DNA from: an uncultured Pseudomonadota bacterium
GTDB lineage: Bacteria > SAR324 > NAC60-12
Direction: 5' to 3'
NCBI GenBank assembly: GCA_964344035.1
Contig: CAYFLK010000011.1
Location: 339 to 64,338, forward strand
Length of the DNA stretch: 64,000 nucleotides
Both the position numbers and the translations under genes were made by a program. Below, piece after piece: positions 1 to 64,000 of this stretch (the first letter of the stretch is position 1; each line of letters starts with the position of its first letter). The notes under the pieces were generated by a model. The model was not told where the DNA came from, ran no database searches, and saw nothing but the letters and a program-made list of their open reading frames with translations.

Positions 1-274
1 TGCTGGAACTTGTACGGAGATCGACTGCCACGTCAAGGATGTGTCCGGAGGCACAGCGAATCAATTTGGCCTGGGCGTGTTCCCCGTACTGGTAGTGCAA
101 TCCACGCAGGACTCCCTTTTTTGAAAAACACTCGTTCTCCTGAATAAAGCGAATGGGGTTGCCTTCTTGAAGAATCCATTCATCACGCAAGGACTCACAC
201 AGATAACCACGGGAATCATGATGTCTGGTTAAATCCAGAACACGGATACCGGAGATCGGGCACTCAGCCAACAT
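1..274 (-). CDS. rfbC: dTDP-4-dehydrorhamnose 3,5-epimerase, N-terminal part (gene runs off the window edge)
   Basis: Reverse-strand translation from ATG at 274 gives MLAECPISGIRVLDLTRHHDSRGYLCESLRDEW...GVLRGLHYQ..., a typical RmlC cupin N-terminus. It lies directly upstream of rfbD. It is absent from the ORF track because it is truncated by the window edge. Confidence 0.75.
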   Translation of the reverse strand, partial: MLAECPISGIRVLDLTRHHDSRGYLCESLRDEWILQEGNPIRFIQENECFSKKGVLRGLHYQYGEHAQAKLIRCASGHILDVAVDLRTSSS

Positions 275-317
275 GCTGTTCACTTCGTGTTAATTACAGG
301 TGCAATTGTACCAGTCT

Positions 318-1232
318 TCAACCCGGCGCTTCCGTACATTTGTCGAAATAGGCCGTCAAGGCGGATCTCCAGTGCGGAGGCTGCCGTCCGGTTAGTTGAC
401 TGAAAAACCTACAGTCGAGCACCGAGTAGGCAGGCCGTATTGCGGGCAGCGGATATTCCACTGTTGAAACGGGGACCAGTTCCGGCACCCGCTCCAGCCA
501 CCCCCTTTGCCTGGCTTTGTTCAGCACTTCCTCAGCAAAACCAAACCAGCTGCAATGTCCGGAGTTGGCAAAGTGAACCAAACCCTGCGTCGGCTGCGCG
601 TCCACCCCTCCGGGGGAGTGGATCACTCCGCTTCCGCAGATTTCAGTCAGCGCAAGCAGGGCTTCGGCAAGGTGACATGTCCACGTTGGACTGCCGTACT
701 GGTCGTCAACCAACCTCAGGGTGTCCTGTTCGCGAGCAATCCGCAGCATCTTGCCGACGAAATTCTCTCCGCCTTTTCCAAATAGCCGGCTGGTGCGTAC
801 AACAATGTTTTTTGAAGATGATTCAAACACCGCGATTTCACCCTCCCGTTTTGTTTGTCCATAATGATTCAGTGGGGAAGGCGGATCGGTTTCCCGGTAA
901 GGGCGTTTCAATTTCCCGTCAAAAACATAATCCGTGGAAATATGCATCAACGGAATCGATAATTGGGCGCATCGTTTTGCCAGAGTCTTCACCCCCTCGA
1001 CATTAACCCTGTACGAGATTTTCCGCTGCTGTTCCGCACGATCGACATCCGTGTAGGCCGCGCCATTGACCACCCACTCCGCAGCGGAACCTTCCAGCAT
1101 CCGGGCCACTGCGGAAGAATCGGTGACGTCGAGTTCCCGGTGTTTCAAAAACCGGAACCGGCGTCCTTCCTCTCGCAAAAGTCCGCGCAAGGCTTTCATC
1201 GCCATTCCATCAGCACCAGTGAGTAAAAACAT
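318..1232 (-). CDS. rfbD: dTDP-4-dehydrorhamnose reductase
   Basis: 304 aa. The N-terminus MFLLTGADG...LRGLL is a Rossmann fold. ISTDYVFDG and YGQTKREGE motifs are characteristic of RmlD. Adjacent to rfbC. Confidence 0.85.
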   Translation of the reverse strand: MFLLTGADGMAMKALRGLLREEGRRFRFLKHRELDVTDSSAVARMLEGSAAEWVVNGAAYTDVDRAEQQRKISYRVNVEGVKTLAKRCAQLSIPLMHISTDYVFDGKLKRPYRETDPPSPLNHYGQTKREGEIAVFESSSKNIVVRTSRLFGKGGENFVGKMLRIAREQDTLRLVDDQYGSPTWTCHLAEALLALTEICGSGVIHSPGGVDAQPTQGLVHFANSGHCSWFGFAEEVLNKARQRGWLERVPELVPVSTVEYPLPAIRPAYSVLDCRFFSQLTGRQPPHWRSALTAYFDKCTEAPG

Positions 1233-1430
1233 TGGCTAGTGAGTTGGCGGTGGTACGGAGGAGTCGTGATTAAGGCTGGAAGCTGTTCTGCCCCTGGAGG
1301 GTGAGATTAAATCCTGTATCTGTGTGAAATCTATGGCCAAGGCCAATCAAAACCGGCGAGGATAGGGTTTTTGATCGAAAACTTACTCTGGAGTCCGGGA
1401 ACAGTGTGTTCTTGCTTCGGGAATGTTAAT

Positions 1431-1766
1431 TCAATTCCAGAACTTGAGCACCCCGATGACAATCCCGCCCGTGGTGAGGGTTATACCGAAGGACCAAACC
1501 ATGAACCTGTCAATACGCTGGGTAAGAGTCTCGAAGCGTTTTTCCATTTTTTCGAAACGCTTGTCCACCTGTTCGAAACGCTTGTCCATCTGAACGAGGA
1601 TCTGCTGAATCAGTTCCCGCTGGTGTTTCAGTTCCTCCTCAACCCGCACCATCCGTTCACGCAGTTCAAATTCATGCACGGCCTGTGGTTTGCCGAAATT
1701 GGTTTCCACCAACCATTCGCCGATGTGCTGTTTGATGAACTCGATATCTTCAGTCGCAAGGGACAT
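1431..1766 (-). CDS. hypothetical small coiled-coil protein with C-terminal transmembrane segment
   Basis: 111 aa. Internal direct amino-acid repeats DKRFEQV/DKRFEKM/EKRFETL, matching nucleotide repeats ttcgaaacgcttgtcca x2 on the opposite strand. Hydrophobic C-terminus FGITLTTGGIVIGVL. Confidence 0.5.
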   Translation of the reverse strand: MSLATEDIEFIKQHIGEWLVETNFGKPQAVHEFELRERMVRVEEELKHQRELIQQILVQMDKRFEQVDKRFEKMEKRFETLTQRIDRFMVWSFGITLTTGGIVIGVLKFWN

Positions 1767-1839
1767 GACAAAACCTTGGTGAATTGAAGAAGCAACTTCA
1801 AACTACCACAGAAATAAGAAATTGCCAATCGATTCACCT

Positions 1840-1942
1840 CCGTAGGGGAAGCCCTATGTGAATGCCGTAGGGGTAGACCAATGTGTCCGCCGTAAGGGCA
1901 TACTTTCGTGTTTGCGGTAGGGGCAGACCTACGTGTCTGCCC
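1840..1942. repeat. four tandem ~25-bp degenerate direct repeats (CCGTAGGGGNAGACCNATGTG...), the last forming a perfect hairpin GGGCAGAC-CTACGT-GTCTGCCC at 1921-1942
   Basis: Read directly: ccgtaggggaagccctatgtgaatg / ccgtaggggtagaccaatgtgtccg / ccgtaagggcatactttcgtgtttg / cggtaggggcagacctacgtgtctg. The same GTAGGGGCAGAC/GTCTGCCCCTAC module recurs at 15885-16014. Confidence 0.7.
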
Positions 1943-1964
1943 AAGTTTGTGTCTGCCCTGGGAG

Positions 1965-4130
1965 TCACGGGGTCAGGATCCCGATGCTGTAGAGGATGGC
2001 GACAGTGGTAAAAGTTTTGAAGATGATGTCAACAACGGTCGCATATTCCTTAATCGCCGATTCCTTCGGCCTCAGGTCAGGAGGCGCCACGATTGTGTCA
2101 CCGGCACTTATTTCATACCCGGAATCCCGCACCACCAGTCCGCTGGCCTGGATCACGTAGACATCGTCCGCGTTCGTGGAATTGCGAAGACCTCCGAGTT
2201 GGTCGATGTAGAATGTCGCTGTTTTTCCTTCCACCAGCGGCAGGGACGCCTCGCCAAGCGTTTCTCCCTTGACCATCACAATTCGCGTGACCGGAGGGAT
2301 GGTGAGCACGTCTCCGTCCATCAGTTCAACGTCATCGGCGGTGCCGACAAAATCAGCGAGGGTTTTGAGTTTAAGAACCAGGCGTCCGAGGTTTATATCC
2401 TGTATTTTCACCGATTTGTCGGCTTGCGCCTCGTTTAATCCCTGACGAATGGCGTTGATCGCCTTCAACTGGGTGTCCGGGGAGGTGAGGCTTGATGCCG
2501 CTGCAACCGTGCTTTGCAGCAGGGCGTGGTCGATGTCCTTGCGCAACCTGGTGTCAATCGCCACCTCGCGGCTGCGCAACATTCTGCGTGTGAAAACCGC
2601 CGCCTCGAGGAAAGCTTTCTTGGTAAATCCTCCCGCCTTTTTGAGCACGTCGCTCAAGCGTTCTCCCTGAATGAACTCGTATGTCCCGGGAAAGCGCACC
2701 TCGCCGTTAATGGTGACATATCCCGGTTCACGATAACCGGCAAGATGCCTGATCAGCACCGAATCTCCGTGCCGGAGATTGAATTCCGGCTGAGTGGTCA
2801 GCTTGTGCGGGTCCAGTTTGATGCGGTAGATCTGGCGCAGGCTTTCTCCATTCCGGTATTCCCAGCGGGAGATGTATGCCGTCAGGTCTGTTGCTTCTGG
2901 ATGGTCCAGACCTCCCGCGGCGAGAATCAGGTCGCTCATCTGCATCTGATCCAGCAAAGGGTAGTTCCCGGGTTTTCGGATTACCGAACCGTTGACAATG
3001 ACCATTTTGTCTTCCACTGGAGGAAAAACTTTCAGCACATCATGGTCCCGGAGCAGCAGTGACCGGGAGGACGTTTCATCAAGTGAAACACGGATCAGCG
3101 AACGCCCGGTTCCGGGGATGCTGCGCTCGATCTGCACCAGCCCCGGGTCTGAATCCGGGAGCGTGCCGCCGGCAAGGGCGATTCCTTCTTCAACGCTGGT
3201 GTTTCCGTCCAGTTCGTAAATCGCAGGGCGGCGCACCATCCCTGAGACTGATACCGCGTTTTTCAGCAGCGGGATGAAAAGAGTGTCTCCGCTTTTCAGC
3301 GACACCTCGCTGAGTGAATTGCCTGCAAGGAAGTAGTCATAGAGATCGACTTCAGCGACCTTTTCTCCACCGCGCTTCCATTGAATACGGCGCAGGCTTC
3401 CGCTTTTTTTCACTCCCCCGACCAATGCCAGCACGTTGTAGACAGACGCGATGGCCGGCACGCGGTGCAGTCCCGGACGCTTGGCTTCCCCGACCACGTT
3501 GACCTGGATCGAACGCAGCCGCCCCAGCGTCGCGTAGAGAAACTTGGTCTTTTCGCGCAATTCTTCGTTGAGTTGCTCCAGCGTCAGGTTCCACGCCTGT
3601 ATCGGACGCACCCCGGGGATGTGCAGCAGCCCGCTCGGGTCCACCTGCAACCCCTGCCCGTTTGCGGAAAGCAGCCCGCTTTCTTTGCCGAGGCTGTCAT
3701 GAATCAGCACCTCGTCTCCGGGACCAAGGAAGTAACTGAGCGGCAGTGACTGATTCGCAATCGGATCAAACTGAAAACGGTCCGCGCGCAGCTGCTCATA
3801 CCCGAATTGCCTCAGCGGTTTTTCCCCGGTCAAACCCGGGTTCAGCTTCGGCTGCAGCTTTTTTTCCAGATCGGAAATAATCACCTTTTCCGGCAATACC
3901 GACGGAAACCGCGGTGTTTCCATGTCCGTTGGGGTTTGCTCTTGCGGAACAGTTGTTTGCGGTTGTCGTAGCTGCGTAAACCCTGGTTCACCATCCGCCT
4001 GTGAAGAAGAGGGTGCCTGTGACATATCCTGGTAGAGCTGCGACCACTGTTGAGCCGTGGGGGTCTGCGCGGTAAGTTGCGTGTTCCAGCCAAAGAGCGC
4101 GACCACACATAACAGGGCAAAAGGTTTCAT
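1965..4130 (-). CDS. polysaccharide biosynthesis/export protein (Wza/KpsD-like, SLBB domains) with long Q/P/T-rich N-terminal region
   Basis: The ORF spans 1965-4160. The likely start is the internal Met (MKPFALLCVVALFGW, a signal peptide) at 4130. The sequence has multiple soluble-ligand-binding beta-grasp-like repeats. Representative motifs are GPGDEVLIHDSLG, GSVIRKPGNYPL and GEVRFPGTYEF. The C-terminus is a transmembrane helix. Confidence 0.65.
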   Translation of the reverse strand: MKPFALLCVVALFGWNTQLTAQTPTAQQWSQLYQDMSQAPSSSQADGEPGFTQLRQPQTTVPQEQTPTDMETPRFPSVLPEKVIISDLEKKLQPKLNPGLTGEKPLRQFGYEQLRADRFQFDPIANQSLPLSYFLGPGDEVLIHDSLGKESGLLSANGQGLQVDPSGLLHIPGVRPIQAWNLTLEQLNEELREKTKFLYATLGRLRSIQVNVVGEAKRPGLHRVPAIASVYNVLALVGGVKKSGSLRRIQWKRGGEKVAEVDLYDYFLAGNSLSEVSLKSGDTLFIPLLKNAVSVSGMVRRPAIYELDGNTSVEEGIALAGGTLPDSDPGLVQIERSIPGTGRSLIRVSLDETSSRSLLLRDHDVLKVFPPVEDKMVIVNGSVIRKPGNYPLLDQMQMSDLILAAGGLDHPEATDLTAYISRWEYRNGESLRQIYRIKLDPHKLTTQPEFNLRHGDSVLIRHLAGYREPGYVTINGEVRFPGTYEFIQGERLSDVLKKAGGFTKKAFLEAAVFTRRMLRSREVAIDTRLRKDIDHALLQSTVAAASSLTSPDTQLKAINAIRQGLNEAQADKSVKIQDINLGRLVLKLKTLADFVGTADDVELMDGDVLTIPPVTRIVMVKGETLGEASLPLVEGKTATFYIDQLGGLRNSTNADDVYVIQASGLVVRDSGYEISAGDTIVAPPDLRPKESAIKEYATVVDIIFKTFTTVAILYSIGILTP

Positions 4131-4555
4131 GCAATTGTAATTGACGTTTGTTTTCAGCATAATGGTTTGGAAATTTCAGTTCAGAAAGCCGCTGGATCCT
4201 GTGGAATTAGAATTGAAAATGGGAAAAAGCATCCTGCAAGGATTCCTTGCCGGGAACCAGGATTTTGATTGCGGACAAATCTTTAAGGATGGCATTCCCC
4301 AGGTGGACGTGAAAAACAGTGAGGGATAATTTTCAGCAGGATAAGGCTGTGATTATAACAGTGCTGAGTCCGGAAACAAGGAGAGACTCACCTCCAAAAA
4401 ATGTATAAGAACGTCTCAAACCATCCGGACAACAGCGCATGGTTCTATCAAATCTAGACTCGTATGTACTTCAACGAGTACACGTTTACCCGGGGATGCG
4501 GGATTAATTTCTATCAATTGAAAACCAATGTCGAGTTGAATCCTTTTTAGCCTTT

Positions 4556-4652
4556 CCGTAGTTGGGTTGGCGTGAGCGTAAGCCAGCATTTCATCATGTG
4601 CTTTCTGCGTATTGTCGGGTTACGCCGCCGAAGCGTCTAACCCGACCTACGG
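4556..4652. repeat. inverted-repeat-flanked REP/MITE-like element (CCGTAGTTGGGTTGG ... CTAACCCGACCTACGG)
   Basis: The imperfect terminal inverted repeats were read directly. It has CCGTAG/CTACGG ends like the other palindromic repeats in the window. It is intergenic. Confidence 0.5.
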
Positions 4653-4706
4653 AATGCGGCGGAATTCGGTGTATTTTAGAAAAACAGGGGTTGGTTTGAG
4701 CTTTTA

Positions 4707-4730
4707 CGGGCCGCCCTAACGGGCGGCCCG
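4707..4730 (-). terminator. GC-rich hairpin CGGGCCGCCC-TAAC-GGGCGGCCCG 30 nt past the stop of the 929-aa lipoprotein gene
   Basis: Perfect 10-bp stem with a 4-nt loop. The downstream U-tract is weak, so either a rho-independent terminator or an RNA-stability hairpin. Confidence 0.4.
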
Positions 4731-4759
4731 CGGAAGGGTCAAATAATCAAATAATCAAG

Positions 4760-7513
4760 TCACTGCCCGCCCCGAACGCACCTGGCATAGTAGTTATTGG
4801 TCTTATTGTAGTTGTACACGCCGCCGTTGTTGAAGTACACGTACCATGCGTAGGACGTGTTGCTCACAAGGGTAGTGGACGACCAATAGTTCGAGGACTG
4901 TGTATTTAAGAAATAAGCAGTGTCGATGGTTGGGTAAAAGGCTCTATCTACCAAGCTGAACAACTGATCCTTGCTGGGCAGCCACCAGTCGTTGTAGCCG
5001 GCGAGGGAGAGGCCGGAGCAGTAAGCCGCGGCCTCAGACCAATTTCGTCCTATTGCATCATCCTGCTTCTGCCACATCAGGTTGTGCTGGTTGTCGGTGA
5101 CGGTTCCGTCGCCGTTGTCCGTGTAACGGGTGGTGGCGTTGTCCGAGGAAGAAAAGTGATACAGTTCCGGTTGGGTGGAGGGATCGTCCACGGAGGAGGA
5201 GTTGTCCCGCCACCAGGAACGCCGGAACGAGGAATTATCGAAAATCCAGCGGTTCCAGGCCGTATAGTTCGTGTTCCCGCCGAGAGTTCGGTATTCCCCG
5301 GTGCCGATGTTCCCCTGGGCAGTCCATTCCCCCCATCCGGAATAATTGCCGTTCAGCCAGTCCGCGCCGCTGGTGGTGCCGGCGTAAAGCGACCGCTCGC
5401 TTTCCGTGGCGGATACGGAATAGGATCCATAGGCGCTCGTATAATTGTCCACGCTAACGTTGTCCCAGGCGCTGATTTCGTAGGCGATCAGGCTGGAGCA
5501 GTTGTCGTCGGAGTAGAGGTACGTCTCGTCTGAAACGGAAGCATTGTCGGTTACCACCGTCGCGTAGCGGGCCGCCCGCATGTCGGAGGGTCCGTTGGTA
5601 CCCCAGTTTTGCGGCATGCAGTAACTCGCGTAGGAACCGGAGAGGATGCTGCCGCCGACCGGGATGCTTCCGGAAGCAATCGCGACCATGCTGCTGAAGG
5701 GCTGCCAGGTCCCGGAGCTGGAATAGGAGTTATCCCATTCGCAGGCCATCGGAGGATAATAGCCCGCGCTCAGCGGGGCGAACACTTCGCAGCCGAGGTT
5801 GGTGGGAAAACCGCCGGTCGCGTTGTCGCTCAATTTCTGGTCGCCCATGCGCAGCGTGTTGTTGTCGTTGATAGACATGATTTCCTTAAAGGGCTCGCCG
5901 GCGGGCGGCATGTCTTCCAAATCGGCGCATCCCGTGACGTCCTTGGCCACGCCGACGGCCCAGTCCGAATATCCGCAGAGGGTGGTGGAATTGTCCCGAG
6001 TCATGTGCCCGACCCAGTTCAGGTCGTAAAAAGTCAGGTCGCTCGACTGTATGGTTACATCAACCTGGGTGGCGCTCTGGTTGTCGACGGTGACCTGGTT
6101 CCCCTCGACGAAGGTGAACTGATGATTGAATATCATCCCGACTGTCCCGACGCAGCTTCCGTTGTCGCTGCCGCCCTGCTCGGTGTTGAAGCTTTCATGC
6201 CTGTACTGACCGGTACTCCCGCTGATGGTGAACGTGGATTTCTGGTCGTTATTTGAAAAAAATCCGCCGGTGGAGCATGCGACCCAGGTCCCCTCGAATG
6301 TGGAGGAGCAACTGGTTCCATCACAGATGACCGGCGGCTGATAGGCGTATGGTATCAGTTCGAAATCGACCGTGGTCGCGCCGTCGATGTTCGCCTGGCA
6401 GAGGGTGTAGTTGTCGCCGTCGGTTTCACACACGGTGACGCGCAGGATGCCGTCGTCTGTGTCCCGGTAACCCTGCATCACCGCCTGCATGCGGCCCACC
6501 CCGACGTCCGGACGGGAAGCGTCGGTGAGGTCGATGAGGGTGAAATTGTCAAAGACGCGCGGTTCGCCGAGCAGGTACTCCCAGCTTACGTCGAGGCTGT
6601 TGAATGGTTCGTCGTCGCTGACGAGAACGGTCCACTCGAGGCTGCTGTTGTCGATGCGCTCGGCGCTCAGGCTTTCTATCACCGGGTTGGCGTCAACCGT
6701 TGTTTCGGATTCGATCGGTCCGGTTACATAGACTTTGAAGGTTACCGTCACCCCGATTTCCTGCTCGTTGGAGACGCGCACCTGAAGGTCCTGCGCGCTG
6801 GGCAGGTCGGGGGCGCTGTAGGTGGTGGCGATGTCCGGATATGTACTGCTGTTGTCTAACGTGTGCGTTCCTTTTTCCGGGTTGAAGCTGCCGCCGGTCA
6901 AGGGGTCTTTTGGCAGAGACTGGTTGTCGATCGAGCGGAAGCGGTAGAGCAGCGGCTGCAGATCGGTGTTGATCACCGTCACCAGGATGCTGCCGTTGTC
7001 GGTTTTTTCGAGCTGGAACGGACGGTTGATGCGCGTGATGCGCGGGACGCTTAAGTTTCGTTCATCGAGCATCGGCACGAGCCGCAGCGAGAGGGCGTTT
7101 GTGCCTTCGTTCACCGTGTGCTGCGTCTCCCCGCGGAAGATCTCCACATACGCGCTTGTGTTGTCTGGGGAGTTGTCCGATTTGTAAGCGTGTCCGGTGA
7201 TGGTGTAATCGAAGCTGACGATGAGGTTATGAATCGTCCCCTGCCAGCGCGAGGTGTTGTCCCGCGTGAGCGCGAAATCGGTGACAACCTCGCGGTTGTC
7301 GAAGTTACGCTTGATTTCTAAGGCGAGCCTCTCGATTTCATCGAAGGTGCCGAGGAAGCGTTCCGCGCGGGAGGACCCGCCGAGATCCACCTCCAGCGTC
7401 ACCGTTTCCGGGACCGCGTTTTCCAGGGTTTTTTGTTCTTCCTGCATGGCGCAGCCCCAGATGAGCAGCCCGGTAAGCAACGCGCCGCAGACGCTCTTCA
7501 TAACCGTTTTCAT
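4760..7513 (-). CDS. large secreted lipoprotein with C-terminal DUF1566 (Lcl C-terminal-like) domain
   Basis: Start placed at ATG 7513 (MKTVMKSVCGALLTGLLIWGC), preceded by the strong RBS GGAGGATGG. Lipobox-like cysteine. S/T/N/G/Y/W-rich body. The C-terminal ~150 aa carry the DUF1566 signature TVTDNQHNLMWQKQ...WSEAAAYCSGL...GYNDWWLPSKDQLFSLVD. Confidence 0.7.
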   Translation of the reverse strand: MKTVMKSVCGALLTGLLIWGCAMQEEQKTLENAVPETVTLEVDLGGSSRAERFLGTFDEIERLALEIKRNFDNREVVTDFALTRDNTSRWQGTIHNLIVSFDYTITGHAYKSDNSPDNTSAYVEIFRGETQHTVNEGTNALSLRLVPMLDERNLSVPRITRINRPFQLEKTDNGSILVTVINTDLQPLLYRFRSIDNQSLPKDPLTGGSFNPEKGTHTLDNSSTYPDIATTYSAPDLPSAQDLQVRVSNEQEIGVTVTFKVYVTGPIESETTVDANPVIESLSAERIDNSSLEWTVLVSDDEPFNSLDVSWEYLLGEPRVFDNFTLIDLTDASRPDVGVGRMQAVMQGYRDTDDGILRVTVCETDGDNYTLCQANIDGATTVDFELIPYAYQPPVICDGTSCSSTFEGTWVACSTGGFFSNNDQKSTFTISGSTGQYRHESFNTEQGGSDNGSCVGTVGMIFNHQFTFVEGNQVTVDNQSATQVDVTIQSSDLTFYDLNWVGHMTRDNSTTLCGYSDWAVGVAKDVTGCADLEDMPPAGEPFKEIMSINDNNTLRMGDQKLSDNATGGFPTNLGCEVFAPLSAGYYPPMACEWDNSYSSSGTWQPFSSMVAIASGSIPVGGSILSGSYASYCMPQNWGTNGPSDMRAARYATVVTDNASVSDETYLYSDDNCSSLIAYEISAWDNVSVDNYTSAYGSYSVSATESERSLYAGTTSGADWLNGNYSGWGEWTAQGNIGTGEYRTLGGNTNYTAWNRWIFDNSSFRRSWWRDNSSSVDDPSTQPELYHFSSSDNATTRYTDNGDGTVTDNQHNLMWQKQDDAIGRNWSEAAAYCSGLSLAGYNDWWLPSKDQLFSLVDRAFYPTIDTAYFLNTQSSNYWSSTTLVSNTSYAWYVYFNNGGVYNYNKTNNYYARCVRGGQ

Positions 7514-7789
7514 ACCATCCTCCAGTATGAAGGTTGAAGCCCGCATCACCCCCCTTGATCCCGGACCGGGTTGGATGTTTCCATTACCTGCCGGTTATGG
7601 AAACAATGCGAGTCTAAAATGACTTGAACATTTACTTCTGTGGTTTACTCGCTTTTGCCCTGTTTATTCGTTTCCACGTTTTGATGCAAGAGGAATGCAG
7701 TAAAGTGACGGAGAACGCCATACATGCATCCCCATGCTGAGCTTGGGAACGGTTTTCCTGCATATAACCGCTCTTTGTTTTACAAAGGT

Positions 7790-7870
7790 CCCTCACCCTT
7801 GCCTTCTCCCGAGGGGGGATGGAGGAGCAAGGACGATTCCTTCTCCCGGAGGAGAGGAACAGGGTGAGGG
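7790..7870 (-). terminator. long imperfect hairpin (CCCTCACCCTTGCCTTCTCCCGAGG ... CCGGAGGAGAGGAACAGGGTGAGGG) downstream of the 659-aa lipoprotein gene
   Basis: An inverted repeat of ~25 nt per arm, read directly. It lies 25 nt past the stop codon on the coding strand. It shares the motif CTCACCC..CTCTCCCGGAGG with the intergenic element at 13262-13300. Confidence 0.45.
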
Positions 7871-7894
7871 GGTAGTTTTCACGCATAAGGCCGA

Positions 7895-9874
7895 TTATTC
7901 AATCAGGGTTGCTTCCAGGTCGCCGATCCAGTGGCTGAGGTTGTCGTTCCAGCTGGAAAGGTTGTCTCCGACGGAAATGTTGTCGGTGCGGGCGATGCTG
8001 CCGTTGTCGACCTGGATGAAGAACACCGGCTGCCGGTAGGGGCTTGCCTGGTTAGGTGCCTCGGTTGTGGTATTGTCGAGATCGTCCTTGAAGCGAAACG
8101 GCCCGTAACTGAGGTCCCCGTCCAGTCCGGGAGCGGACAGGTCCACCCGCACTCCCTGCAGGTCTGCATTGGTAACGTCTTCCACCCAGACAAGGTACGT
8201 CCCGTCGGCGACTGCCCCGCTATTGGTTGCCCAGACCTGCACTTCCGTGCCGTGCACGGTGAGGGTGTGGGTCCCGGACCCGGAGTCGCCGAGATCAAGG
8301 GCGGTGCCGAGTATCGCCCCGGAGGAGTTGTCGGCCAGCTTCAGGGTCCGCGAGGCGGAATCGATGCTATGGGCGTAATACAGGGTCCCCGTGCTCAATC
8401 CCGAGGGCAGGGTCCCGGACGAGGAAACCGAAACCGGGGTCCCGGTAGTTACCGAACTGAGGTCGGTTCCGGAAACAAAGGTCAAATCGTCGGTAGCCGC
8501 ATCCACGCTGAACTCCGCGCGGTTGACCGCGGATGTGTCGATTTCAGTCAGCTCCGTGCCGTCCGCGAGCTGAATGGTGTCACCGGTTTCAACATATTTC
8601 TGGTAACTCGCGTTGCTGTAAACGTGGTAGCGCGTGCCGCGGCTTTCGTTATCGAAACTTGCGTTGTCCTCCTCAGAGTATGCCCATCCCGGGAAATAAT
8701 AGGAGTGCAGGTCAGGGTCCGAACCGTCGGTCCAGGTGAGGGTGAAGCACATGGCGCTGTTGTCAATGCACGCGTCATAAGTCACTGAACCCATTGATAC
8801 CTGTTTTGAACTGCCTTCGATGCTGATGATCACGACGAAGGAATTGCTTCCGTTGACCAGCGAGATGGTGGTGGGAGTGGTAAAATCGATGCGGTAGGTG
8901 ACATTATCGGAATTCGTGCTGTACGCGGAAGGAAGGGCGGTGTCCGGGGTGATGTCGAGCGTGCTGGAGTTGGCGGTGTTTTTGACCACCATCGTAGAGA
9001 TGATCTGGGTTACGTTGTCCTTCTTCGCCAGCGGCACCTCCACTACCAGGCTCCCGGAAGCATTGGCGTAAGGAGAGGTGCCGAACTGGCTGACGCTCAT
9101 GTTGTCGAAACTGATCCAGTCCAGATCAAGCATGTTCGGCGTCAGCTTGATGTCGAGAATTTCCTCGGAACTGGCGAGGAGGAATGTGTCGGTCGTTGAA
9201 CTGAACCCGTTCAGGGTGACCTGGTACGAATATGACCCGTATTCCAGGTTGAGCGGGACGGTGTGAGTGGTGTTGTCACTGATAGTGATGTTGTCGCTGT
9301 AAACCTTGTTTCCGGAAAGGTCGCTGACGGCTAATGATCCCGTAGTCCCCGTCACCAGGCCGGCGCTGCTGACGCTGCCGATTTTCACCGTCACGGTGGA
9401 GAAGAAGGTTCCCCAGAAATCAACGACTACAGTTTTGACGCTTGTATCGTAATCCACGCTGAAAATTTCCGATTCCCCAAAACTCTCCGCTTCAATGTCT
9501 GCCGAGGCAAGGTCAGCCAGGGAATAGACCGCGGAAAAGAAATAGAGGCAGAGTTTGAGCTGGACCTCCAACGGAACCACCATTTCGACTTCATACGCAC
9601 TCAAATCCAGCAGCGCGCGGTCGTAATCCGAAGATGAAGGTCCGTAATTCGTGGAACACTGGGCCGCGGGCCTGAGCACCACCAGCGCGGTTTTTGCTTC
9701 ATCGAGGGTGATCCCGGTTTTTACGGCGGAACGCTCCCCGGAGTTGTTTCCGTCAACCCTCATCCGCACATGGGCGGTCCCGCGTGTTTCCGGGTCGATA
9801 TCCGCGCACGCGGAAAGCATAGTCAGCGCTGCCAGCAGGAACCCGAAGAATTTTGCTGCATGGCGCGCGTTCAT
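7895..9874 (-). CDS. large secreted lipoprotein, S/T/D/N/G-rich (cell-surface protein, unknown function)
   Basis: 659 aa. The N-terminus MNARHAAKFFGFLLAALTMLSAC carries a signal peptide and lipobox. Low-complexity beta-rich composition. Sits in an operon with the FecR-like and DUF1566 genes. Confidence 0.6.
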   Translation of the reverse strand: MNARHAAKFFGFLLAALTMLSACADIDPETRGTAHVRMRVDGNNSGERSAVKTGITLDEAKTALVVLRPAAQCSTNYGPSSSDYDRALLDLSAYEVEMVVPLEVQLKLCLYFFSAVYSLADLASADIEAESFGESEIFSVDYDTSVKTVVVDFWGTFFSTVTVKIGSVSSAGLVTGTTGSLAVSDLSGNKVYSDNITISDNTTHTVPLNLEYGSYSYQVTLNGFSSTTDTFLLASSEEILDIKLTPNMLDLDWISFDNMSVSQFGTSPYANASGSLVVEVPLAKKDNVTQIISTMVVKNTANSSTLDITPDTALPSAYSTNSDNVTYRIDFTTPTTISLVNGSNSFVVIISIEGSSKQVSMGSVTYDACIDNSAMCFTLTWTDGSDPDLHSYYFPGWAYSEEDNASFDNESRGTRYHVYSNASYQKYVETGDTIQLADGTELTEIDTSAVNRAEFSVDAATDDLTFVSGTDLSSVTTGTPVSVSSSGTLPSGLSTGTLYYAHSIDSASRTLKLADNSSGAILGTALDLGDSGSGTHTLTVHGTEVQVWATNSGAVADGTYLVWVEDVTNADLQGVRVDLSAPGLDGDLSYGPFRFKDDLDNTTTEAPNQASPYRQPVFFIQVDNGSIARTDNISVGDNLSSWNDNLSHWIGDLEATLIE

Positions 9875-9880
9875 CTGCCC

Positions 9881-10996
9881 TCAGCGGTTGCGGATGTCGG
9901 TTTTCAGAATGAAGATCCGGTTCCGACTGAGATCGAGCGCCTCTTCAGCACGATCGATCAGTTCCTGAATCGTGTCGATTTCCTCAATCCTGTCGATAAC
10001 CTCGGTTTCCTCTTCCTCCTCGATCGGAAGCGGGGCTGATGTTCCGCCGCTCTCGCGACTGCGCACCGCCTCCACCGGTTCCGCCGGTCCAAACTCAAGT
10101 TCCACGAACACGTCGGGGTCTTCCGCATCCATGATCTGTTGCTGCTGTTCCCGCGGCGTCTCAACCGGATCGGAGGGAACGGCGCCTTCCTTCACGCGTG
10201 AAACGGTGTTGCCGGGGATCACGATTTCATACTCCGGAAGTTCGGCGGATGCCATCGTCACTTCTCCGGAGAGGGTAAGCACGTTCGTCGAATCACCGGC
10301 GGTGGCGACCACGAATTCGGTGCCGCGTACCCCAACCAGCGCGGAAACCGTGCGCACTCGGAAGCGTTTCTTTTTGCGCACTTTCAACCCGCCCAGCTTG
10401 AACGCGCCGATTTTCGCACCAAGTTCCTTTTTTCCCGCGGGCGGGACCGGCGCGGAGGTTGGCGCGGATTTCCGCGGGAGGGTGTCAGCTTCCGTTTCAC
10501 CAGGCGGACGCTCCTCTACCGGAATTTCTACTGCCTGCTGTTCCTCAGGAGTATCTTCGGGCGCCGCCGGTTCCGGAGCGGTGGGGACGACAAAATTCCC
10601 CTTTCCCACCAGCAGAGCCACCGCGCGCTGTTCCGCCGAAACGCCCTCCACCGCGAACAGCGCGTGTGAAAACAGTTCGATCTTCTCTTCATTGCGTGTG
10701 AGTGCGACCCGCACCCGCGTATCCGCGCCGGTGTGCAAACGATCACCCGCGTAAAGGTCGAGCTTTAATCCAGGTTGCCAAAGGATGCGGCTTTGACCCG
10801 CACGCATCAGCTTGAGTGCGCCTTTCTGCAGCCGCAGAATACCTTCCGCCGCATGAGCAACCCTGTATGCAGGCACGCAAAACACAAATACAGCGATGGC
10901 AAAACCGCATACTCGCATACAAATCGCAATTCCCGCGGGCAGTGCCCAATTCATATCGCTGTGACCCGCGTGGACCTCGTTTCGCGTTTTTTCCAT
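9881..10996 (-). CDS. FecR-domain protein (two FecR-like modules separated by P/E-rich linker)
   Basis: N-terminal transmembrane/signal segment. GDRLHTGADTRVRVAL..IELFSHALFAV resembles a FecR/DUF4974 beta fold. A second module is VGVRGTEFVV...LTLSGEVT. The C-terminus is acidic. The start could instead be the internal Met at ~10954. Confidence 0.55.
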   Translation of the reverse strand: MEKTRNEVHAGHSDMNWALPAGIAICMRVCGFAIAVFVFCVPAYRVAHAAEGILRLQKGALKLMRAGQSRILWQPGLKLDLYAGDRLHTGADTRVRVALTRNEEKIELFSHALFAVEGVSAEQRAVALLVGKGNFVVPTAPEPAAPEDTPEEQQAVEIPVEERPPGETEADTLPRKSAPTSAPVPPAGKKELGAKIGAFKLGGLKVRKKKRFRVRTVSALVGVRGTEFVVATAGDSTNVLTLSGEVTMASAELPEYEIVIPGNTVSRVKEGAVPSDPVETPREQQQQIMDAEDPDVFVELEFGPAEPVEAVRSRESGGTSAPLPIEEEEETEVIDRIEEIDTIQELIDRAEEALDLSRNRIFILKTDIRNR

Positions 10997-11099
10997 TTCA
11001 ATCCCAGGCTGGCGTCGTTGCGGCGTCTGCTGAATCGGCGGACGGGAATCTTTTCAGATTATCATCCTAAACCTCTTGTGCGACATGTCAACCAGAATG

Positions 11100-11250
11100 G
11101 GAGGCAAGAATATCAATTATTATAAAATATTAAATTACAATTATTTCAATATTTTATATAAATTATTATTGAAATGGTGAAAGATATGTGTTTGTATGCG
11201 GTAAAATGCGGTAAAAAAATATTTCACCTGCCGATCCCCTGAGGAGAAAA
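11100..11250. promoter_or_regulatory. strongly AT-rich region upstream of the FecR/lipoprotein operon
   Basis: The sequence reads attattataaaatattaaattacaattatttcaatattttatataaattattattgaaatgg. This is a sharp compositional break from the GC-rich flanks. It is a likely promoter or nucleoid-protein-binding region. Confidence 0.4.
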
Positions 11251-11304
11251 AACGACAGATTCACAATCAGAGGAGGGAATACGGGAAGAATTTCAAGGCT
11301 GAAG

Positions 11305-11905
11305 TTAGGACCCTTTTTCAATCAGGCTGAGCAGGTCTTCAAAGGGCTGCGCGCCCACCAGTCCGTACCCACCGCAGATGAAGGTGGGGATGCCGGTCAC
11401 CCCGAGTTCCCGGGCCTCCGCCCAATCCCGGTCCACCACCTCGGCATAACTTGCGTTTTGAAAAACATCGCGCGCTTCCTCGGCGGGCAATCCGCATTCT
11501 TCAACGATGGACAGCAACACATCCAACTTGGCAAGGTTTGCTCCATCGACAAAATACGCCCGGTAGAGCTCCTGGTTAAACTTGTCTGAAAGGGGAGTGG
11601 TTTCCGCCCACTTGGCCAGTTCCTGTGCCTTGCGGCTGTTGTAGGTCATGTTTCGCCCGGGATTGAACGGAAGTTCTTCCACCCGGGTCAGGGCTTTCAT
11701 GCGCTGCGCGCCAGCTTTGAAGTCTATCCCGGTCCCCCGGAAAAGGTCTTCCAGGCTGCGTCCTTCCTCCGGAGTGTCAGGATGCAGTGGAAAGTAGCGC
11801 CAGCGCACCTCCACGGGGTGTTTTTTTTTCAAGCGTTCGACACGACCCGTGACGAGGTAACACCACGGTCAGACAAAATCCGTAAAGATTTCGAGGATCG
11901 GCATA
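11305..11905 (-). CDS. DsbA/FrnE-like thiol:disulfide oxidoreductase, candidate selenoprotein (in-frame TGA at the first Cys of the CxxC motif)
   Basis: The ORF track begins at MKKKHPVEVRW. The frame continues upstream as ATG(11905) MPILEIFTDFV-TGA-PWCYLVTGRVERL-KKKHPVEVRW. The TGA (11872-11870) occupies exactly the position of the N-terminal Cys of the conserved DSBA-like motif (F/V)CPWCY. An 8-bp stem-loop, CCGUGGUG..CGUCACGG, starts immediately 3' of the UGA. Confidence 0.6.
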
Positions 11906-12130
11906 TCATTGTTCTTGTTAATGTTTTCAACATATTTATGGCGCGGCGCCTAAATCATGGGACACTATAGCAAAATGCGAAAGCAAAATCATGAGACAAA
12001 CGGCCAATTCCACTGATGGCGACGCCCATTACTGCGGCAAGAAAAATTGTAAGGAATCATAGCTTTGCAGCGAAAAACAAAGAACATGCAGACATGTTCG
12101 GCAGCAGCGGGCTAATCCGCGGAAAAGCGC

Positions 12131-13225
12131 GTGAAGGGACAAATGAAACAGGAATACCATTTCTCAATCCGCGGCACGCGGTTTCTTGACCACGAAGCGA
12201 AGGCCGTTAGACCTTTACCGGACTGGGCGGAACCGCCTGGAAAGCTGGTGGAATTCTACAAAATGATGGTGCTCACACGCACCTTCGACCAGAAGGCTGT
12301 TGCCCTGCAGCGGACCGGTCAGCTGGGCACCTATGCCTCGTCACTCGGCCAGGAAGCGCTTGGGGTGGCGATCGGTTTCGCGATGAAGGACACAGATGTA
12401 TTTGCTCCCAACTACCGCGACCACGCGGCGCAAATCATCCGCGGTGTATCCATCACCGAACTGCTGCTCTTTTGGGGAGGAGACGAACGCGGAAGCGCCA
12501 CAACAAAAGCCAGGGAGGATCTGCCCATCTGCGTCCCGGTAGCCACACAGTGCACACATGCCGCCGGAGTGGCGGGGGCAATCAAAATCAGGGGAGTAAA
12601 ACGGGCGGTTGTCACAACCTGCGGAGACGGCGCCACGTCCCGGGGCGATTTCCTGGAATCGATCAACCTGGCAGGGGCCTGGAAACTGCCGCTGGTCTTT
12701 GTCGTCAACAACAACCAGTGGGCCATCTCCGTACCCCGCGGCATCCAAAGCAGCGCGGAAACGCTGGCGCAAAAAGCCATCGGCGCAGGCATACCCGGAG
12801 AGCAGGTGGACGGCAACGATGTTATTGCGCTGTATGAGGCATTGCGCGAAGCGCTGCAGAGAGCATACGCGGGCAAAGGCGCATCACTGATCGAGGCCCT
12901 TACCTACCGCCTGGGCGATCACACCACCGCTGACGATGCCGCCCGCTATCGCCCGGCTGAGGAACTCAACCGAGCATGGGAACGTGAACCGCTGAAACGC
13001 CTGCAAACATATCTTCATTCACGGGGCGCGTGGGACGAGGAGCAGGAAAAAGCGCTGCAAGATGAATGTCAGGCGCGGGTGCAGGCAAGCGTCGACGAAT
13101 ACCTGGCAACTGAACCCGAAGCGGCCACCGCAATTTTTGGCTCGCTGCACGAAAACCTCCCGCACGCGCTTGAGGAACAGTATGAAAAGCTGGTCCGGAA
13201 ATCCGGTCGGATTGGAGATGCATGA
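12131..13225 (+). CDS. 2-oxo acid dehydrogenase (pyruvate/acetoin/branched-chain type) E1 component alpha subunit, TPP-dependent
   Basis: 364 aa. TPP-binding region GDGATSRGDFLESINLAGAWKLPLVFVVNNNQWAIS. Followed by E1 beta and E2 genes. Confidence 0.8.
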   Translation: MKGQMKQEYHFSIRGTRFLDHEAKAVRPLPDWAEPPGKLVEFYKMMVLTRTFDQKAVALQRTGQLGTYASSLGQEALGVAIGFAMKDTDVFAPNYRDHAAQIIRGVSITELLLFWGGDERGSATTKAREDLPICVPVATQCTHAAGVAGAIKIRGVKRAVVTTCGDGATSRGDFLESINLAGAWKLPLVFVVNNNQWAISVPRGIQSSAETLAQKAIGAGIPGEQVDGNDVIALYEALREALQRAYAGKGASLIEALTYRLGDHTTADDAARYRPAEELNRAWEREPLKRLQTYLHSRGAWDEEQEKALQDECQARVQASVDEYLATEPEAATAIFGSLHENLPHALEEQYEKLVRKSGRIGDA

Positions 13226-13405
13226 GAGTTTTTACTTGCTATTGTATCGAAGGCCTTAGGTGTGCGTTCATCCCCTCACCCCGCCCCTCTCCCGGAGGAA
13301 AGGGGGATAAGAATCAGCACTTACCGGAAGAGGAGGAGTTACAATTTCGCTTTGCGTTGATATTGAAGTGAAATAGGATCTACGGAATCGAAGCATGAGG
13401 AAGCT

Positions 13406-14389
13406 ATGCTGGAGATGACCATGGTCGAAGCAATCAACCTCGCTTTACATCATGAAATGCGGGTTGACGAAAACGTGGTGGTGCTTGGTGAAGACGTGGG
13501 AATCAACGGCGGGGTTTTTCGCGCGACTGTTGGACTGTACGAAAAATTCGGTTACAAACGGGTGATGGACACCCCGCTCGCGGAAACCCTGATCGCCGGG
13601 CTGAGTGTCGGCATGGCGACCCAGGGGCTGCGCCCGGTGGCGGAAATCCAGTTCATGGGTTTCATCTATGCTACCATGGAGCACATGATCAGCCATGCGT
13701 CGCGCATGCGCAACCGCACCCGTGGGAGGCTTGCCTGCCCGATGGTGCTGCGTGCGCCTTACGGTGGCGGCATCCACGCGCCAGAACACCACTCGGAAAG
13801 CACCGAAGCCATGTTTGCCCATATTCCGGGGCTGCGCGTGGTCATCCCCAGTTCTCCGGCACGTGCTTACGGACTTTTGCTGGCGGCCATTCGCGACCCA
13901 GACCCGGTGGTTTTTCTTGAACCCAAACGAATCTACCGCGCAGTCAGCCAGTCCGTCGAAGACAGCGGCGAGGCACTGCCGATGGATCTGTGTTTCACAC
14001 TGCGCGAAGGCCGCGACCTGACACTGGTCGCCTGGGGGGCCATGATCCCGGAGGCAGTGGCGGCCGCTGATAAACTGGCGGAACAAGGCATCGACGTGGA
14101 AATAATTGACGTTGCCACCATTAAGCCTTTGGACATGGAGACCATCGTCCTGTCCGTTGCTAAAACCGGGCACTGCGTGATAGTGCACGAAGCCGCGCGG
14201 AGTTACGGCCCCGGCGCTGAAATCGCAGCGCAACTGGCCGAACGGTCTCTGCTGGATCTGCAGGCGCCGGTCGCCCGCGTGACCGGATACGACACGATCA
14301 TGCCGTATCCACGCCTGGAGCATCTTTACATGCCCGGCAAGGACGATATCTTGGAAGCCTGTCTGAATGCCCTCAATTTTGCGGGCTGA
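13406..14389 (+). CDS. 2-oxo acid dehydrogenase E1 component beta subunit (transketolase-like)
   Basis: 327 aa. Motifs VVVLGEDVG..GGVFRAT, EIQFMGF, and a C-terminal transketolase domain. Confidence 0.8.
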   Translation: MLEMTMVEAINLALHHEMRVDENVVVLGEDVGINGGVFRATVGLYEKFGYKRVMDTPLAETLIAGLSVGMATQGLRPVAEIQFMGFIYATMEHMISHASRMRNRTRGRLACPMVLRAPYGGGIHAPEHHSESTEAMFAHIPGLRVVIPSSPARAYGLLLAAIRDPDPVVFLEPKRIYRAVSQSVEDSGEALPMDLCFTLREGRDLTLVAWGAMIPEAVAAADKLAEQGIDVEIIDVATIKPLDMETIVLSVAKTGHCVIVHEAARSYGPGAEIAAQLAERSLLDLQAPVARVTGYDTIMPYPRLEHLYMPGKDDILEACLNALNFAG

Positions 14390-14411
14390 TGAACTTTATG
14401 CAGGAGTTGCC

Positions 14412-15530
14412 ATGAAATATTTCAAACTTCCGGACCTGGGCGAAGGACTGCAGGAAGCGGAAATCGTTGAATGGCATGTGCGGGAAGGTGACACAGTCAA
14501 AACTGACCAACTGCTGGTTTCAGTGGAAACCGCCAAGGCGATTGTGCAGGTCCCATCTCCAAGAGATGGAACAGTTGTCCGTTTGTATGGCAAAGCGGGT
14601 GACATGCTCCACATCGGGGAACCGCTTGTGGAGTTTGCCGGACAGGAAGACGAGGATGCTGGCACGGTGGTCGGAGCCATAGAACAAGCAGAGAAAAAAC
14701 ACCCTGAAGACCATTTCATCATCGGCGCCCCGGAAAGCGGGAAACGCCGGCAGACAAAGGCCACCCCGGCGGTGCGCGCATTGGCGAGGAAACTAATGCT
14801 TGAGCTGGATGCCGTCACCCCTTCGGGAAAAGACGGCCTGATAACCCGGGAGGATGTCGAACAGGCAGCGAAACAGGTGACGGAAAGCGGTGACACGGAG
14901 CCACTGCGCAGCGTGCGCCGGACGATGGCCCGCAACATGGCCCGCGCACATGCGGAAGTCGCGGCGGTCTCACTGTATGAGGATGCGGACATCGAAGCCT
15001 GGGAACATAACGCAGACCCGACGATCAGGCTTGTACACGCTATCGCGTACGCCTGCACTTGCGAACCATCCCTGAACGTATGGTTTGACGTACAGCGCCT
15101 CGCCCGGCGGATGCAGGAAAAGGTGGATGTAGGGATAGCGGTTGATACCGAGGATGGACTGTTTGTGCCCGTGCTGCGCGATGTCGCAAACCGCACGCTC
15201 CAGGACCTCAGGGAAGGACTCAACCGGATGCGCGGGGACGTGGAAAAACGGACCATTCCTCCGGAAGAGATGCTGAACCCCAGCATCACGCTTTCAAATT
15301 TCGGCACCATGTCCGGACGTTACGCAAACACGGTCGTTGTCCCCCCAACAGTAGCAATCATCGGCGCGGGAGTCATCCGCGATCAGGTGGTGGCCGTTAA
15401 CCGCCAGCCCGTGGTGCATCGCATCCTGCCCCTTTCTCTGACCTTCGATCACAGGGTTGTCACCGGAGGCGAAGCCGCGCGCTTCATGGCGGCGATGATC
15501 GAGGACGTCGTCCGCTCCAGCATTGAGTGA
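14412..15530 (+). CDS. dihydrolipoamide acyltransferase (E2) of 2-oxo acid dehydrogenase complex
   Basis: Start taken at ATG 14412 (MKYFKLPDLGEGLQEAEIVEW, a lipoyl domain with the target Lys in VETAKA). Then a peripheral-subunit-binding domain (ATPAVRALARKL). Then a catalytic domain with DHRVVTGGEAA. No E3 gene follows. Confidence 0.8.
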   Translation: MKYFKLPDLGEGLQEAEIVEWHVREGDTVKTDQLLVSVETAKAIVQVPSPRDGTVVRLYGKAGDMLHIGEPLVEFAGQEDEDAGTVVGAIEQAEKKHPEDHFIIGAPESGKRRQTKATPAVRALARKLMLELDAVTPSGKDGLITREDVEQAAKQVTESGDTEPLRSVRRTMARNMARAHAEVAAVSLYEDADIEAWEHNADPTIRLVHAIAYACTCEPSLNVWFDVQRLARRMQEKVDVGIAVDTEDGLFVPVLRDVANRTLQDLREGLNRMRGDVEKRTIPPEEMLNPSITLSNFGTMSGRYANTVVVPPTVAIIGAGVIRDQVVAVNRQPVVHRILPLSLTFDHRVVTGGEAARFMAAMIEDVVRSSIE

Positions 15531-15620
15531 TCCGACCAGCATTGTCAAACATCTCGGTTGCTGTACAGGTGTCTGGGATGATTTCGATTTCAACAACGAA
15601 AAGTTTTCGACATATTGTCC

Positions 15621-15830
15621 CTGTCTGCGCCTGCCTGTCGCTTTCGCGAGGCAGACAGGTGCAACGCACAAGCAGGCAAGAATGAAATTGGTTATGTTAT
15701 GGATAAATGTTGTTTACATGGGTAAATCCCGTAACCTGGCGCACAATGTGATGGAAATGTTCAAAAACACACCCTCACCACTGTCTGCGCCTGCTTGTCA
15801 CGATTGCGACGCAGACAGGTGCGACGCACA
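15621..15830. repeat. two ~50-bp direct repeats, each an imperfect hairpin, separated by ~110 bp
   Basis: Copy 1 (15621-15670) is ctgtctgcgcctgcctgtcgctttcgcgaggcagacaggtgcaacgcaca. Copy 2 (15781-15830) is ctgtctgcgcctgcttgtcacgattgcgacgcagacaggtgcgacgcaca. CTGTCTGCG pairs with CGCAGACAG within each copy. Confidence 0.65.
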
Positions 15831-15884
15831 TGGAGGTAACGCTAGGTGAGTGGTCATAATTGATAATTACGTATAACGAAGATC

Positions 15885-16014
15885 CTGTAGGGGCAACCCA
15901 CCGTGGTTGCCCTTAGCAGGGTGGTCAAAAGATGCCCGCCAGCCGCGCTACACTTGGCGCATGCAGGCGTGCAGACACGTGATTTTGGGCAGACACAGAG
16001 GTCTGCCCCTACAG
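15885..16014. repeat. REP/MITE-like element with terminal inverted repeats CTGTAGGGGCA / TGCCCCTACAG and two internal 8-bp-stem hairpins
   Basis: Hairpin A at 15891-15912 is GGGCAACC-CACCGT-GGTTGCCC. Hairpin B at 15988-16009 is GGGCAGAC-ACAGAG-GTCTGCCC. Hairpin B has the same stem as the hairpin at 1921-1942. Confidence 0.65.
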
Positions 16015-16161
16015 ATTGCTATAAAATAGCTTTGAAATTTTAAGAGGCTAAGCGGATATATTTTTTTGCAGAGAAATATGTTCCATGCGAAAATACCAAA
16101 TGAGTTCAGTCGGACAGGGTTAAATATGTCCCCTCAATGCTGGTACAACTGGAGAACTGAA

Positions 16162-16779
16162 ATGTCAAAGACAGATTTCAAGAAAGAAATGAAACACCTT
16201 TTTGCGCCTTCTGCAAAGGAATTCGAAGTGGTGGAGGCGCCGCAACTGAATTACCTGATGGTTGACGGAAAGGGCGATCCCAACGCCAGCGAATACAGCG
16301 AGGCGGTGGAAGCGCTCTATGCCGTTGCCTACAAACTCAAGTTCATGAGCAAGAAAGAACTGGGACGGGATTACGTGGTGCCTCCGTTGGAAGGCTTGTG
16401 GTGGGCGGAAGATTTGAGAGTTTTTGCCACAGGGGACAAGGACGCATGGGAGTGGACATCCATGATCATGCAGCCGGACTGGATCGATGCAGACATGTTC
16501 AACAACGCCTGCGAGCAGGTTGAAAAGGCGAAAAACCCCCCTGCTTTGTCAAAAATACGGATGGAAAAGTATCTTGAAGGACTTTCAGTGCAGATAATGC
16601 ACATCGGTCCTTACGCGGATGAAGCGCCGGTTTTGTCCAGGCTTCACAACGAATACCTGCCGCAAAACGGATATGTTGAAGCAGGTAAACACCACGAGAT
16701 ATACCTCAGTGATCCGCGCAAAGTCAGTCCGGAAAAATTAAAGACCGTGCTGCGGCAGCCAGTGAAGAAAACCGCATGA
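16162..16779 (+). CDS. GyrI-like small-molecule-binding domain protein
   Basis: The ORF runs from 16066. The start is probably the internal Met MSKTDFKKEMK. The C-terminal half (SVQIMHIGPYADEAPVLSRLHNEYLPQNGY...HHEIYLSDPRK) resembles the GyrI/AraC effector-binding fold. Confidence 0.5.
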   Translation: MSKTDFKKEMKHLFAPSAKEFEVVEAPQLNYLMVDGKGDPNASEYSEAVEALYAVAYKLKFMSKKELGRDYVVPPLEGLWWAEDLRVFATGDKDAWEWTSMIMQPDWIDADMFNNACEQVEKAKNPPALSKIRMEKYLEGLSVQIMHIGPYADEAPVLSRLHNEYLPQNGYVEAGKHHEIYLSDPRKVSPEKLKTVLRQPVKKTA

Positions 16780-16816
16780 GGCAGGGGCATTCCCCTTCAG
16801 GAGGATGCAGTAGAAT

Positions 16817-19450
16817 TTATTGTAAAACCCGGGCGAAACCGGTTTTCCTCCTGTGCTGCAATGCGATGATTGTCAGCAGAAAGAGAACTCCGGGAAGGTA
16901 CATCCACTGTTTGGGAGGCTGATCCACCGGAACCTGGACGCTGAGGATCTGCCAGTCGAAATCGATGCCTGCTTTTTCCGCTGGGCTGTCGAAAACCACC
17001 ATGTCCACGACTATCTTTTTTTCTTCGGCACGCAGACCGAGCCCAGCCTGTTCCAAGCGTTCCGCGCCTGGGCCAGTGTCGCCCATGGGCAGCAGGACCA
17101 TTTTGCTCACCTGTTCTCCATCAAGATTTTCCCCCTCCACATGAATGCGTAGTTCTGCTTGCGGTGGGAGCTGTTCCACCGTCTCGATGATGCCGTCAGC
17201 CGCGACCACCTGGTTGGGGGGATAGAGCATATCCCACCAGAATCCCGGGCGGAACAGGGTAAATGAAATCAGCAGCAGCGCCAGTGTTTCCCACCAGCGG
17301 TTTTTCACCAGGAAAAAACCCTGTGTTGCCGCGGCAAACAGGAGCATCGCCGTCACCGCGCTGATGATGGTCATAAGGAAATGCCACGCGCTTTCGATGC
17401 CGATCATCAGCAGTTCGGTATTGAAGATGAACAGGAAGGGCAGAATCGCCGTGCGGATGTCATATGTGAAGCCCTGGATTCCGGTCCTGATCGGGTCGCT
17501 GCGCGCAATGGCGGAAGCGGCAAAAGCGGCCAGTCCGACCGGAGGTGTATCGTCGGCAAGGATGCCGAAATAAAAGACGAACATGTGGACGGCAACCAGC
17601 GGCACGATCAGCCCGTTCTTTGCTCCGAGCGTGACAATCACCGGGGCCATCAAAGTTGAAACGACGATGTAGTTGGCAGTGGTCGGCAGACCCATACCAA
17701 GCACAAGGCTGATCATTGCGGTAAACAGCAGCATCAGTATCAGGTTGCCGCCTGAAATGAATTCCACAAATTCAGTCATCACCAGCCCGATTCCGGTCAA
17801 AGTGACGGTGCCGACAACTATACCCGCTGTGGCAGTGGCCACACCAATGCCGATCATGTTTCTCGCACCGGAAACAAGTCCGTCCAGTAATTCAAAAAAA
17901 CCGCGAAAGACAGCTGTTTTTAAACCGTCTTCCCGCCGAAACCAGGCGAGCAAAGGACGCTGGGTGAGGACGATGAAGATCATGAACATGGTCGCCCAGA
18001 ACGCGGAAAGCCCGGGTGAGAAACGTTCTATGGTCAGGCACCAGACCAAAAGCACGAGGGGCAGCAAAAAAAAGAGACCGGATTTTATGGTGGGACCGGG
18101 TTCAGGCAGGTGGGCGATCGCCTCAGCCGGATCGTCCTGCTCCAAATCCGGGAAGCGGGAAGCATAGCCGAGGAGCAGCACGTACACCACGACCACCAGG
18201 ATGGAAACGATCCACAGCGCCGATTCCGGGAACGCCTGCTTGAGCCAGCCGATTCCATAGTAAACGACGGCGGTTACGGTCATGATCACGAGCAGTCCGC
18301 TCATCACTCCCAGCAATGTTTGCGCAAGGGTGCGCTTGTAGGGTCTGGGCAGCCCCTGCATGTTTGCCTTGAGCGCTTCCAGGTGAACAATGTACACCAG
18401 TGCGATGTAGGAAATAAGCGCGGGCAGGGCCGCGTGCATAATGACTTCAACATATGAAATACCCACGTATTCCACCATCAAAAACGCCGCCGCGCCCATG
18501 ATGGGCGGGGTGAGTTGACCGTTGGTAGACGCGGCCACTTCCACCGCCCCGGCCTTGTAATCCGGGAAGCCGACCCTTTTCATCAGGGGGATGGTAAAGG
18601 TACCGGTGGTGACGACGTTGGCAATCGAGGAACCGGAAATAAGTCCGGTCATTCCGGATGAAACGACTGCTGCCTTGGCGGGTCCGCCCCGCATGTGCCC
18701 AAGCAGCGAAAAGGCGACTTTGATGAAATAATTCCCTGCGCCTGCGCGCTCCAACAGGGAACCGAAAAGCACAAACAAAAAAACGAAACTTGTGGAAACA
18801 CCAAGAGCCACCCCGAAAACACCTTCGGTCCCAAGCCACTGATGCGACATGGTCTTGTTCAGGCTCTGCCCTTTGTGAGCAATCACTTCGGGCATGTATG
18901 GTCCGGCAAAGGTGTAAAACAGGAACACCATTGCAACCACCATCAGCGGCGGTCCCAGCGCGCGGCGGGTGGCTTCAAGCAGCAGCAGCATGCCGGAGAC
19001 GGCAACCACCAAGTCCCAGGTTGTGGGCAGCCCCATGCGTTCGGAGAGCTCGACATAAAACAGGTAAAGGTAGCCCGCGCAAAACGCGCTGACAAACGCG
19101 AAAAACCAGTCATGCAATGGAATGAACGTGCGGGGCGAACGGCGAAATGGTGGGAAGGCGAGGAAAACCAGGAAGATTGAAAATGCCAGATGGATGGAGC
19201 GGGCCTGCGTGTCGTTCAGGACACCGAAACGGAGGATGAAAGGCAAGGGAGAGGCATACCAGATTTGGAACAACGACCATGCCAGCGACACGCCCAGCAG
19301 CACTTTTCCGGACCATCCGGACGGAGTTCGTGGGCCGGTTTCGGATTCAGCGACTATTTCATCTGCTTTGCGGACTGAGGAGGGGGTCTGATGTTTTTGA
19401 CCGGATTCTGCTGCAGATGGTTCTGCGGTTTTCATGGAGTGAAAAAACAA
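16817..19450 (-). CDS. TRAP transporter fused permease (TAXI-type, DctQ/DctM fusion) with C-terminal soluble extension
   Basis: 877 aa and highly hydrophobic with many transmembrane helices. The C-terminal ~130 aa are non-membrane and DUF3394-like. Adjacent to the TAXI solute receptor gene. Confidence 0.75.
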   Translation of the reverse strand: MFFHSMKTAEPSAAESGQKHQTPSSVRKADEIVAESETGPRTPSGWSGKVLLGVSLAWSLFQIWYASPLPFILRFGVLNDTQARSIHLAFSIFLVFLAFPPFRRSPRTFIPLHDWFFAFVSAFCAGYLYLFYVELSERMGLPTTWDLVVAVSGMLLLLEATRRALGPPLMVVAMVFLFYTFAGPYMPEVIAHKGQSLNKTMSHQWLGTEGVFGVALGVSTSFVFLFVLFGSLLERAGAGNYFIKVAFSLLGHMRGGPAKAAVVSSGMTGLISGSSIANVVTTGTFTIPLMKRVGFPDYKAGAVEVAASTNGQLTPPIMGAAAFLMVEYVGISYVEVIMHAALPALISYIALVYIVHLEALKANMQGLPRPYKRTLAQTLLGVMSGLLVIMTVTAVVYYGIGWLKQAFPESALWIVSILVVVVYVLLLGYASRFPDLEQDDPAEAIAHLPEPGPTIKSGLFFLLPLVLLVWCLTIERFSPGLSAFWATMFMIFIVLTQRPLLAWFRREDGLKTAVFRGFFELLDGLVSGARNMIGIGVATATAGIVVGTVTLTGIGLVMTEFVEFISGGNLILMLLFTAMISLVLGMGLPTTANYIVVSTLMAPVIVTLGAKNGLIVPLVAVHMFVFYFGILADDTPPVGLAAFAASAIARSDPIRTGIQGFTYDIRTAILPFLFIFNTELLMIGIESAWHFLMTIISAVTAMLLFAAATQGFFLVKNRWWETLALLLISFTLFRPGFWWDMLYPPNQVVAADGIIETVEQLPPQAELRIHVEGENLDGEQVSKMVLLPMGDTGPGAERLEQAGLGLRAEEKKIVVDMVVFDSPAEKAGIDFDWQILSVQVPVDQPPKQWMYLPGVLFLLTIIALQHRRKTGFARVLQ

Positions 19451-19514
19451 TTGGAACCCGCGAACGGATTCAGGTGCATCCGCGGGCCCCGGAAAAATCT
19501 GGAAAAGGGTTGAT

Positions 19515-20495
19515 CTACATCAAGCCGGCTTCCTTGTAATACTTCACTGCACCGTCATGGAGCGGAGCGGACAATCCGTCCTTGATCATCTGTTTTTTGT
19601 CCAGATGCCTGAAGGCGGGATGAAACTTGCGAAAGGTGTCAAAGTTCTCGAAAACCGCCTTGACTACCTCATAGATCACCCTTTCCGGCGTGTTGGTTGA
19701 TGTAACAAATGTAGCACCTACTCCGAAAGTCTGCACGTCATTTGCGCTGCCGCGGTACATTCCTCCCGGAATGGTGGCGGTACGGTAGAAATCGTTCTCC
19801 GCAACCAGTTTGTCCACTGCCGCGCCGGTGACAGCCACCAACACTGAATCGCACGCAGTGGTGGCTTCCTTGATGGAACCGCTGGGGTGACCGACGGTGA
19901 AAACCATGGCGTCAATCTTGTTGTCGCAGAGTGCTTTCGACTGCTCAGAAGACTTCAGTTCTGAGGCCAGGGAAAACACCGATTTGCTCCATCCAAGCGC
20001 TTCCATGAGCACTTCCATGGTCCCGCGCTGTCCGGAACCCGGGTTGCCGATGTTGACGCGCTTGCCCTTGAGATCACTAAAATTGCTGATGCCTGAATCG
20101 GCACGGGCCACGACCGTAAAAGGTTCCGGGTGTACAGAAAAGATGGCGCGCAGATTCCTGTTTGCCCCCTTGTCCTTAAACTTGCTGCTGCCATGAAAGG
20201 CATGATACTGCCAGTCAGACTGCGCCACACCCATGTCCAGTTCCCCGGCACGGATAGTATTGAGGTTGTATACCGAACCACCGGTGCTCTCAGTCGAGCA
20301 GCGAATGCCATGCTGCTTACGGTTCTTGTTGACCAGCCTGCAGATAGCGCCGCCGGTTGGATAGTAAACCCCGGTCACTCCACCGGTGCCGATAGTGACG
20401 AAGGTTTGTTCCGCCCAAACGGGCAGACTCATTGTCAGGGCCAGCGATGTTACCGCAAGCCACTTCATGGTACGTTGCATAATCTCTCTCAACAA
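19515..20495 (-). CDS. TRAP transporter solute receptor, TAXI family
   Basis: 326 aa. Signal peptide (MKWLAVTSLALTMSLPVWA; the true start may be this internal Met). The motif FVTIGTGGVTGVYYPTGGAICRLVN is typical of TAXI periplasmic binding proteins. Confidence 0.8.
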   Translation of the reverse strand: MLREIMQRTMKWLAVTSLALTMSLPVWAEQTFVTIGTGGVTGVYYPTGGAICRLVNKNRKQHGIRCSTESTGGSVYNLNTIRAGELDMGVAQSDWQYHAFHGSSKFKDKGANRNLRAIFSVHPEPFTVVARADSGISNFSDLKGKRVNIGNPGSGQRGTMEVLMEALGWSKSVFSLASELKSSEQSKALCDNKIDAMVFTVGHPSGSIKEATTACDSVLVAVTGAAVDKLVAENDFYRTATIPGGMYRGSANDVQTFGVGATFVTSTNTPERVIYEVVKAVFENFDTFRKFHPAFRHLDKKQMIKDGLSAPLHDGAVKYYKEAGLM

Positions 20496-20984
20496 AAGGT
20501 TCTTTAAGAAAAACCGGGTGGTGAATCATGAAAGAGGCAAACACTATCCCTCTTCGGACAACCATCCCCCTGGAGCGGGACTGTCCACAGGTCCTGAATC
20601 GAAAGACCCGGAACATTTCCCCTGCTGCGACACTTTTTCGAACACGAAATGGTGCCGATGAAAATATGGGAAATTTGTGTTTGAAACAAGTTCAAACATC
20701 TTCTCCCATTGGGACATGATGCAATCTATTGATCACGCTATGCAATGGCAAAGGAATCAGGCATCATTCGCAAAATAAATTGCGTTGCTGATAATATTGC
20801 AATAATATTTGTTTTTCAAGAAATTTTTCGCACGTTTTGCGGCAAATCAGGTTACAAAACCCAATGAAAGCAAAACCGGCACAATTACTTCTGTAATATC
20901 AGCTTGATAGAATTTCCGGCGGCACAGTTTTTGATTATGAAAATCTGACGCGAATATATCCAAATAACCCGGTTTCCCTTTCCA

Positions 20985-21935
20985 ATGACGTCTCCTGAAT
21001 TAAACCATCCGCGCCACCCATTGCCGCCTGAATCATTATATGATTTGAGAGAGCTAGTGGCGTTCATGGGCGCGAATCGGGGCCAATACAAATTGGGGGC
21101 AAAATCATATGCGGCGTTGGTGAAACTGGTGAACCAGCCCAAAACGGCCGCGTTTTCATCAATCAACCAACTTGCGGAACAGGTCGGCGTCAACGCGTCC
21201 ACCCTGACGCGGCTGGCCACGCGTTTGGGTTACAAAGGATTCAACGATTTACAGCATGTGTTTCGACAGCACATGGCAACAGAAAATCATTTTTACAGCA
21301 GCCGGGTCGAACAATTGATTTCGACCAGTCCCAACAATTCACAAGCAGGCAGTCTGGAACTGATTAATCAGGTGGCAGGTGATGAGGCAGTTAATATCAA
21401 GACCATGATCAATCAATTGGACCCGGCTTCCATAGACAAAACCATTCACCTGCTGAGCAGGGCGCGATCTGTGCGCACTTATGCGCAGAGACAGTTTTAT
21501 GGGTTGGCAGCATTTTTTTCTTACTGCATGGGACTGATCAGGGAAGATGTTTCAGTACTCGGAGAATCAGGACACGGCGTTCCTCACGCATTGGCACAGC
21601 TGAACCACCAGGACGTGATCATCGTATTCGGCAGTGAGCCCTATACGCGTATCGCGGTTGAAACATGCCGTACCGCTTCGGCAAACCAAATACCGACCGT
21701 TGTGTTTGTGGATTCATTTGGTGCGCCTCTGGCAAGCAGTGCGCATGCAGTTTTTGCCATCCCCACCGCGGGACATTTCTACAGCAACAGCACCGCTGCC
21801 TGGGTCATTCTGCTGGAAGGGCTGCTGTCCATACTGGCCCGTTATTACGGGAAAAAGGCATTGAACGCGTTATCCCATCGGGAACAGCTTTTCCATGAAA
21901 TGGGTGTTACCTACAGCGAACACAAAGACCGATGA
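20985..21935 (+). CDS. MurR/RpiR family transcriptional regulator (HTH + SIS domain)
   Basis: 316 aa. N-terminal HTH (INQLAEQVGVNASTLTRLATRLGYKGFNDL). C-terminal SIS phosphosugar-binding fold (VIIVFGSEPYTRIAVE). Confidence 0.7.
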   Translation: MTSPELNHPRHPLPPESLYDLRELVAFMGANRGQYKLGAKSYAALVKLVNQPKTAAFSSINQLAEQVGVNASTLTRLATRLGYKGFNDLQHVFRQHMATENHFYSSRVEQLISTSPNNSQAGSLELINQVAGDEAVNIKTMINQLDPASIDKTIHLLSRARSVRTYAQRQFYGLAAFFSYCMGLIREDVSVLGESGHGVPHALAQLNHQDVIIVFGSEPYTRIAVETCRTASANQIPTVVFVDSFGAPLASSAHAVFAIPTAGHFYSNSTAAWVILLEGLLSILARYYGKKALNALSHREQLFHEMGVTYSEHKDR

Positions 21936-22123
21936 ACATGTACTCTTCTTCCATTGGGCAAGTCCCGGTTTTCCCTCACCGGGCAGCAAGCGGCAGCATT
22001 CCCCTTCCTACACACCATTTCCCTTGAATCAATCCTTTTCTCATGAGACTTAGCCATGATCGCCCATGACTATGCGTTGACGATTTATGCCCGCAAGAAC
22101 GGGCTGCGTGTTTATCTCCGGGT

Positions 22124-24289
22124 ATGCAGATGAAAAGTCCGCTGCATGACTTCCTCGCGCCTGACTCGATTGCCATTGTAGGCGCATCCGCGAACCCAAC
22201 CAAACGCGGGTACAAAGCCATCACCGGGTTGTTGAATGACGGATATGCCGGGGCAATTTACCCGATCAACCCGAAGGCGAACCAGATCCTGGGGATCAAA
22301 GCCTATGCGTCCCTTTACGACCTCCCGGTGCAGGCCAATCTGGCTTTGATCTGCACCCCGGCGAAAACTGTCCCGGACATTGTCGAGCAGTGCGGCGCAA
22401 ACGGCATCAAAGGCGCGGTTATCCTCGCCAGTGGTTTCGGTGAAGTGGATGACGCCGGAATTCAACTGGAACAAGACGCCTTGGCTTCTGCTCGCAGGGC
22501 TAATGTACGAATTGTTGGTCCCAACACATCTGGGTTTTTTAATCTGCACAAGAAGGTCAATCTGCTGGCGCTAGACAATGTGAAAGCGGGAAATATCGGC
22601 ATCATTTCCCAGTCCGGCAACATGCTGCTGGCGCTCGCCCTGGAAGCCGAACACAACGGTCACATCGGCTTCAGCACATACGTCGGGCCGGGGAATCAAA
22701 TCGATGTCGGGTTCGCGGATTATCTGCGTTTCCTCGGGGAGGAGAAAAACACCCGTGTGGCGGCGCTTTACGTGGAAGGATTCAAAAACGGCAGGGAGTT
22801 TCTCGAGGTCGCCAAAGAAACAGTGCGGATAAAGCCGGTGGTGGTTTACAAGTCAGGCAGCACAAATGAAGGCCGGCAATCCGCCAGTTCTCATACCGGC
22901 GCGCTTGCGGGAAGCTACGGAATGACGGTGAACCTGTTGCGCCAGTCCGGTGTCAGCGTGGTGGAACAGTCCGATGAAATACTCCCGGTTGCGGAAGGGC
23001 TGGGTTTGCTTCAGCACGCCCGGGGAAACCGGGTGGCGGTACTGGCAGACGGAGGGGGGCAGGCTACCATTGCCTCCGACCGCCTTTCAGAAGCGGACCT
23101 TGTGCTGTCTCCGCTGGGCGACAAAACACGGAATGCGCTGGGAAAGGTGCTGCTTCCACAAGCCTCGCTGGCGAACCCGGTGGATGTTGCCGGAAGCACA
23201 GACGCCAGCCCGGGACTGCTTTACAACTGTCTTGAGATTCTTGCGGCAGACGAGTGTGTGGACATGGTTTTGCTGGTCGGCATGTTCGGAGGCTATGGAA
23301 TTCGTTTCACTGAAAAACTCCAGCACGAGGAGATGCAGACCGCGGTCGCAATCGCTGATCTGTCACGAAGGATTGAAAAACCGTTGGTGATATACAGTTT
23401 GTATACACCGGTGAAACCTGATGCGCTGATTGAACTGCGTAAAGCAGGACTGCCTGTTTACGGATCAATCGAGCATGCCGTCCGTGTGCTGGCAGCATTG
23501 GCGGAGCGCGGAAACTTTATCCGGAGAGCAAAAACGGTGGAACCGGTGCAACCCCTTGAACCATTGGCGGAGGTTTCGGATACCCTCAGGCACGCACAGC
23601 AATCCGGACGTGATTTATTCGAATATGAAGCCGGGAGTGTGCTGCGAAGTTACGGTATCACTGTACCACGACAGATGATGATTCGGTCAAAATCGGAATT
23701 GTCTTCCATTACCGAAACGTTTGGAGACCTCCCGCTGGCTATGAAGGTGGTTTCCCGAGACATCCTGCATAAATCCGATTCCGGAGGGGTGAAGCTGAAT
23801 CTGCGGGGTGAAAAATCCCTGCAGCGGGGATACGATGAAATCCTCTCTTCGTGTAAAACCAGCAACCCAGAAGCCGAAGTTGAGGGGGTATTGCTCACCC
23901 CGATGGCGGGGAAAGGCGTTGAAGTTATAATCGGCGCCAAGCGGGACCCCATCTTTGGCCCGGTCCTGATGTTCGGGCTGGGGGGTGTATTCGTCGAAAT
24001 CCTTGAAGACGTCGTGTTCCGCTCCATCCCGCTTTCCTTGACGGACGCCCTTTCAATGATCAGTCAGATTAAGGCGAAAAAAATCCTGGAAGGCGCAAGA
24101 GGGGGGGCACTGGTGGATAAAGAAGCGCTGGCGGAACTCATCAGCAAGGTTTCGCTTGTTATCGACGCGCATCCGGAAATCGCGGAACTGGACCTGAACC
24201 CGGTGGTTGCAAACTCCGGAGGATGCGAAATCGTAGATACCCGCGTCATAGTTGACAGGGACCATTCTGCCCGGCGCACTGAAATTTGA
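22124..24289 (+). CDS. ADP-forming acyl-CoA synthetase (acetate--CoA ligase family; fused CoA-binding/ligase-CoA and ATP-grasp domains)
   Basis: 721 aa. N-terminal CoA-binding Rossmann SIAIVGASANPTKRGYKAI. A succinyl-CoA-synthetase-alpha-like middle domain. A C-terminal ATP-grasp domain (VVSRDILHKSDSGGVKLNL). Confidence 0.75.
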   Translation: MQMKSPLHDFLAPDSIAIVGASANPTKRGYKAITGLLNDGYAGAIYPINPKANQILGIKAYASLYDLPVQANLALICTPAKTVPDIVEQCGANGIKGAVILASGFGEVDDAGIQLEQDALASARRANVRIVGPNTSGFFNLHKKVNLLALDNVKAGNIGIISQSGNMLLALALEAEHNGHIGFSTYVGPGNQIDVGFADYLRFLGEEKNTRVAALYVEGFKNGREFLEVAKETVRIKPVVVYKSGSTNEGRQSASSHTGALAGSYGMTVNLLRQSGVSVVEQSDEILPVAEGLGLLQHARGNRVAVLADGGGQATIASDRLSEADLVLSPLGDKTRNALGKVLLPQASLANPVDVAGSTDASPGLLYNCLEILAADECVDMVLLVGMFGGYGIRFTEKLQHEEMQTAVAIADLSRRIEKPLVIYSLYTPVKPDALIELRKAGLPVYGSIEHAVRVLAALAERGNFIRRAKTVEPVQPLEPLAEVSDTLRHAQQSGRDLFEYEAGSVLRSYGITVPRQMMIRSKSELSSITETFGDLPLAMKVVSRDILHKSDSGGVKLNLRGEKSLQRGYDEILSSCKTSNPEAEVEGVLLTPMAGKGVEVIIGAKRDPIFGPVLMFGLGGVFVEILEDVVFRSIPLSLTDALSMISQIKAKKILEGARGGALVDKEALAELISKVSLVIDAHPEIAELDLNPVVANSGGCEIVDTRVIVDRDHSARRTEI

Positions 24290-24351
24290 AGCCGGTTGTA
24301 TTTGATATGACGCGATTGAGCTGGAGATGTCTGAGTGTAGACAAGTCCGCG

Positions 24352-25959
24352 TCAGAACCTCCCATCGTATGCTTTGCCTCCGATCACGCAAGCCAACAGT
24401 GTGAAGGTATTCCCTTCGAATGCGCCATCCAACGCTTCTGAAAGTTCGTTGCGCGTGAAAATCCAATATCCGCTTCCTCCAAACGCCCTGGCCACAGCGG
24501 GAAAGTCTGTGCCGCCGAAATCCACCCCGGTGTTTGGCAACCCGGACTTGCGCTGTTTCATTTCAATCAGGGCCAGCGACTCATCAACGAACACTATGAT
24601 CACCACCGGTATTTTCAAATCGCGCAACGTTGCCAGTTCGCCAAGCACCATTTCCAGTCCGGCGTCGCCGACAAAGGTAACGACCGGACGTTCCGGAGAC
24701 GCCAACTGGTAACCCATTGCCAGCGGGAGCGCGCAGCCCATCGTGCAGAGCGCGGTGGATTGCAGCAGACCCCTTGGCTCGTAACACTCCCACTGCTGAC
24801 TCAGCAGAATCCGGTGCGCCCCGCTGTCCGCCGTGGCCATTCCATTACGGGGCAACAACTTGCGCACAACATCAACCACGGCCCCAGGTCCCCATTTCTC
24901 TTTGCCGGAAAACTCGGATTTCAGTTCGCCGCGGACTTTTTCCGCTTCACGGTCTTTCCAGACGGGCCGCGGAGTAATTCCATTACGCAAGGTATTCAAT
25001 CCCTCGCCAACATGGCCGACAAAACTAAGACATGCCTGGTGCATGTAATGAGTGTTCGGCACGGCACAAAACTCAATCACCCTCGCGTCTTCGTCCCAGG
25101 GGTCGCGCCAGCCGACACGCATCTCGATGGGGTCGTAACCGGCCAGCAGAATGAAATCGCTTTTCCGTACCAACGGCAGCAAATGCTGGTCGGCCAAAGG
25201 CGAAAGTCCGGCCCCGCCTAGGGCCAGCAAGTTGTCTTCCGGAAGGACCCCTTTGGCCTTGTATGTCGTGATCAGTGGAATGCGGAAGTCCAGCGCAAAT
25301 TCGGCAACCGCTTCCTCCGCGTTCTGATTCAGCACATCCACCCCGGCAATCATCAAAGGCCGAGTTGCTTCGCGAAGCCAGTTTCTGGCGGTTTCCAAAT
25401 CCACTCCTTCGGAAGGAGTCGCCGGTGATGGAAACTTCCGGGCAAGAATCGTTCGTTCCGGTTGTGCTTGGGCCGCCACGCTGATCGGCACATCAACATG
25501 CACCGGGCCGGGCTGTCCGTCCAGCGAGATGGATACAGCCTTGTCTATCGCCACATCCACCGCGCCATCCACCACCGTGATGCTGGCTTTTGTGACCGAT
25601 TGTAACAATTCACCATGGTCAAAAACTTGATGCGTGTAAGTAAGGGCTTCGGAGGCATCCACACATCCGGTCAGGAAAATAATCGGCACACGATCCTGGA
25701 AAGCATTGGCCACGGCATTCACAGCGTTGGCGACTCCCGGACCGATCGTAGCCACCAGAATTCCGGGTGCGCCGTCAGCGTGAAATCCGCCTTGGGCCAT
25801 GAATCCGGCGCAGTTTTCATGCTTGGTAAGCACAAATTCAATTCCGGATCTGCGCAGGCCCTCAATAAGCGTCAATACTTCACCGCCCGGAATGCCGAAC
25901 GCCCGGCGGCATCCGGCCAGATACAGCCGTCTTCCAATAATGTCCGCTGCGTTCACCAT
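24352..25959 (-). CDS. thiamine-pyrophosphate enzyme of the acetolactate synthase/oxalyl-CoA decarboxylase/2-hydroxyacyl-CoA lyase superfamily
   Basis: 535 aa. N-terminal TPP-Pyr domain (FGIPGGEVLTLIEGL...GPGVANAVNAVANAF). C-terminal TPP-PP domain with GDAGLEM..ELATL. The substrate is not assignable from sequence. Confidence 0.7.
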   Translation of the reverse strand: MVNAADIIGRRLYLAGCRRAFGIPGGEVLTLIEGLRRSGIEFVLTKHENCAGFMAQGGFHADGAPGILVATIGPGVANAVNAVANAFQDRVPIIFLTGCVDASEALTYTHQVFDHGELLQSVTKASITVVDGAVDVAIDKAVSISLDGQPGPVHVDVPISVAAQAQPERTILARKFPSPATPSEGVDLETARNWLREATRPLMIAGVDVLNQNAEEAVAEFALDFRIPLITTYKAKGVLPEDNLLALGGAGLSPLADQHLLPLVRKSDFILLAGYDPIEMRVGWRDPWDEDARVIEFCAVPNTHYMHQACLSFVGHVGEGLNTLRNGITPRPVWKDREAEKVRGELKSEFSGKEKWGPGAVVDVVRKLLPRNGMATADSGAHRILLSQQWECYEPRGLLQSTALCTMGCALPLAMGYQLASPERPVVTFVGDAGLEMVLGELATLRDLKIPVVIIVFVDESLALIEMKQRKSGLPNTGVDFGGTDFPAVARAFGGSGYWIFTRNELSEALDGAFEGNTFTLLACVIGGKAYDGRF

Positions 25960-27158
25960 TATTGCTGTCCCTTATCAACGAGCTTGGAAAACCCACCCCG
26001 TGTTTGCGGGAGTTTGCGGTCGAGCAGAGTGGAAGCGACGACCGTGCGCAGAATCTGTGCCGTGCCGCCGCCGATGGTAAACATGCGAGCGTCACGTGCC
26101 ATGCGCTCTAAAGGCAAATTGCGGGAATAGCCGGCGGAGCCGAAAATTTGCAAAGCGTCATTGGTAACTTTGATTGCCGTTTCCGACGCAAAAATTTTGG
26201 CCTGCGCCGCTTCCAGCATGTCCGGAAAGCCCTGTCCCGCTCCGGCGGCGGCTTTGCGGAGCAGCAGGCGAGAGGCTTCCAGCTGCGTGTGCATATCGGC
26301 CAGCATCCACTGCAAACCCTGAAATTCGCAGATCGGGCGGCCGAATTGTTCGCGCTGTTTGGAGAATTCCAAGGCCAATTCATAGGCCCCGGCGGCAATG
26401 CCCATAGCCACCGTTCCCGCGCCGACACGTTGGCCATTGTAGGCATTCATCAATCCGGCAAACCCGCGTCGCAGACCTTCCGGCGGAATCAAAGCCATTT
26501 CGTGCGGAACTTCCAAATTTTCGCAAATAATCTGTGTTTCCGGAATGCCGCGCAAACCCATTGCCGGTTCGCGTGTGCCGACTTTTAAACCGTCCGTACC
26601 ACGCAAAGCAATAAATCCGGCGATGCCCTGTTGTTCTCCGTTTTCAAAAACACGGGCAAAAATCAAATGAAATCTGGAAACACCGCCGCCGGTGATCCAA
26701 TGCTTTGTGCCGTTGAGAATGTAGCGGTCGCCTTTGCGCTCGGCGCGGGTGGTCATTTCGGTGGCCGCGCTTCCGGCTCCGGGTTCGGTTATGCAAATAG
26801 CCGGTTTATCTCCGCTCAAAACATGTCCCGCCGCCAATTTTTTCTGTGTTTCAGAACCGTATTTCATCACCGCCCCGACCGCTCCCATGTTGGCCTCGAC
26901 GACAATCCGTGCCGACACTCCGCATGCTTTGGCGATTTCCTCAATTACCAAAACCGTGTCCAAATAAGTCATCCCGGAACCGCCGTACTCCTCCGGGACC
27001 GTCATTCCCATGAAGCCTTGTTTGGTGAGCAACTCCACATTTTCCCACGGATATTGCTCCATGCGGTCAATTTCCGCCGCACGCGGCGCAATTTCTTTTA
27101 TTGCAAACTCACGTGCCGTAGCTTGCAGTTGTTTTTGAGTTTCAGTTAGTTCAAACAT
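25959..27158 (-). CDS. acyl-CoA dehydrogenase
   Basis: 399 aa with a canonical ACAD fold. Motifs GMTVPEEYGGSG, ITEPGAGS, and a C-terminal QIFGGAGY-like segment (QIFGSAGY). The start overlaps the stop of the TPP enzyme gene. Confidence 0.85.
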   Translation of the reverse strand: MFELTETQKQLQATAREFAIKEIAPRAAEIDRMEQYPWENVELLTKQGFMGMTVPEEYGGSGMTYLDTVLVIEEIAKACGVSARIVVEANMGAVGAVMKYGSETQKKLAAGHVLSGDKPAICITEPGAGSAATEMTTRAERKGDRYILNGTKHWITGGGVSRFHLIFARVFENGEQQGIAGFIALRGTDGLKVGTREPAMGLRGIPETQIICENLEVPHEMALIPPEGLRRGFAGLMNAYNGQRVGAGTVAMGIAAGAYELALEFSKQREQFGRPICEFQGLQWMLADMHTQLEASRLLLRKAAAGAGQGFPDMLEAAQAKIFASETAIKVTNDALQIFGSAGYSRNLPLERMARDARMFTIGGGTAQILRTVVASTLLDRKLPQTRGGFSKLVDKGQQ

Positions 27159-27266
27159 GGATGTCCGGTTTTATAGATATCTGTAGCAGGAAAGAGCGGC
27201 TTGACTACAGCCGAATAAAAAGTTACAATCGTTTTTATTCCAAAACAACTCCATATAAGAATAAAA

Positions 27267-27509
27267 ATGCCATCATTAACAGTAAAAAATATTCCAGACG
27301 ATCTTTACTTGCTTTTGAAAGAATCAGCCAAACTACATTTCCGGAGCATGAACGGCGAAGTCCTTCATTGTCTGGAGACCTCCTTGCGCAGCCGCAAAGT
27401 GGAAGTAGAAGAACAATTAGCCGGATTCCGCCGTTTACGAAAAATGACAGCCTCACACATGCTGACGAATGAAGAACTCTTGAGTGCAAAGAATGAGGGA
27501 CGTGAATGA
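27267..27509 (+). CDS. vapB: Arc/FitA-type ribbon-helix-helix antitoxin (VapB-like)
   Basis: 80 aa. MPSLTVKNIPDDLYLLLKESAKLHFRSMNGEVLHCLE is the FitA/Arc-type RHH antitoxin N-terminus. It overlaps the downstream PIN gene by 4 nt. Confidence 0.75.
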   Translation: MPSLTVKNIPDDLYLLLKESAKLHFRSMNGEVLHCLETSLRSRKVEVEEQLAGFRRLRKMTASHMLTNEELLSAKNEGRE

Positions 27510-27907
27510 TCGTTGTTGATACCAATGTCATTTCATACCTCTTGCTGACCGGCGATAAAAGTCCTGATGCAGATAAATTGTTTGCGCATGATAATCATTG
27601 GATTGCTCCGCCATTGTGGCGCAGTGAGTTCAGGAATGTACTGTCTATCTATTTGCGCAAAGGAATCATATCCTTTGATGAAGCGCTCACTTTATCTGAG
27701 AATGCTGTAATGCTGATGAAAGAGAACGAGTACAATGTTTCTTTTTACGATGTTCTTAAACTGGTTCAAGACAGTACTTGCAGCGCTTACGACTGTGAAT
27801 TTGTAGCATTAGCCGATAATTTCGAGATACCCTTGTACACGATGGACAAAAAAATATTGCAGGATTTTCCAGCTACGGCTCGTTCTTTGACTGCCGTCAG
27901 TGATTGA
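27506..27907 (+). CDS. vapC: PIN-domain ribonuclease toxin VapC
   Basis: 133 aa. MIVVDTNVISYLLL.. carries the first PIN acidic residue. A conserved D/E layout follows (FYDVLKL, YTMDKK). Confidence 0.75.
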   Translation: MIVVDTNVISYLLLTGDKSPDADKLFAHDNHWIAPPLWRSEFRNVLSIYLRKGIISFDEALTLSENAVMLMKENEYNVSFYDVLKLVQDSTCSAYDCEFVALADNFEIPLYTMDKKILQDFPATARSLTAVSD

Positions 27908-27911
27908 TCCG

Positions 27912-29180
27912 CTAAACCACTCCCTTTTCTGCCAGTACTTCGCATTCTTCCTCGCTCATCCCCAGCCATTCCTTCAAGACCTCGTTTGTGTGCTGCCCCA
28001 AGGTCGGCGGAGCGTGACGGTAGCTGACCGGAGTTTCCGACATTTTCAGCGGACTGCCGATCAAGCTGACCTCGCCGTGTTCGGAGAGCGGGTGCGGCAT
28101 GGAAATTTCCATTTGGCGGTGTTGAATTTGCGGATCGTCAAAAACATCCTTGACAGTGTTTACAGGACCGCAGGGGACCTGCAGTTTTTCCAGTTCTTCC
28201 AACCAATATTTTGTAGCATGTTTTTGTGTCAATTTATTGATCAGCAGTGCTAAAACATCACGATTTTTGACGCGGTCGGCATTTGTTTTGAAACGCGGAT
28301 CGTCAGCCAATTCCGCCGCTCCGGCCATTTTACAAAACTTCCGGAATTGCGCGTCATTACCGACTGCCAAAACGAAATACCCGTCGCTGCTTTGGAAAAC
28401 CTGGTAAGGGACGACGTTCGGGTGGGCGTTTCCAAGCCGATGCTGGTTCTCCCTTGAAGTAAGGTAATTCAATCCGGAATTGATCAGCCATGCCGCCTGC
28501 GTGTCGAGCAGTGACAAATCGATGTGCTGCCCGCTACCTCCCTGGTCACGGTGATGGATTGCGGCAAGTATTGAGACCGCCGCGTACATCCCGCACATTA
28601 CGTCGGCGATACCCACGCCGACTTTCATCGGTGCGCCGTCAGGCTCGCCGGTGACGCTCATGATCCCACCTATGGCCTGAATCAGGAAATCGTATCCGAG
28701 CCGATGCGAATAAGGGCCGGTCTGCCCAAATCCGGAAATTGAGCAGTAAATCAAGTCGGGGTTGTCTGCACGCAAACTCTCGTAATCAAGACCGTATTTC
28801 TTCAGTCCGCCGACCTTGTAATTCTCAATCAGCACGTCGCATTTCCCGGACAGTCCGCGGATTATTTCCTGCCCTTCCGGTTTTGTTATGTCCACGGTCA
28901 TTGAGCGTTTGTTGCGGTTGGCACAGAGATAGTACGCGCTTTCTGAAGTTTCATTTCCCTCAGCATCTTTCACATAAGGTGGTCCCCATTTGCGGGTGTC
29001 GTCTCCTGCTCCAGGACGTTCAACCTTGATCACCTCCGCACCCATATCTCCAAGTATTTGGGTGCAGGTCGGTCCGGCCAGAATCCTGCTCATGTCTAAA
29101 ATGGGCAATCCCTTTAAAGGGCCTTTGTTTTGGATTTTACCGGGACATGGAGCGCAAAGTTTTGAGTGTTGATTTTGCAT
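27912..29180 (-). CDS. family III CoA-transferase (CaiB/BaiF/formyl-CoA transferase family)
   Basis: 422 aa. Motifs GLPILDMSRILAGPTCTQILGDMGAEVIKVERPG and GYDFLIQAIGGIMSVTGEPDG are the family signatures. Confidence 0.8.
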   Translation of the reverse strand: MQNQHSKLCAPCPGKIQNKGPLKGLPILDMSRILAGPTCTQILGDMGAEVIKVERPGAGDDTRKWGPPYVKDAEGNETSESAYYLCANRNKRSMTVDITKPEGQEIIRGLSGKCDVLIENYKVGGLKKYGLDYESLRADNPDLIYCSISGFGQTGPYSHRLGYDFLIQAIGGIMSVTGEPDGAPMKVGVGIADVMCGMYAAVSILAAIHHRDQGGSGQHIDLSLLDTQAAWLINSGLNYLTSRENQHRLGNAHPNVVPYQVFQSSDGYFVLAVGNDAQFRKFCKMAGAAELADDPRFKTNADRVKNRDVLALLINKLTQKHATKYWLEELEKLQVPCGPVNTVKDVFDDPQIQHRQMEISMPHPLSEHGEVSLIGSPLKMSETPVSYRHAPPTLGQHTNEVLKEWLGMSEEECEVLAEKGVV

Positions 29181-29319
29181 GCAATTCTTGTTTTATTATT
29201 AATTTATGCCTTATTTTCAGATTGAATAATAATATATACTGGATGCAAAATGATATAAGGGTCTGAATAGCTCAGGATTGCAAGCTTTAGTAGTAAAAAA
29301 TTAGGGTCATAATGACTGC

Positions 29320-29961
29320 TCACTTGGCGATTTGAAATTTCTCGTCATAATAGCTTGCTGAGACTATCGTTTTCCATGAATCAAGAAATTTCTGATAATA
29401 TTCCGGTTCATCCTTCAAAACCCGTTGCAATGTCATACCTCGCAAGAGTTGAATTGTGAGATCAAACAGCATTTCAACCCTTTCAGGTGTGACCCCTGTG
29501 TCACGAAAAAACTGAGACCAAATTTCGTCGTAATTGCTATATAAACGATTCAGAATTGGCACCAGTTTTCCTCGCAATTCAGCATCGGTCCTGGCGGCAA
29601 TTATCATTTCAATAGAAGCACTACTCACACGGGGCCTGAAAACTTTTTCCCACAAACCGTCAATGAAATCATTTAATGAAAGTTGGCCGCCGTACACAGT
29701 CTTAGCCAATTTACGTACATCGACGGTAATCCGTTCCCAATGATATTCTGCAGTGGCAGTAATCAGGTCGTGTTTTGAAGGAAAATGATGCACCAACGCA
29801 CCCCGCGAAACCCCTGCACGACGGGCTATTTCTGGAGTGCTGGTTTTGTTGTAGCCAAGTTCATTCAAGCAATCAATTGTTGCTTCCAACAATCGTTTCT
29901 TGGTTTCCGCACTTCGCTCTACTTGAGTGCGTCTTTTTTTAGGCAAGTGTGCCGATCCCAT
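29320..29961 (-). CDS. TetR/AcrR family transcriptional regulator
   Basis: 213 aa. N-terminal HTH KKRLLEATIDCLNELGYNKTSTPEIARRAGVSRGALVHHFPSK. Confidence 0.8.
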   Translation of the reverse strand: MGSAHLPKKRRTQVERSAETKKRLLEATIDCLNELGYNKTSTPEIARRAGVSRGALVHHFPSKHDLITATAEYHWERITVDVRKLAKTVYGGQLSLNDFIDGLWEKVFRPRVSSASIEMIIAARTDAELRGKLVPILNRLYSNYDEIWSQFFRDTGVTPERVEMLFDLTIQLLRGMTLQRVLKDEPEYYQKFLDSWKTIVSASYYDEKFQIAK

Positions 29962-31117
29962 ACGCGCCGCGCATCAATTTTCCGTTTTCAAAACGGTTCA
30001 TGTCATACATCTCAATCGGCACACGGGGTTTGTTACCAAGAATCTGTTGCGCCAATGATTCACCGATGGTAGGGGCAAGTTTGAAACCGTGCCCGCTGAA
30101 TCCGACTGCTGCAGTTACGCCGTCAAATCCTGGAACCGGGCCAATGATAGGACACCAATCGGGAGGAATGTCATACGGTCCAGTCCAACTATTCACCAGC
30201 TTTGCATCGGCAAAAGAGGGCATCCGGTTGGTCATGAGCTTGCCGATACGTTCAACATGCTGCATTTCTACTTCGTCTGTCAGCTTTTCAATGTCTTCGA
30301 GCGGTTCTCCGTGGTCTCCTGTTCCTACCAAAACCACTCCACCGGAATCCGGACGAAAATAGATTTTTTCCGGAGTCAGTAAATCTTTCACAATCGGCCA
30401 ATCTTTTTCATATGGGCGGTCTATCTTCAAAGTCAACACCTTGTGTTTGCTGATTTCATAAGGGAATTTGACTCCAATCATATCCCCCAAAGCATGAGTC
30501 CAAGGCCCAGCGGAGAAAATAAGCGTTGGAGTTTCAAAATCTGTTTGAGGCGTTACCACTGTTTTATTTGTGCCGTTGAACCGGATTCCGGTAACGGGTG
30601 TTCCGGTTTTAAATATGACTCCTAACTCTTTTGCGCGTTTTGTGTAGGCAGTTGTCGTCAAATACGGATCGCAATAACCGGTGCGGGATTCGTAACCTAT
30701 CAAATCCACATCTTTGAATTGGAGCAGAGGATGCAGTTCGTTAGCTTCCGCGGGAGTTAAAGTTTGGGTGTGAATGCCGTATTTATTTTGCATTTGGAAA
30801 ACTTTTTCCATTTGCAGGCTAAATTTCTCAGAACCTAAAATCATGTGTCCGGTACGTTGAAACCCCGGCTTGCCGCCGATAATTTCATCAAAATTTTCAA
30901 AAATTTTTATGCTTTCCACCGCATGGCGCATATTGGCTTCGATGGAATAATGACTGCGTGTGATTGCGCAAGATTTCGCCGTTCCTCCGGAACAGACCTC
31001 TTCCTTATCCAACACAATCACATTATTTGCGCCTAGATGAGCCAAGTTGTAGGCAATGCTACATCCGATGATTCCGCCGCCGATGATGATGAAATCTGCT
31101 GTTTTGGTTTGTTGCAT
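29939..31117 (-). CDS. FAD-dependent oxidoreductase (DadA/glycine-sarcosine oxidase beta-like)
   Basis: 392 aa. N-terminal dinucleotide-binding motif DFIIIGGGIIGCSIAY. DAO-family layout. Confidence 0.7.
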   Translation of the reverse strand: MQQTKTADFIIIGGGIIGCSIAYNLAHLGANNVIVLDKEEVCSGGTAKSCAITRSHYSIEANMRHAVESIKIFENFDEIIGGKPGFQRTGHMILGSEKFSLQMEKVFQMQNKYGIHTQTLTPAEANELHPLLQFKDVDLIGYESRTGYCDPYLTTTAYTKRAKELGVIFKTGTPVTGIRFNGTNKTVVTPQTDFETPTLIFSAGPWTHALGDMIGVKFPYEISKHKVLTLKIDRPYEKDWPIVKDLLTPEKIYFRPDSGGVVLVGTGDHGEPLEDIEKLTDEVEMQHVERIGKLMTNRMPSFADAKLVNSWTGPYDIPPDWCPIIGPVPGFDGVTAAVGFSGHGFKLAPTIGESLAQQILGNKPRVPIEMYDMNRFENGKLMRGAYGIGTLA

Positions 31118-31152
31118 TTAGGGTGTGCCCATTATTGTGTTGGTTGGATTTA

Positions 31153-31908
31153 TCAAAGAATCTGGCTCAAAAATTCTTTAGTGCGCGGGTCTTTTGCTTT
31201 ATTGAAAAAAGAAACAGGCGGGCCATGCTCCACGATCACACCTTTATCGGTGAAATAAATGTGATCGGCAAGTTCACGGGCGAAACCCATTTCATGGGTG
31301 ACAAGGATGCAGGTCATTCCTTCGGCGGCGAGTTCCTTTATGGTGACAAGCACCTCCTTGATGGTTTCCGGATCGAGTGCGGCGGTTACCTCATCGAAGA
31401 GCATCACATCTGGATTCATGGCCAGCGACCGGGCGATTGCGACGCGCTGCTGTTGCCCACCGGAAAGTTCTCCAGGATAGTTGTTTTCCTTGTCTTCAAG
31501 CCTTACCTTGCGGATCAACGCTTGAGACATGGTGCGTGCTTTTTCTTTGGGTTCTTTCAGCACCAGTACAGGGGCCATCATCACGTTTTCCAGCGCCGTC
31601 TTGTGCGGAAACAGATTATATTGCTGGAAAACCATGCCCACATTTTTGCGTAATTCCAATTTGTTCAAATCCGGGTCATTGACCTCTATCCCGTGTACTT
31701 TGATTGAACCGGAATTGATGTCATTGAGGGCGTTTATGCAACGAATCAAAGTTGACTTTCCGGAACCGGAAGGGCCAATGATACATATCACTTCGCCTTT
31801 CATTACATCAAAGCTGATGCCTTTGAGAACTTCGAGTTCACCGAAGGATTTGTGTACGTTTTTGAGCGAAACGATGGGTTGATCAGGAGTCCAGTTGTTT
31901 TCAGACAT
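31153..31908 (-). CDS. polar amino acid ABC transporter ATP-binding protein
   Basis: 251 aa. Walker A GPSGSGKST. ABC signature LSGGQQQRVAIARSL. Walker B MLFDEVT. HisP/GlnQ-like. Confidence 0.85.
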   Translation of the reverse strand: MSENNWTPDQPIVSLKNVHKSFGELEVLKGISFDVMKGEVICIIGPSGSGKSTLIRCINALNDINSGSIKVHGIEVNDPDLNKLELRKNVGMVFQQYNLFPHKTALENVMMAPVLVLKEPKEKARTMSQALIRKVRLEDKENNYPGELSGGQQQRVAIARSLAMNPDVMLFDEVTAALDPETIKEVLVTIKELAAEGMTCILVTHEMGFARELADHIYFTDKGVIVEHGPPVSFFNKAKDPRTKEFLSQIL

Positions 31909-31917
31909 GTGAGTCCC

Positions 31918-32820
31918 TCAAAATTTCACGGAATAGCATTCTTCAAGTTTCAGGGTCCAGCGGGCAATGGGGTAGCAATAGGCAAAGAAGATCAATAGAG
32001 CAAACCCGAAGAATGGGATCAGCAATTCGGGGTGGTTATCCTCGGCTTCCATCGCCTGACGCGAGAGAGTGATTATTTCCTCTACCCCAAGCAGCGAAAC
32101 GAGAGGGGTGGCCATCGTTAATATCGCGTACCAGTTCATCCACGGCGGGATCATGCGTTTGAAACATTGTGGGAGTATTATTTGCCAAAGCGTCTGGGTG
32201 CGTGAGAAAGCAAGCGATTCAGAGGCCTCCCACTGCCCGGTAGGCACTGACTGCACTGCCCCGCGGACGACCTCGGAGATGTTGGCCATGATTGGTAGAG
32301 AAAGCCCGAAAACAGCCTTCAACCAATCCGGGATAGAGATGATGTGGTCCCCAATCTCGATTTCAAACGGGAAGGTAAGCATGACGATGAAGAGCAGTAC
32401 CAGCCACGGGGAGTTTCGGAAAAGCTGGGTGCAGAACCAGGAAAGTACACGAATCGGAGAAAAGATAGAGATCTGTCCCAGTCCGAGTAAAACACCCGCA
32501 GCCGTGCCTAATGCCATGGTGCAAAAACTGATCACAAGATTCATCAGAAAACCGCTGCCGACGATGAAGGGTAGCCAGCGCCAAAGAGCAGCAAATGCTT
32601 GAACGAGAGTGTAGTTCGATTGTGCCAAAGCTGCCATCGGGTAGAAAGAAGCAAATACAGCCAGGATGAACAGCGCCTTTGGCGACAAAGAGGATAGCCA
32701 GCGGCTGAAACGCAGGTTGGTCGGCATCCCAGCAACGCTGACCTGGAACGGTAGTAGTACCGGCAAGTCTGTTTGATGAAAGTTGGGTTGCTTTCCGGGA
32801 ACGATAGGCGTATGAAACAC
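31918..32820 (-). CDS. amino acid ABC transporter permease
   Basis: 300 aa. Multi-transmembrane. EAA-like loop EASESLAFSRTQTLWQIILP. Confidence 0.75.
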   Translation of the reverse strand: MFHTPIVPGKQPNFHQTDLPVLLPFQVSVAGMPTNLRFSRWLSSLSPKALFILAVFASFYPMAALAQSNYTLVQAFAALWRWLPFIVGSGFLMNLVISFCTMALGTAAGVLLGLGQISIFSPIRVLSWFCTQLFRNSPWLVLLFIVMLTFPFEIEIGDHIISIPDWLKAVFGLSLPIMANISEVVRGAVQSVPTGQWEASESLAFSRTQTLWQIILPQCFKRMIPPWMNWYAILTMATPLVSLLGVEEIITLSRQAMEAEDNHPELLIPFFGFALLIFFAYCYPIARWTLKLEECYSVKF

Positions 32821-32822
32821 AG

Positions 32823-33578
32823 TCAGCCCCCGTAGCCCGGAATGTACATGGCCCGTTCCCAGCGGTGCATCCCGAAGACAAGTATACCGACCAATGTGAT
32901 GTAGACGACAAACAACAGAACCATCGAAGCGTTCATGGACGTCGAGTAGTCGTTGTAGATGCTCACCATCTGGTAGAGCAGTTCAGGAACTGCGATCGCC
33001 ATCGCCTGGGTGGTGGTTTTTACCAGGTTGACCAAGTTGTTGTTCAAAGCGGGTAAACTGACCCGGAAAGCGAGCGGCAGCACTATATAGCGGTAGGTTT
33101 GCAGCCGGCTGATACCCAGCGCTTCGGAAGCTTCCTTGGTTGATTCAGGGATTGCCTCGATTCCGGCACGGAAGATTTCTACATTAAATGCGCCGGCAAA
33201 AAATGAAAGTGAAATGATCGCCCAGCCCACGTTGGAGATAATCGGCACCTCAAGCCAGCCATCGGGAGAATAGGTTGGCGTGAACTGCCCCAGGGCGAAA
33301 TAAAAAAACATGAGCTGGATCAGTGGTGGAGTATTGCGGAAAAACTGGATATAGGCCTGAACCAGCCAGCGCACTAACCGGTTAGCCAGGGTTTGCAACC
33401 ATGCTCCGATAACCCCGATGACTACGCTTAAGATCACACACACCACGGAAAGTTGAACGGTCGTCCAAAAGCCCTCCACCACCCTATCCCACTGCACCGT
33501 GTCATAGAAGAAGATGAAGTTCCACTTGGCGTTTCCCGTGTAAAGATCCAAAAAAAATTGGCTAAAGGAATCCAACAT
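32823..33578 (-). CDS. amino acid ABC transporter permease
   Basis: 251 aa. Multi-transmembrane. EAA loop EASEALGISRLQTYRYIVLP. Confidence 0.75.
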   Translation of the reverse strand: MLDSFSQFFLDLYTGNAKWNFIFFYDTVQWDRVVEGFWTTVQLSVVCVILSVVIGVIGAWLQTLANRLVRWLVQAYIQFFRNTPPLIQLMFFYFALGQFTPTYSPDGWLEVPIISNVGWAIISLSFFAGAFNVEIFRAGIEAIPESTKEASEALGISRLQTYRYIVLPLAFRVSLPALNNNLVNLVKTTTQAMAIAVPELLYQMVSIYNDYSTSMNASMVLLFVVYITLVGILVFGMHRWERAMYIPGYGG

Positions 33579-33717
33579 TACTGATAAGCGCGTCGGGTAG
33601 AAACGAAGGCGACCGGAGATAAGAGAGGATCAACTCCGGCCGCAAGCTAGAGAAAGGGAAGTTGCAAATTAGGTGATCACCAAACCATACGCCTGATGCA
33701 GCCCAATCCGTTTTGTG

Positions 33718-34638
33718 TTATTTCGCCAGCCAATCGTTGTGTTGCTTTTTTTGGTCAACGAGGAATTTGGTAGCCTGGATGCCGTGTTTCTTTTCCAGCT
33801 CGATCAGGCGGCCTGACTGGTGCCAGTTGTAGGTCATGCCGGACATGAAGTTGCCGAAAATGCAGTTCTTCTCTGCCAAAGGAACCGCCAACCCCCAAGG
33901 GTTGTCGTCCTCGGAAGCAAGCGGCATTTCAAAGTCGTTCCAATTGCCTGAGGCGAGGTCGGACATAATTGAGGAGTCATCATAGACCCAGGCAATACAC
34001 TTTTTGTCTCGAAGTGCCTGCTTGGCTTCGGCATTTCCGGTGAAAGCGGTTATCTTAGCGCCGTAGCGATCAGAGACTATCTTGTTATAGAACGCACCTT
34101 GTTTGCCGCAGACAGGCTTGCCACGCAGGTCTTCCCACGACTTCAAACCTAATGCTTTCGGAGACATTATGTTCGTTCCCGAAGTATAGTAGTTGGGCTG
34201 TGTGATGCCTACAATCTTGCGGCGGTCCAGGCGATCAGACATTGTGGCGATCATCATGTCGATCTTGCCCTGGTTGAGAAACTGCATGCGGTTGGAGGAT
34301 TGCACCGGCACCAGTTCCAGTTCCACGTTCATCGCTTCGGCCACGTCCTTGGCCATGTCAACCTCCATTCCCACCACTTCACCGCTGGTGTTGCGGTAGC
34401 CCCATGGCTTGTAGTCTGCCTTGACACCTACCACGAGCTTACCACGTTTCATCACCTTGTTCCAAACGTCATTCGCGCATTGCCCTGCACTGGCAACACT
34501 TCCCATCGAAAATGCCGAGGTGACACCTGCTAACAAAGCTATTTTCAATGTTCTTTCAATCCATGTTCTCATCTCTACTCCTTTTGATAGAAGATCCTCT
34601 GTTTCACAAACGCGTGAAACATAAACATAATAAACCAA
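33718..34638 (-). CDS. ABC transporter substrate-binding protein (family 3, polar amino acid)
   Basis: The ORF is 306 aa. The likely true start is the internal MRTWIERTLKIALLAGVTSAFSMGSVASA (a signal peptide). GKLVVGVKADYKPWGY is typical of SBP_bac_3. Confidence 0.75.
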   Translation of the reverse strand: MVYYVYVSRVCETEDLLSKGVEMRTWIERTLKIALLAGVTSAFSMGSVASAGQCANDVWNKVMKRGKLVVGVKADYKPWGYRNTSGEVVGMEVDMAKDVAEAMNVELELVPVQSSNRMQFLNQGKIDMMIATMSDRLDRRKIVGITQPNYYTSGTNIMSPKALGLKSWEDLRGKPVCGKQGAFYNKIVSDRYGAKITAFTGNAEAKQALRDKKCIAWVYDDSSIMSDLASGNWNDFEMPLASEDDNPWGLAVPLAEKNCIFGNFMSGMTYNWHQSGRLIELEKKHGIQATKFLVDQKKQHNDWLAK

Positions 34639-35090
34639 TACGATAATTCGTATTCGGTTTAAAAGGGAAGTTGCATACCAGAATTATACTTCACTGAATA
34701 CCTGTTTTGGTTACACTGAAAAAAAACTCATGGTATCTCCCGTTTGATGAAAATACCTTCGCAAAACTCATTCACGAAGGAAATACGCAAACTGTGCCAT
34801 TCAACTGTGTCATTCAACTGTGGAATGACCTGCTGAATGATGTCTGCGCATTAACAAACAGACTTGTATGTTTTTTTTGTTTACTGTGTCAAGCATTTTT
34901 TTCACCTATTGCTTTTGAACTGATCAGGTTCGTCTTTAGGCTTTGTAGATACTCAATCGCAATAAATGGAGCCGAAACCCGGGAAGGGTGTTTCAACTGG
35001 CAAAAGTCTGAAAGGCTGGCAGAATGATCTGCATGTAGAATTCACTGCACTTTCATTTCAGTTTGGTTCATACCGAACAGACGTGGAAGG

Positions 35091-35474
35091 ATGTTCATTT
35101 TAAACACAATGAAACAACAATCCATGGAGGAACTGGTTGAGCAGCTGAGGAAATTTGCCATGGAACGTGACTGGGAGCAGTTTCATTCCCCGAAAAACCT
35201 GGCGATGGCCCTGAGTGCGGAAACGGCGGAGATCCTGGAAATTTTCCAGTGGCTGACTGAGCGGCAAAGCAGGGAACTGGACGACACGACCCGAAATATG
35301 CTGGCGGAGGAAATCGGGGATGTGATGAACTACCTCACATTGCTCGGAGACAAGTTCGGCATAAACCCGGTGGAGGCGGCCAAGTACAAAATAGTGCTGA
35401 ACGAGAAAAAATATCCGGTGCACAAGGCCCGGGGAAAAGCGTTGAAATACGACCGCTTGCAGGATGCCGGTTGA
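35091..35474 (+). CDS. MazG-like nucleotide pyrophosphohydrolase domain protein
   Basis: 127 aa. Motifs ALSAETAEILEIFQW and EEIGDVMNYLTLL are the MazG/HisE-family EExxE/D signatures. Confidence 0.7.
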   Translation: MFILNTMKQQSMEELVEQLRKFAMERDWEQFHSPKNLAMALSAETAEILEIFQWLTERQSRELDDTTRNMLAEEIGDVMNYLTLLGDKFGINPVEAAKYKIVLNEKKYPVHKARGKALKYDRLQDAG

Positions 35475-35547
35475 GTAAGGATAACCTGTGCCGGGATTTC
35501 GGAAGAGGTGAAACGATCCTCCTGCCTCATCGGCGAAGAATCCGGAT

Positions 35548-36027
35548 TCATCCTGAAGGATGTTCGAACACCACGCCCTGGCTGCCGAGGTACGCTTCCG
35601 AGATCTGTTTTTGCAGGCGTTCGGCGATCTCCCGGTCATCGTCAGCGAGATCACCTTCACCCATCTGCTGGAGGACTTCCGCGCGGGAGAAGTAAGCGGT
35701 GACGTATTGCGGGTTAAGTTCCACCGCGTGGTTGAAATCCTCCAGCGCCGGTTCCAGTTTTTTTAAAGCCAGGTAAGCGTTGCCCCGGGCGCAGAGAACT
35801 TTGGCCTGTTCCGGGTTTATCCTCAAAGCGGCATCGAAATCCGTGACCGCCTGTTTGTACTGCCGATTTTTGAAAAAAGCCGCGCCGCGGCTGAATAATG
35901 CCACCGGGTGTTCCGGGTCTTCTTTCAGGACCTGGCTGAAGCAGTGGATGCTTTTTTCAAGGTTGCCGGCGACAAGGGCTTCCTGGCCGTCAAGCAGTGT
36001 GGACTGAATTTCCGTCATTGTCATCAA
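35548..36027 (-). CDS. tetratricopeptide (TPR) repeat protein
   Basis: 159 aa. Four recognisable TPR units (A..Y/F..A...P patterns). Confidence 0.65.
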   Translation of the reverse strand: MMTMTEIQSTLLDGQEALVAGNLEKSIHCFSQVLKEDPEHPVALFSRGAAFFKNRQYKQAVTDFDAALRINPEQAKVLCARGNAYLALKKLEPALEDFNHAVELNPQYVTAYFSRAEVLQQMGEGDLADDDREIAERLQKQISEAYLGSQGVVFEHPSG

Positions 36028-36165
36028 GCAATAATGGGGTTAACCTATCGACACATGCAAAGTATGGCTTTTTTCACAAACGACACACCAGCCTGTCAGA
36101 GGTATTCAATAAATGCCCATCGCGGGGCAGAAGCAATGAGACATTTTACAGCATAAGGGGTATGG

Positions 36166-36960
36166 ATGGAAACCGCTCATTCACAAAACACCAGGAACGA
36201 GAACAAGGATTTCAAACTGAAACCGCTTCCTCTTGAAGGTGTTTTCCCCTTTTCCTGTTACCCGGGAATCACCTGTTTCAACCATTGCTGCAAGGACATA
36301 GACATCCTCCTCACTCCCCTGGACATCATCAAACTGAAAAAATCCCAGCGCATACCTTCATCAAAATTCCTGGAAACCCATGTCTGGATTCACAACCTGC
36401 CCGAAACACACATTCCTTTGGTGCGTCTGAAGATGAAAGAAGGAGACCGGAGATCGTGCGTTTTTCTGGATGAAGAAAAGGATTGCGGCGTGTACGAAAA
36501 CCGGCCGACAGTGTGTCGCAGTTATCCTCTCGGTTTCGGGCTGACAAACAGGAGTTTTGATGAAGAACACGAGAAGCACTTCATGATCATCGAGCCGATG
36601 TGCCATGGACACAGGGAGAAACAAGAGTGGACGCTTGAGCGCTGGAAAAAAGACCAGGGGGTTGACTCGTTTGAGGAATTGAACAAGAACTGGATCGAAC
36701 TGGTGGTGAAACTGAAAACTTCCGGGGGCAAGGAAATGAAGGACCCTCAACGCACATGGTTCATGATGGCCAGCTACGATATGGACACCTTTCGTGAATT
36801 TGTCTCCCGCAGTTCGTTTTATGCATCCTTCAACCTTGATGAAAAAACAATATCCGAGACAAAAGCGGACGATGAATCCCTGCTGCGCCTTGCCCTCGAT
36901 TGGCAGCAGTTCATGTTTTTCCATGAAGGTCCATTGAAACTTCAAGGGAGCAAAGAATGA
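36166..36960 (+). CDS. YkgJ/UPF0153 family putative Fe-S or zinc-chelating protein (CxxCxxCC domain)
   Basis: 264 aa. The motif FSCYPGITCFNHCCKD is the CxxCxxCC signature. Further Cys residues follow (CVFLDEEKDCGVYENRPTVC). Confidence 0.6.
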   Translation: METAHSQNTRNENKDFKLKPLPLEGVFPFSCYPGITCFNHCCKDIDILLTPLDIIKLKKSQRIPSSKFLETHVWIHNLPETHIPLVRLKMKEGDRRSCVFLDEEKDCGVYENRPTVCRSYPLGFGLTNRSFDEEHEKHFMIIEPMCHGHREKQEWTLERWKKDQGVDSFEELNKNWIELVVKLKTSGGKEMKDPQRTWFMMASYDMDTFREFVSRSSFYASFNLDEKTISETKADDESLLRLALDWQQFMFFHEGPLKLQGSKE

Positions 36961-37435
36961 CTCCGTGTATGCTTTTGTTCCGGAATCAGCATTCCTCATT
37001 CCACACATCCGGGCATCAAACATGGTTTTTCGGCACAAATCCACTTTCATGCTTCAACCGAGATGGGAATCCGGTTAATTAACCCAAAATCTACGTAAAT
37101 TTACTAATAGCGCTTCGACAGAACAGGTCTAGTATAGCACGGGGGTGTCGCATCCCCATCGGATTCCCGGGGTTTCGGGTTCAAAACCGTTACGATCCCG
37201 GGATATAACCAACCCGCATAAACGGGGACCGTGTTTCTCATCAACTTCATTTCTACTTACAGTAGCGCCTGCTGTAAGCCCTTCACAAAAAACCCGGCAA
37301 TCCCCGCATCCATTCATACATGGACAGGGATTGATATTTCACATTCCCAGCAGGGCGATATACGGATGCAACAGCGGCGTTTCTCCATTCCGGAGGGCGT
37401 TCCAAATCCGACAACCTTAATATGGAGAAACCACT

Positions 37436-39199
37436 ATGGCTGAAGGAGCCAGTCAAGACATCGTTACCGATGTCGGTAAATGGGAGTGGTCTGAGTTGTT
37501 GAAAAAGGAGGACTGGTGGGCCGTATGGCTCGGCTTTGCCCTCCTCATCGCGGGAATGATCATCTATTTCCCCAGCGCGCCGGACCAGAAAGCAAAACTC
37601 GATGCGGCGGAAGCCAAATACGGTGAGCAGGCAAAGCGCACCGACAAGTTCAAAACCATCGCCTGGTTTCAGCTAAGCGATGCAAAGAAGAAAGTGAAGG
37701 CAAAGAGCAGTCCGGCGGGTAAATGGCTCTCGACCTTCAGCAAGAAGACGCGCAAATGGTCCGCCAACCCGGTAGACGCTTTCTACTTGTCGCAGGAAAA
37801 GGCGGATGCCAAAAACGCGGCGGCAATGCCTAAGTATGAAAAAGCAAAGGCCGCTGAGAAAGCCGCCTTTGCCAATGCCGAGGCAGCAGAGCAGTTGGCT
37901 GAGGAGAAAGGATTCGCTGATGCGAAGCTTAACGCCGAGGCCAAAAAAGCCGTCGAAGACTGGAGGGACGCCAAGCTGATCTCCGGTAAAGCGAAGAAAA
38001 AAACCACTGCCAAAGCCTACAACCAGATCGGCTGGCTGATTTTTCTGGGGATAGCATTTGCCGTTTTCTTCGGTATCGGCGTCAGCTTCATGGGGCGCTC
38101 ATTCGGTGAGTTTGGCAAAGCCTTTGTTTTTGTTTTCCTGGTGGCCGTGGTCGCACAGCTATGCAGTTCCCAGGCGACGATGAAGTATTACGGCATCGGG
38201 TACGCCTTCTGGGCAATTTTTCTCGGCATGCTGATCAGCAACACGGTGGGTACGCCGAAGTGGGCGATGCCGGCGGTGCAGACCGAGTATTACATCAAAA
38301 CCGGGCTGGTCCTGCTGGGCGCGAAAATCCTGTTTGAGAAGATAATCACCATCGGCACGGCAGGTATATTCGTAGCCTGGGTGGTCACCCCGACTGTCTG
38401 GCTGGTCACCTACTGGTTCGGTCAGAAGATTGTCGCCATGCCTTCTAAGCGCTTGAACGCGACGATCTGTTCCGACATGTCTGTCTGCGGGGTTTCCGCT
38501 GCCATCGCCACCGCGTCGGCGTGTAAGGCGAAAAAAGAGGAACTGACTCTGGCGGTCGGACTCTCGCTGATTTTCACCTCGCTGATGATGATCATCATGC
38601 CCGCGGTGATCAAAGCGACTTTCCCGGTCGACAAGCAACTGATCCTGGGCGGCGCCTGGATGGGCGGGACCATCGACGCCACCGGCGCCGTGGCAGCAGC
38701 CGGGGCCTTTCTTGGCGAAAAGGCACTTTACGTGGCCGCCACGATCAAGATGATCCAGAACGTACTGATCGGCGTGATCGCCTTCTTCGTTGCTCTCTAT
38801 TTCACCACCAAGGTGGAAGTGGAAGAAACCGGAACGAAAGTCGGTCCGATGGAAATCTGGTACCGTTTCCCGAAATTCGTTCTTGGGTTCATCGTTGCCT
38901 CGATCGTCTTTTCCCTTTTCTTTTCCGGGTTTAACGACCAGGTCAAGGGTCTTGGGTCAACCATGGTCGATCAGGGTATTATCAAGGGAATGGGCGACCT
39001 TTTCCGGGGTTGGTTCTTTACCCTCTCGTTCGTCAGCATCGGGCTGGCAACCAACTTCAGGGAGTTGGGGCATCATTTCAAGGGCGGCAAACCGTTGACC
39101 CTGTATGTCTGCGGACAGTCTCTCAACCTCGTGTTGACGCTGCTGGTCGCCTATATCATGTTCTACATGGTATTCCCGGAACTGACTGCAACAATCTAA
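37436..39199 (+). CDS. membrane transporter (possibly YeiH/PSE putative sulfate-exporter family) with ~190-aa K/A/E-rich N-terminal extension
   Basis: 587 aa. Residues ~1-190 hold one transmembrane segment plus a lysine/alanine-rich coiled-coil-like region. Residues ~190-587 hold ~10 transmembrane helices with G-rich motifs ([39 protein letters not shown]). The family call is tentative. Confidence 0.45.
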
Positions 39200-39208
39200 G
39201 GAATTTCA

Positions 39209-39577
39209 ATGGAAACCCCTGCGGTCTCCGAACAAGGGTTCGCGGAAACCCGCGAACCCATGCGGAAACCTAAAGCGTTTGCCATCCTCGTTTCAACTTT
39301 CGCCCTGCTATGGGTCTTCGCGGTGTATGCCGGGCCCTGGCTGGCGGAACGGACCCCGGTGATGAAAGAAATCGTCCAGGTTGTCGAGGAACGGGATATC
39401 AACGCAAACGCTTATTTTTATAGCGAGATTGAAGCTTCCTACGACGGCGAAAATTATCTCAGGGAATCAATGGATCTAACCAGTCAAGAAAGGGGAAAAG
39501 GAGGATTTTTCTTTTTCTCCGGGGTTGCGATCTGCGTACTGATACTCTGGTTCGGGTTTCGCCATCTGCCGATGTGA
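39209..39577 (+). CDS. small membrane protein, two TM helices
   Basis: 122 aa. Two hydrophobic segments (AFAILVSTFALLWVFAVYAG and FFFFSGVAICVLILWFGF). Directly downstream of the transporter gene. Confidence 0.45.
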   Translation: METPAVSEQGFAETREPMRKPKAFAILVSTFALLWVFAVYAGPWLAERTPVMKEIVQVVEERDINANAYFYSEIEASYDGENYLRESMDLTSQERGKGGFFFFSGVAICVLILWFGFRHLPM

Positions 39578-39655
39578 ACACGAAATCTAATTCAACCTTT
39601 CACAAAACCCGGAAAAGCGCGCGGCGTTTCTCCGGGTTTTTCATTTCTGCACCGG

Positions 39656-40237
39656 ATGACTTCCATTGAAGAAAAACAGGAGCAGATCCTGGCCCACGAA
39701 CAGGGATTTGCCCGCCGGCTGGCGTCTGAGCTGATAGTAAAACCGGAATTGAGCCTGTGGATGATACTGATTCCCATCTTCTTCGTGTTTTTTTTCTTCA
39801 GGCTTAACAAGGTGAAAACGGGACGGGAGGAGTTTGTCCGGAATTTCATGATCACACGCCGCAACACTCTCGAGGAAACATATGACGCCATCCGCGAAGA
39901 GCGTAAACCGAATTTGGGCAAACTATGTGAAATCACCGATGCGCCCGCGGAAACTCACCCGGTATACCGGGACTGGGTCAAAGTCCTTTCCGCACACTAT
40001 CTTCGGCTTATCCAGTCCGGGGGTTCCGACTTTGAGGAAATGGTGAAAGCAGCTTACAAGTCTCGCAAAAGTTACTTGCTGTTCCTCAACCGCTTGAACC
40101 AGGCGGAAAAAACCTTCAACCGCGTGCTCAGCCAGCACATCAAGGACGCGGATGAAGGAGTCGGCGAGGTGATCAGGGAAATGGAAAAACACAGTGAAAA
40201 GCTGCGCAGGGACGATGCCGAACGCCTTTTCCATTGA
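39656..40237 (+). CDS. hypothetical membrane-anchored protein
   Basis: 193 aa. One transmembrane segment (LWMILIPIFFVFFFF), then a charged helical domain. No recognisable domain. Confidence 0.45.
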   Translation: MTSIEEKQEQILAHEQGFARRLASELIVKPELSLWMILIPIFFVFFFFRLNKVKTGREEFVRNFMITRRNTLEETYDAIREERKPNLGKLCEITDAPAETHPVYRDWVKVLSAHYLRLIQSGGSDFEEMVKAAYKSRKSYLLFLNRLNQAEKTFNRVLSQHIKDADEGVGEVIREMEKHSEKLRRDDAERLFH

Positions 40238-40713
40238 ATCCGGCAGCTGGAAAAATTGAATCCTCGCTCTGTTGCAAAAAAGGCATTGAAATATTTGAAT
40301 ATCATTTTATGATGGTTTAATTAAGTAGATTTACGGATACATTTCCTGCCGGGAATCTGTAGGATTAGATCTGAATGAGAAGAACAAGTCCATGCTTCCC
40401 GGTTATAAAGAGGGATTTCAGGGACAATGAACTTCAGCTGTCGCTTGTGGTTGTCGTCTCCTGCCGCATCACTACGGAAAATCGTCGGCAATCTTCGATT
40501 CCTTCAAACATATCGCCCGGTGAAACGGAACCCCGTATTCCGACGCCTGAGTTCATTCGCTCGGTCGATGTTCCGTGAGTAATATAATTATATATGTATA
40601 TTCACATAAGAAAATATTTGTGATATCGTAAGGACTCTGCTATAAAAAGCACCCAAATCAGATTCAGGGATTAGAAACAAGCAGGTGGACGGACCCAGCA
40701 TGCGAGAGAAGAG

Positions 40714-42096
40714 ATGAAGATTACGCTCCCGAGGCTGATGATTTCCGCAACCCACAAAAGCGCGGGCAAAACTACGCTCAGTCTGGGTTTGCTTAGTCAG
40801 TTCAGGGAAGCGGGTATGAAGCTCGGGGCATTCAAAAAAGGTCCGGACTACATTGACCCGATGTGGCTGCGTCGGGCCTGCGGGCGGGAGTGTTACAACC
40901 TGGACCCGTTTCTTATGCAAGAGGAAGGCTGCATCGATTCCTTTGTGCGCAACACTTCAGGTTGCGATGCAGCGCTGATCGAAGGCAATCACGGTCTTCA
41001 TGACGGCATGGCCCTGGACGGTTCGAACAGCAGCGCCGGTCTGGCCTCCGGCCTGAATCTTCCTGTCCTGCTGGTAGTCGACAGCCGTGGAATGAACCGC
41101 GGCGCAGCGGCGGTTGTCATCGGAATGCAGCAGATGCAGCCCCGGGTCCGGATTGCAGGGGTGGTGCTCAACCGTACAAAGAGCAAACGGCAGGAAGACA
41201 AGCAGCGACTTGCCATTGAACACCACTGCGGCATTCCCGTGCTGGGAGCAATCAGGGATGAACAGGCGGTTGCCATCAAAGAACGTCATCTGGGTTTGAC
41301 CACTGTGGAAGAAACAGGTGAAGCGGACCGGATAATTCAAGATGCATCCGAACTTGTTGCTCAGACCTGTGACATCGACGCGATACGTTCCCTGTTCAAT
41401 GAAGCGCCTCCATTGGAAAACTTAAGCATTGTTGCCGGCAGAAATCCAGTTGAGGAAAAGGTCCGGATTGGGGTGTTTCGTGACGCGGCCTTCTGTTTTT
41501 ACTATCCGGATAACCTGCAGGCCCTGCGTGACCAGGGCGCGAGCCTGGTTTTCATCGATTCGCTGCACGACCGGTCCCTGCCGGAACTGGACGGGCTGTA
41601 TATCGGGGGAGGGTTCCCGGAATCATTTTTTTCACAACTTGGCGACAATAAAGGCCTGATCAGCGACCTGCGGGAACTGGTCCGTGGTGGAATACCCCTG
41701 TATGCTGAATGCGGTGGACTGATCTACCTCTGCGAATCCGCCCATTATCAAGGACAAAAGCACAAACTGGCTGGAGTGCTTCCGTACGAAATCGGGTTCA
41801 ATAAACGGCCGCTCGGCTACGGATATATAGATCTCGAAAGCAAGCGCGAGAGCCGCTGGTTCGGCAAACAGGCAAGGTTCAAAGCCCATGAGTTCCATTA
41901 CTCGAAACCGATCGGGCAGGGATCTCGCGGCACATACCAATTCAACGTAATCAGGGGGTATGGCATCAACGGCAAGAAGGATGGAATCCTGAAGCGGAGT
42001 GTGTTTGCTTCCTATGCTCATTTGCATGCCCTAGCCACTCCGGTTTGGGCGAAAAGTTTTGTCGGTCTCGCGCAGGAATACAGCGCCCATGCATGA
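40714..42096 (+). CDS. dsrN: cobyrinic acid a,c-diamide synthase homologue DsrN (siroheme amidase)
   Basis: 460 aa. CbiA/CobB N-terminal ATPase (ISATHKSAGKTTLSLGLL) plus a C-terminal glutamine amidotransferase domain (GGFPE, C at LYAECGGLIYL). It heads the dsr cluster. Confidence 0.8.
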   Translation: MKITLPRLMISATHKSAGKTTLSLGLLSQFREAGMKLGAFKKGPDYIDPMWLRRACGRECYNLDPFLMQEEGCIDSFVRNTSGCDAALIEGNHGLHDGMALDGSNSSAGLASGLNLPVLLVVDSRGMNRGAAAVVIGMQQMQPRVRIAGVVLNRTKSKRQEDKQRLAIEHHCGIPVLGAIRDEQAVAIKERHLGLTTVEETGEADRIIQDASELVAQTCDIDAIRSLFNEAPPLENLSIVAGRNPVEEKVRIGVFRDAAFCFYYPDNLQALRDQGASLVFIDSLHDRSLPELDGLYIGGGFPESFFSQLGDNKGLISDLRELVRGGIPLYAECGGLIYLCESAHYQGQKHKLAGVLPYEIGFNKRPLGYGYIDLESKRESRWFGKQARFKAHEFHYSKPIGQGSRGTYQFNVIRGYGINGKKDGILKRSVFASYAHLHALATPVWAKSFVGLAQEYSAHA

Positions 42097-42160
42097 AGAT
42101 GCCCGCTTAACGGCATCATGGGGCAATGCCTGTGTAAGACTGCTTCCGACTTTTGCAGTG

Positions 42161-42231
42161 GAATGGTTTTGGAAATAGTCAGCGATAGTTTCGTTGTCGT
42201 CGGGAGGTGCTCGACCCTTTCCAAAACCATT
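42161..42231 (+). promoter_or_regulatory. perfect 14-bp inverted repeat AATGGTTTTGGAAA ... TTTCCAAAACCATT in the dsrN-dsrC intergenic leader
   Basis: Read directly. A ~43-nt loop separates the arms. It lies 75 nt upstream of the dsrC start. It is either an operator or an mRNA stem. Confidence 0.45.
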
Positions 42232-42305
42232 TGCACGGCAAGAGGCCCAATAAATTTCCAGGCACAATGCCGGGGATGTTTTTTAACACAACCAAGGAGT
42301 AAGCC

Positions 42306-42641
42306 ATGACACTTGAACTGGATGGAAAAACCTATGACACCGATGAAAACGGTTACCTGCTCAATCTATCGGATTGGACCAGTGACCTCGCCGGACAACT
42401 GGCGAAGCTGGAGCATATTGATATGACGGAAAAGCACTGGGAAATCGTCAATTTCCTGAGGAATTACTACGAGGAGTACCAGATTGCTCCGGCGGTGAAG
42501 GTGCTGACCAAGGAAATAGCGAAACTGAACGACATCAAACGGAAAGAGGCTTCAACATTCCTCTATGATCTTTTTCCCAAGGGACCAGCGCTGCAGGCCT
42601 GCAAAATTGCCGGCTTGCCCAAACCAACTGGCTGTGTCTGA
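42306..42641 (+). CDS. dsrC: dissimilatory sulfite reductase gamma subunit / sulfur-carrier DsrC
   Basis: 111 aa. The C-terminus CKIAGLPKPTGCV has the two DsrC cysteines 10 residues apart, with the second cysteine penultimate. TusE/DsrC fold. Confidence 0.9.
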   Translation: MTLELDGKTYDTDENGYLLNLSDWTSDLAGQLAKLEHIDMTEKHWEIVNFLRNYYEEYQIAPAVKVLTKEIAKLNDIKRKEASTFLYDLFPKGPALQACKIAGLPKPTGCV

Positions 42642-42803
42642 ATTTCCGCAACAAGGTGGACTGCCGGACGGAGTTTTTTCTCAAAATCCGATCCGCCGTG
42701 ATTTATTCAGGCCAAAAGCTGAAGGCGGCGTCATCCGGATGAGGCGGAAGCCGACTCCGGCGTTTACTCTCAAAACCCTTATTCAAAAACGGAAGAGGTA
42801 ATT

Positions 42804-44045
42804 ATGGAAGTGGCAGAACAAAGCGGAACCGAAGCTGAAGCGAAAACGCAGGAACAGGACGATAAGTTCCTTAACCCAACACCTATGCTGGATGAACTGG
42901 AGGAAGGCCCATGGCCAAGCTTCATCACAGGGCTCAAGGAACTTGCCGAACGTACAAAGAAACCGATGCTTCGCGGGGTGATGGACCAGCTCGAATATTC
43001 TTACCAGACCAGAATGGGATACTGGAAAGGCGGACTGGTTACCGTGGAGGGTTATGGGGGAGGGATAATCGCCCGTTATTCCATGGTCAAAGACAAGATC
43101 CCGGAAGCCTCTGAGTTTCACACTTTTCGTGTGCAGGCGTCTCCGGGGCTGGTCTACAACACCAAGGCGCTGCGCAAACTCTGCGACATCTGGGAGGAAC
43201 ATGGATCCGGACTGATTGCATTGCACGGACAAACCGGGGACGTGATGCTTCAGGGCATCAAGGACACCGAGACCCAGGCGTGTTTTGACGAAATCAACCA
43301 GGCAGGCTGGGACATGGGCGGCGCGGGCGCTGGAATGCGTACCGGCGTTTCCTGCATCGGCCAGGCCCGCTGTGAACAGGCCTGTTACGACACTCTCAAA
43401 ATGCATGAGCGTGTGATGAAGGAATATGTAAGCGATGTCCACCGCCCGGAATTCAACTACAAGTTCAAGTTCAAGTTCTCCGGATGTCCAAACGATTGCA
43501 CGAACGCGATTTTTCGGTCAGATTGCGCGGTGATCGGAATGTGGCGCGATTCCATCCAGATTGACAAACAAGCCGCAAAAGCCTGGATTGAACAGAAAGG
43601 AATGGACAATCTGGTCAACAACGTTATCAGCCGTTGTCCCACCAAAGCGATAACTCTTAAGGACGGTGAACTCGAGATAGACAACAAAAATTGTGTACGC
43701 TGCATGCACTGCCTGAATGTCATGCCCAAAGCCCTATCTCCCGGGAAAGAACGGGGAATTGCGGTGCTCCTTGGGGGGAAAAACATCCTCAAGGTAGGCG
43801 CCATGGGCGGAACAATGGTAGTGCCCTTCATGAAGATGGAAACCGACGAAGACATCGAGGAATTCATCGAGCTGATGGACAACGTGATGGAGTGGTGGGA
43901 TGACAACGGTCTTGACCACGAACGGCTCGGAGAAACGCTTGAACGGGTCGGCCTGAAACATTTTCTTGATGCAATGGACTTGGAGCCGACTGCCGACATG
44001 GTCGCCCATCCGCGGACAAACCCCTATTTCAAAGCCGCCTACTAA
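42804..44045 (+). CDS. dsrA: dissimilatory sulfite reductase alpha subunit
   Basis: 413 aa. Sirohaem-[4Fe-4S] Cys clusters (CIGQARCEQAC) and a ferredoxin insert (CPNDCTNAI, CVRCMHC). Followed by dsrB. Confidence 0.9.
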   Translation: MEVAEQSGTEAEAKTQEQDDKFLNPTPMLDELEEGPWPSFITGLKELAERTKKPMLRGVMDQLEYSYQTRMGYWKGGLVTVEGYGGGIIARYSMVKDKIPEASEFHTFRVQASPGLVYNTKALRKLCDIWEEHGSGLIALHGQTGDVMLQGIKDTETQACFDEINQAGWDMGGAGAGMRTGVSCIGQARCEQACYDTLKMHERVMKEYVSDVHRPEFNYKFKFKFSGCPNDCTNAIFRSDCAVIGMWRDSIQIDKQAAKAWIEQKGMDNLVNNVISRCPTKAITLKDGELEIDNKNCVRCMHCLNVMPKALSPGKERGIAVLLGGKNILKVGAMGGTMVVPFMKMETDEDIEEFIELMDNVMEWWDDNGLDHERLGETLERVGLKHFLDAMDLEPTADMVAHPRTNPYFKAAY

Positions 44046-44076
44046 TTAACCATCGACCCAAATTCAGGAGAGTACC

Positions 44077-45153
44077 ATGGCCATTGAACGAGCATGGAAA
44101 ACGGTTGAATCCGGACCGTATGACTACCAGGAAGGCCTTCATCCGGTTATCGTAAAGAACTACGGGAAATGGGCCTATCATGAGGAACCGAAACCCGGGG
44201 TCTTGAAACATGTTGCTGAAAACGGAGACGTTCTCTGGACGGTCCGTGCCGGCACGCCCCGTCAGGATTCCGTGGATTTCGTGCGCAGGCTCTGCGATGT
44301 CGCGGACAAGTACGCAGACGGCTTTCTGCGTTTCACCGTGCGCAGCAACGTAGAATACATGACCCCCGATGAAGACAAAGTGCAGCTGCTGATTGATGAG
44401 CTGGAAGGAATGGGACTGCCGGTGGGAGGGACCGGTCCTTCGGTCTCCCAGGTCGCCCACACCCAGGGATGGCTGCATTGCGACATACCCGCTTCGGACG
44501 CATCCGGAGTGGTGAAATCAATGATGGACGCGCTCATAGACGATTTCAAATCCATGCGCATGCCTAACCGGGTGAAACTGGTCACCCAGTGCTGTGAACT
44601 TAACTGCGGTGGGCAGGGCGACATATCGATCATTGTCAAACACACCCGCCCGCCGCGCATCAACCACGAAATCCTCGGAGAAGTCTGTGAACTTCCCAAG
44701 GCCGTCGCCCGCTGTCCGGTGGCCGCGATTCGCCCGACGGTTGTCAACGGCAAGCGTTCGCTGATGGTTGACGAAGAGAAATGCATGTACTGCGGCGCCT
44801 GCTTCGGGGCCTGCCCGGCAATGGAAATCAATCATCCGGAACATTCTAAATTTGCCGTCTGGGTTGGCGGAAAGAACTCGAACGCGCGCAGCAGACCTTC
44901 CCTCGGATACCTGGTGGCCCACAACCTGCCCAACAATCCTCCGCGCTGGCCCGAGATCAACGATGTGGTCAAACGCATCCTTGAAGCCTACAGAAACGGC
45001 GGCCGCCACTGGGAACGCCTGGGTGAGTGGATCGACCGCATCGGCTGGAAGAACTTTTTTGCGGAAACCGGTCTGACCTTCGACGAGGACATGATCGACA
45101 ATTACCGTCACGCGCGGACGACCTTCAACCAGTCCGCACATGTTCGATTCTAA
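44077..45153 (+). CDS. dsrB: dissimilatory sulfite reductase beta subunit
   Basis: 358 aa. Motifs CCELNCGGQGD and CPVAAI, CMYCGACFGACP are the DsrB cluster and ferredoxin motifs. Confidence 0.9.
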   Translation: MAIERAWKTVESGPYDYQEGLHPVIVKNYGKWAYHEEPKPGVLKHVAENGDVLWTVRAGTPRQDSVDFVRRLCDVADKYADGFLRFTVRSNVEYMTPDEDKVQLLIDELEGMGLPVGGTGPSVSQVAHTQGWLHCDIPASDASGVVKSMMDALIDDFKSMRMPNRVKLVTQCCELNCGGQGDISIIVKHTRPPRINHEILGEVCELPKAVARCPVAAIRPTVVNGKRSLMVDEEKCMYCGACFGACPAMEINHPEHSKFAVWVGGKNSNARSRPSLGYLVAHNLPNNPPRWPEINDVVKRILEAYRNGGRHWERLGEWIDRIGWKNFFAETGLTFDEDMIDNYRHARTTFNQSAHVRF

Positions 45154-45168
45154 CGGAAGGAGCAGGTC

Positions 45169-46965
45169 ATGACCACCAAAACCATTGAATCCAATCCGAT
45201 CCTCGATTTCGCGGAGGCTTACGAGTTCCCTGAGTTTAATGAAGAAAAAGGAACAAAAAAAGTTGTCGCTTTCGGAGATCAGAGCCACAAATGCCCGGTT
45301 TACCTCCGGCAGGAGCCGCCTTGCAACGAAGGATGTCCGGCGGGGAACGACATCCGCGCCTGGCTGACGATCGTCCAGCAGACGGAATTGAAGAAGCGCG
45401 GCTGGGAGGAATCCTATGAACTGCTGTGGCGGGAAGTTAGCAAAACCACCCCCCTGCCCGCGGTCTGCGGACGTGTCTGTCCACATCCCTGTGAACCGGT
45501 ATGCAACCGTAATGAAAAAGAAGGAGCGGTGAACATCAATGCCTACGAACGCTGGATCGGGGATTATGCCATCCAGCACGGGCTTGATCATGAGAAGCTT
45601 ACCAATGAGGTGAAACCCCAGAAAATAGCGGTCGTCGGGTCCGGACCGGCCGGGTTGAGCTGCGCGTTTCAAATGGCGCGGCGTGGGTACCCGGTGACCA
45701 TCTTCGAATCATTCGATAAACCCGGAGGCATGCTGCGTTACGGCATTCCCCCCTACCGCCTGCCGCGCGACATCATCGATGCGGAGGTGGCTGCGATTGA
45801 AAGAATGGGGGTGGATATCCGTTGCAACACTGTCATTGGCGAGGACATCAGCCTCGATGATTTGAAAGCCGAATATGATGCAGTCTTCCTCGGAATCGGC
45901 GCCCACAAGGGTATTTCACTGGGTTTCGACGGAGAAGACGCATCGAATGTGATGAGCGGAGTCGAGTTTCTTAATCGGGTCAATGCCGGCGAGATGATGG
46001 AAGTGGGAAATAATGTGGTGATCATCGGAGGGGGCGATACGGCGATTGACGCCGCCCGCGTTTCCCTCCGGCTCAGTGCATTGGACGGTGGGCAGGCAGT
46101 TTTCGACGCCGCCCGGGTCTCACGGCGGCTGGGTGCGAAAGTGACCATTCTATACCGGCGCACCCGCGAAGAGATGCCGGCCATCGACAGGGAGGTAGAC
46201 GAGGCCCTCGAAGAAAACATTGATATCCAGTACCTCTCCGCGCCGGTAGCTATCCGCACTGAAAACGGCAAGGCGGTGGCGGTTAAATGCCTGCGCATGG
46301 AACTGGGGGAGCCTGATGAAAGCTGCCGCCGCCGCCCGGTCCCGATTGAAGGATCGGAATTCGAGGTTGAATGCAGCACCCTCATCCCGGCTGTCAGCCA
46401 AGAACCTGACTGGCGGGACGCCGATAGATACGTCAGCGGCAAAAACTGGCTGAATCCCGGAGCTGACGGGACGGTTGAAGAGGGGGTCTATGCGGGTGGG
46501 GATGCCATCGAGCTGGGATTGGCGTGTATTGCCATCGGCAATGGCCGCAAGGCCGCTGAACAGATGCATGCCAAGTTTTCCGGAGAACAACCGCCCCGGA
46601 CGCAATGGGTGAAAACAGTCCCTCATGAGAAGCTGCGCCTGGAACATTATGCGTCGTGTGAACGCAACAAACGCGGATACCTTTCTCCCGAAGAAAGGTT
46701 GGCGGGTGGACTTGATCTCGAAATCGACAAGGGTATCAGCGAAGAACAGTTCAGGGAAGAAGCCGGACGCTGCATGAGCTGCGGCCTGTGTTTCGAGTGC
46801 TATGAGTGCATGATGTTCTGTCCGCAGACTGCGATTACCAGGTTTACGGAGAATCCTGTCGGCGAAGTGATGTACACCTATTACAACAAATGTGTTGGAT
46901 GTCATCTCTGCGCGGTAGTATGTCCCTGTAATTATATCCAGATGGGTATGTCCGATGAACTCTGA
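45169..46965 (+). CDS. dsrL: DsrL, NAD(P)H:acceptor oxidoreductase (glutamate-synthase small-subunit-like, with C-terminal ferredoxin domain)
   Basis: 598 aa. N-terminal Fe-S Cys motif (CPVYL..CNEGCPAGN). FAD motif KIAVVGSGPAGLSCA. NAD(P) motif VVIIGGGDTAIDAARV. C-terminal CMSCGLCFECYEC..CPQ / CVGCHLCAVVCPC. Confidence 0.8.
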   Translation: MTTKTIESNPILDFAEAYEFPEFNEEKGTKKVVAFGDQSHKCPVYLRQEPPCNEGCPAGNDIRAWLTIVQQTELKKRGWEESYELLWREVSKTTPLPAVCGRVCPHPCEPVCNRNEKEGAVNINAYERWIGDYAIQHGLDHEKLTNEVKPQKIAVVGSGPAGLSCAFQMARRGYPVTIFESFDKPGGMLRYGIPPYRLPRDIIDAEVAAIERMGVDIRCNTVIGEDISLDDLKAEYDAVFLGIGAHKGISLGFDGEDASNVMSGVEFLNRVNAGEMMEVGNNVVIIGGGDTAIDAARVSLRLSALDGGQAVFDAARVSRRLGAKVTILYRRTREEMPAIDREVDEALEENIDIQYLSAPVAIRTENGKAVAVKCLRMELGEPDESCRRRPVPIEGSEFEVECSTLIPAVSQEPDWRDADRYVSGKNWLNPGADGTVEEGVYAGGDAIELGLACIAIGNGRKAAEQMHAKFSGEQPPRTQWVKTVPHEKLRLEHYASCERNKRGYLSPEERLAGGLDLEIDKGISEEQFREEAGRCMSCGLCFECYECMMFCPQTAITRFTENPVGEVMYTYYNKCVGCHLCAVVCPCNYIQMGMSDEL

Positions 46966-46985
46966 TCCCCTTTCAGGAGACTCAC

Positions 46986-47351
46986 ATGTATGAAAAACTG
47001 ATCGGCATGGTCGAAGATGCAGTTGATCTTTCCCGCCGCTGGGCCCAGTCAGGCTGGAAGACACGCTTTGGCGAGCGTGGGGTGGAAGCCTGTTCTCTCT
47101 CAGAGGCCCTGGACCTTCCACCCAATTTTGTCTATCGTGAGGAAGCCGTCGATTACTGGACCCAGGTGCAGATGATTGGCAGCGATGCGGCCGAATCCGG
47201 GAAAAAAGCGATTGAGGCCTTAAAAAACGGGGACCTTAAGCGTGCCGAGGATTCTGTTTATTTCTCAATGTACATTGAAAAACCCTATGCGCCCAACAGC
47301 AAAACCTGGAAGCCGGTGTACGAGGCAGTCAAACAGGAGATGAACGGATAG
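46986..47351 (+). CDS. hypothetical protein embedded in dsr cluster
   Basis: 121 aa and soluble, with no recognisable motif. RBS GGAGA upstream. It occupies the dsrL-tusA gap. Confidence 0.5.
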   Translation: MYEKLIGMVEDAVDLSRRWAQSGWKTRFGERGVEACSLSEALDLPPNFVYREEAVDYWTQVQMIGSDAAESGKKAIEALKNGDLKRAEDSVYFSMYIEKPYAPNSKTWKPVYEAVKQEMNG

Positions 47352-47464
47352 GTCGATAGTTAAAAAGACAAAAACCTCTTTGTTCCATAAGCAGGTGAAG
47401 TCCGTTTTATGGATCGAACCGCCTGGGTGTTCCCAACTATTTAACCAAAAAAAGGAGACTATAT

Positions 47465-47704
47465 ATGAGTGAGGAAATCAAATTTGACCAGGAACTCGAC
47501 TGCAGCGGACTTTCCTGTCCCCTGCCGGTCCTGAAAACCAAAAAAGCAATTAATACCCTCAATTCCGGCGATGTGCTTAAGGTGATTTCCACCGATCCCG
47601 GATCGAACAAGGATATGCCTTCATGGAGCAAACGCACCGGCAACCCGATCCTCAAGACCGAGGATCAGTCGGGGGCCTTCATTTTTTACATCCAGCGCAA
47701 ATGA
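47465..47704 (+). CDS. tusA: TusA-family sulfurtransferase
   Basis: 79 aa. LDCSGLSCPLPVLKTKKAI has the CPxP persulfide-carrying motif. RBS AAGGAGA upstream. Confidence 0.85.
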   Translation: MSEEIKFDQELDCSGLSCPLPVLKTKKAINTLNSGDVLKVISTDPGSNKDMPSWSKRTGNPILKTEDQSGAFIFYIQRK

Positions 47705-47728
47705 GCACCTGACCTCACTGGGACAAGC

Positions 47729-48088
47729 ATGAAATTTGGAATACTTATCAAAGAAGGCCCCTACACACACCAGGCATCCGACAGCGCCTTCCGCTTTGTC
47801 AGGACCGCCCTTGAAAAGGGACACACGATCGAGGGGGTGTTCTTGTACAACGACGGCGTTAACAATGCAACCAAACTGATGGACCCTCCCCAGGACGACC
47901 GACACCTGTCAAATCTCTGGTCCGAACTCGGTGGTGAATTGGGAGACGAAATCATGGTCTGTATTGCCGCCGCAAAACGACGGGGGATTGTGGAGGAGGT
48001 GATCCCGAAAAACACATCCATCACAGGTTTGGGGGAGTTGACCGACTTGACCATCCGTGCTGATCGCCTGGTCACTTTTGGAGATTGA
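47729..48088 (+). CDS. dsrE: DsrE (sulfur relay protein, DsrEFH complex)
   Basis: 119 aa. MKFGILIKEGPYTHQAS.. is the DsrE/TusD fold. The conserved active Cys lies in IMVCIAAAKRRG. Confidence 0.85.
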   Translation: MKFGILIKEGPYTHQASDSAFRFVRTALEKGHTIEGVFLYNDGVNNATKLMDPPQDDRHLSNLWSELGGELGDEIMVCIAAAKRRGIVEEVIPKNTSITGLGELTDLTIRADRLVTFGD

Positions 48089-48092
48089 TGCC

Positions 48093-48482
48093 ATGGAAGA
48101 GTACGATTACGACGATGACGAAATAGTAAAGAAGATCATGCATGTCATGCGGCGTGCCCCGCACGGCACAATCTATACCTATGAAGGATTGGAAATGATC
48201 CTCATCATGGCATCCTACGATCAGGACATCACCGTCGTCTTCATTGACGACGGGGTGTATGCGCTGAAAAAGGACCAGGACACCAGCGCTATCGGCATCA
48301 AAGGATTTGCGAAAACATTCCTGGCTCTGGACGGGTACGATGTTGAGAAGCTTTATGTCGATCAGCAGTCACTGGAGGAGCGGGGACTGACGGAAGATGA
48401 CCTTGTGGTGCCGGTAGAAGTTATGAGTGCCGAAGAAATCGGCAGATTGATGACCGAACAGGACGAGGTGATCCATCACTGA
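48093..48482 (+). CDS. dsrF: DsrF (sulfur relay protein)
   Basis: ATG at 48093 follows GGAGA. 129 aa, TusC/DsrF-like. The ORF track extends it to 48057, overlapping dsrE. Confidence 0.75.
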   Translation: MEEYDYDDDEIVKKIMHVMRRAPHGTIYTYEGLEMILIMASYDQDITVVFIDDGVYALKKDQDTSAIGIKGFAKTFLALDGYDVEKLYVDQQSLEERGLTEDDLVVPVEVMSAEEIGRLMTEQDEVIHH

Positions 48483-48556
48483 AGTTCCATCAGTTAATCT
48501 GAAGCAAGTCGCTTCCGTGACCTGTTTGTTCTAAAACCCGTATTGGATGGATTCCG

Positions 48557-48850
48557 ATGCTTCACACCATCAATAAATCCCCTTTTACATCAAATACATT
48601 TGAAACATGTCTTCGTTTTCTGCGGTCCGGGGATCCGGTATTGTTCTATGAAGACGGCGTCTACACCGTGCAGACTTCCCACAAGTTTTCCGGGAGGATA
48701 GCAGAGCTGCAGGCATCCAACCCGGTATTCGCCCTGAAGCCCGACCTCGAAGCTAGGGGGATTGCTGACACTGTTGAGGGAGTAACCCTGATTGACTACG
48801 GAGGTTTTGTTGATCTCGTCGAAGAACACACAGTCAACAGCTGGCTGTGA
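48557..48850 (+). CDS. dsrH: DsrH (sulfur relay protein)
   Basis: 97 aa. Conserved N-terminal Cys in TCLRFLRSGD. TusB/DsrH size. Confidence 0.8.
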   Translation: MLHTINKSPFTSNTFETCLRFLRSGDPVLFYEDGVYTVQTSHKFSGRIAELQASNPVFALKPDLEARGIADTVEGVTLIDYGGFVDLVEEHTVNSWL

Positions 48851-48902
48851 GGAGGCATAGAAAACGCTGATAATTATTTCCGGCTTTTGGCTGGGAGAGA
48901 AA

Positions 48903-49529
48903 ATGAGTGACGCACTGAATTACCTGCTAAAAGCCCGTCCCGAGGCAATGGGCTCTTATTTTGCCTTCCTCAAACAGGCGGGTACGCATCTCGATCAACG
49001 ATCACGTGACTTGATTTCGGTGATCACCAAGGTGGCCGTGCAGACCGAATCAGGTTTTCGGCAATATCTCTCACGCGCGTTGCGCAACGGCTGTACGTCT
49101 GATGAAGTGTTGGATGCGCTGCTGATGGCGTTTCCGGTGCTCGGGCTGGCAAAAATCACCTGGGCAGTGGAGATAATTCTTGAAATGGACATACCGGAGT
49201 TTCGTCAGGAAGGGCTTGACGCAAAACCGGAATGGCGCTCAGTCAGCAGCCTCGAAGAAATTCCGTTCGGGGAGGCGGCCTATTACGAGGTAGATAACCG
49301 GCAGGTGTTCGTTTTTCGTACTGAGGATGAAATTCGTGTTTATGACAGCCGCTGTCCGCACCAGGTAACCAACATCCCCCATCTCGCCCTGGAGGGCACA
49401 CGTTTGACCTGCCCCAAGCACCAGTGGGCATTTGACATTCAAAGCGGTGAATGCATAGACAAGGGGCGGCTTCCACTGCGGAGTTTTGAATGCAGGGAGG
49501 AAAACGGGCAGCTGCAAGCATACTGGTAA
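48903..49529 (+). CDS. fusion protein: AhpD-like carboxymuconolactone-decarboxylase-family domain + Rieske [2Fe-2S] domain
   Basis: 208 aa. The N-terminal ~100 aa are an AhpD/CMD-family helical fold. The C-terminus CPHQVTN...(17 aa)...CPKHQW is the Rieske CxH..CxxH motif. Confidence 0.6.
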   Translation: MSDALNYLLKARPEAMGSYFAFLKQAGTHLDQRSRDLISVITKVAVQTESGFRQYLSRALRNGCTSDEVLDALLMAFPVLGLAKITWAVEIILEMDIPEFRQEGLDAKPEWRSVSSLEEIPFGEAAYYEVDNRQVFVFRTEDEIRVYDSRCPHQVTNIPHLALEGTRLTCPKHQWAFDIQSGECIDKGRLPLRSFECREENGQLQAYW

Positions 49530-49596
49530 CCCTGTCCATCTGCAATTTGCTGACGCTGCAATACAGCTCGGGCAGCGCATGAAGGAATGTAAGTTA

Positions 49597-50976
49597 ATGG
49601 AACAGCTTCCGGTTTTTATGAATCTGCGCGGCCAATCCTGTCTGGTTGCCGGGGAAGAAAATAAAGCCTACCACAAAATCCTCCTCCTGCTAAAAGCAGA
49701 AGCCAGGGTTTATCTGCTCACCCAATCGCCCTGCCGGAGAATACGCGAATTGTTTCATCAAAACCGTCTGGTTTCCGTGGATGAACCACTTGAGAAACTT
49801 GAACTGAGCCGTTTTCGACTGGTGATCTGCGCTTCAGAAAATTCAGCACTCAACGAGTTGCTGGCAAGAAGGGCGATGGAACTGAACATCCCGGTCAACG
49901 TGGTGGATCAGCCTGATCTCTGCACCTTCACCATTCCCTCGATCGTGGACCGTTCACCGCTGATCGTCGCGGTTTCTTCCAGTGGCAAATCCCCGACCCT
50001 TTCCAAGTTCGTGCGCAGGAAGATCGAAGCTCTGCTGCCCCACACCTATGGTCCACTGACCGAGATGCTGGGGAATTTCCGCAAACAGACCCGGAACCGC
50101 ACAAGCGACTATTCTGAAAAAAAACGTTTTTGGGAACGCCTGCTATCCGGGCCTCTTGTCGATCTCTTCCTTTCCGGGAAGGAACAGACCGCGCGGGATG
50201 TGATGCAGCATGAACTAGAACAAGCATCAAAACCTGAAAAACGTGGACAGGTCGTGCTTGCCGGCGCAGGTCCGGGCGACCCGGAGTTGCTTACCCTGCG
50301 CGCTCTGCGACACATTCAAAACGCGGACGTGATTGTCTATGACCGCCTGGTTTCAAGTCCGGTACTTGACTATGCAAATCCGGACGCCGAAATGGTGTAT
50401 GCGGGCAAGAAGACCGGGGACCACTACCTTTCGCAACAGGATATCAACCGCAAACTGATACGGCTGGCACAGGAAGGCAAATCCGTGGTTCGTCTCAAGG
50501 GAGGAGATCCATTTATTTTCGGACGCGGAGGGGAGGAACTGGAGGAGTTGATGGATGCCGGGATCGATTTCCAGGTCATCCCCGGCATCACTGCCGCCGG
50601 GGGATGCTGCGCCTATGCCGGGATCCCCCTCACTCACCGCGATTTTGCCCAGTCAGTCGTGTTTGTCACTGCCCACGGCAGGGATGAAGAACTTGAGTTG
50701 AACTGGGAAAGCCTGACCCAGCCGAACCAGACCTTGGTTTTTTACATGGGCCTTGCCAATGCCGAACTGGTAAGCCGCGGTCTGATCACACACGGACTTC
50801 CCGCCGACACCCCGGCCGCACTTGTGCAGAACGGGACCACCTTCAACCAGAAAGTTGCCGTCGGCAATATTGAAACGCTTCCGCGACTGATCCAAGAGCA
50901 GGGTTTCCAGCGTCCGACACTGATCATAGTAGGACATACCGTGACCCTGCATGAGAAGCTGCAGTGGTACAACTGA
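49597..50976 (+). CDS. cysG: siroheme synthase (CysG-like: precorrin-2 dehydrogenase/ferrochelatase + uroporphyrinogen-III C-methyltransferase)
   Basis: Start ATG 49597 (MEQLPVFMNLRGQSCLVAGEENKA). N-terminal NAD Rossmann. C-terminal SUMT motif VVLAGAGPGDPELLTLRA..DVIVYDRLV. Confidence 0.8.
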   Translation: MEQLPVFMNLRGQSCLVAGEENKAYHKILLLLKAEARVYLLTQSPCRRIRELFHQNRLVSVDEPLEKLELSRFRLVICASENSALNELLARRAMELNIPVNVVDQPDLCTFTIPSIVDRSPLIVAVSSSGKSPTLSKFVRRKIEALLPHTYGPLTEMLGNFRKQTRNRTSDYSEKKRFWERLLSGPLVDLFLSGKEQTARDVMQHELEQASKPEKRGQVVLAGAGPGDPELLTLRALRHIQNADVIVYDRLVSSPVLDYANPDAEMVYAGKKTGDHYLSQQDINRKLIRLAQEGKSVVRLKGGDPFIFGRGGEELEELMDAGIDFQVIPGITAAGGCCAYAGIPLTHRDFAQSVVFVTAHGRDEELELNWESLTQPNQTLVFYMGLANAELVSRGLITHGLPADTPAALVQNGTTFNQKVAVGNIETLPRLIQEQGFQRPTLIIVGHTVTLHEKLQWYN

Positions 50977-51002
50977 ACTACGTCTAATAACGGACCCGGG
51001 AC

Positions 51003-51500
51003 ATGAGCGAAATTCACCACTTCCTCAGGGAAAACCGGGAAGCAGTGCTGGATCAATGGCTCACCAGCGCCTTCAAAATGTTCCCCGAACAGTCCAGGCT
51101 GCTTATGGTCAGCAATCCGGACCCGTTCACCAGCCCCATCCGTCATGCGCTCAGCAAGGGTATGGCGCAACTGCTGGACCGGTTTTGTGTAGAAGAACCC
51201 ATAACCGGGGGAAAAGAGCTTGAGGAACTCGGGCGGCTCCTTGCGGTTCAGGAGATGCCGCCCTCCCAGTCCCTTCCCTTCATTTTTGAATTGAAAACCG
51301 TGGTCCGGAAACTTGCAGGGAAAAATAATAAACGCTCCGGATTCTCCGACAGGGACTGGGATGAATTTCAGGACCGGCTTGAGCAGGTGCTTTTCCATCT
51401 GTTCGATTGTTATCTGAAACATCGAGAAAAGATATACCAACTGAAAGCCGAAGAAATGAAGCAACGGACATACATGCTGCTTAGGAGGGCCACCCAATGA
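51003..51500 (+). CDS. dsrT: DsrT-like protein (RsbRD N-terminal-like domain)
   Basis: 165 aa, helical. Its position immediately before dsrMKJOP matches dsrT in other dsr loci. FLRENREAVLDQWL is a globin-sensor/RsbR N-like start. Its stop overlaps the dsrM start (ATGA). Confidence 0.5.
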   Translation: MSEIHHFLRENREAVLDQWLTSAFKMFPEQSRLLMVSNPDPFTSPIRHALSKGMAQLLDRFCVEEPITGGKELEELGRLLAVQEMPPSQSLPFIFELKTVVRKLAGKNNKRSGFSDRDWDEFQDRLEQVLFHLFDCYLKHREKIYQLKAEEMKQRTYMLLRRATQ

Positions 51501-52489
51501 AAGCAATCGCCCCATTGTTAACGGTTTTGGCAATCGCGCTGCTGGCGTATCTTGGCGCGGGAGTAGCCGGGCTAACCGGCCTGTTTGGAATCGTCATTCC
51601 CTATCTTTCGTTTGCACTTTTCATAGGCGGCTTCGTGTACCGCATCTTTGACTGGGCTGGCTCGCCGGTGCCGTTTCGCATTCCGACCACTGCCGGACAG
51701 TCTCGTTCGCTCGACTGGATCCGCCAAGACAAACTGGAAAGTCCGTCCGGGTTCTGGGGAGTGACGGGCCGTGTGTTGCTTGAAGTGCTGCTGTTCCGTT
51801 CACTCTTCCGTAACACCAAGGCGGAAATCACCGCCGGTCCAAACCTCGCCTACGGTTCAAGCAAGTGGCTTTGGCTAGGCGGGCTGGCGTTTCACTGGTC
51901 GATGCTGATCATTGTCCTACGCCATTACCGTTTTTTTCTGGCGCCGATTCCGGGGTTTCTGGAAGCGCTGGATGCGGCGGACGGTTTTCTCCAGATCACC
52001 CTGCCGGCCTTTTACCTAACCGATCTGGTGTTCGTGGCCGCTGTCACATACCTGTTCGCGCGCAGACTGGTGGACGCGAAAATAAATTACATTTCCCTGG
52101 CCAGTGATTTCTTTCCGCTCTACCTGCTGTTGGGCATCGCGCTGAGCGGCATCTGGATGCGTTACTTCGACAAGGTCGATGTCGCGCAAGTAAAGCTGCT
52201 GATGCAGAGCCTGATTGCCTTCAGCCCGGAACTTCCGGGACCAATCGGCTGGATGTTCTATGTCCACCTGTTCATGGTATGCGTGCTTGCCGCGTATTTC
52301 CCGTTCAGTAAACTGATGCACATGGGCGGCATCTTCCTCAGCCCAACTAGAAACCTGGCAACCAACAGCCGTGAATACAGACACGTCAACCCATGGAATC
52401 CTCAGATAAAAATACGCACTTACAGAGAATACGAGGACGAATTCCGCGAAAAAATGAAAAAAGCGGAACTGCCGATTGAAAGGGGATGA
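51497..52489 (+). CDS. dsrM: DsrM, NarI-like dihaem cytochrome b membrane subunit
   Basis: 330 aa. Five transmembrane helices with conserved His in helices 2 and 5. It overlaps dsrK by 4 nt. Confidence 0.8.
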   Translation: MKAIAPLLTVLAIALLAYLGAGVAGLTGLFGIVIPYLSFALFIGGFVYRIFDWAGSPVPFRIPTTAGQSRSLDWIRQDKLESPSGFWGVTGRVLLEVLLFRSLFRNTKAEITAGPNLAYGSSKWLWLGGLAFHWSMLIIVLRHYRFFLAPIPGFLEALDAADGFLQITLPAFYLTDLVFVAAVTYLFARRLVDAKINYISLASDFFPLYLLLGIALSGIWMRYFDKVDVAQVKLLMQSLIAFSPELPGPIGWMFYVHLFMVCVLAAYFPFSKLMHMGGIFLSPTRNLATNSREYRHVNPWNPQIKIRTYREYEDEFREKMKKAELPIERG

Positions 52490-54132
52490 ACATGACCACA
52501 AACCCACCACCAGTTGCAGAACTGGAAAAATCCATCGAGGAAACTCAGAATCTCCTCAAAGACCGCCGCCCTCCCGGGGAATGGCCGGATCTGCCCGTGA
52601 AGGTTGAAGAGGGCAAATGGTGCTACCCGGCGAAACCGGAAATTCTTGAAAGACACGGTTTCCCAAACCCGAGGAAGTGGGATGTTGAAGAGGCGGACTG
52701 GCAGCTTCCGGACAACTGGGAGGAAATCATCTTTGAAGGGATGCGTGAACGGCTTAAAAAATTCCGTTCGTTCAAACTGTTCATGGATGTCTGTGTACGC
52801 TGCGGAGCATGCGCGGACAAGTGCCATTTCTTTCTCGGCACCGGCGACCCGAAAAACATGCCGGTGCTGCGCGCTGAACTGCTCCGTTCAGTATACCGAG
52901 GGGAATTTACGCTGGCGGGGAAGTTTCTGAAGGAAATGGTCGGCGCGCGGAAGCTGACCAAGGAGGTGATCAAGGAGTGGTTTCTTTATTTCCATCAATG
53001 CACCGAGTGCAGGCGGTGCTCGGTTTACTGCCCGTTTGGCATCGATACCGCGGAAATCACTATCCTCGGGCGTGAACTGCTGCACCTGGTGGGCGTCAAC
53101 ATCAACTGGATCCTTGAACCTGCGGCTAACTGCAACCGCACGGGCAATCACCTCGGCATCGAACCGCATACTTTCAAACAGGTGGTGGAATCCCTTGTCG
53201 AAGATATCGAAGACCTTACCGGTATCGAGGTCGAACCAACTTTCAACCGCAAAGGCGCCGAAATCCTCTTTATCACTCCCTCCGGAGATTTGTTTGCCGA
53301 TCCCGGAGTGTACACGATGATGGGATACATGCTCCTCTTTCACCACATCGGACTCGATTACACCCTCAGCACCTATGCTTCCGAAGGCGGGAATTTCGGG
53401 CTCTTTACTTCGCATGACACGATGAAGAAACTCAACGCAAAGATGTTTCATGAAGCTGAGCGATTGGGAGTCAAATGGATCCTGGGTGGGGAGTGTGGGC
53501 ACATGTGGCGTGTGGTGCACCAGTACATGGACACAATGAACGGTCCGGCGGATTTTCTGGAAGAACCGGTTTCCCCGATCACCGGCACCCGGTTCCGAAA
53601 TGCGGCATCGACAAGAATGGTGCATATCGCGGAATTCACTGCTGACCTGATACACCAGGGTAAGCTCAAGCTGGACCCGAGAAGGAATGATCATATAGTC
53701 TCCACCTTCCATGATTCATGCAACCCCGCCAGGGCGATGGGAATGCTTGAGGAGCCTCGGTATGTGCTGAGGAACGTTTGCAACAACTTCCATGAAATGC
53801 CCGAGAACACGATCCGGGAACATACTTTCTGCTGCGGCGCGGGAAGCGGTCTGAACACCGACGAGTTCATGGATACACGGATGCGTGGAGGATTCCCACG
53901 AGCGAACGCTGTCAGACACGTGCAGGAAAAGCATGATGTAAACGCGCTGGTAAACATCTGTGCCATTGATCGCGCCACTTTGCCTCCCCTGATGAAATAC
54001 TGGGTGCCGGAAGTCTCTGTATACGGCCTTCACGAACTGGTCGGCAATGCGCTGGCGATGGATGGAGAGGAAGAGCGGACCGAAGACCTGCGCGAGGATG
54101 AAATGGTTGAATTCGAGGAGGAAGATGAATGA
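52486..54132 (+). CDS. dsrK: DsrK, HdrD-like Fe-S protein with CCG domains
   Basis: 548 aa. Ferredoxin Cys motifs CVRCGACADKC and CTECRRCSVYCPFG. Cys-rich CCG regions FHDSCNPAR and FCCGAGSG. Confidence 0.85.
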   Translation: MNMTTNPPPVAELEKSIEETQNLLKDRRPPGEWPDLPVKVEEGKWCYPAKPEILERHGFPNPRKWDVEEADWQLPDNWEEIIFEGMRERLKKFRSFKLFMDVCVRCGACADKCHFFLGTGDPKNMPVLRAELLRSVYRGEFTLAGKFLKEMVGARKLTKEVIKEWFLYFHQCTECRRCSVYCPFGIDTAEITILGRELLHLVGVNINWILEPAANCNRTGNHLGIEPHTFKQVVESLVEDIEDLTGIEVEPTFNRKGAEILFITPSGDLFADPGVYTMMGYMLLFHHIGLDYTLSTYASEGGNFGLFTSHDTMKKLNAKMFHEAERLGVKWILGGECGHMWRVVHQYMDTMNGPADFLEEPVSPITGTRFRNAASTRMVHIAEFTADLIHQGKLKLDPRRNDHIVSTFHDSCNPARAMGMLEEPRYVLRNVCNNFHEMPENTIREHTFCCGAGSGLNTDEFMDTRMRGGFPRANAVRHVQEKHDVNALVNICAIDRATLPPLMKYWVPEVSVYGLHELVGNALAMDGEEERTEDLREDEMVEFEEEDE

Positions 54133-54505
54133 GCGTGTATTGATTTTCGGGGGACTGGCAATCTTCCTGCTGTTGGTCCTGTTCCCGTTCTGGCCGGACT
54201 CCGAACGCCACGCAAACCAGCCGCCGGCTCTGGCCATCAACACTGTGAAGGAGCAGTGCGTAGCTCCCACTGAGTTCATGCGAGCAAACCACATGCAGCT
54301 GCTCGATCAGTGGCGCGACGATGTGGTCCGCCGCGGGGAACGGGTGCATATCACCACGGACGGACGGACATTTGAAAAAAGCCTGACCCATACCTGCCTA
54401 AACTGTCACGAAAACAGGGAGATGTTTTGTGAGCAGTGCCATGGCACACTGAATGTACAGACCTATTGCTGGGAATGCCACGTCACCCCCATGGAGGTCC
54501 AATGA
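54125..54505 (+). CDS. dsrJ: DsrJ, periplasmic trihaem cytochrome c
   Basis: ATG 54125 ([17 protein letters not shown], a signal anchor). Three CxxCH motifs (CLNCH, CEQCH, CWECH). It overlaps the dsrK stop. Confidence 0.85.
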
Positions 54506-55272
54506 AAAATGAAAAACGCAGGGATTTCCTGAGAAAAACGGGTCTTGGCGCGCTTGCCGGGATTGGTGTGGCGGCGGGTCTAACCGCGCGGAAACAGGCT
54601 GAAGCGGAAAGTGCATCTGAAGTGCACCGGGCGGGCAAAGTGCGCTGGGGAATGGTAGTCGATGCACGGAAATGCCCGGACGAATGCACGAAATGCATTG
54701 ATGCATGTCACCTGGGCCACAACGTTCCGGAGTTTGATAACTCCAAAGACGAGATAAAGTGGGTCTGGAAAGCTCCGCGTGAAAAGGTTTTTCCCAGCAA
54801 GAGCATGCAGTTCTCGTCAAAACAGCAACGGCAACTGCCAATTCTCACCCTGTGCAACCACTGCGCGAACCCTCCCTGCACCCGCGTATGCCCGACTCAG
54901 GCGACTTTCAAACGCTGGGACGGAATCGTGCAGATGGATTTCCACCGCTGCATAGGCTGCCGTTTCTGCATGGCGGCCTGTCCTTACGGGTCACGCAGTT
55001 TCAACTGGCGGGATCCAAGGCCTGCGATCGGAAAAATAAATCCGGAATTTCCCACCCGGGAACGCGGGGTGGTTGAAAAATGCAACTTCTGCGTGGAAAG
55101 GCTGGAAAAGAAGAAACTCCCGTTGTGCGTGGAAAGCTGTCCGGAAAAAGCGCTGACGTTCGGGAACCTCAATGATCCGGATTCCGGAATCCGAAAAACT
55201 CTCCGGGAAAACCAGACCATCCAGCGCAAGCCTGAACTCGGGACCCGCCCTTCCGTCTTCTACATAACATGA
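54502..55272 (+). CDS. dsrO: DsrO, periplasmic ferredoxin-like 4Fe-4S subunit with Tat signal
   Basis: ATG 54502. Twin-arginine motif [16 protein letters not shown]. Four Cys clusters (CxxCxxx[35 protein letters not shown]...C). It overlaps the dsrJ stop (ATGA). Confidence 0.85.
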
Positions 55273-55279
55273 GGGAGCC

Positions 55280-56443
55280 ATGATTGAAAACGCACTCAAG
55301 GGAAACCGGCAATACTGGGGGCTTATCACGCTGCTCACGCTGCTGGTGCTGTTGGGCGTGCTTGCCTACAGCAGGCAACTGTCCGAGGGTTTGACAATTA
55401 CCGGCATGAGCAGGGATGTCAGCTGGGGAATTTACATTGCCCAGTTCACTTTCCTGGTCGGGGTCGCCGCCTCGGCGGTGATGGTAGTGCTCCCGTACTA
55501 TCTTCATGATTACAAGGAATTCGGAAAGGTGGTCCTGCTGGGGGAATTCCTCGCGGTGTCGGCGGTGACGATGTGCCTGATGTTCATCTTTGCAGACATG
55601 GGGAAACCCGAACGGGCGCTGAACATTATTTTCTATCCCAGTCCCAAATCGATCCTGTTCTGGGACATGATTTCACTCAGCGGATACCTGCTGCTCAACC
55701 TGGTGAGTGCGTGGGTGGTGCTCACCGCGGAAAGCAAGGGGGTGCCGCCGCCGGGTTGGATCAAACCGGTGATTTTCCTTTCCATCCCCTGGGCAGTCAG
55801 CATCCACACCGTCACTGCTTTCATCTATGCGGGTCTTCCCGGGCGTCACCTCTGGCTGACAGCGGTGCTTGCCCCGCGTTTTCTCGCTTCCGCTTTCTGT
55901 GCCGGACCGGCACTGCTGATCCTGCTGAGTCTTCTGCTGTGCAAATTCGCGAGTTATGACATTGGCGACAAGGCTATCCGCAAGCTGGCGGTGATTGTCA
56001 CCTATGCGGGAGTGATAAATTTCTTCCTGGTCGGGATGGAGTTTTTCACCGCCTTCTACAGCAGCATCCCCTCTCACATGCACGGATTGCAGTATCTCTT
56101 CGTCGGTTTAGAAGGCGGGAGCAATCTTGTGCCGTGGATCTGGTTTTCATTCATTATCGGCATCCTGTCAGTATTAATTCTCCTGTTTCCCAGTTTGCGC
56201 GCCGACACTCCATGGTTGGCATGGGCCTGCGCGGGGTTGTTCGTGTCGCTTTGGATCGACAAAGGGATCGGCTTGATCCTGGGAGGTTTTGTTCCCACGC
56301 CGATGGAAGAAGTGGTGGAATATACCCCGAGTTTCCTTGAATTAATCATCACTCTCGGCATCTGGGCTTTTGGTTTTCTCGTCCTCTCCATATTTTACAA
56401 AACCGTCATCAGCATCAAGCGCCGGAACCTCGGCGTAACCTGA
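55280..56443 (+). CDS. dsrP: DsrP, NrfD/PsrC-like integral membrane quinone-interacting subunit
   Basis: 387 aa with ~10 transmembrane helices. NrfD-family fold. Confidence 0.8.
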
Positions 56444-56453
56444 TCCAATACCC

Positions 56454-56476
56454 GGGAGGGCTGCAAGCGCCCTCCT
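56454..56476 (+). terminator. hairpin GGAGGGC-TGCAAGC-GCCCTCC 10 nt after dsrP stop
   Basis: Read directly: a 7-bp GC stem and a weak T-tract (TTCCCGCTCCC). Confidence 0.4.
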
Positions 56477-56796
56477 TCCCGCTCCCAAAGGCCTTCTCAA
56501 ATAACCAGGACTGCTGAAGGCAGGTTCTCGGGGTAGTTCCTTCACCGCTGAAAAATTACTCCAGTAATTAACACAAATTGTCCGTGGATTATCAACAGTT
56601 GATTGTTGAATGAAACTGAGGCAACGTAATGCAATACAAACATCGTGCACGGAAAGCTCTTATTGGAGCAGCTTTTTTTATTCGGATTTTGTTTTGCTGA
56701 TTAATTTGATAATAATTAATGATTGCGTACCTGAAACATCGATTCAGTCAGGTTTGCAGGAGAAAAGGACCAGGCGCCATTAATTAAATACATCCC

Positions 56797-58128
56797 ATGA
56801 GCGACAAGGCGGAACTGATCAAACAGGAAGCATCGGCTGCACGGAAAAAAGCCGGGATGATTTCTAAAGCCATCCAAAGCAAAGCGAGCAGTGAGAGTCC
56901 GATCCCCAACCTGAACTTCCAGAACATTCAGCGGCAGATCATCCTCATTACTGAAGACATAAAGAAGCTGGGAAAATCCTCCTTCCTGATGAAGATGAAA
57001 AACACGCTGGTCAGCGGCGCAACATCCTCTCACGGAAGCAGTCACATTGACGGCAGCATCCTCGCCAAGGTATCGAAGAAAACCGGTATCGGCCCGCTAG
57101 TTTCAGAGGTCGCCAAAGACCCTATATCCACATCCGCGAGGGTGCAGCTTATCCGGGCATTGATGTATGACCAGCGGGAATATCCACTGGAATACTACCG
57201 CAACATGATGATCCAGGCGGCTTTGCCTGGATACCTTGGAAACATCACCCCCGCGGCGTTGCAGGTCGCCGGTCAAACCTACCGAATTTATCTGCGCCAG
57301 GTTATTGGATCACACAAGAAACGGCTGCTGGTTGTACGCTCGGAGCAGCTGCGAAACGTCAACATCGACATGATCCCCATCGAAAGCCTGATCAATGTCG
57401 ATCCTGACCAGCCAGTTGGCGAAGAAGAGTCCAGGATCATCCTGGAAACCAAACTTGCGTTGCGTCTGCTCGACAACACGCGCACGCTTGATTCAGACAT
57501 ACGCGCCAACATCACACTACCCCTTGATGTAAGGGAGATCGAACATCTTTCCCCGCGTCACGGGGCAGTGATGCAGTTCCTCGGCAACAAGGAGGTCGGT
57601 TCCACCTATAACAAGCACATGCTGATAATCCGCAAGGCAGTGTCTGTGATGGATGTGGTGAAACTTATCCCGTTTCTACACTCGCTTGGCTTGAAAATGG
57701 CGGACAAGCTTGAGGATGTGGAACGCAAGATGCCGATGCCGTTTCTGATGGAGGGGCGCATCCACATGCAGGCCCTGAAACTTTTGACCCTGCGTCTGAT
57801 GCTTGATGAATACACCGCGCGTAACGCGGTCACCCCGACTTTCAAAAAGGCCGTCGTCGCTTACCGCAAGGCGCTGAAGCGCACCTCGCTAAGTGATCCC
57901 CAGAGGACAGATGTACCTGTACTGGGCGAATTCGCCCAGATTGCATATTATTCCTTTCAAAACCGAAAGATGATGCGTCTGACCAACCAGGGGGTGCTGG
58001 AAATGCTGAAAATGGGAAAGAAGGCGGTGGACGCGGCCGTGCTGGTCAACCGCAGGTATAACAAGCTGCAGATGCAGATACTGACCTCTATCAGCTCACT
58101 GGAGCACACCACGCCGGCATCTTCCTGA
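56797..58128 (+). CDS. hypothetical protein (443 aa), orphan gene with AT-rich leader
   Basis: Long ORF with no recognisable motif. Mixed helical and basic composition. The AT-rich ~330-bp upstream region 56470-56796 includes ttaatttgataataattaatgattg. Confidence 0.5.
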   Translation: MSDKAELIKQEASAARKKAGMISKAIQSKASSESPIPNLNFQNIQRQIILITEDIKKLGKSSFLMKMKNTLVSGATSSHGSSHIDGSILAKVSKKTGIGPLVSEVAKDPISTSARVQLIRALMYDQREYPLEYYRNMMIQAALPGYLGNITPAALQVAGQTYRIYLRQVIGSHKKRLLVVRSEQLRNVNIDMIPIESLINVDPDQPVGEEESRIILETKLALRLLDNTRTLDSDIRANITLPLDVREIEHLSPRHGAVMQFLGNKEVGSTYNKHMLIIRKAVSVMDVVKLIPFLHSLGLKMADKLEDVERKMPMPFLMEGRIHMQALKLLTLRLMLDEYTARNAVTPTFKKAVVAYRKALKRTSLSDPQRTDVPVLGEFAQIAYYSFQNRKMMRLTNQGVLEMLKMGKKAVDAAVLVNRRYNKLQMQILTSISSLEHTTPASS

Positions 58129-58222
58129 ATCCTCTGCAGATAAACAATGGGGTTTAAGTTTTTTAAGCAGCAAGAACTTGCATTTCAATACTTCCCACTA
58201 ACAACTTGTCGCTGACCACCTC

Positions 58223-60235
58223 TCACTTTCCGCTTGAAAGCAACCTGCGCAAAGCTTCTCCGGAAGGATTGTCCGGATGGTTATAGATGTTCTGTGATCG
58301 TCTGAACATTAAGCGGGCATTGTCTATTTCTCCCATCCGGAACGCGAGAAACCCGCGCAGGTAATAATACCTGCCGGTCCGTTCCTTGCTCAATGTCTCA
58401 TCCATTAGTGCTTCTGCCTCTTCCAGCCATTGACTGACCAGCCTCAGATGCTTCAGGCCTCCATGCTGAATAAGGATTTCCGCCATCCCGGTCAGGCCAT
58501 AATAATTGTTCCGAATCTGCTCCACCAGCGGGTTAGTTTGTAATGCCAGTGACGGGTTACCTGGAAGCAGGCTGTATCCCAGGAAATCTCCAAATTGGTG
58601 CATGAGTTTGTTGTGACGATGCCTGGTCCAGCGGTCTTGTGGAAGGTTCATGGTGATGAGTTCACGGAAATAGGCAATGACACGGGGATCGAACCCGAGT
58701 TGTATTGCCTTGGCTGATCCCGTGCGGTTGACTTTTTTGAATAAACCATAATGCAGCACCCCATAGGGGTTGGGGAAATCCTTGTCGCTGACCATGTAGT
58801 AAACCGGTCTATCGGTACCGCGGACAAATTCCCTCACAATCTTTTGCTGCCGTCCCCTGCCCATCAACGGGGAAAAGAGCCGGTCTGGAAACACCAGTCC
58901 CTGCAGGCTGAGGACGCGGACATCCGGACGAACCCCTTCGCAGTACCTCAGGTATCCGATCGGACCTGTTTCGGCATCTCCATAGATAAACACAATTGCG
59001 TTCGGTTCCAATGTCTCCAGCACCAGCCTCGCACTGGAATCCGCGAACCGGTCATGCCGTCGACCGTTGACCTCCCAGTTCCGCCAGACAAGGAACAGGA
59101 TGAACGTGAAAGTAATCAGTGGCAAAACACCGTGCAACGATACTCCGGAAATGGAAAAGGAGAAACGGGAAACGGTGTCTACAAGCCATTGCAAACCGCA
59201 GCCGAACCAGATGGCAAGAAAACCGAATGCGACCAGGGGGTATGCCCGGAAAACTGCAAGGTTGAGGTATTCGTAGTCAAACCCAAGCAGTAGTATCAGC
59301 ACAATGCTGTTGCCGAGAAAGATCAGCACCCCGGACAGCCAGACCGCAGGAGGTTTATTCCTGATCAGCCAGACCATTCCGAAGGACGCAAGCAAGGTCC
59401 CTAGGGCGGTCAACTGCGCAAGGGTCTCAGTGGAAAAATGCTGCATGAACGCCAGTTTATCAGTCCAGCCTGCGCTGGGACTGGCATCTACGCCCGCGTA
59501 TCCCTGGCGGCTGACATAAAACCAGAATTTCCGCCAGCCTGTGATCGGACCATAAAAACTAATCAGTTGCATTTGCATAGAACGCCAGACCATCCATACA
59601 TACGGAATTCCCGTGGAAAACAGGCACACACTCAGCAATCCTGGAAGCAGGCGTAAAACCGGTTTCCAGTGTGGAAGCAGAAGAACTGTAAACCCCGGGA
59701 AAGCCAGGACCATCAACGGCCAGTGATTGGCCATCCCCAGCCCGAAAAGACCCGCGCCAGAAAGTAAAAGTAGCGCCCGTCGTTCAGGTGTTCTGATGCT
59801 TTCAAAACAAAGCAGATACACGCTGAAGCAGATCAGCGAGTTGAGGGTATATACCTCTGCGATGACCGCCTGTGACCAGAAGTGTTCGGAAACCCCGAAT
59901 GCGAGGGCAGTCACTGTAGCTATCCAGGATTGCTGCCCCACGCGCTTTCCGATCCGGAAGAGGATGGCACATGTCAGTGCGCCCAGCACCGCACTGAGAA
60001 GGTGTATCCGGAAGGCCGGGGACCCGAAAGGGAGCCGATAAAACAGGTTTCCCAGAAAAGTGAACAGCGGATATCCCGGGGGATGTGCAACGCCGGCGTC
60101 ACGGCTGGCCATGATGAACAAACCGTCGTCTTCAAGCATCACCGTGTTAGGCGTACTCACCACATAAAGGGAGAGGATGAGCGCGAAAACCAGCAGTGAG
60201 AGGACGTTGTCGTACGGTTTGTACTTGCTCATCAC
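58223..60235 (-). CDS. DUF2723/PMT_2-type membrane glycosyltransferase (GT-C fold) with C-terminal TPR domain
   Basis: 670 aa. The N-terminal ~420 aa have ~11 transmembrane helices plus the DUF2723-type motif ASRDAGVAHPPGYPLFT. The C-terminal soluble region has TPR-like repeats. Confidence 0.6.
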   Translation of the reverse strand: MMSKYKPYDNVLSLLVFALILSLYVVSTPNTVMLEDDGLFIMASRDAGVAHPPGYPLFTFLGNLFYRLPFGSPAFRIHLLSAVLGALTCAILFRIGKRVGQQSWIATVTALAFGVSEHFWSQAVIAEVYTLNSLICFSVYLLCFESIRTPERRALLLLSGAGLFGLGMANHWPLMVLAFPGFTVLLLPHWKPVLRLLPGLLSVCLFSTGIPYVWMVWRSMQMQLISFYGPITGWRKFWFYVSRQGYAGVDASPSAGWTDKLAFMQHFSTETLAQLTALGTLLASFGMVWLIRNKPPAVWLSGVLIFLGNSIVLILLLGFDYEYLNLAVFRAYPLVAFGFLAIWFGCGLQWLVDTVSRFSFSISGVSLHGVLPLITFTFILFLVWRNWEVNGRRHDRFADSSARLVLETLEPNAIVFIYGDAETGPIGYLRYCEGVRPDVRVLSLQGLVFPDRLFSPLMGRGRQQKIVREFVRGTDRPVYYMVSDKDFPNPYGVLHYGLFKKVNRTGSAKAIQLGFDPRVIAYFRELITMNLPQDRWTRHRHNKLMHQFGDFLGYSLLPGNPSLALQTNPLVEQIRNNYYGLTGMAEILIQHGGLKHLRLVSQWLEEAEALMDETLSKERTGRYYYLRGFLAFRMGEIDNARLMFRRSQNIYNHPDNPSGEALRRLLSSGK

Positions 60236-60260
60236 CGTTCAGTTGGGTCTCGGACAGACC

Positions 60261-60893
60261 TTAAAGCAGGGGTTCCAGATATTTCAGCACGTTGTTCATG
60301 ATGATGCGGTGCCCGGCAGGGTTGGGGTGGATCCCATCGGGAAGGTTCAGTTCCGGTACACCCCCGACCCCTTCGAGCAGAAACGGAATCAAAGGCACCC
60401 GGTTTTTTTCAGCAAGTTCGTAAAAGGCGTTCTTGAAGTCCATAGTATATCGTGCGCCGTAGTTCAGCGGCATCTGCATTCCGGCCAGCAGTACTTTAAT
60501 GTCCCTTTTTCGCGCAAGTTCGATTGCGGCGCCGAGATGACGCTTCATATTCACAATGCTCAACCCGCGCAGTCCGTCGTTCGCGCCCAAGGCAAGGATG
60601 ATAATTTCAGGTTTGAGACGCAAATACCATTTCACTCTTGAAACTGCGCTTGCGCTTGTTGAACCACTGATGCCGGCGTTGATTATCTTGAGATTGGTGT
60701 ATCCCTTTTCTTTGAGCTTTGTTTCAAGCAGGTGCGGATAGGCTTCAGTGCTTTCGACTCCGAACCCTTCGGTGAGCGAATCTCCGAGGGCCAAGATTCG
60801 TGTTTCCGCAAGCACTACTATGTTCCCAAAAGACGAAAGCAGGTAAATGGTAATTCCCGCCAGCACTCCTGTATATCTCATAACACGTATCAT
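60261..60893 (-). CDS. SGNH/GDSL hydrolase (arylesterase / acyl-CoA thioesterase I, TesA-like)
   Basis: 210 aa. Signal peptide. Block I ILALGDSLTEGFG contains the catalytic Ser. Block III GANDG. Block V DGIHP. Confidence 0.8.
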   Translation of the reverse strand: MIRVMRYTGVLAGITIYLLSSFGNIVVLAETRILALGDSLTEGFGVESTEAYPHLLETKLKEKGYTNLKIINAGISGSTSASAVSRVKWYLRLKPEIIILALGANDGLRGLSIVNMKRHLGAAIELARKRDIKVLLAGMQMPLNYGARYTMDFKNAFYELAEKNRVPLIPFLLEGVGGVPELNLPDGIHPNPAGHRIIMNNVLKYLEPLL

Positions 60894-62914
60894 CTTCCTG
60901 TCTGCAAATGCTGGAGGTTGAGGAAGAAATCGGCACGCGAGCGTTTTCGTTTGACCGCGGCCTGCTTTTCATTTGCCTTCCCTTTGACCGGAATGGAAAA
61001 CAGGTCTGGATCAATTTCAAGCAAGAAACGGGAAGGTTCCTGGTATACTGTTTCCCGGTAATATTTGCGGGTCTTTGCCATGGAGAAGGTAAGTTCTTTT
61101 TGCGCACGTGTCATTCCCACGTAACACAATCGTCGTTCCTCCTGTTCCATCTCCTCCTCCAGCGCACGTTTATTCGGGAACAGACCCTCCGCCATGCCGA
61201 CCATGTACACGCACGGAAATTCCAGCCCTTTAGCCGAATGAAGGGTCATCAGGGTTACACAATTTCCTGTCTGCCCTGTATCTTCCGTGTTTTCACTCAG
61301 CATCGTCATCCTTACTAGGTAATCCTGCAGCGATAGGTTGGGGTGTGTCTCGCTGAATTTTCTCGACCCGCTCAGCAGTTCAAGAACACAGGAGACCCGG
61401 CGTTCCCTGGTTTTGGCATCTCCTTTCTGCTGTTCCAGGAATCGCAGGAATCCAAGCTGATCCAGTAGTTTGTGGAACGTGTCCCCCAGTGTTTCGTATT
61501 TGAAACGCTGCCGGTAATCAATTATCGTTGATGCAAAAGCTTCCATTGAACAGGCGGCGTCCCTGGGCAGTTTTTCAAAATCAGTCGCGTTTTTCATGAT
61601 CCGGAACGCCGGCAGTCCTGTTTCACGGCAGCATTCGTTTAACTGCATGAGCGAGGTTTTCCCAATACCACGGCGCGGAGTATTGATAATCCGCTGCAGG
61701 CTGACTTCATCGTTTGGATTGTGAATGACCCTCAAATAAGCCAGGGCATCCCTGATTTCCTGACGGGCGAAAAAACTTGTTCCTCCCACCACCCGGTAGG
61801 GCGTCCCTGCATCCCTGAGCGCTTCTTCCACCACCCTGGACTGGTAATTGGAGCGGTACAGTACAGCGTAATCAGAAAACCTGCGTCCGTGCCGGAGTAC
61901 GTCCATGCGCAACCGTCTTACTACAGTTTCCATTTCCGTTGTCTCGTCTTCTGCCTCAATCCACTCCAGTGGGTTTCCTCCCTGTTTTTCGGACCAGAGC
62001 TGTTTGGGCATACGCTGTGTGTTGTTCAAAATGAGCTGGTTGGCCGCTTCCAAAATGACCGTGGTGGAACGGTAATTCTGTTCTAGACGTATCAGTCGTG
62101 CGTCCGGGAAATCTCGTTCAAATCCCAGCATGTTCGCTGGTTCGGCGCCACGCCAGCCATAAATTGACTGATCGTCATCACCAACAACACAGAGGTTCCG
62201 ATGACCCGCTGCAAGGTGTTTCAGCAGCCTGTACTGTACCCGGTTGGTGTCCTGGTATTCATCCACCATGACATATCTGAACCGGTCTGCGATCTGTTTC
62301 ATCACATCCGGTTGATTCTCAAACAGTTTCAATGTTAAATTGAGGATGTCCTCGAAATCCAGTGCGTTGCATCCCTGCAGAGTTTTCTGGTATTGCAGGT
62401 AAACTTGGCCCAGCAGCCGTGTGCGAGGAGTTGACTGATCGCTCGCAAAGGTTTCAGCATCAATCCCAGCGGATTTGGCCTGGTTAATTGCGTAATGAAC
62501 GCCTTTGGGGTCAATCAAAGGTGAATCGCTCAGCCCTTCATCCTCCATCACAGAACGGATCAGGGCGAGTTGATCATGCGTGTCATAAATAACGAAATTC
62601 CTGCGGTAACCAATGTGCTCGATGGTTTCATGGAGAATCCGGACGCCAAGCGAATGAAAAGTGCTGAGATGAACGCATTTCCCGGATTTGCCCATCATCT
62701 CTTGCAGGCGCTCTTTCATTTCGTTGGCCGCCTTGTTGGTGAAGGTTACAGCAAGAATGTGTGATGGCAGGATCCCTTCCCGGAGTAGGTAGGCGATGCG
62801 ATGGATGAGCACCCTGGTTTTTCCGCTCCCGGCGCCGGCGAGTATCAATACCGGTCCACGAACAGTAACGACGGCCTCCCGTTGTAATGGATTGAGATTG
62901 TCGAGCGGGTCCAT
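60890..62914 (-). CDS. uvrD: ATP-dependent DNA helicase UvrD/PcrA/Rep family
   Basis: 674 aa. Walker A AGAGSGKTRVL. Helicase motifs TFTNKAANEM, VMVDEYQDTN, LEQNYRS and VTLMTLHSAKGLEF. Confidence 0.85.
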   Translation of the reverse strand: MDPLDNLNPLQREAVVTVRGPVLILAGAGSGKTRVLIHRIAYLLREGILPSHILAVTFTNKAANEMKERLQEMMGKSGKCVHLSTFHSLGVRILHETIEHIGYRRNFVIYDTHDQLALIRSVMEDEGLSDSPLIDPKGVHYAINQAKSAGIDAETFASDQSTPRTRLLGQVYLQYQKTLQGCNALDFEDILNLTLKLFENQPDVMKQIADRFRYVMVDEYQDTNRVQYRLLKHLAAGHRNLCVVGDDDQSIYGWRGAEPANMLGFERDFPDARLIRLEQNYRSTTVILEAANQLILNNTQRMPKQLWSEKQGGNPLEWIEAEDETTEMETVVRRLRMDVLRHGRRFSDYAVLYRSNYQSRVVEEALRDAGTPYRVVGGTSFFARQEIRDALAYLRVIHNPNDEVSLQRIINTPRRGIGKTSLMQLNECCRETGLPAFRIMKNATDFEKLPRDAACSMEAFASTIIDYRQRFKYETLGDTFHKLLDQLGFLRFLEQQKGDAKTRERRVSCVLELLSGSRKFSETHPNLSLQDYLVRMTMLSENTEDTGQTGNCVTLMTLHSAKGLEFPCVYMVGMAEGLFPNKRALEEEMEQEERRLCYVGMTRAQKELTFSMAKTRKYYRETVYQEPSRFLLEIDPDLFSIPVKGKANEKQAAVKRKRSRADFFLNLQHLQTGR

Positions 62915-63239
62915 TCAGGGAGGATTTAGTTTGGTGGGTTGACTGTCTTTTCGCAGTCTGAAGCTATGTTTATTATGCTTTTCAGGCGGAAGGGATGCGG
63001 CCTTTCAAGCTGTTGGAAAATTCAGAAGCACACAGGTATTTATCAAACCGACTTGTATGTTAAGCGAAGATACGACTAAAAACACCATGGTTGAAGTTGT
63101 TCTATTTCAACACGTGGACGGTTTCTTTTGCTGCAGACAGATTTCTGCCTGAAAGCCAAGGCAATCTAAGTGGGTATACTAATGACCCAAACCGGCAAAT
63201 TCGGCAAGCCATTTTCAACTCCTACCGATCATCTTTTTC

Positions 63240-63674
63240 ATGCCTTCCATGAACGTTGAACAACTGCGTGAGTTGATGTTCAGGGAATTTCCGCAAAGCG
63301 AGACTATTGTCGAATCTGTCGGCAACCGTTGTTCCCGGGTGCGAATCCCGGTCCATCGAAATCACTTGCGTCCCGGAGGCACCATTTCCGGACCGACGAT
63401 GATGGCTCTCGCGGACACGGCCATGTATCTCGCCCTCCTCGCCGAACTCGGGCCGGTGCTTTTGGCGGTGACCACCAACCTCAATATTCATTTTGTGCGC
63501 AAACCTGAAAACGGCCGCGACCTGATCGGGGAGTGCAGCATCTTCAAATTAGGCAAGAAACTGGCGGTTGGAGAAATCCGCATCTATTCTGAAGGAATGC
63601 CGGAGATGGTCGCGCACGCGACCTGCACTTATTCCATTCCCCCTGCGGGAAACAATGTTATGGAGGAAGAGTGA
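63240..63674 (+). CDS. PaaI/YbgC-type hotdog-fold thioesterase
   Basis: 144 aa. [21 protein letters not shown] is the PaaI-family active-site helix. Confidence 0.7.
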
Positions 63675-63685
63675 CGGAAACCGGT

Positions 63686-64000
63686 ATGAAAGAACGCATC
63701 GAGGTTGTACAGGCTGACATCACCACTCCGGAACTTGACGCTATTGTCAATGCAGCCAATGAAACATTGCGCGGAGGGGGCGGAGTGGACGGAGCGATCC
63801 ATCGCGCTGCCGGTCCGGAACTGCTTGATGCCTGCAGCAAAATTGGAAGCTGCGCCACCGGTGAAGCGTGCATCACTCCCGCATTCAAACTGCCGGCGAA
63901 GTATGTGATTCATACTGTGGGACCGGTATGGCGCGGCGGCAATGACGGTGAACCCGAACTGCTGGCTTCATGCTACCGGAACAGTCTCTTACTGGCAAAA
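63686..64000 (+). CDS. macro-domain protein (O-acetyl-ADP-ribose deacetylase, YmdB-like), 5' part; runs off window
   Basis: [50 protein letters not shown].. is the canonical macro-domain N-terminus (NAAN, GGGV). Confidence 0.75.

Follow-up and report, generated by a model that had tools for sequence, protein, structure and literature searches.

In vitro, E. coli TnpA-REP cuts single-stranded REPs and transfers them, a reaction that requires the hairpin as well as the GTAG (PMC8266576). TnpA-REP is close to the transposases of the IS200/IS605 group, which work on single-stranded DNA at the replication fork (PMC6006769). A survey of GTAG REPs describes HH, TT and HT dimers and clusters as their standard forms (PMC3733652). 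The REPs of subclass 2.4 are either "canonical long", with three G-C pairs at the bottom of the stem, or "double foot", and in this subclass in-frame REP insertions occur within tnpA-REP, between HuH and Y (PMC6006769). Subclass 2.4 shows a patchy distribution over many phyla that is consistent with horizontal transfer (PMC6006769). It is the subclass 2.4 of Quentin et al. 2018 (BMC Genomics 19:475) and equals RAYT group 4 of Bertels et al. 2017.

Here we analyzed a stretch of 64,000 nucleotides from an uncultured Pseudomonadota bacterium (hereafter, the window), in which an earlier, sequence-only reading had proposed a REP/MITE-like family of palindromes that could be mobilized by a RAYT-type transposase. 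The assignment to REPs with a RAYT partner was supported by our analysis; the ideas that the elements are specific to this genome, belong to one family and are MITE-like were not.

Results

GTAG-tagged palindromes in the window

All of the sequences and coordinates that had been quoted for the three sites were present in the window (Table 1). The REP copies of the window are all intergenic, at three sites. An unpaired GTAG abuts the stem at 1917, 15887, 16012 (-) and 4650 (-), and the window hairpins are G+C-rich stem-loop palindromes of 20-40 bp, as REPs are. Family 1 (sites 1 and 2) is represented by three intact and three decayed copies, and family 2 (site 3) by one intact and one decayed copy.

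Table 1. Positions of the REP copies, their neighboring genes, and the RAYT ORFs that contain the hairpin in other genomes
Feature	Coordinates	Strand	Remarks
ORF of 111 aa	1431-1766	-	No Pfam match; directly adjoins site 1, which lies upstream of it
Site 1	1842-1958		22 nt past the stop codon (1965-1967) of the minus-strand Poly_export/SLBB gene
Three decayed head-to-tail REP units, 25 nt each	1842-1916	+	From TRF and the loop consensus
Intact REP GTAG-GGGCAGAC-CTACGT-GTCTGCCC	1917-1942	+	8-bp stem; sole perfect hairpin of site 1
Orphan 3'-arm copy GTGTCTGCCC	1949-1958	+	6 nt after the intact REP 1917-1942
Poly_export/SLBB gene	1965-4160	-	
Site 3			Between the start of the Poly_export gene and the stop of the Lcl_C-domain gene
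Degenerate REP GTAG-TTGGGTTGGC...GCCAGC	4558-4587	+	Second family
Intact REP GTAG-GTCGGGTTA-(15-nt partly self-pairing loop)-TAACCCGAC	4614-4650	-	Second family
Lcl_C-domain gene, 929 aa	4760-7549	-	
Site 2			After the 2-oxoacid dehydrogenase E1-alpha/E1-beta/E2 operon, before the GyrI-like gene
Intact REP GTAG-GGGCAACC-CACCGT-GGTTGCCC	15887-15912	+	Left dimer arm, covarying AACC stem
Dimer spacer, 74 nt	15913-15986	.	Unique; matches nothing in the window or the fetched loci
Intact REP GTAG-GGGCAGAC-CTCTGT-GTCTGCCC	15987-16012	-	Right dimer arm
RAYT ORF with hairpin	L016 1907-2650		Position in that locus
RAYT ORF with hairpin	L052 270-833		Position in that locus
RAYT ORF with hairpin	L070 389-991		Position in that locus
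RAYT ORF with hairpin	L089 2813-3418		Position in that locus
RAYT ORF with hairpin	L121 2983-3555		Position in that locus

In a census of the whole window, exactly three perfect hairpins composed of GTAG, an 8-bp stem and a 6-nt loop were detected, whereas 300 simulated windows (second-order Markov) contained a mean of 0.01 and a maximum of 1. The count of GGGCAGAC was eight, compared with an expectation of 2.16, and in none of 100 shuffles was it as high. When folded as single-stranded DNA, the three sites were more stable than their shuffles, with z values of -2.1 to -4.1. The short motifs that the sequence-only reading had proposed as search terms, counted with one mismatch, were at or near chance level in the window and not significant alone (GTAGGGGCA, 12 against 10.3; CCGTAGGGG, 18 against 10.6); significance is confined to the full hairpins. 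These counts are what would be expected if the sites were chance palindromes joined by a tandem repeat made by slippage, and the GTAGGGGCA at 30069, inside a DAO-family gene, likewise resembles chance; nevertheless, this explanation is already refuted by the excess of perfect tagged hairpins, and by the fit of the window hairpins to unselected loop positions that were defined on other genomes. The element at 30069-30094 (+) is an imperfect GTAG-tagged hairpin, GTAGGGGCAAG-TTTGAAA-CCGTGCCC, in the gene at 29939-31117 (-). Intragenic REP relics are known; this one is probably due to chance.

Two other features of the window were recorded. The G+C content of 28000-32000, a run of minus-strand genes including those for a CoA-transferase III and a DAO oxidoreductase, is 0.46-0.47, against 0.52-0.57 elsewhere. 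A very A+T-rich near-palindrome with 29-nt arms (79% complementary, 4-nt gap) lies at 11109-11170, between a FecR-domain gene and a DSBA-like gene, and a strong match to a sigma-70-like promoter (10 of 12) is located nearby at 11091-11064 (-).

The source population is uncultured; its assemblies derive from several runs within a single ENA project, and an NCBI contig also represents it. The ENA, Logan and NCBI assemblies were 99.99-100% identical to the window at all three sites. Site 2 was compared in runs ERR2281798, 799 and 802, and sites 1 and 3 in 798, 799, 802 and 803. The only metagenome relatives of the Poly_export gene (53-62% identity) have short flanks without REPs, which says little about the sites.

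Gene context and a possible role in RNA

The genes flanking each of the three sites are co-directional, and each site lies 3' of a gene. The start of the Poly_export gene differs between gene calls: the product is 731 aa in one ENA assembly, and 652 aa according to further ENA calls and those of NCBI and Logan. Depending on the call, the intergenic region upstream of this gene, in which site 3 lies, is 600 or about 840 nt long. The position of all three sites 3' of genes, between co-directional genes, would suit hairpins that act mainly at the RNA level, as stabilizers of mRNA 3' ends or as terminators, with the likeness to RAYT substrates being secondary. The GTAG survey places REPs mostly downstream of coding regions and describes them as transcribed (PMC3733652), and the stem at 1921-1942 was listed as terminator-like on the plus strand. 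However, the genes flanking site 1 are on the minus strand, where this stem is not followed by a T-run, and terminator-like sites are not enriched (19 against 19.4 expected). A Rho-independent terminator was not recognized at the sites: the sole one listed, 1921-1942 (+), has a weak tail, and the genes there are on the opposite strand. A search of Rfam 15 gave no match at gathering scores in the whole window, and none at E <= 1 at the three sites when 1-17000 was searched. An RNA-level role would also leave unexplained the conserved unpaired GTAG foot, the identity of the hairpin across multiple phyla and its location inside RAYT genes, both described below, and we regard it as improbable as the main explanation.

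Site 1 is a head-to-tail array

At site 1, TRF reported a tandem repeat at 1840-1941 with a period of 25 bp, 4.1 copies, 71% matches and a score of 85, in agreement with the earlier description of tandem repeats of about 25 bp that end in a perfect hairpin. The site consists of four abutting head-to-tail units starting at 1842, 1867, 1892 and 1917, each with GTAG or GTAA. A GTAG/GTAA foot and the GGG run persist in the decayed units, as do family-type loops (CTATGT, CAATGT and TTTCGT); their stems are unable to pair. A CRISPR-like array was considered and ruled out, as the 25-nt units abut without spacers.

Such a spacer-less head-to-tail array with a 25-nt period was uncommon among the sampled loci. 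Long regular head-to-tail arrays of the family-1 REP were seen elsewhere, in a Dehalococcoidia MAG (L050 148-350; five copies at a 44-nt period) and at L109 2139-2510 (six copies at a 69-nt period), and the in-frame REP arrays inside RAYT genes (P0040 and P0044) contain 5-8 copies at a 30-nt period.

Orphan duplicates of the loop and 3' arm, of the kind that follows the intact REP of site 1, were found among the fetched loci a few nucleotides downstream of 15 of 216 full AGAC hairpins (L005, L029, L048, L053, L070, L077, L104, L165, L177, L184 and L192), against two upstream. The same pattern recurs inside RAYT genes as 'VGADLRVCPNTRVCP' (P0014, P0024 and P0094). These copies are directional partial duplications that have no established explanation.

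Two ORFs beside site 1 contain repeats. The ORF at 1908-2438 (+), of 176 aa, begins with MFAVGADLRVCP..., which is the REP translated in frame; since it overlaps the opposite-strand Poly_export gene, it is almost certainly a spurious ORF made by the repeat, a translation artefact. In the 111-aa ORF on the minus strand, three copies of a 21-bp tandem repeat (1531-1592, 82% matches) encode the heptad-like DKRFEQV, DKRFEKM and EKRFETL.

Site 2 is a head-to-head dimer

The two 28-nt arms of site 2 form an inverted pair; they are 79% complementary and 74 nt apart. The inverted termini and two hairpins reported for this site were both found as described. The two arms have unlike stems, AACC and AGAC, and the AACC stem occurs in other loci too. 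The GTAG feet face outward, which is the same architecture as that of the dimer inside RAYT genes. The minus strand folds as a single long hairpin in which the arms are paired (-36 kcal/mol, z = -4.1). Site 2 thus has the layout of a REPIN, namely inverted REPs, a short spacer and a one-hairpin fold; the layout of site 3 is similar, with one arm decayed. We also considered site 2 as the relic of a decayed RAYT gene, which was ruled out by flanks without RAYT-like coding signal.

Site 3 belongs to a second REP family

Site 3 has only the (CC)GTAG foot in common with sites 1 and 2, and the three G-C pairs at the stem foot of subclass 2.4 REPs are missing there. Its termini, as originally quoted, match only via one indel and mismatches, and for this reason the site was not listed by a gap-free repeat finder. 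The foot and stem GTAG-GTCGGGTTA...TAACCCGAC were found in 24 IMG/VR stretches, several of them as inverted pairs, and the view that one family occupies all three sites was accordingly abandoned. In the IMG/VR loci, the inner loops are variable and closed by G/C pairs, and the hairpin often has an inverted partner, GTTGGGTTAC...TAACCCAAC-CTAC, 16-25 nt away. Over 31 nt, the decayed left arm of site 3 (4558-4587) is 90% identical to one of these partner hairpins (L127 3116-3146). These results place site 3, as a head-to-head dimer, in a second GTAG REP family that is unrelated to the first and has a long bulged stem. The family-2 hairpin was present in none of the 120 listed genome loci fetched via the family-1 motif, and no RAYT was found beside it in the 24 IMG/VR loci, nor was a RAYT of subclass 2.2 detected there or in the window.

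The sequence-only reading had treated sites 2 and 3 as MITE-like units of 130 and 97 bp. As MITEs they would be whole elements with terminal inverted repeats, moved by a DDE transposase. Both units do have inverted termini, and their single strands fold end to end. On the other hand, no match to either spacer was present elsewhere in the window or among the roughly 190 related loci, and only the hairpin modules recur. Each "terminus" is a complete GTAG hairpin that also stands alone, as at site 1; within each unit, the hairpins of the two arms are unlike; and the same hairpins pair at many spacings elsewhere. No direct repeats that could represent a target-site duplication were found flanking 15885-16014 or 4556-4652. 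Because the spacers are unique, the two units are best described as REP dimers rather than MITEs, and we consider it very unlikely that they were moved as whole units by a DDE transposase.

The family-1 hairpin is shared by many phyla

To survey other bacteria, one genome per GTDB species was scanned with the pattern GTAGGGGCAGAC-N(4-8)-GTCTGCCC, which has 20 specified bases and for which a uniform chance expectation, as an arithmetic estimate, is about five matches in 596 Gb. At least 120 genome stretches, spread over many phyla, contain the exact AGAC hairpin, as do a further 48 IMG/VR stretches; such a distribution is incompatible with a genome-specific element. The lineages listed, whose phylum placement we take from the names in the record titles, were Acidobacteriota; Bacteroidota (Prevotella, Phocaeicola and Saprospiraceae); Clostridia and other Firmicutes (Oscillospiraceae, Ruminococcus and Geosporobacter ferrireducens, the last with a complete genome); Chloroflexota; Cyanobacteria (Leptolyngbya and Nodosilinea); Campylobacterota; Desulfobacterota (Electrothrix); Planctomycetota; Gemmatimonadota; Deinococcales; Thermoleophilia; Omnitrophota; and Gammaproteobacteria. 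The flanks of the hairpin differ in all loci, which excludes contamination by a single sequence. In the full-text literature, GTAGGGGC gave only unrelated primer or sequence matches. Both families occur in IMG/VR contigs that are classed as viral (L125-L196; 24 stretches for family 2 and 48 for family 1), and if this classing is real, phages could move these REPs between hosts.

The 6-nt loops of 200 AGAC hairpins read C (193), Y, R/N, Y, G (198) and T (192). In the same loci, 57 hairpins with other stems, which lie outside the search pattern and are present only through shared loci, had C at loop position 1 in 55 cases, while positions 5 and 6 were G in 56 and T in 52 cases, respectively. Of 74 non-AGAC heads (GT[AG]GGGGC with GCCC at the right distance), 57 were perfectly complementary in the middle four pairs, for which the arithmetic chance rate is 1/256. 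These perfectly paired hairpins represent nine stem types, including GCAC, GGAC, GAAC, AAAC, GGCC and AACC. As judged from the sequences, these stem changes are compensatory variation on a fixed frame. The consensus of family 1 is GTAG-GGGC-NNNN-CYNYGT-nnnn-GCCC, in which the middle four pairs are free to covary, and C1 and G5 of the loop could add a ninth pair with T6 bulged. All three window hairpins, including that with the AACC stem, fit this cross-phylum consensus with its compensatory changes, and the loops of the decayed units of site 1 do so in two of three cases. Double-foot variants were present among the fetched loci (L021, L025 and L049). Elsewhere, 49% of the copies overlap ORFs of 150 aa or longer, compared with a background of 85%; with about half of them overlapping long ORFs, "extragenic" is a tendency rather than a rule.

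The family-1 hairpin lies inside RAYT genes of subclass 2.4 in other genomes

Every ORF of 90 aa or longer in the 120 listed loci fetched with the motif was included in a clustering that made no prior assumptions. Housekeeping families aside, a single recurrent gene family overlay the motif in these loci, consisting of five proteins of 187-247 aa (Table 1). All five match Pfam Y1_Tnp, and they match NCBIfam NF047646 (REP-associated tyrosine transposase) with E values of about 1e-17 over two stretches and scores of 59-64 bits, which are under the 80-bit equivalog cut-off. Alignment of the proteins revealed that the hairpin is in frame, within a variable insert that separates the HuH motif (MPNH[FIVL]H) from the WQ/Tyr region. 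The motifs NH[FIV]H, LWQ and YIxxNP, together with the protein lengths, fit the subclass 2.4 row in Table 1 of Quentin et al. 2018. The exact hairpin is physically tied, in other genomes, to RAYT genes of this subclass. The presence of 5 of about 158 instances in a gene of about 600 bp that is usually single-copy would correspond to a very large enrichment.

A protein search with the L052 RAYT yielded at least 7,967 proteins at E <= 1e-10, many of which are labelled "REP element-mobilizing transposase RayT" by JGI. Among the 120 best of these homologues, 109 contained VGADxxVxP, the hairpin translated in frame 1, and 58 of the 109 had exact VGADxxVCP. The inverted second hairpin, translated as GAHxGAPL, was also present in 101 of the 109, and its "PLP" can encode ...GCCCCTACC. 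Tandem expansion reached a maximum of eight copies of IVGADLRVCP (P0040). The proposal of a RAYT-type Y1/HuH enzyme as the partner is upheld by these homologues and by the five loci. A phmmer search with a subclass 2.4 RAYT against PDB sequences gave no match at E <= 0.01, and the literature examined contained no biochemical test of any subclass 2.4 enzyme.

No RAYT was found in the 64-kb window, either by tblastn with the five subclass 2.4 RAYTs and the E. coli RayT or when every stop-to-stop ORF of 60 aa or longer was searched with an HMM. A RAYT that was lost from the source genome, or was never in it, would make the window copies fossil REPs, inert relics that are harmless or useful as hairpins. 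The density of three intact copies per 64 kb is low, three of the four units of site 1 and one arm of site 3 have decayed, and the five sequencing runs of the source population agree at all sites, so there is no polymorphism and no sign of recent REP movement; loss of the REPtron is known in some strains, according to the GTAG survey (PMC3733652). Against this, three copies with perfect 8-bp stems and conserved loops point to a recent origin or to selection, and because RAYTs are single-copy, absence from 64 kb tells little. We therefore hold fossil status to be a possible but not the favored explanation.

Discussion

The most probable interpretation, to which we assign a probability of roughly 0.78, is that sites 1 and 2 are REPs of the subclass 2.4 type (group 4 of Bertels et al.) and that site 3 is a dimer of a second GTAG family. 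By analogy with E. coli TnpA-REP and the IS200/IS605 transposases, the hairpins would form on single-stranded DNA, and a HuH/Tyr (Y1) nuclease would recognize the GTAG foot and the hairpin, and cut and rejoin the strand. Such strand transfer could spread singletons, head-to-head dimers as at site 2 and head-to-tail clusters as at site 1, and decay of older copies would lead to arrays such as that of site 1. By the same analogy, a subclass 2.4 enzyme in the source genome may have mobilized the copies. The hairpins might also affect neighboring transcripts.

A broader proposal, which we put forward tentatively and consider less likely than not, is that the hairpin GTAG-GGGCAGAC-CYNYGT-GTCTGCCC and its RAYT form one horizontally travelling unit. 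Nearly every close subclass 2.4 homologue has an in-frame head-to-head REP dimer, so that a single transfer would bring both; if the proposal is true, one gene transfer delivers the enzyme together with a master copy of its substrate. This would account for the occurrence of an identical 26-nt REP in a dozen or more phyla; the REPINs of Pseudomonas and E. coli, by contrast, are lineage-specific and inherited vertically. The invariant C1, G5 and T6 of the loop, with a possible extra C:G pair and bulged T, would then be a recognition mark, and the orphan copies of loop and 3' arm (1949-1958, and "RVCPNTRVCP" inside RAYT genes) would be footprints of strand transfer.

The in-frame REP insertion and the patchy, multi-phylum spread of this RAYT subclass have already been published. 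What is added here is further copies of a known element, and the 26-nt identity across phyla and the near-constant presence of the REP in the gene of its own enzyme are striking. The window sites themselves are ordinary REP copies, useful as strain markers and as a warning about repeat-derived ORFs, and the family-1 REP, a simple 26-nt candidate substrate, is a handy case for studying how REP-RAYT pairs spread.

The sites share features with several described systems. The subterminal hairpins of IS200/IS605 elements (IS608 and ISDra2) are also small hairpins served by a Y1 HuH enzyme on single-stranded DNA, and have an unpaired T in or beside the stem as a possible orientation mark; the hairpins described here differ in that they stand alone, with neither an intervening transposase or tnpB nor a left-end/right-end pair. 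The REPINs of Pseudomonas fluorescens (Bertels and Rainey 2011) resemble site 2 in being foldable as one long hairpin, whereas the arms of site 2 differ from each other (AACC and AGAC) and the RAYT belongs to group 4 rather than group 2 or 3. A second copy of the spacer of site 2 or 3, as in a REPIN population, was found neither in the window nor in the fetched loci. The E. coli REP/BIME with RayT (subclass 2.2) is similar to site 3 in its GTAG foot, its long interrupted stem and the inner loop closed by G/C, and its pairing of unlike REP types in inverted orientation, the Y and Z REPs, is comparable to the arms of site 3; the sequence of site 3, GTCGGGTTA...TAACCCGAC, is different, and the stems of sites 1 and 2 are perfect and unbulged.

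The GTAG super-family (Di Nocera, De Gregorio and Rocco 2013, BMC Genomics 14:522), as that paper describes it, has an unpaired GTAG and a stem of 6-13 bp, complementary stem variants within one family, singletons, HH, TT and HT dimers and clusters, and a location mostly between co-directional or convergent genes, all of which apply here. The same paper reports 24 families and calls HT rare, whereas site 1 is an HT array. The closest likeness is to subclass 2.4 itself. Differences from it are the spacer-less 25-nt head-to-tail array of site 1 and a 64-kb window without the cognate RAYT. Shared with it are the GTAG foot directly at the stem and the long perfect stem with a foot of three G-C pairs at sites 1 and 2, the RAYT motifs NH[IFV]H, WQ and YIxNNP in proteins of about 194 aa, and the patchy distribution over many phyla.

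Follow-up and report, generated by a model that had tools for sequence, protein, structure and literature searches.

A candidate envelope operon of SAR324-type bacteria joins a FecR-fold protein and a conserved lipoprotein to a variable, DUF1566-headed lipoprotein

What is a FecR-domain gene doing directly before two large lipoprotein genes, and does it make of them a self-regulated surface module? The question is raised by a 64-kb stretch of SAR324 DNA (64,000 nucleotides, hereafter the window), in which three co-directional minus-strand ORFs encode products of 371, 659 (LP2) and 917 (LP3) amino acids (Table 1). Independent metagenome gene calls gave the identical three products, which bears out the trio of genes reported in a preliminary description of this DNA. 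The genes follow one another in this order and are tightly coupled, the stop codon of gene 1 lying 6 nt ahead of the LP2 start.

Table 1. Features of the locus (nucleotide positions in the window; aa, residues of the encoded protein)
Feature	Position	Strand	Basis or remark
AT-rich tract	11090..11230	.	23% GC; read as UP-element-like or nucleoid-protein-binding promoter part
Tandem pair of exact TTTTACCGCA	11197..11216	-	candidate regulator-binding site upstream of promoter
Sigma-70-type promoter (predicted)	11064..11091	-	TTGACA-N16-TAGGAT, 10/12 consensus positions
Gene 1, predicted secreted FecR-fold protein, 371 aa	9881..10996	-	ORF and Pfam FecR
Gene 1, predicted signal peptide	aa ~15-50	-	sequence inference
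Gene 1, FecR N-terminal half	aa ~85-138; 10583-10744	-	Pfam
Gene 1, acidic Pro/Glu-rich insert, ~66 aa	aa ~139-204; 10385-10582	-	splits FecR domain
Gene 1, FecR C-terminal half	aa 205-246; 10259-10384	-	Pfam
Gene 1, region after FecR			acidic linker, conserved helix, conserved C-terminal strand motif ILKTDIRNR (relatives: TFTNR)
Gene 2 (LP2), 659-aa lipoprotein	7895..9874	-	ORF and lipobox LSAC, Cys23
LP2, tandem Ig-like beta-sandwiches	aa 55-370; 8765-9712	-	confident AlphaFold beta domains
LP2, clade-specific inserted repeat unit, ~90 aa	aa ~445-540; 8255-8557	-	
LP2, conserved C-terminal domain			invariant motif YDAC..MC..L.W.DG..PDLHS
Imperfect hairpin	7790..7870	-	dG -42.7 kcal/mol, z -3.0; begins 25 nt past LP2 stop; no U-tract
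Palindrome TGTTTCCATaACC-N4-GGTaATGGAAACA	7576..7605	.	60-90 nt 5' of LP3 start
Gene 3 (LP3), 917-aa modular lipoprotein, Cys21	4760..7513	-	ORF
LP3, Ig/FN3-like stalk	aa 30-400; 6314-7426	-	AlphaFold
LP3, beta-barrel-like domain	aa 400-595; 5729-6316	-	AlphaFold
LP3, W/Y/S/N-rich region	aa 596-802; 5108-5728	-	
LP3, Lcl_C/DUF1566 head	aa 803-914; 4772-5107	-	Pfam
Perfect 10-bp GC hairpin CGGGCCGCCC-GTTA-GGGCGGCCCG	4707..4730	-	30 nt past LP3 stop; dG -28.7, z -5.5

An atypical composition had been suggested for the locus, but the data do not support it. The trio genes have 57-59% GC, which is the upper end for the window and similar to the adjoining PDH genes; GC3 of LP2 and LP3 (0.78 and 0.73) are the top values in the window. 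Nor is the window otherwise GC-rich, as was first thought: it averages 53% GC overall and, besides the AT-rich tract, five further short stretches drop to 27-33%. The bias in amino acid content noticed earlier in the lipoproteins was confirmed, S+T+N+G amounting to 35% in LP2 and LP3 alike versus 22 +/- 2.5% in the remaining window genes; both proteins are acidic, rich in S/T and poor in K/R. They do not qualify as low-complexity, another early impression: just 0.2-1.2% of their 12-residue windows fall below 2.2 bits, which the neighbouring Wza equals, and AlphaFold gives confident beta domains.

The region of about 150 bp of extreme AT content that had been placed upstream of the trio, and taken as a hint of an acquired module, is indeed present, and the lowest 150-bp GC of the window (24.7%, versus 53% window-wide) falls within it. 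Alignment of the window with three related loci (L006, L008 and L018) showed that GTTGACA and TAGxAT are invariant, and TTTTTACCGCA is likewise invariant, at the same position 5' of the FecR gene, in these three loci. The order shared upstream of the FecR gene is TTTTTACCGCA motif, AT tract, GTTGACA, TAGxAT, for proteins that are only 46-55% identical. The AT tract aligns at the same position in the relatives, whose upstream 200 bp have 25-30% GC versus 40-45% across their loci. Because the same architecture precedes the FecR gene in diverged relatives, we conclude that the AT tract is not a mark of foreign DNA; judged from the alignment, it is a conserved, predicted sigma-70-type promoter region. 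Exact TTTTACCGCA is present in 2 copies in the whole window, adjoining one another.

The FecR family of Pfam (PF04773) matched gene 1 with 34.8 bits (cutoff 24), over half of the profile (53-96). When the ~66-aa insert was removed, the match became full-length (profile 1-96 of 97) and rose to 43.7 bits. Since deletion of the insert restores a full-length match, gene 1 encodes one split FecR domain and not two modules: of the double FecR module proposed initially, the FecR assignment holds and the duplication does not. At its N-terminus, about 15-30 residues are followed by a hydrophobic core of about 11 residues and then AHA|AE; AxA-type sites match, with the same short N-terminus, in all aligned FecR-family members. 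This looks like a cleavable signal peptide, which would yield a periplasmic product, and not like the membrane anchor first supposed. An N-terminal cytoplasmic anti-sigma domain with a transmembrane helix is absent from gene 1 and from all aligned family members, and the C-terminal 121 aa scanned alone matched no STN/DUF4974-type family at E <= 10. The lack of a nearby ECF sigma gene, already remarked, was confirmed: no Sigma70_r2/r4 domain was found in ten window ORFs scanned, five of them picked for ECF-like size, and the gene calls of related loci showed neither an ECF sigma nor a TonB-dependent transducer.

Compared with anti-sigma factors of the FecR/PupR type, gene 1 shares the periplasmic FecR beta-sandwich, but bears a predicted signal peptide in place of their cytoplasmic anti-sigma domain of about 80 aa, and has no detected STN/DUF4974-like C-terminal domain. 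Moreover, no ECF sigma or TonB-dependent transducer adjoins it, its FecR domain is split by the acidic insert, and its promoter is of the sigma-70 and not of the ECF type. As the N-terminus appears to be a signal peptide only, the product cannot be an anti-sigma factor, and the sensory, anti-sigma-like role once given to it is not supported. A Pfam FecR match need not mean anti-sigma signalling.

The LP2 protein matched no Pfam or NCBIfam family, and its Cys23 is invariant across 30 sequences. Structure prediction with AlphaFold showed both LP2 and LP3 as strings of Ig-like beta-sandwiches, and Foldseek on these all-beta models retrieved pilins, adhesins, MG domains and S-layer proteins, SlaA/SlaB among them, all generic Ig-like matches with low TM-scores. 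S-layer anchoring or lattice families of Pfam (e.g. SLH) were found neither in LP2, nor in LP3, nor in 30 LP2 homologues. Elsewhere, the N-terminal domain of LP2 also occurs in fusions with lectin domains, either LamG or PA14/GLEYA. Lipoboxes and tandem Ig-like domains in both lipoproteins support the earlier assignment of the trio to the envelope or surface.

For LP3, the length of 917 aa counts from an ATG preceded by a GGAGGA Shine-Dalgarno sequence, and becomes 929 aa if the GTG at 7549 is used. Its lipobox, IWGC, is atypical, and Cys is the majority residue at that position in the family consensus. Residues 30-595 were modelled confidently as beta domains, whereas pLDDT is below 50 from aa 628 on, DUF1566 included. 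That the protein ends in DUF1566, as was first noted, was confirmed, Lcl_C (PF07603) scoring 111.1 bits over the complete profile (1-117 of 117; cutoff 34.9). In the LP3 family, residues ~30-400 or ~30-595 are common, and the sequences then diverge: after the shared scaffold come Lcl_C, LamG, DUF285, Big_5, Sortilin, SBP_bac_3 or Peripla_BP_6/ANF_receptor heads, and NHL propellers occur as an insertion near residue 120. The LP3 family is a conserved scaffold with three fixed junctions that take interchangeable binding domains. The solute-binding heads suit nutrient capture better than adhesion.

Legionella Lcl also carries a C-terminal DUF1566/Lcl_C domain, of C-type-lectin-like fold and implicated in glycan binding or trimerisation; this head tops a stalk that binds glycosaminoglycans (PMC11162425). 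Lcl has a collagen triple helix for a stalk and, once exported by type II secretion, is anchored through an amphipathic helix, whereas the modelled LP3 stalk is Ig-like and LP3 is predicted to be anchored by lipidation. An Lcl orthologue would be marked by a stalk of collagen-like GXY repeats, an N-terminal amphipathic helix and a trimeric head binding sulphated glycans; in LP3, no collagen repeat family was found with Pfam. The best NCBIfam matches were to Leptospira proteins (gene 1 to Lsa33 and LipL45, the C-terminal part of LP3 to Lsa25), and they indicate domain-level likeness only, lying far under the family cutoffs (27 vs 420 bits, 30 vs 260 bits). Lsa33 and Lsa25 are separate named proteins that are not known to be neighbours. 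The LP2 and LP3 scaffolds are missing from both. Leptospira proteins with FecR or DUF1566 domains have been reported as envelope or surface adhesins binding host matrix (PMC3444417).

All homologues of the trio came from SAR324-type metagenome bins. The FecR gene lies directly upstream of LP2 in the window and, at 35-59% identity, in 13 of the 13 related loci for which sequence is available on that side. The third gene varies, its place after LP2 being taken in other clades by a giant ORF (at least 3270 aa) with LamG, or with Calx-beta plus discoidin. Metagenome contigs repeatedly end 0.4-4 kb past LP2, in keeping with variability at the population level. Thus the FecR-LP2 pair is conserved in the lineage, as a core locus would be, but LP3 is not, and the term accessory first applied to the DUF1566 protein suits this variable part of the trio. 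The nearest DUF1566-type relatives of LP3 (L021, L023) have no FecR-LP2 before them, and LP3 may therefore not strictly need these partners.

We propose, with moderate confidence, that the trio is a SAR324-type envelope operon displaying a lectin or adhesin, with the FecR-fold protein and LP2 as partners of the variable protein. Transcription would start from the conserved sigma-70-type promoter inside the AT-rich tract. Gene 1 would give a periplasmic protein that has no anti-sigma domain and whose one FecR beta-sandwich is split by the insert, and gene 2 a conserved lipoprotein of tandem Ig-like domains. In LP3, the Ig-like stalk and beta-barrel scaffold would bear an exchangeable ligand-binding head, here the W/Y/S/N-rich region followed by the C-type-lectin-like DUF1566, and the displayed lectin or adhesin would bind polysaccharide, particles or other cells. 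The invariant FecR-LP2 pair may help to assemble, anchor or scaffold the large variable protein encoded downstream, whichever it is. That the proteins are exposed at the surface, bind carbohydrate or particles and touch one another is what we infer. SAR324 is among the most abundant uncultured bacterial lineages in the dark ocean, and FecR, lipoprotein and MotA go unmentioned in the main text of a SAR324 metapangenomics paper. LP2 and the LP3 scaffold define two protein families that Pfam does not cover, and the plug-and-play design of LP3 (three junctions; lectin, propeller and solute-binding heads) gives a means of following how niches and strains differentiate in metagenomes.

Another reading starts from the genes upstream in relatives. 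Ten related loci have 7 kb or more of flank on the upstream side, and all 10 show the order FliG-like, MotA, MotB_plug/OmpA, beta-barrel, FecR, LP2. The trio could be the output end of an envelope machine driven by proton-motive force (FliG-like, MotA/PomA-like, long MotB-like, outer-membrane beta-barrel), with the FecR-fold protein and LP2 coupling the motor to large variable adhesins by moving, tensioning or retaining them, and with the motor of this genome encoded elsewhere. The FliG-like family profile matches the middle and C-terminal domains of T. maritima FliG (1LKV, 3AJC; E = 3.8e-5), and the MotA homologue is nearest to MotP/PomA/MotA, at 122 bits vs a curated cutoff of 394; the MotA, MotB and FliG homologues of the relatives, encoded together, all score below curated cutoffs. 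A precedent for stator-like channels serving adhesins is SiiAB with SiiE (10.1101/641415, PMC6272769), SiiAB being a MotAB-like proton channel required for Salmonella SiiE function (10.1101/641415). As with SiiAB-SiiE, the SAR324 relatives encode MotA/MotB-like proteins, here beside FecR-LP2 and an adhesin-like protein that is giant or variable. Further stator-assisted adhesin systems are GldLM-SprB of Flavobacterium and AglRQS-Glt-CglB of Myxococcus. Unlike such systems, the relatives have a membrane FliG-like protein; type I and type IX secretion genes were not seen, and no homology was detected between the adhesins. Against the coupling, none of the four motor genes (FliG-like, MotA, MotB, beta-barrel) lies within the window, and the FecR gene is served by a conserved promoter of its own, a gap of 109-237 bp preceding it even in the relatives. 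Hints on the beta-barrel are sub-threshold Porin_4 and PorP/SprF matches, and synteny by itself is no proof of a physical link. The relatives' MotB matches ZorB in PADLOC solely via its OmpA-like domain. We consider the motor coupling unlikely. It seems quite unlikely that FecR-LP2 is the conserved adaptor, part periplasmic protein and part lipoprotein, of an undescribed non-flagellar rotary or stator machine of the SAR324 phylum, made up of a membrane-anchored FliG-like protein, the MotA/PomA-like and long MotB-like stator proteins and an outer-membrane barrel. Such a machine would draw on proton-motive force to shift, tension or expose giant or lectin-headed adhesins that are interchangeable, and the window would represent a lineage whose cassette of adhesin and adaptor has become uncoupled from the motor genes. 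Should the MotAB/FliG-like link prove functional, an energised adhesin apparatus of a new type would have been found.

That the trio serves nutrient capture, with LP3-family proteins as envelope-tethered substrate-binding proteins akin to the surface glycan-binding lipoproteins of Sus-like systems, passing ligands to transporters and having heads that reflect substrate range, we regard as improbable. The family does include SBP_bac_3 and Peripla_BP_6/ANF_receptor heads alongside the lectin-type ones, and the window encodes a TRAP transporter (DctM) and an NMT1-type binding protein, but neither in the window nor in relatives does a TonB-dependent or ABC transporter adjoin the trio, and the majority of heads are of types common in adhesins (lectin, propeller or Ig). 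Bacteroides SusE/F-type lipoproteins are likewise Ig-like and present carbohydrate-binding modules, with domains varying widely between strains; the trio has no SusC/SusD and no sequence homology to them, its conserved partners being the FecR-fold protein and LP2.

Very improbable, in our opinion, is a polymorphic recognition or decoy function, in which variable heads would serve kin or partner recognition (cf. myxobacterial TraA) or be diversified under phage or grazer pressure. Extensive domain shuffling at the three fixed junctions would fit, as would the location of LP3 homologues beside a tyrosine integrase (L022 has an inverted N-terminal fragment) and beside PIN toxin-antitoxin pairs. 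On the other side, neither recombinase nor silent cassette was found in the window, no homology to TraA was detected, TraB is matched only via the generic OmpA domain of a neighbouring gene in a relative, and PADLOC anti-phage defence models matched none of the three trio proteins. The slightest probability goes to the model first put forward, an adhesin or S-layer-like module with a FecR-type anti-sigma-like sensor and an ECF sigma encoded elsewhere: the FecR domain, the SlaA/SlaB matches and the acidic, S/T-rich, K/R-poor, high-GC3 lipoproteins, which could fit abundant coat proteins, speak for it, but the anti-sigma part is largely refuted by the domain content of gene 1, the ECF scan and the promoter type, and no S-layer anchoring domain was found.

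Returning to the display operon, LP2 and LP3 are separated by 380 nt to the ATG of LP3, or 345 nt to its GTG; the gap after LP2 is only 3 nt in L006 and L008. A 345-bp gap with a long hairpin had been described, and the structured gap is real, but the hairpin is imperfect, its 20-nt arms being 80% complementary around a 41-nt loop. It has no second copy within the window, and possibly acts as an attenuator or mRNA stabiliser. The palindrome nearer to LP3 (13-nt arms, 92% complementary; dG -15.6, z -4.2) may act as an operator or form a hairpin in the RNA. As to the promoter of its own that had been suggested for the DUF1566 gene, a consensus scan found no sigma-70-like site in the gap, and the trio is putatively co-transcribed as an operon across it. 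The perfect GC hairpin past LP3, missed by the consensus scan because it has no T-run, is probably the end of the operon.

Three minus-strand ORFs fill positions 4760-10996, coding for a FecR-fold protein and two large lipoproteins, LP2 and LP3. The three products were also predicted independently on four metagenome contigs with identical proteins (ENA and Logan, PRJEB17505). Only 6 nt separate the end of gene 1 from the start of gene 2, and the spacing between genes 2 and 3 is 380 nt. A DsbA-like gene lies 5′ of the trio on the same strand and, further out, a divergent pyruvate/2-oxoacid dehydrogenase (PDH) set encodes E1-alpha, E1-beta and E2.

Features of the trio, of its flanks and of the related loci
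Feature	Position	Strand	Remarks
Sigma-70-type promoter, TTGACA-N16-TAGGAT	11091..11064	-	promoter scan
Gene 1, FecR protein, 371 aa	9881-10996	-	ORF
Gene 2, LP2, 659 aa	7895-9874	-	ORF
LP2 segment of ~90 aa, aa ~445-540	8255-8557		confined to the window's LP2 clade, missing in the shorter LP2 clade
Imperfect hairpin, 25 nt past LP2 stop	7870..7790	-	dG -42.7, z -3.0
Tighter palindrome in LP2-LP3 gap	7605..7576		13-nt arms, dG -15.6, z -4.2
Gene 3, LP3, 917 aa	4760-7513	-	ORF from ATG with GGAGGA ahead; 929 aa if upstream GTG
Perfect 10-bp GC hairpin, 30 nt past LP3 stop	4730..4707	-	dG -28.7, z -5.5
Wza-like exporter, 731 aa	1965-4160	same as trio	directly downstream; Poly_export and four SLBB domains
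RmlD/RmlC-type dTDP-sugar genes	318-1232	same as trio	downstream
Junction A	LP3 residue ~118-122		100-340-aa insertions with NHL/TEN_NHL/SBBP propellers
Junction B	LP3 residue ~398-405		then, for example, SBP_bac_3 (P0127), Peripla_BP_6 (P0186)
Junction C	LP3 residue ~579-603		LamG (P0133), Big_5 (P0149), DUF285 (P0138)
Cluster gene in relatives			531-557-aa membrane-anchored protein with a cytoplasmic part similar to FliG middle and C-terminal domains
Cluster gene in relatives			MotA homologue, closest to MotP/PomA/MotA
Cluster gene in relatives			522-aa protein, MotB_plug and OmpA
Cluster gene in relatives			414-466-aa putative outer-membrane barrel; weak Porin_4 and PorP/SprF hints only

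The FecR assignment of gene 1 was confirmed by Pfam (34.8 bits, cutoff 24). With the uncut protein the match is limited to profile positions 53-96 (aa 205-246); when a Pro/Glu-rich stretch (aa ~139-204) is deleted, it extends over the full length, positions 1-96 of 97, at 43.7 bits. Since the profile match becomes whole upon removal of this insert, the protein contains one split FecR domain, and not the double module of the preliminary description. The insert differs in length and sequence between family members, which also conserve a basic RKKKRF motif opening the second half-domain, a C-terminal helix and, at the very end, a strand-like motif that reads ILKTDIRNR here and TFTNR in most relatives. 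There are 115 homologues, the best 47% identical, and all those with an organism name are labelled SAR324; solved structures gave no match. The N-terminus consists of a short hydrophobic core followed by AHA|AE, and relatives have AxA-like sites after 10-12 hydrophobic residues, which points to a cleavable signal peptide. Whether or not this peptide is cleaved, the N-terminus leaves no space for the cytoplasmic domain of ~80 residues to which FecR owes its anti-sigma function. In agreement with the preliminary description, no ECF sigma factor was detected in a scan of ten window ORFs, five of which had been picked for ECF-like size. With three of its defining features having failed, the sensing or anti-sigma role initially proposed was judged wrong for this locus.

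To analyse the upstream region, the 270 nt located 5′ of the FecR gene were aligned with their equivalents from three related loci (L006, L008 and L018) of 43-45% GC, whose FecR and LP2 proteins are only 46-55% identical to those of the window. Invariant blocks were TTTTTACCGCA, an AT-rich tract, CC.CCC.TT..GTTGACA and TAG.AT..TA. In the window this region abuts the DsbA gene, and TTTTTACCGCA corresponds to two tandem copies of TTTTACCGCA (11197-11216); no further exact copies that would indicate a TTTTACCGCA regulon were detected in the window. The AT island is indeed the lowest-GC stretch of the window, but it does not stand alone, as five other short stretches are at 27-33% GC. By this alignment, it is a conserved promoter, of sigma-70 type rather than ECF type. 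A foreign origin of the locus was not borne out either: the GC and GC3 check revealed no foreign mark, and the island is conserved in relatives. The trio genes have 57-59% GC, resembling the adjacent PDH genes, and GC3 peaks in LP3 (0.78) and LP2 (0.73), versus 0.62 +/- 0.06. The window as a whole has 53% GC versus 37-46% for the related loci; typical marine SAR324 genomes are at 43 +/- 3% (PMC8364033). Judging by its homologues and synteny, the window probably comes from a divergent bacterium of SAR324 type whose GC content exceeds the usual.

No sigma-70-like site was found by the promoter scan in the LP2-LP3 gap, and Rfam gave no credible match in the leader or the gaps. Both the hairpin and the palindrome of the LP2-LP3 gap lack a U-tract; an operator role is conceivable for the palindrome. 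A REP or MITE origin of the hairpin was rejected, as it is present in a single copy in the window. An 84-aa minus-strand ORF within the gap (7632-7886) overlaps this hairpin; it is probably spurious, because none of the metagenome gene predictions calls it. The transcription unit probably terminates at the hairpin that follows LP3.

Both lipoproteins carry a lipobox, LSAC in LP2, with Cys23 invariant in 30 sequences, and IWGC in LP3, where Cys is the majority residue of the family consensus. S, T, N and G represent 35% of both (22 +/- 2.5% in other window genes), and K plus R are low, 5-6%. Their description as low-complexity proteins did not hold: just 0.2-1.2% of sequence windows fall below 2.2 bits of entropy, similar to Wza. 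The DUF1566 assignment was well founded, with Lcl_C (the Pfam name of this domain) scoring 111 bits against a cutoff of 34.9 at aa 803-914 of LP3. AlphaFold2 models built on family alignments were confident for LP2 aa 55-370, which are all-beta, and for the LP3 scaffold (aa 30-595), made of about four Ig/FN3-like sandwiches and then a beta-barrel-like domain. The LP3 head (aa 628-917) was badly modelled because few sequences span it, and its DUF1566 domain gave chance-level matches only against solved structures. Foldseek searches of the PDB with the LP2 and LP3 models returned Gram-positive pilins and adhesins (TIE, PitA, SpaA, BcpA), complement/alpha-2-macroglobulin MG domains, S-layer proteins and Ig/FN3 receptors including APCDD1, with E-values down to 1e-8 but low TM-scores. 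These matches are to generic stalk folds; a viral fold library gave nothing specific, only generic Ig/FN3 matches. A paralogy of LP2 and LP3 was rejected, as their best BLASTP match was not significant (E = 0.45).

LP2 belongs to no Pfam or NCBIfam family, and a scan of 30 homologues found a significant family in none. It has at least 574 homologues, labelled, where a label is present, as SAR324 or Deltaproteobacteria MAG, and just a handful of full-length relatives were found by profile search among 1.84 billion representatives. Only 10 loci were recovered from 185,579 species genomes, 7 of them labelled SAR324; the remaining three (Rhodospirillaceae, Proteobacteria, Pseudomonadota) are probably misbinned. 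The first ~150 residues reappear fused to LamG (P0258) or PA14/GLEYA (P0250), and the ~90-aa segment is a repeat unit that forms arrays in many large proteins, the largest, of 27 copies, in P0197 (2987 aa). LP2 is modular, as LP3 is. The only Pfam signal in P0197 was a summed match to FeoA, of which no stretch was significant by itself. The segment was also considered as a repeat of the giant ORFs found downstream of LP2 in relatives; this was rejected, as no match was obtained.

What follows LP2 varies between loci. In L006 and L008 the next gene begins 3 nt on and encodes 416 aa equivalent to LP3 residues 23-402, followed by a beta-helix protein. In five others (L011, L012, L013, L016, L019) a giant ORF replaces LP3. 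That of L012 (L012:11845-21654) extends past the end of the locus and is at least 3270 aa long. Pfam detects one LamG domain near its N-terminus and nothing else, and BLASTP reveals no internal repeats. That of L016 has Calx-beta and an F5/8 type C (discoidin) domain. Short-read contigs stop 0.4-4 kb past LP2 in 4 of 4 look-ups, a pattern that strain-variable regions typically show. A common scaffold unites the 75 LP3 homologues, which then diverge, with alignment end-points clustering at three junctions. In P0186, Lcl_C takes the place of the first domain at junction A; at junction C we also found a Sortilin match below threshold (P0165) and Lcl_C directly (P0125, P0156). The complete architecture of LP3 was seen in three clusters only (P0122-P0124, 54-61% identical).

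LP3-family genes adjoin a DUF6538 plus Phage_integrase tyrosine recombinase (L022:1-5102, L010:138-4658); the two integrases are 97% identical, AAA_25 genes are nearby, and an inverted LP3 N-terminal fragment lies at the contig end of L022. This setting points to an integrative element, or else to cassette switching by a recombinase. In the closest DUF1566-type relatives, L021 and L023, the genes of a PIN_3 toxin and a 76-aa antitoxin lie just upstream of LP3 in the opposite orientation (L021:2652-3292, L023:2005-2645), preceded by a large repeat-containing gene without Pfam match; in L021, LP3 is followed by the N-terminus of a gene of the giant-ORF family. The window contains neither an integrase nor silent LP3 cassettes, its gap holds no remnants of the PIN pair, and the three proteins of the trio match none of the PADLOC defence models.

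The FecR gene lies directly 5′ of LP2 in all 13 related loci with upstream sequence (L005-L008, L011-L013, L016-L020, L024; FecR identity 31-50%). Wherever the upstream flank measures 7 kb or more, which is the case in 10 loci (L005-L008, L011-L013, L016, L019, L020), a conserved four-gene cluster precedes the pair (for example L008:2960-8537), and none of its four genes is in the window. The FliG-like family profile matched T. maritima FliG (1LKV, 3AJC) with E = 3.8e-5; that of the barrel matched no solved structure. No other flagellar genes are nearby, and the cluster could be a non-flagellar stator-rotor-like module.

The surface-module reading was judged right, the evidence fitting a module for display at the envelope. 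In it, the periplasmic FecR-fold protein and the Ig-like LP2, both conserved, would accompany whichever large, variable, lectin-bearing protein follows; here that protein is the lipoprotein LP3, with its Ig-like stalk and DUF1566 head. In Lcl of Legionella, DUF1566 is likewise a C-terminal head, of C-type-lectin-like fold, atop a glycosaminoglycan-binding stalk, and carbohydrate recognition and/or trimerisation has been proposed as its generic role (PMC11162425). Four alternatives may be considered. The MotAB/FliG-like neighbourhood conserved in relatives suggests a motor-coupled adhesin apparatus, as do precedents, among them SiiAB-SiiE (10.1101/641415; PMC6272769); the locus would be of greater interest if this link proves functional. 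The solute-binding heads in the LP3 family suggest a nutrient capture system. The other two alternatives are an abundant coat protein and a polymorphic recognition receptor. Overall, the preliminary description was real and mostly accurate as an observation, and its surface-module interpretation stands, stripped of sensing and of foreign origin. Literature searches on DUF1566 with FecR and on SAR324 adhesins yielded domain-level Leptospira papers and SAR324 metabolic surveys only; the main text of a SAR324 metapangenomics survey mentions neither FecR, lipoprotein nor MotA. The locus represents a lineage-specific and uncharacterised variant of the well-known modular adhesin lipoprotein; its set of conserved partners is unusual, and domain swapping is evident in its architecture.

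In the window, an exopolysaccharide export cluster adjoins the lectin lipoprotein operon, a proximity that may be a coincidence. A REP-like palindrome of 28 nt (GTAGGGGCAGACCTACGTGTCTGCCC..., 93% complementary) is present in two copies (1917-1944 and 15985-16012), which flank 14 kb of sequence reaching from the Wza gene to that of PDH E2. Structured repeats of a similar kind occur at 15621-15679 and 15781-15839, and a further REP-like hairpin (GTAGGTCGGGTTAGACGCTTCGGCGGCGTAACCCGAC) at about 4614-4650.

Follow-up and report, generated by a model that had tools for sequence, protein, structure and literature searches.

What becomes of an in-frame TGA that stands where a thiol-disulfide oxidoreductase should carry its catalytic cysteine? 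The question is raised by a gene on the minus strand of a 64-kb stretch of DNA (hereafter the window), which reads ATG-CCG-ATC-CTC-GAA-ATC-TTT-ACG-GAT-TTT-GTC-TGA-CCG-TGG-TGT-TAC, i.e., M P I L E I F T D F V * P W C Y, and past the TGA runs on in the same frame into a mechanically called ORF starting MKKKHP. Read through, the coding sequence covers 11305..11904 (minus strand) and comprises 199 residues plus a TAA stop codon at 11307..11305, with the TGA (11869..11871, minus strand) as codon 12. The first-pass annotation had proposed the frame MPILEIFTDFV-TGA from an ATG at 11905; the reading is exact, but the ATG lies at 11904..11902. It is the sole standard in-frame start after the upstream stop at 11952..11950, and the start codons of homologues are found at the same place or two to four codons earlier. 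No obvious Shine-Dalgarno sequence was seen ahead of it. Our reading, to which we assign a probability of roughly 0.9, is that the locus encodes a cytoplasmic thiol/selenol-disulfide oxidoreductase of 199 residues, belonging to the FrnE branch of the DsbA family, in which the nucleophile is selenocysteine (U12-P-W-C15) and the UGA is recoded by means of a hairpin in the mRNA.

The assignment to the family is clear from the protein. With the TGA read as Cys, residues 4–195 match Pfam DSBA (PF01323) at profile positions 2–190 of 191 (E = 5.6e-36). Among solved structures FrnE of Deinococcus radiodurans comes closest (DR_0659; PDB 5cnw and 5cp1, matched over residues 4–195 with E = 8.6e-24; further entries are 5co3, 5coh, 5e59 and 5xwh). 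FrnE is a disulfide reductase/isomerase that belongs to the DsbA family and works in the cytoplasm. Its redox motif is 22-CPWC-25, and Cys22 is the residue that the UGA aligns with; the whole U-P-W-C motif (TGA CCG TGG TGT, 11860..11871, minus strand) aligns also with the CPWC of the Cys-form homologues P0003, P0004, P0034 and P0069, alongside 119 further Cys forms. This redox motif is invariant across all homologues. Such an alignment was the check that the first-pass annotation had named for its claim that the UGA replaces the first Cys of a CxxC motif, and it places the codon precisely at that nucleophilic Cys, with Cys15 as the resolving residue. A T-G-I-P-T loop (residues 170–174; 11383..11397, minus strand), in which the conserved P173 faces the active site, is the counterpart of the cis-Pro loop known from thioredoxin-fold oxidoreductases, and P173 would adopt the cis conformation. 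The region aligns to GITGVPFF of FrnE, and G168, T170, G171, P173 and T174 are invariant in our protein alignment (A1). The protein ends in LSLIEKGS at residue 199, and the only Cys residues beyond the motif are C134 and C178.

Within the family, the N-terminal beta1-CPWC architecture, the lack of a signal peptide and the conserved GxTGxP loop are shared with FrnE, which differs in having Cys instead of Sec and in being some 60 residues longer. An active site as early as residue 12 leaves no space for a signal peptide, and the protein shows the hallmark of the cytoplasmic FrnE subfamily (cd03024-type), i.e., an N-terminal CP(W/F)C-type centre in a DsbA-like domain lacking a signal peptide. The C-terminal CxxxxC tail of FrnE is absent from the 199-residue protein, but this tail is found in many, not all, members of the subfamily (PMC8945050), so that its absence does not speak against membership. 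In FrnE itself the tail (239-CxxxxC-244) has been implicated in active-site regeneration (PMC8945050), and the partner that recycles the window protein must therefore differ from that of FrnE. With the periplasmic DsbA of E. coli type the protein shares the thioredoxin fold with an inserted helical domain and a CxxC-type centre where helix 1 begins. However, it does not belong to that branch: neither a signal peptide nor a CPHC-type centre was found, the motif being UPWC with no N-terminal extension possible, and periplasmic DsbA structures in the PDB match only the C-terminal ca. 50 residues (E of about 1e-5).

Gene callers and public database entries give a much shorter product. The truncated ORF (11305..11832, minus strand) starts at a TTG at 11832 and gives a protein of 175 aa, MKKKHP..., devoid of the active site; the corresponding NCBI products are N-truncated as well (P0125 with 175 aa and P0001 with 169 aa), as had been foreseen in the first-pass annotation, and many versions that start right after the motif are found in protein databases. 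If this short protein, translated from TTG 11832 or a similar internal start, were the real product, the gene would encode a DsbA fold without a redox centre and the upstream frame would be a coincidence. What speaks for it is that automatic annotation and the database entries report it. However, the 11 upstream codons encode beta-strand 1 of the family followed by the active-site motif, both of which are kept in the protein sequences of about 85 loci; they begin at the position where the full-length Cys homologues start, and the internal start varies among callers (169, 167 and 175 aa) and lies within the first helix of the domain. We consider the short product very improbable.

That the TGA should stand at this position by chance is out of the question. 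Among the 80 best homologues from species-representative genomes (48–63% identity), 79 have TGA at the same codon, and the form occurs in Flavobacteriaceae, Acidobacteriota, Alpha-, Beta- and Gammaproteobacteria, SAR324, Rokubacteria, Methylomirabilota, Planctomycetota, Desulfobacteraceae, Chloroflexia and others. It is present too in metagenomic homologues (L003–L005), in the relatives L209 (85% identical) and L210 (59% identical), and, identically, in four assemblies made independently of one another from separate runs (L001, L002, L006 and L007). A sequencing or assembly error that turned TGC or TGT into TGA is a general possibility for any such codon, and there is a run of nine A (A9, encoding KKK; 11821..11829, minus strand) within the coding sequence about 40 nt downstream, just 3' of the hairpin described below. 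This homopolymer is the same in the independent assembly L001 and is broken up (AAAAAAGAAA) in L209. The four assemblies and the 79 of 80 homologues effectively refute an error; the TGA is neither an error nor a pseudogene lesion. Together with the PF01323 match and the alignment to FrnE, this conservation supports the original proposal of a DsbA/FrnE-like oxidoreductase with UGA in place of the first Cys of CxxC.

If the codon is recoded as selenocysteine, a bacterial SECIS element (bSECIS) should be found next to it. The first-pass annotation had pointed to a stem-loop beginning 1 nt after the UGA. That hairpin, CCGUGGUG-UUACCU-CGUCACGG (11847..11868, minus strand; −9.4 kcal/mol), does exist, but it is not the conserved SECIS, with only 67% of its positions paired and no compensatory changes across 79 Sec-form genes. 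Its loop is placed 8 nt from the UGA and neither of its first two nucleotides is a G, and on these two counts it departs from the constraints of the bSECIS consensus model (PMC13188914). Local folding is also no better than in dinucleotide shuffles (z = −0.4 to +0.2 for 46–62 nt and −1.1 for 76 nt). The supported element overlaps the 3' arm of that hairpin and extends further downstream: CUCGUCAC-GGGUC-GUGUCGAA (11836..11856, minus strand), spanning 13–33 nt after the UGA, with its apical loop GGGUC at 11848..11844. The two pairings are mutually exclusive. Numbered from the U of the UGA, the core consists of U17-A35, C18-G34, G19-C33, a U20.U32 mismatch, C21-G31, A22-U30 and C23-G29.

The evidence for this second hairpin comes from the family. 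Across the 79 Sec-form genes 92.6% of its positions are paired, and compensatory changes occur at three pairs, among them 19-33 (AU to GC in 6 cases, AU to UA in 5 and AU to UG in 2) and 21-31 (UA to CG in 10). None of 500 shuffles matched the covariation score, controls slid along the alignment were paired in only 21–50% of cells, and RNAalifold recovers the hairpin. Synonymous sites are frozen in the Sec forms (Arg CGT in 79/79, Leu CTC in 77/79 and Thr ACC in 74/79), and the stem is paired at 7.41 of 8 positions on average, versus 4.27 of 8 in 119 Cys-form controls. L111, a candidate Sec-to-Cys reversion, retains 6 of the 8 stem pairs. When the window sequence was left out of the training set of a covariance model, the model still found the element as its sole significant match in the 64 kb (11859..11832, 25.8 bits, E = 9e-6; the next match had 11.9 bits), while on 100 Cys-form loci the best score was 22 bits and all the others were at or below 15.7. 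The window carries the “LVTGRVE” variant (G-C at 19-33, U.U at 20-32, loop GGGUC), as opposed to the commonest form, “LSTGRIE”. In Rfam no relevant match was obtained for the whole window at gathering thresholds or for 11600–12000 at E ≤ 10; to our knowledge Rfam holds no general bacterial SECIS model, and this result is uninformative.

The geometry agrees with the published consensus as well. The bSECIS model (PMC13188914, Fig. 2A) has an apical loop of 3–9 nt and an upper stem of 4–16 bp, with a G as the first loop nucleotide, the second or both, the pattern N1-G-[G|U]-N-N2 and a minimum free energy of −7.5 kcal/mol or lower. Here the loop is the 5-nt GGGUC, or a GGU triloop if G24-C28 closes, in which case the upper stem above the U.U mismatch has 4 bp (C21-G31, A22-U30, C23-G29 and G24-C28) instead of 3; three further pairs lie below the mismatch. 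G-G-G-U-C fits N1-G-G-N-N2, with N1 and N2 able to pair, and G25 shows no variation among the 79 family members. The distance from UGA to loop is 20 nt (columns 4–23 of the nucleotide alignment, A2), within the model. The energy is less generous: the isolated hairpin of the window, with its U.U mismatch, has −7.2 kcal/mol, which falls just short of the model threshold and is weaker than the −8.0 of the family consensus; when the hairpin is enforced within 70 nt the fold has −14.0, so that the outcome depends on the span to which the threshold refers.

The paradigm for such elements is the SECIS of E. coli fdhF, a hairpin inside the coding sequence at a fixed short distance after the UGA, with the loop starting at about 20 nt and containing GGUC or G[G/U]. 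The window element resembles it in its position within the gene, in the loop sequence, in the loop start some 20 nt after the UGA and in a break in the regular helix a few pairs beneath the loop. It differs in that the stems have no sequence similarity, a U.U (or G.U) mismatch takes the place of the bulged U, and the window element is shorter and weaker (−7.2 kcal/mol), its binding to SelB being a prediction. The consensus model in PMC13188914 also enters into this comparison.

In free RNA other folds are thermodynamically preferred. The hairpin of the first-pass annotation is one (−9.4 kcal/mol), and a long-range helix specific to the window (−22.7 kcal/mol over 70 nt) is another; when the first 15 nt are kept from pairing, the SECIS pairs are predicted to form at equilibrium with a probability of about 0.007. 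In many family members a different hairpin, formed by columns 3–13 with 19–30 and labelled C, dominates the minimum free energy structure. We rejected it as a selected element: although 90.8% paired, it falls below the shuffle mean, its pair 6-26 is anti-correlated and no covariation was found.

A translating ribosome might also pass the UGA without selenium, by means of a near-cognate tRNA (Trp or Cys) or an alternative code, giving a Cys or Trp protein. The nucleotide after the UGA is a C, a leaky termination context established for E. coli, and selenium is a prediction from the sequence. However, the genetic code is standard, given that TGA terminates 30 of the 43 main ORFs in the window, and a protein with Trp as its catalytic residue would have no activity. 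In addition, a conserved hairpin of bSECIS geometry that follows the UGA in the Sec forms and is missing from the Cys forms speaks against such a scheme, as does the adjacency of homologues to selA-selB-selC. This kind of read-through appears to us highly unlikely.

Genes for selenocysteine decoding adjoin the homologous gene in several genomes. In L051, selA, selB and tRNA(Sec) lie immediately upstream; in L053 and L081 the tRNA-Sec, with or without selB, is adjacent; and on the contig of P0104 a gene with a SelB domain is found 2 kb upstream. The window itself is different in this respect: ARAGORN detected no tRNA whatsoever in the 64 kb, hence no tRNA-Sec, Pfam searches of the 39 large ORFs found no SelA, SelB or SelD, and tblastn with SelA and SelB of L051 gave no match in the window. 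Nor did a crude scan of the window for other ORFs split by a single TGA reveal a convincing second selenoprotein; one candidate, at 39200–40240, turned out to be two adjacent genes. The bacterium also carries an oxidative-type dsr cluster, and the nearest named homologues of DsrB are of mixed origin (Chlorobium, Desulfotalea, Magnetococcales and SAR324 MAGs, at 68–80% identity).

These negative results, together with the comparatively weak hairpin, would fit a fresh relic, in which the UGA once specified Sec, the machinery has since been lost and translation halts after 11 residues. Yet the absence of Sec genes from 64 kb says little, because these genes are normally scattered around the genome, and the 187 codons downstream of the TGA are undamaged, with the score of a complete DSBA domain. 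The close relative L209 is also informative: in the six visible codons upstream of the TGA it differs from the window by only two synonymous changes and one V/I change, and it retains the TGA and the 21-nt hairpin without a single change, although synonymous sites on either side have diverged, a pattern that points to continuing selection in this sub-lineage. We therefore regard a relic as unlikely and retain the selenoenzyme reading, with selABCD and tRNA-Sec presumably located elsewhere in this genome.

By analogy with the bacterial Sec pathway, we infer that Sec is inserted in this organism, the UGA at 11871..11869 being recoded during translation. With the UGA in the ribosomal A site, the hairpin proposed in the first-pass annotation would be melted and the one at 11856..11836 would lie just outside the ribosome, where it could recruit SelB-GTP-Sec-tRNA(Sec), so that Sec would be inserted in place of termination. 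In the enzyme, if the chemistry of FrnE and of the thioredoxin fold is a guide, the selenolate that sits at the N-terminus of helix 1 would attack a substrate disulfide or other oxidised thiol, Cys15 would resolve the mixed selenylsulfide into an intramolecular Se-S bond, and a reductant would then re-reduce this bond; the substrate and the direction of the reaction are likewise assigned by analogy. A bolder proposal, which we hold as doubtful, is that the Sec form is the normal state of a FrnE-like sub-branch across more than 10 phyla, spread horizontally (in some cases as a selA-selB-selC-dsbA(U) cassette), and that its SECIS is also a ribosome-triggered switch. The almost invariant 21-nt SECIS would, on this proposal, point to repeated horizontal spread of the Sec-form gene. 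As for the switch, the free mRNA would sequester the 5' arm of the SECIS in a competing helix, one that takes in the UGA or borders on it (in the family hairpin C, in the window the first-pass hairpin), and the SelB-binding hairpin would form only after the ribosome had melted this helix.

The Sargasso Sea metagenome yielded the first description of DsbA-like selenoproteins with a UxxC motif (“form 1”, PF01323/COG2761; Zhang et al., 2005; PMC1088965). They were later found in genomes such as those of Anaeromyxobacter dehalogenans, Desulfovibrio desulfuricans and Desulfotomaculum reducens (PMC1794560), and are listed as a family in a 2026 review (PMC13188914). The remark in the first-pass annotation that such proteins were already known is thus correct (PMC1088965, PMC1794560), and since the UxxC family (COG2761) has been known since 2005 the gene is a further member of it and not a new kind. 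It has in common with that family the Pfam/COG assignment, Sec in place of the first Cys, widespread Cys-form homologues, a SECIS-type hairpin downstream of the UGA with a small G-containing apical loop, and a truncated mis-annotation; compared on these features, it shows no defining difference. Selenoprotein biology as known is unchanged by the present results. For this genome, they amount to an annotation correction, the public 175-aa product lacking the catalytic centre and the real product most probably being a 199-aa selenoenzyme. Beyond it, the DsbA-like Sec family appears to be systematically mis-called, given the TGA in 79 of the 80 closest homologues, the many N-truncated entries and the lack of any NCBIfam match above the model cut-offs; the near-invariant SECIS and its covariance model would permit the automatic rescue of such genes. 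For the organism, the prediction is that it carries the full Sec-decoding machinery and needs selenium.

The gene under study, a DsbA/FrnE-like oxidoreductase on the minus strand of the window, carries an in-frame TGA. Its codons read ATG (11904..11902) CCG ATC CTC GAA ATC TTT ACG GAT TTT GTC TGA (11871..11869), followed by CCG TGG TGT TAC CTC GTC ACG GGT CGT GTC GAA CGC TTG AAA AAA AAA CAC, which is translated as MPILEIFTDFV-stop-PWCYLVTGRVERLKKKHP... and stays open until the TAA at 11307..11305. This agrees with the first-pass annotation, in which the frame extended upstream of MKKKHP through a TGA; the ATG proposed as start is also present, although at 11904 and not at 11905. The prediction that standard gene callers would shorten such a gene was borne out by the mechanical ORF list (start at TTG 11832, MKKKHP, 175 aa) and by the products found in public collections, of 175 aa (NCBI) and of 169 and 167 aa (ENA/Logan). 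No further in-frame ATG, GTG or TTG occurs before the ATG as far back as the upstream stop (11952..11950), so that the protein begins at MPILEIF; its active-site motif occupies residues 12-15, which leaves no space for a signal peptide.

L001, L002, L006 and L007, four assemblies obtained independently from this population, all have the same TGA. A protein search retrieved ca. 2,800 homologues, mostly of about 200 aa and with CPWC, but a subset was N-truncated, beginning just past the motif, and the DNA of every one of these examined (L003, L004 and L005) contained FSDYV-TGA-PWCY. Scanning species-representative genomes, we found TGA at this codon in 79 of 80 loci (48-63% identity), the single exception (L034) having TGC. 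Represented among these loci are Flavobacteriaceae, Acidobacteriota, Alpha-, Beta- and Gammaproteobacteria, SAR324, Rokubacteria, Methylomirabilota, Planctomycetota, Desulfobacteraceae, Chloroflexia and others. The TGA is likewise kept in L209 and L210, which at 85% and 59% identity stand nearest to the window protein, and the six visible codons upstream of it in L209 differ by one Val/Ile substitution plus two synonymous ones. Since TGA is the stop codon in 30 of the 43 main ORFs of the window, the code is standard. With the TGA shared by assemblies and homologues, a sequencing error, a random nonsense mutation or an alternative code are therefore ruled out for practical purposes.

When the TGA was read as Cys, residues 4-195 matched positions 2-190 (of 191) of the Pfam DSBA profile (PF01323, E = 5.6e-36), i.e., the N-terminal extension completes the domain. 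All NCBIfam models stayed below their cut-offs for this protein. The nearest solved structures were those of FrnE of Deinococcus radiodurans (5cnw, 5cp1 and others, E = 8.6e-24, residues 4-195), together with the putative DsbA oxidoreductase SCO1869 (3gl5). LEIFTDFV-C-PWCY aligns on VDIWSDIA-C-PWCY of FrnE, the active site of which is 22-CxxC-25 (PMC8945050), so that the UGA falls on the first, nucleophilic Cys (Cys22 of FrnE), as had been claimed from the sequence. Among homologues the loop T170-G-I-P173-T does not vary. In FrnE a C-terminal CxxxxC tail regenerates the active site (PMC8945050), whereas the window protein is devoid of such a tail.

To describe the RNA we used a gap-free alignment (A2) of the 60 nt from the UGA in 79 distinct Sec-form genes, with columns counted from its U. 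A SECIS hairpin formed by columns 16/17-23 with 29-35/36 (loop 24-28) was paired in 92.6% of the cells, compared to 21-50% in slid controls. Compensatory changes appeared at three pairs: 19-33, where double changes preserving pairing converted AU to GC (six times), UA (five) and UG (two), 21-31 (UA to CG, ten times) and 16-36 (twice). The covariation score was matched by none of 500 shuffles, and the core of the hairpin was also found by RNAalifold. Synonymous sites inside it are frozen (Arg CGT 79/79, Leu CTC 77/79, Thr ACC 74/79, Ser AGT 61/65) across phyla of very unlike base composition, while codons farther downstream vary freely. The control set consisted of 119 FrnE-like genes of the Cys form, drawn from metagenomes solely by the pattern D[YF]V-C-PWCY[LF]. 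They had 4.27 paired positions of 8, vs. 7.41 in the Sec forms, and with nearly the same peptide their Arg codons were CGC, CGG, AGG and AGA. A covariance model made from the 78 other species, excluding the window, gave a single significant match in the 64 kb, at 11859..11832 (25.8 bits, E about 9e-6; runner-up 11.9 bits), and scored 28 bits in L209 and 30 bits in L210. Over 100 Cys-form loci the best score was 22 bits and the remainder did not exceed 15.7 bits. The best one, L111:1260-1287 (-) (CPWCYLVTPRVEKL), retains 6 of the 8 SECIS stem pairs and is a candidate for a recent Sec-to-Cys conversion, or for a precursor state.

The window copy of the SECIS hairpin, at 11856..11836 (-), is CUCGUCAC-GGGUC-GUGUCGAA, with pairs U-A, C-G, G-C, a U.U mismatch, C-G, A-U and C-G. 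In keeping with the published bacterial SECIS model (PMC13188914), the loop (GGGUC) has 5 nt, carries a G within its first two positions (N1-G-[G/U]-N-N2, N1 and N2 being pairable) and lies 20 nt from the UGA; the energy of the hairpin alone, -7.2 kcal/mol, is marginally short of the -7.5 threshold. Thermodynamic folding of the window sequence does not favour it, as the stem-loop proposed in the first-pass annotation reaches -9.4 kcal/mol. Over 70 nt, a long-range helix peculiar to the window (CACGGG...GUGU with ACAC...CCCGUG) attains -22.7 kcal/mol, compared to -14.0 kcal/mol with the SECIS hairpin enforced, and the SECIS pairs have an equilibrium probability of about 0.007. Neither L008 nor L210 conserves this helix, and the folding of the region overall is no better than that of shuffles. 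The loop of the long-range helix is an A9 homopolymer (KKK) of the coding sequence (11821-11829 (-), 7 nt 3' of the SECIS hairpin), potentially prone to slippage or error, which is the same in the independent assembly L001 and broken up in L209.

The proposed stem-loop (11868..11847 (-), columns 4-11 with 18-25), beginning 1 nt after the UGA, does not hold as the SECIS. In A2 it was paired in 67% of the cells with no compensatory changes, and its loop, which starts without G and at a distance of 8 nt from the UGA, violates two constraints of the bacterial model. Given the mRNA footprint of the ribosome, it would be unwound with the UGA in the A site. Many family members have a more stable alternative, columns 3-13 with 19-30 (90.8% paired). 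Its pairing is under the shuffle mean, pair 6-26 is anti-correlated and mostly mismatched, and there is no covariation, i.e., no sign of selection as such. Most members can form this 11-bp helix (e.g., L010:3030-3057), in which the A of the UGA takes part and which competes for the SECIS 5' arm; it may simply follow from the conserved peptide or may act ahead of the ribosome. Like the first-proposed stem-loop, it uses this arm and sits where the ribosome would melt it, and it is a matter of speculation whether such refolding is of consequence. The hairpin of columns 16/17-36, and not the one first proposed, is the RNA element backed by the family data.

No tRNA was found in the window, no SelA, SelB or SelD among its 39 large ORFs (Pfam), and no match to it by tblastn with one SelA and one SelB. 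In three homologous loci the orthologue is immediately preceded by Sec genes, namely selA-selB-tRNA(Sec) in L051 (24-3600), selB-tRNA(Sec) in L053 (11-1974) and tRNA(Sec) in L081 (68-1282), which lends indirect support to the predicted Sec machinery of the host. These are Burkholderiales-type or uncultured genomes, and having the Sec-form gene immediately behind the machinery is possibly a mobile "Sec trait plus client" cassette. On the JGI contig of the protein homologue P0104, the Sec-form DsbA-like gene is preceded by a SelB winged-helix domain gene (3-785) and a truncated AhpC/TSA gene (2156-2479, 107 aa), the short product of which is possibly a further selenoprotein cut short by the gene caller.

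The gene stands alone in the window: on one side a 2-oxoacid dehydrogenase E1/E2 operon (12131-15530) is transcribed divergently from it, and on the other comes a 308-nt AT-rich spacer followed by a FecR-domain gene. Within this spacer, about 100 nt (11100-11200, ...aataataatttatataaaatattgaaataattgtaatttaatattttataataattgatattc...) are strongly AT-rich in a window of 53% GC and may serve the minus-strand genes downstream as promoter or regulatory region. Neighbors vary among homologous loci, so the context gives no functional clue. The host is a sulfur-metabolising bacterium, as indicated by a large dsr cluster (42804-56443 (+)) with dsrA (42804-44045), dsrB (44077-45153), a dsrL-like NAD(P)-binding Fe-S flavoprotein (45169-46965), an ORF of 121 aa that matches no family (46986-47351), tusA (47465-47704), dsrE/F/H (47729-48850), a sirohaem synthase (49486-50976) and dsrMK(J)OP-like genes (51497-56443), all on the plus strand. 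DsrB is closest to oxidative-type sequences (Chlorobium and Magnetococcales-type, 68-80% identity) and, with dsrEFH and dsrL, points to a putative oxidative-type (reverse) DSR system. Right after dsrH there is an unusual fusion of a carboxymuconolactone-decarboxylase (CMD, AhpD-like) domain and a Rieske [2Fe-2S] domain (48903-49529 (+)). CMD-domain proteins are a known selenoprotein family; this copy has no in-frame TGA.

Sec-containing DsbA-like proteins were, as the first-pass annotation stated, already known. The Sargasso Sea yielded, in 2005, nine sequences of a "DsbA-like protein" family of selenoproteins (COG2761, UxxC), for which SECIS elements were predicted (PMC1088965), in 2006 the family was reported in several genomes (PMC1794560), and a 2026 review lists "DsbA-like protein form 1, PF01323, UxxC", the functions of such proteins being still uncharacterised (PMC13188914). 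By its sequence the locus fits every testable defining feature of the DsbA-like UxxC family, which places it in this already described group as a new member. The in-frame TGA is confirmed and the selenoprotein interpretation, except for the choice of hairpin, is supported; we give a probability of about 90% to a UGA-encoded selenoprotein, in which standard bacterial Sec recoding would yield a cytoplasmic FrnE-type selenol/thiol oxidoreductase. In this sub-branch the Sec form prevails (79/80), and its SECIS is conserved enough that a small covariance model could rescue the mis-called genes.
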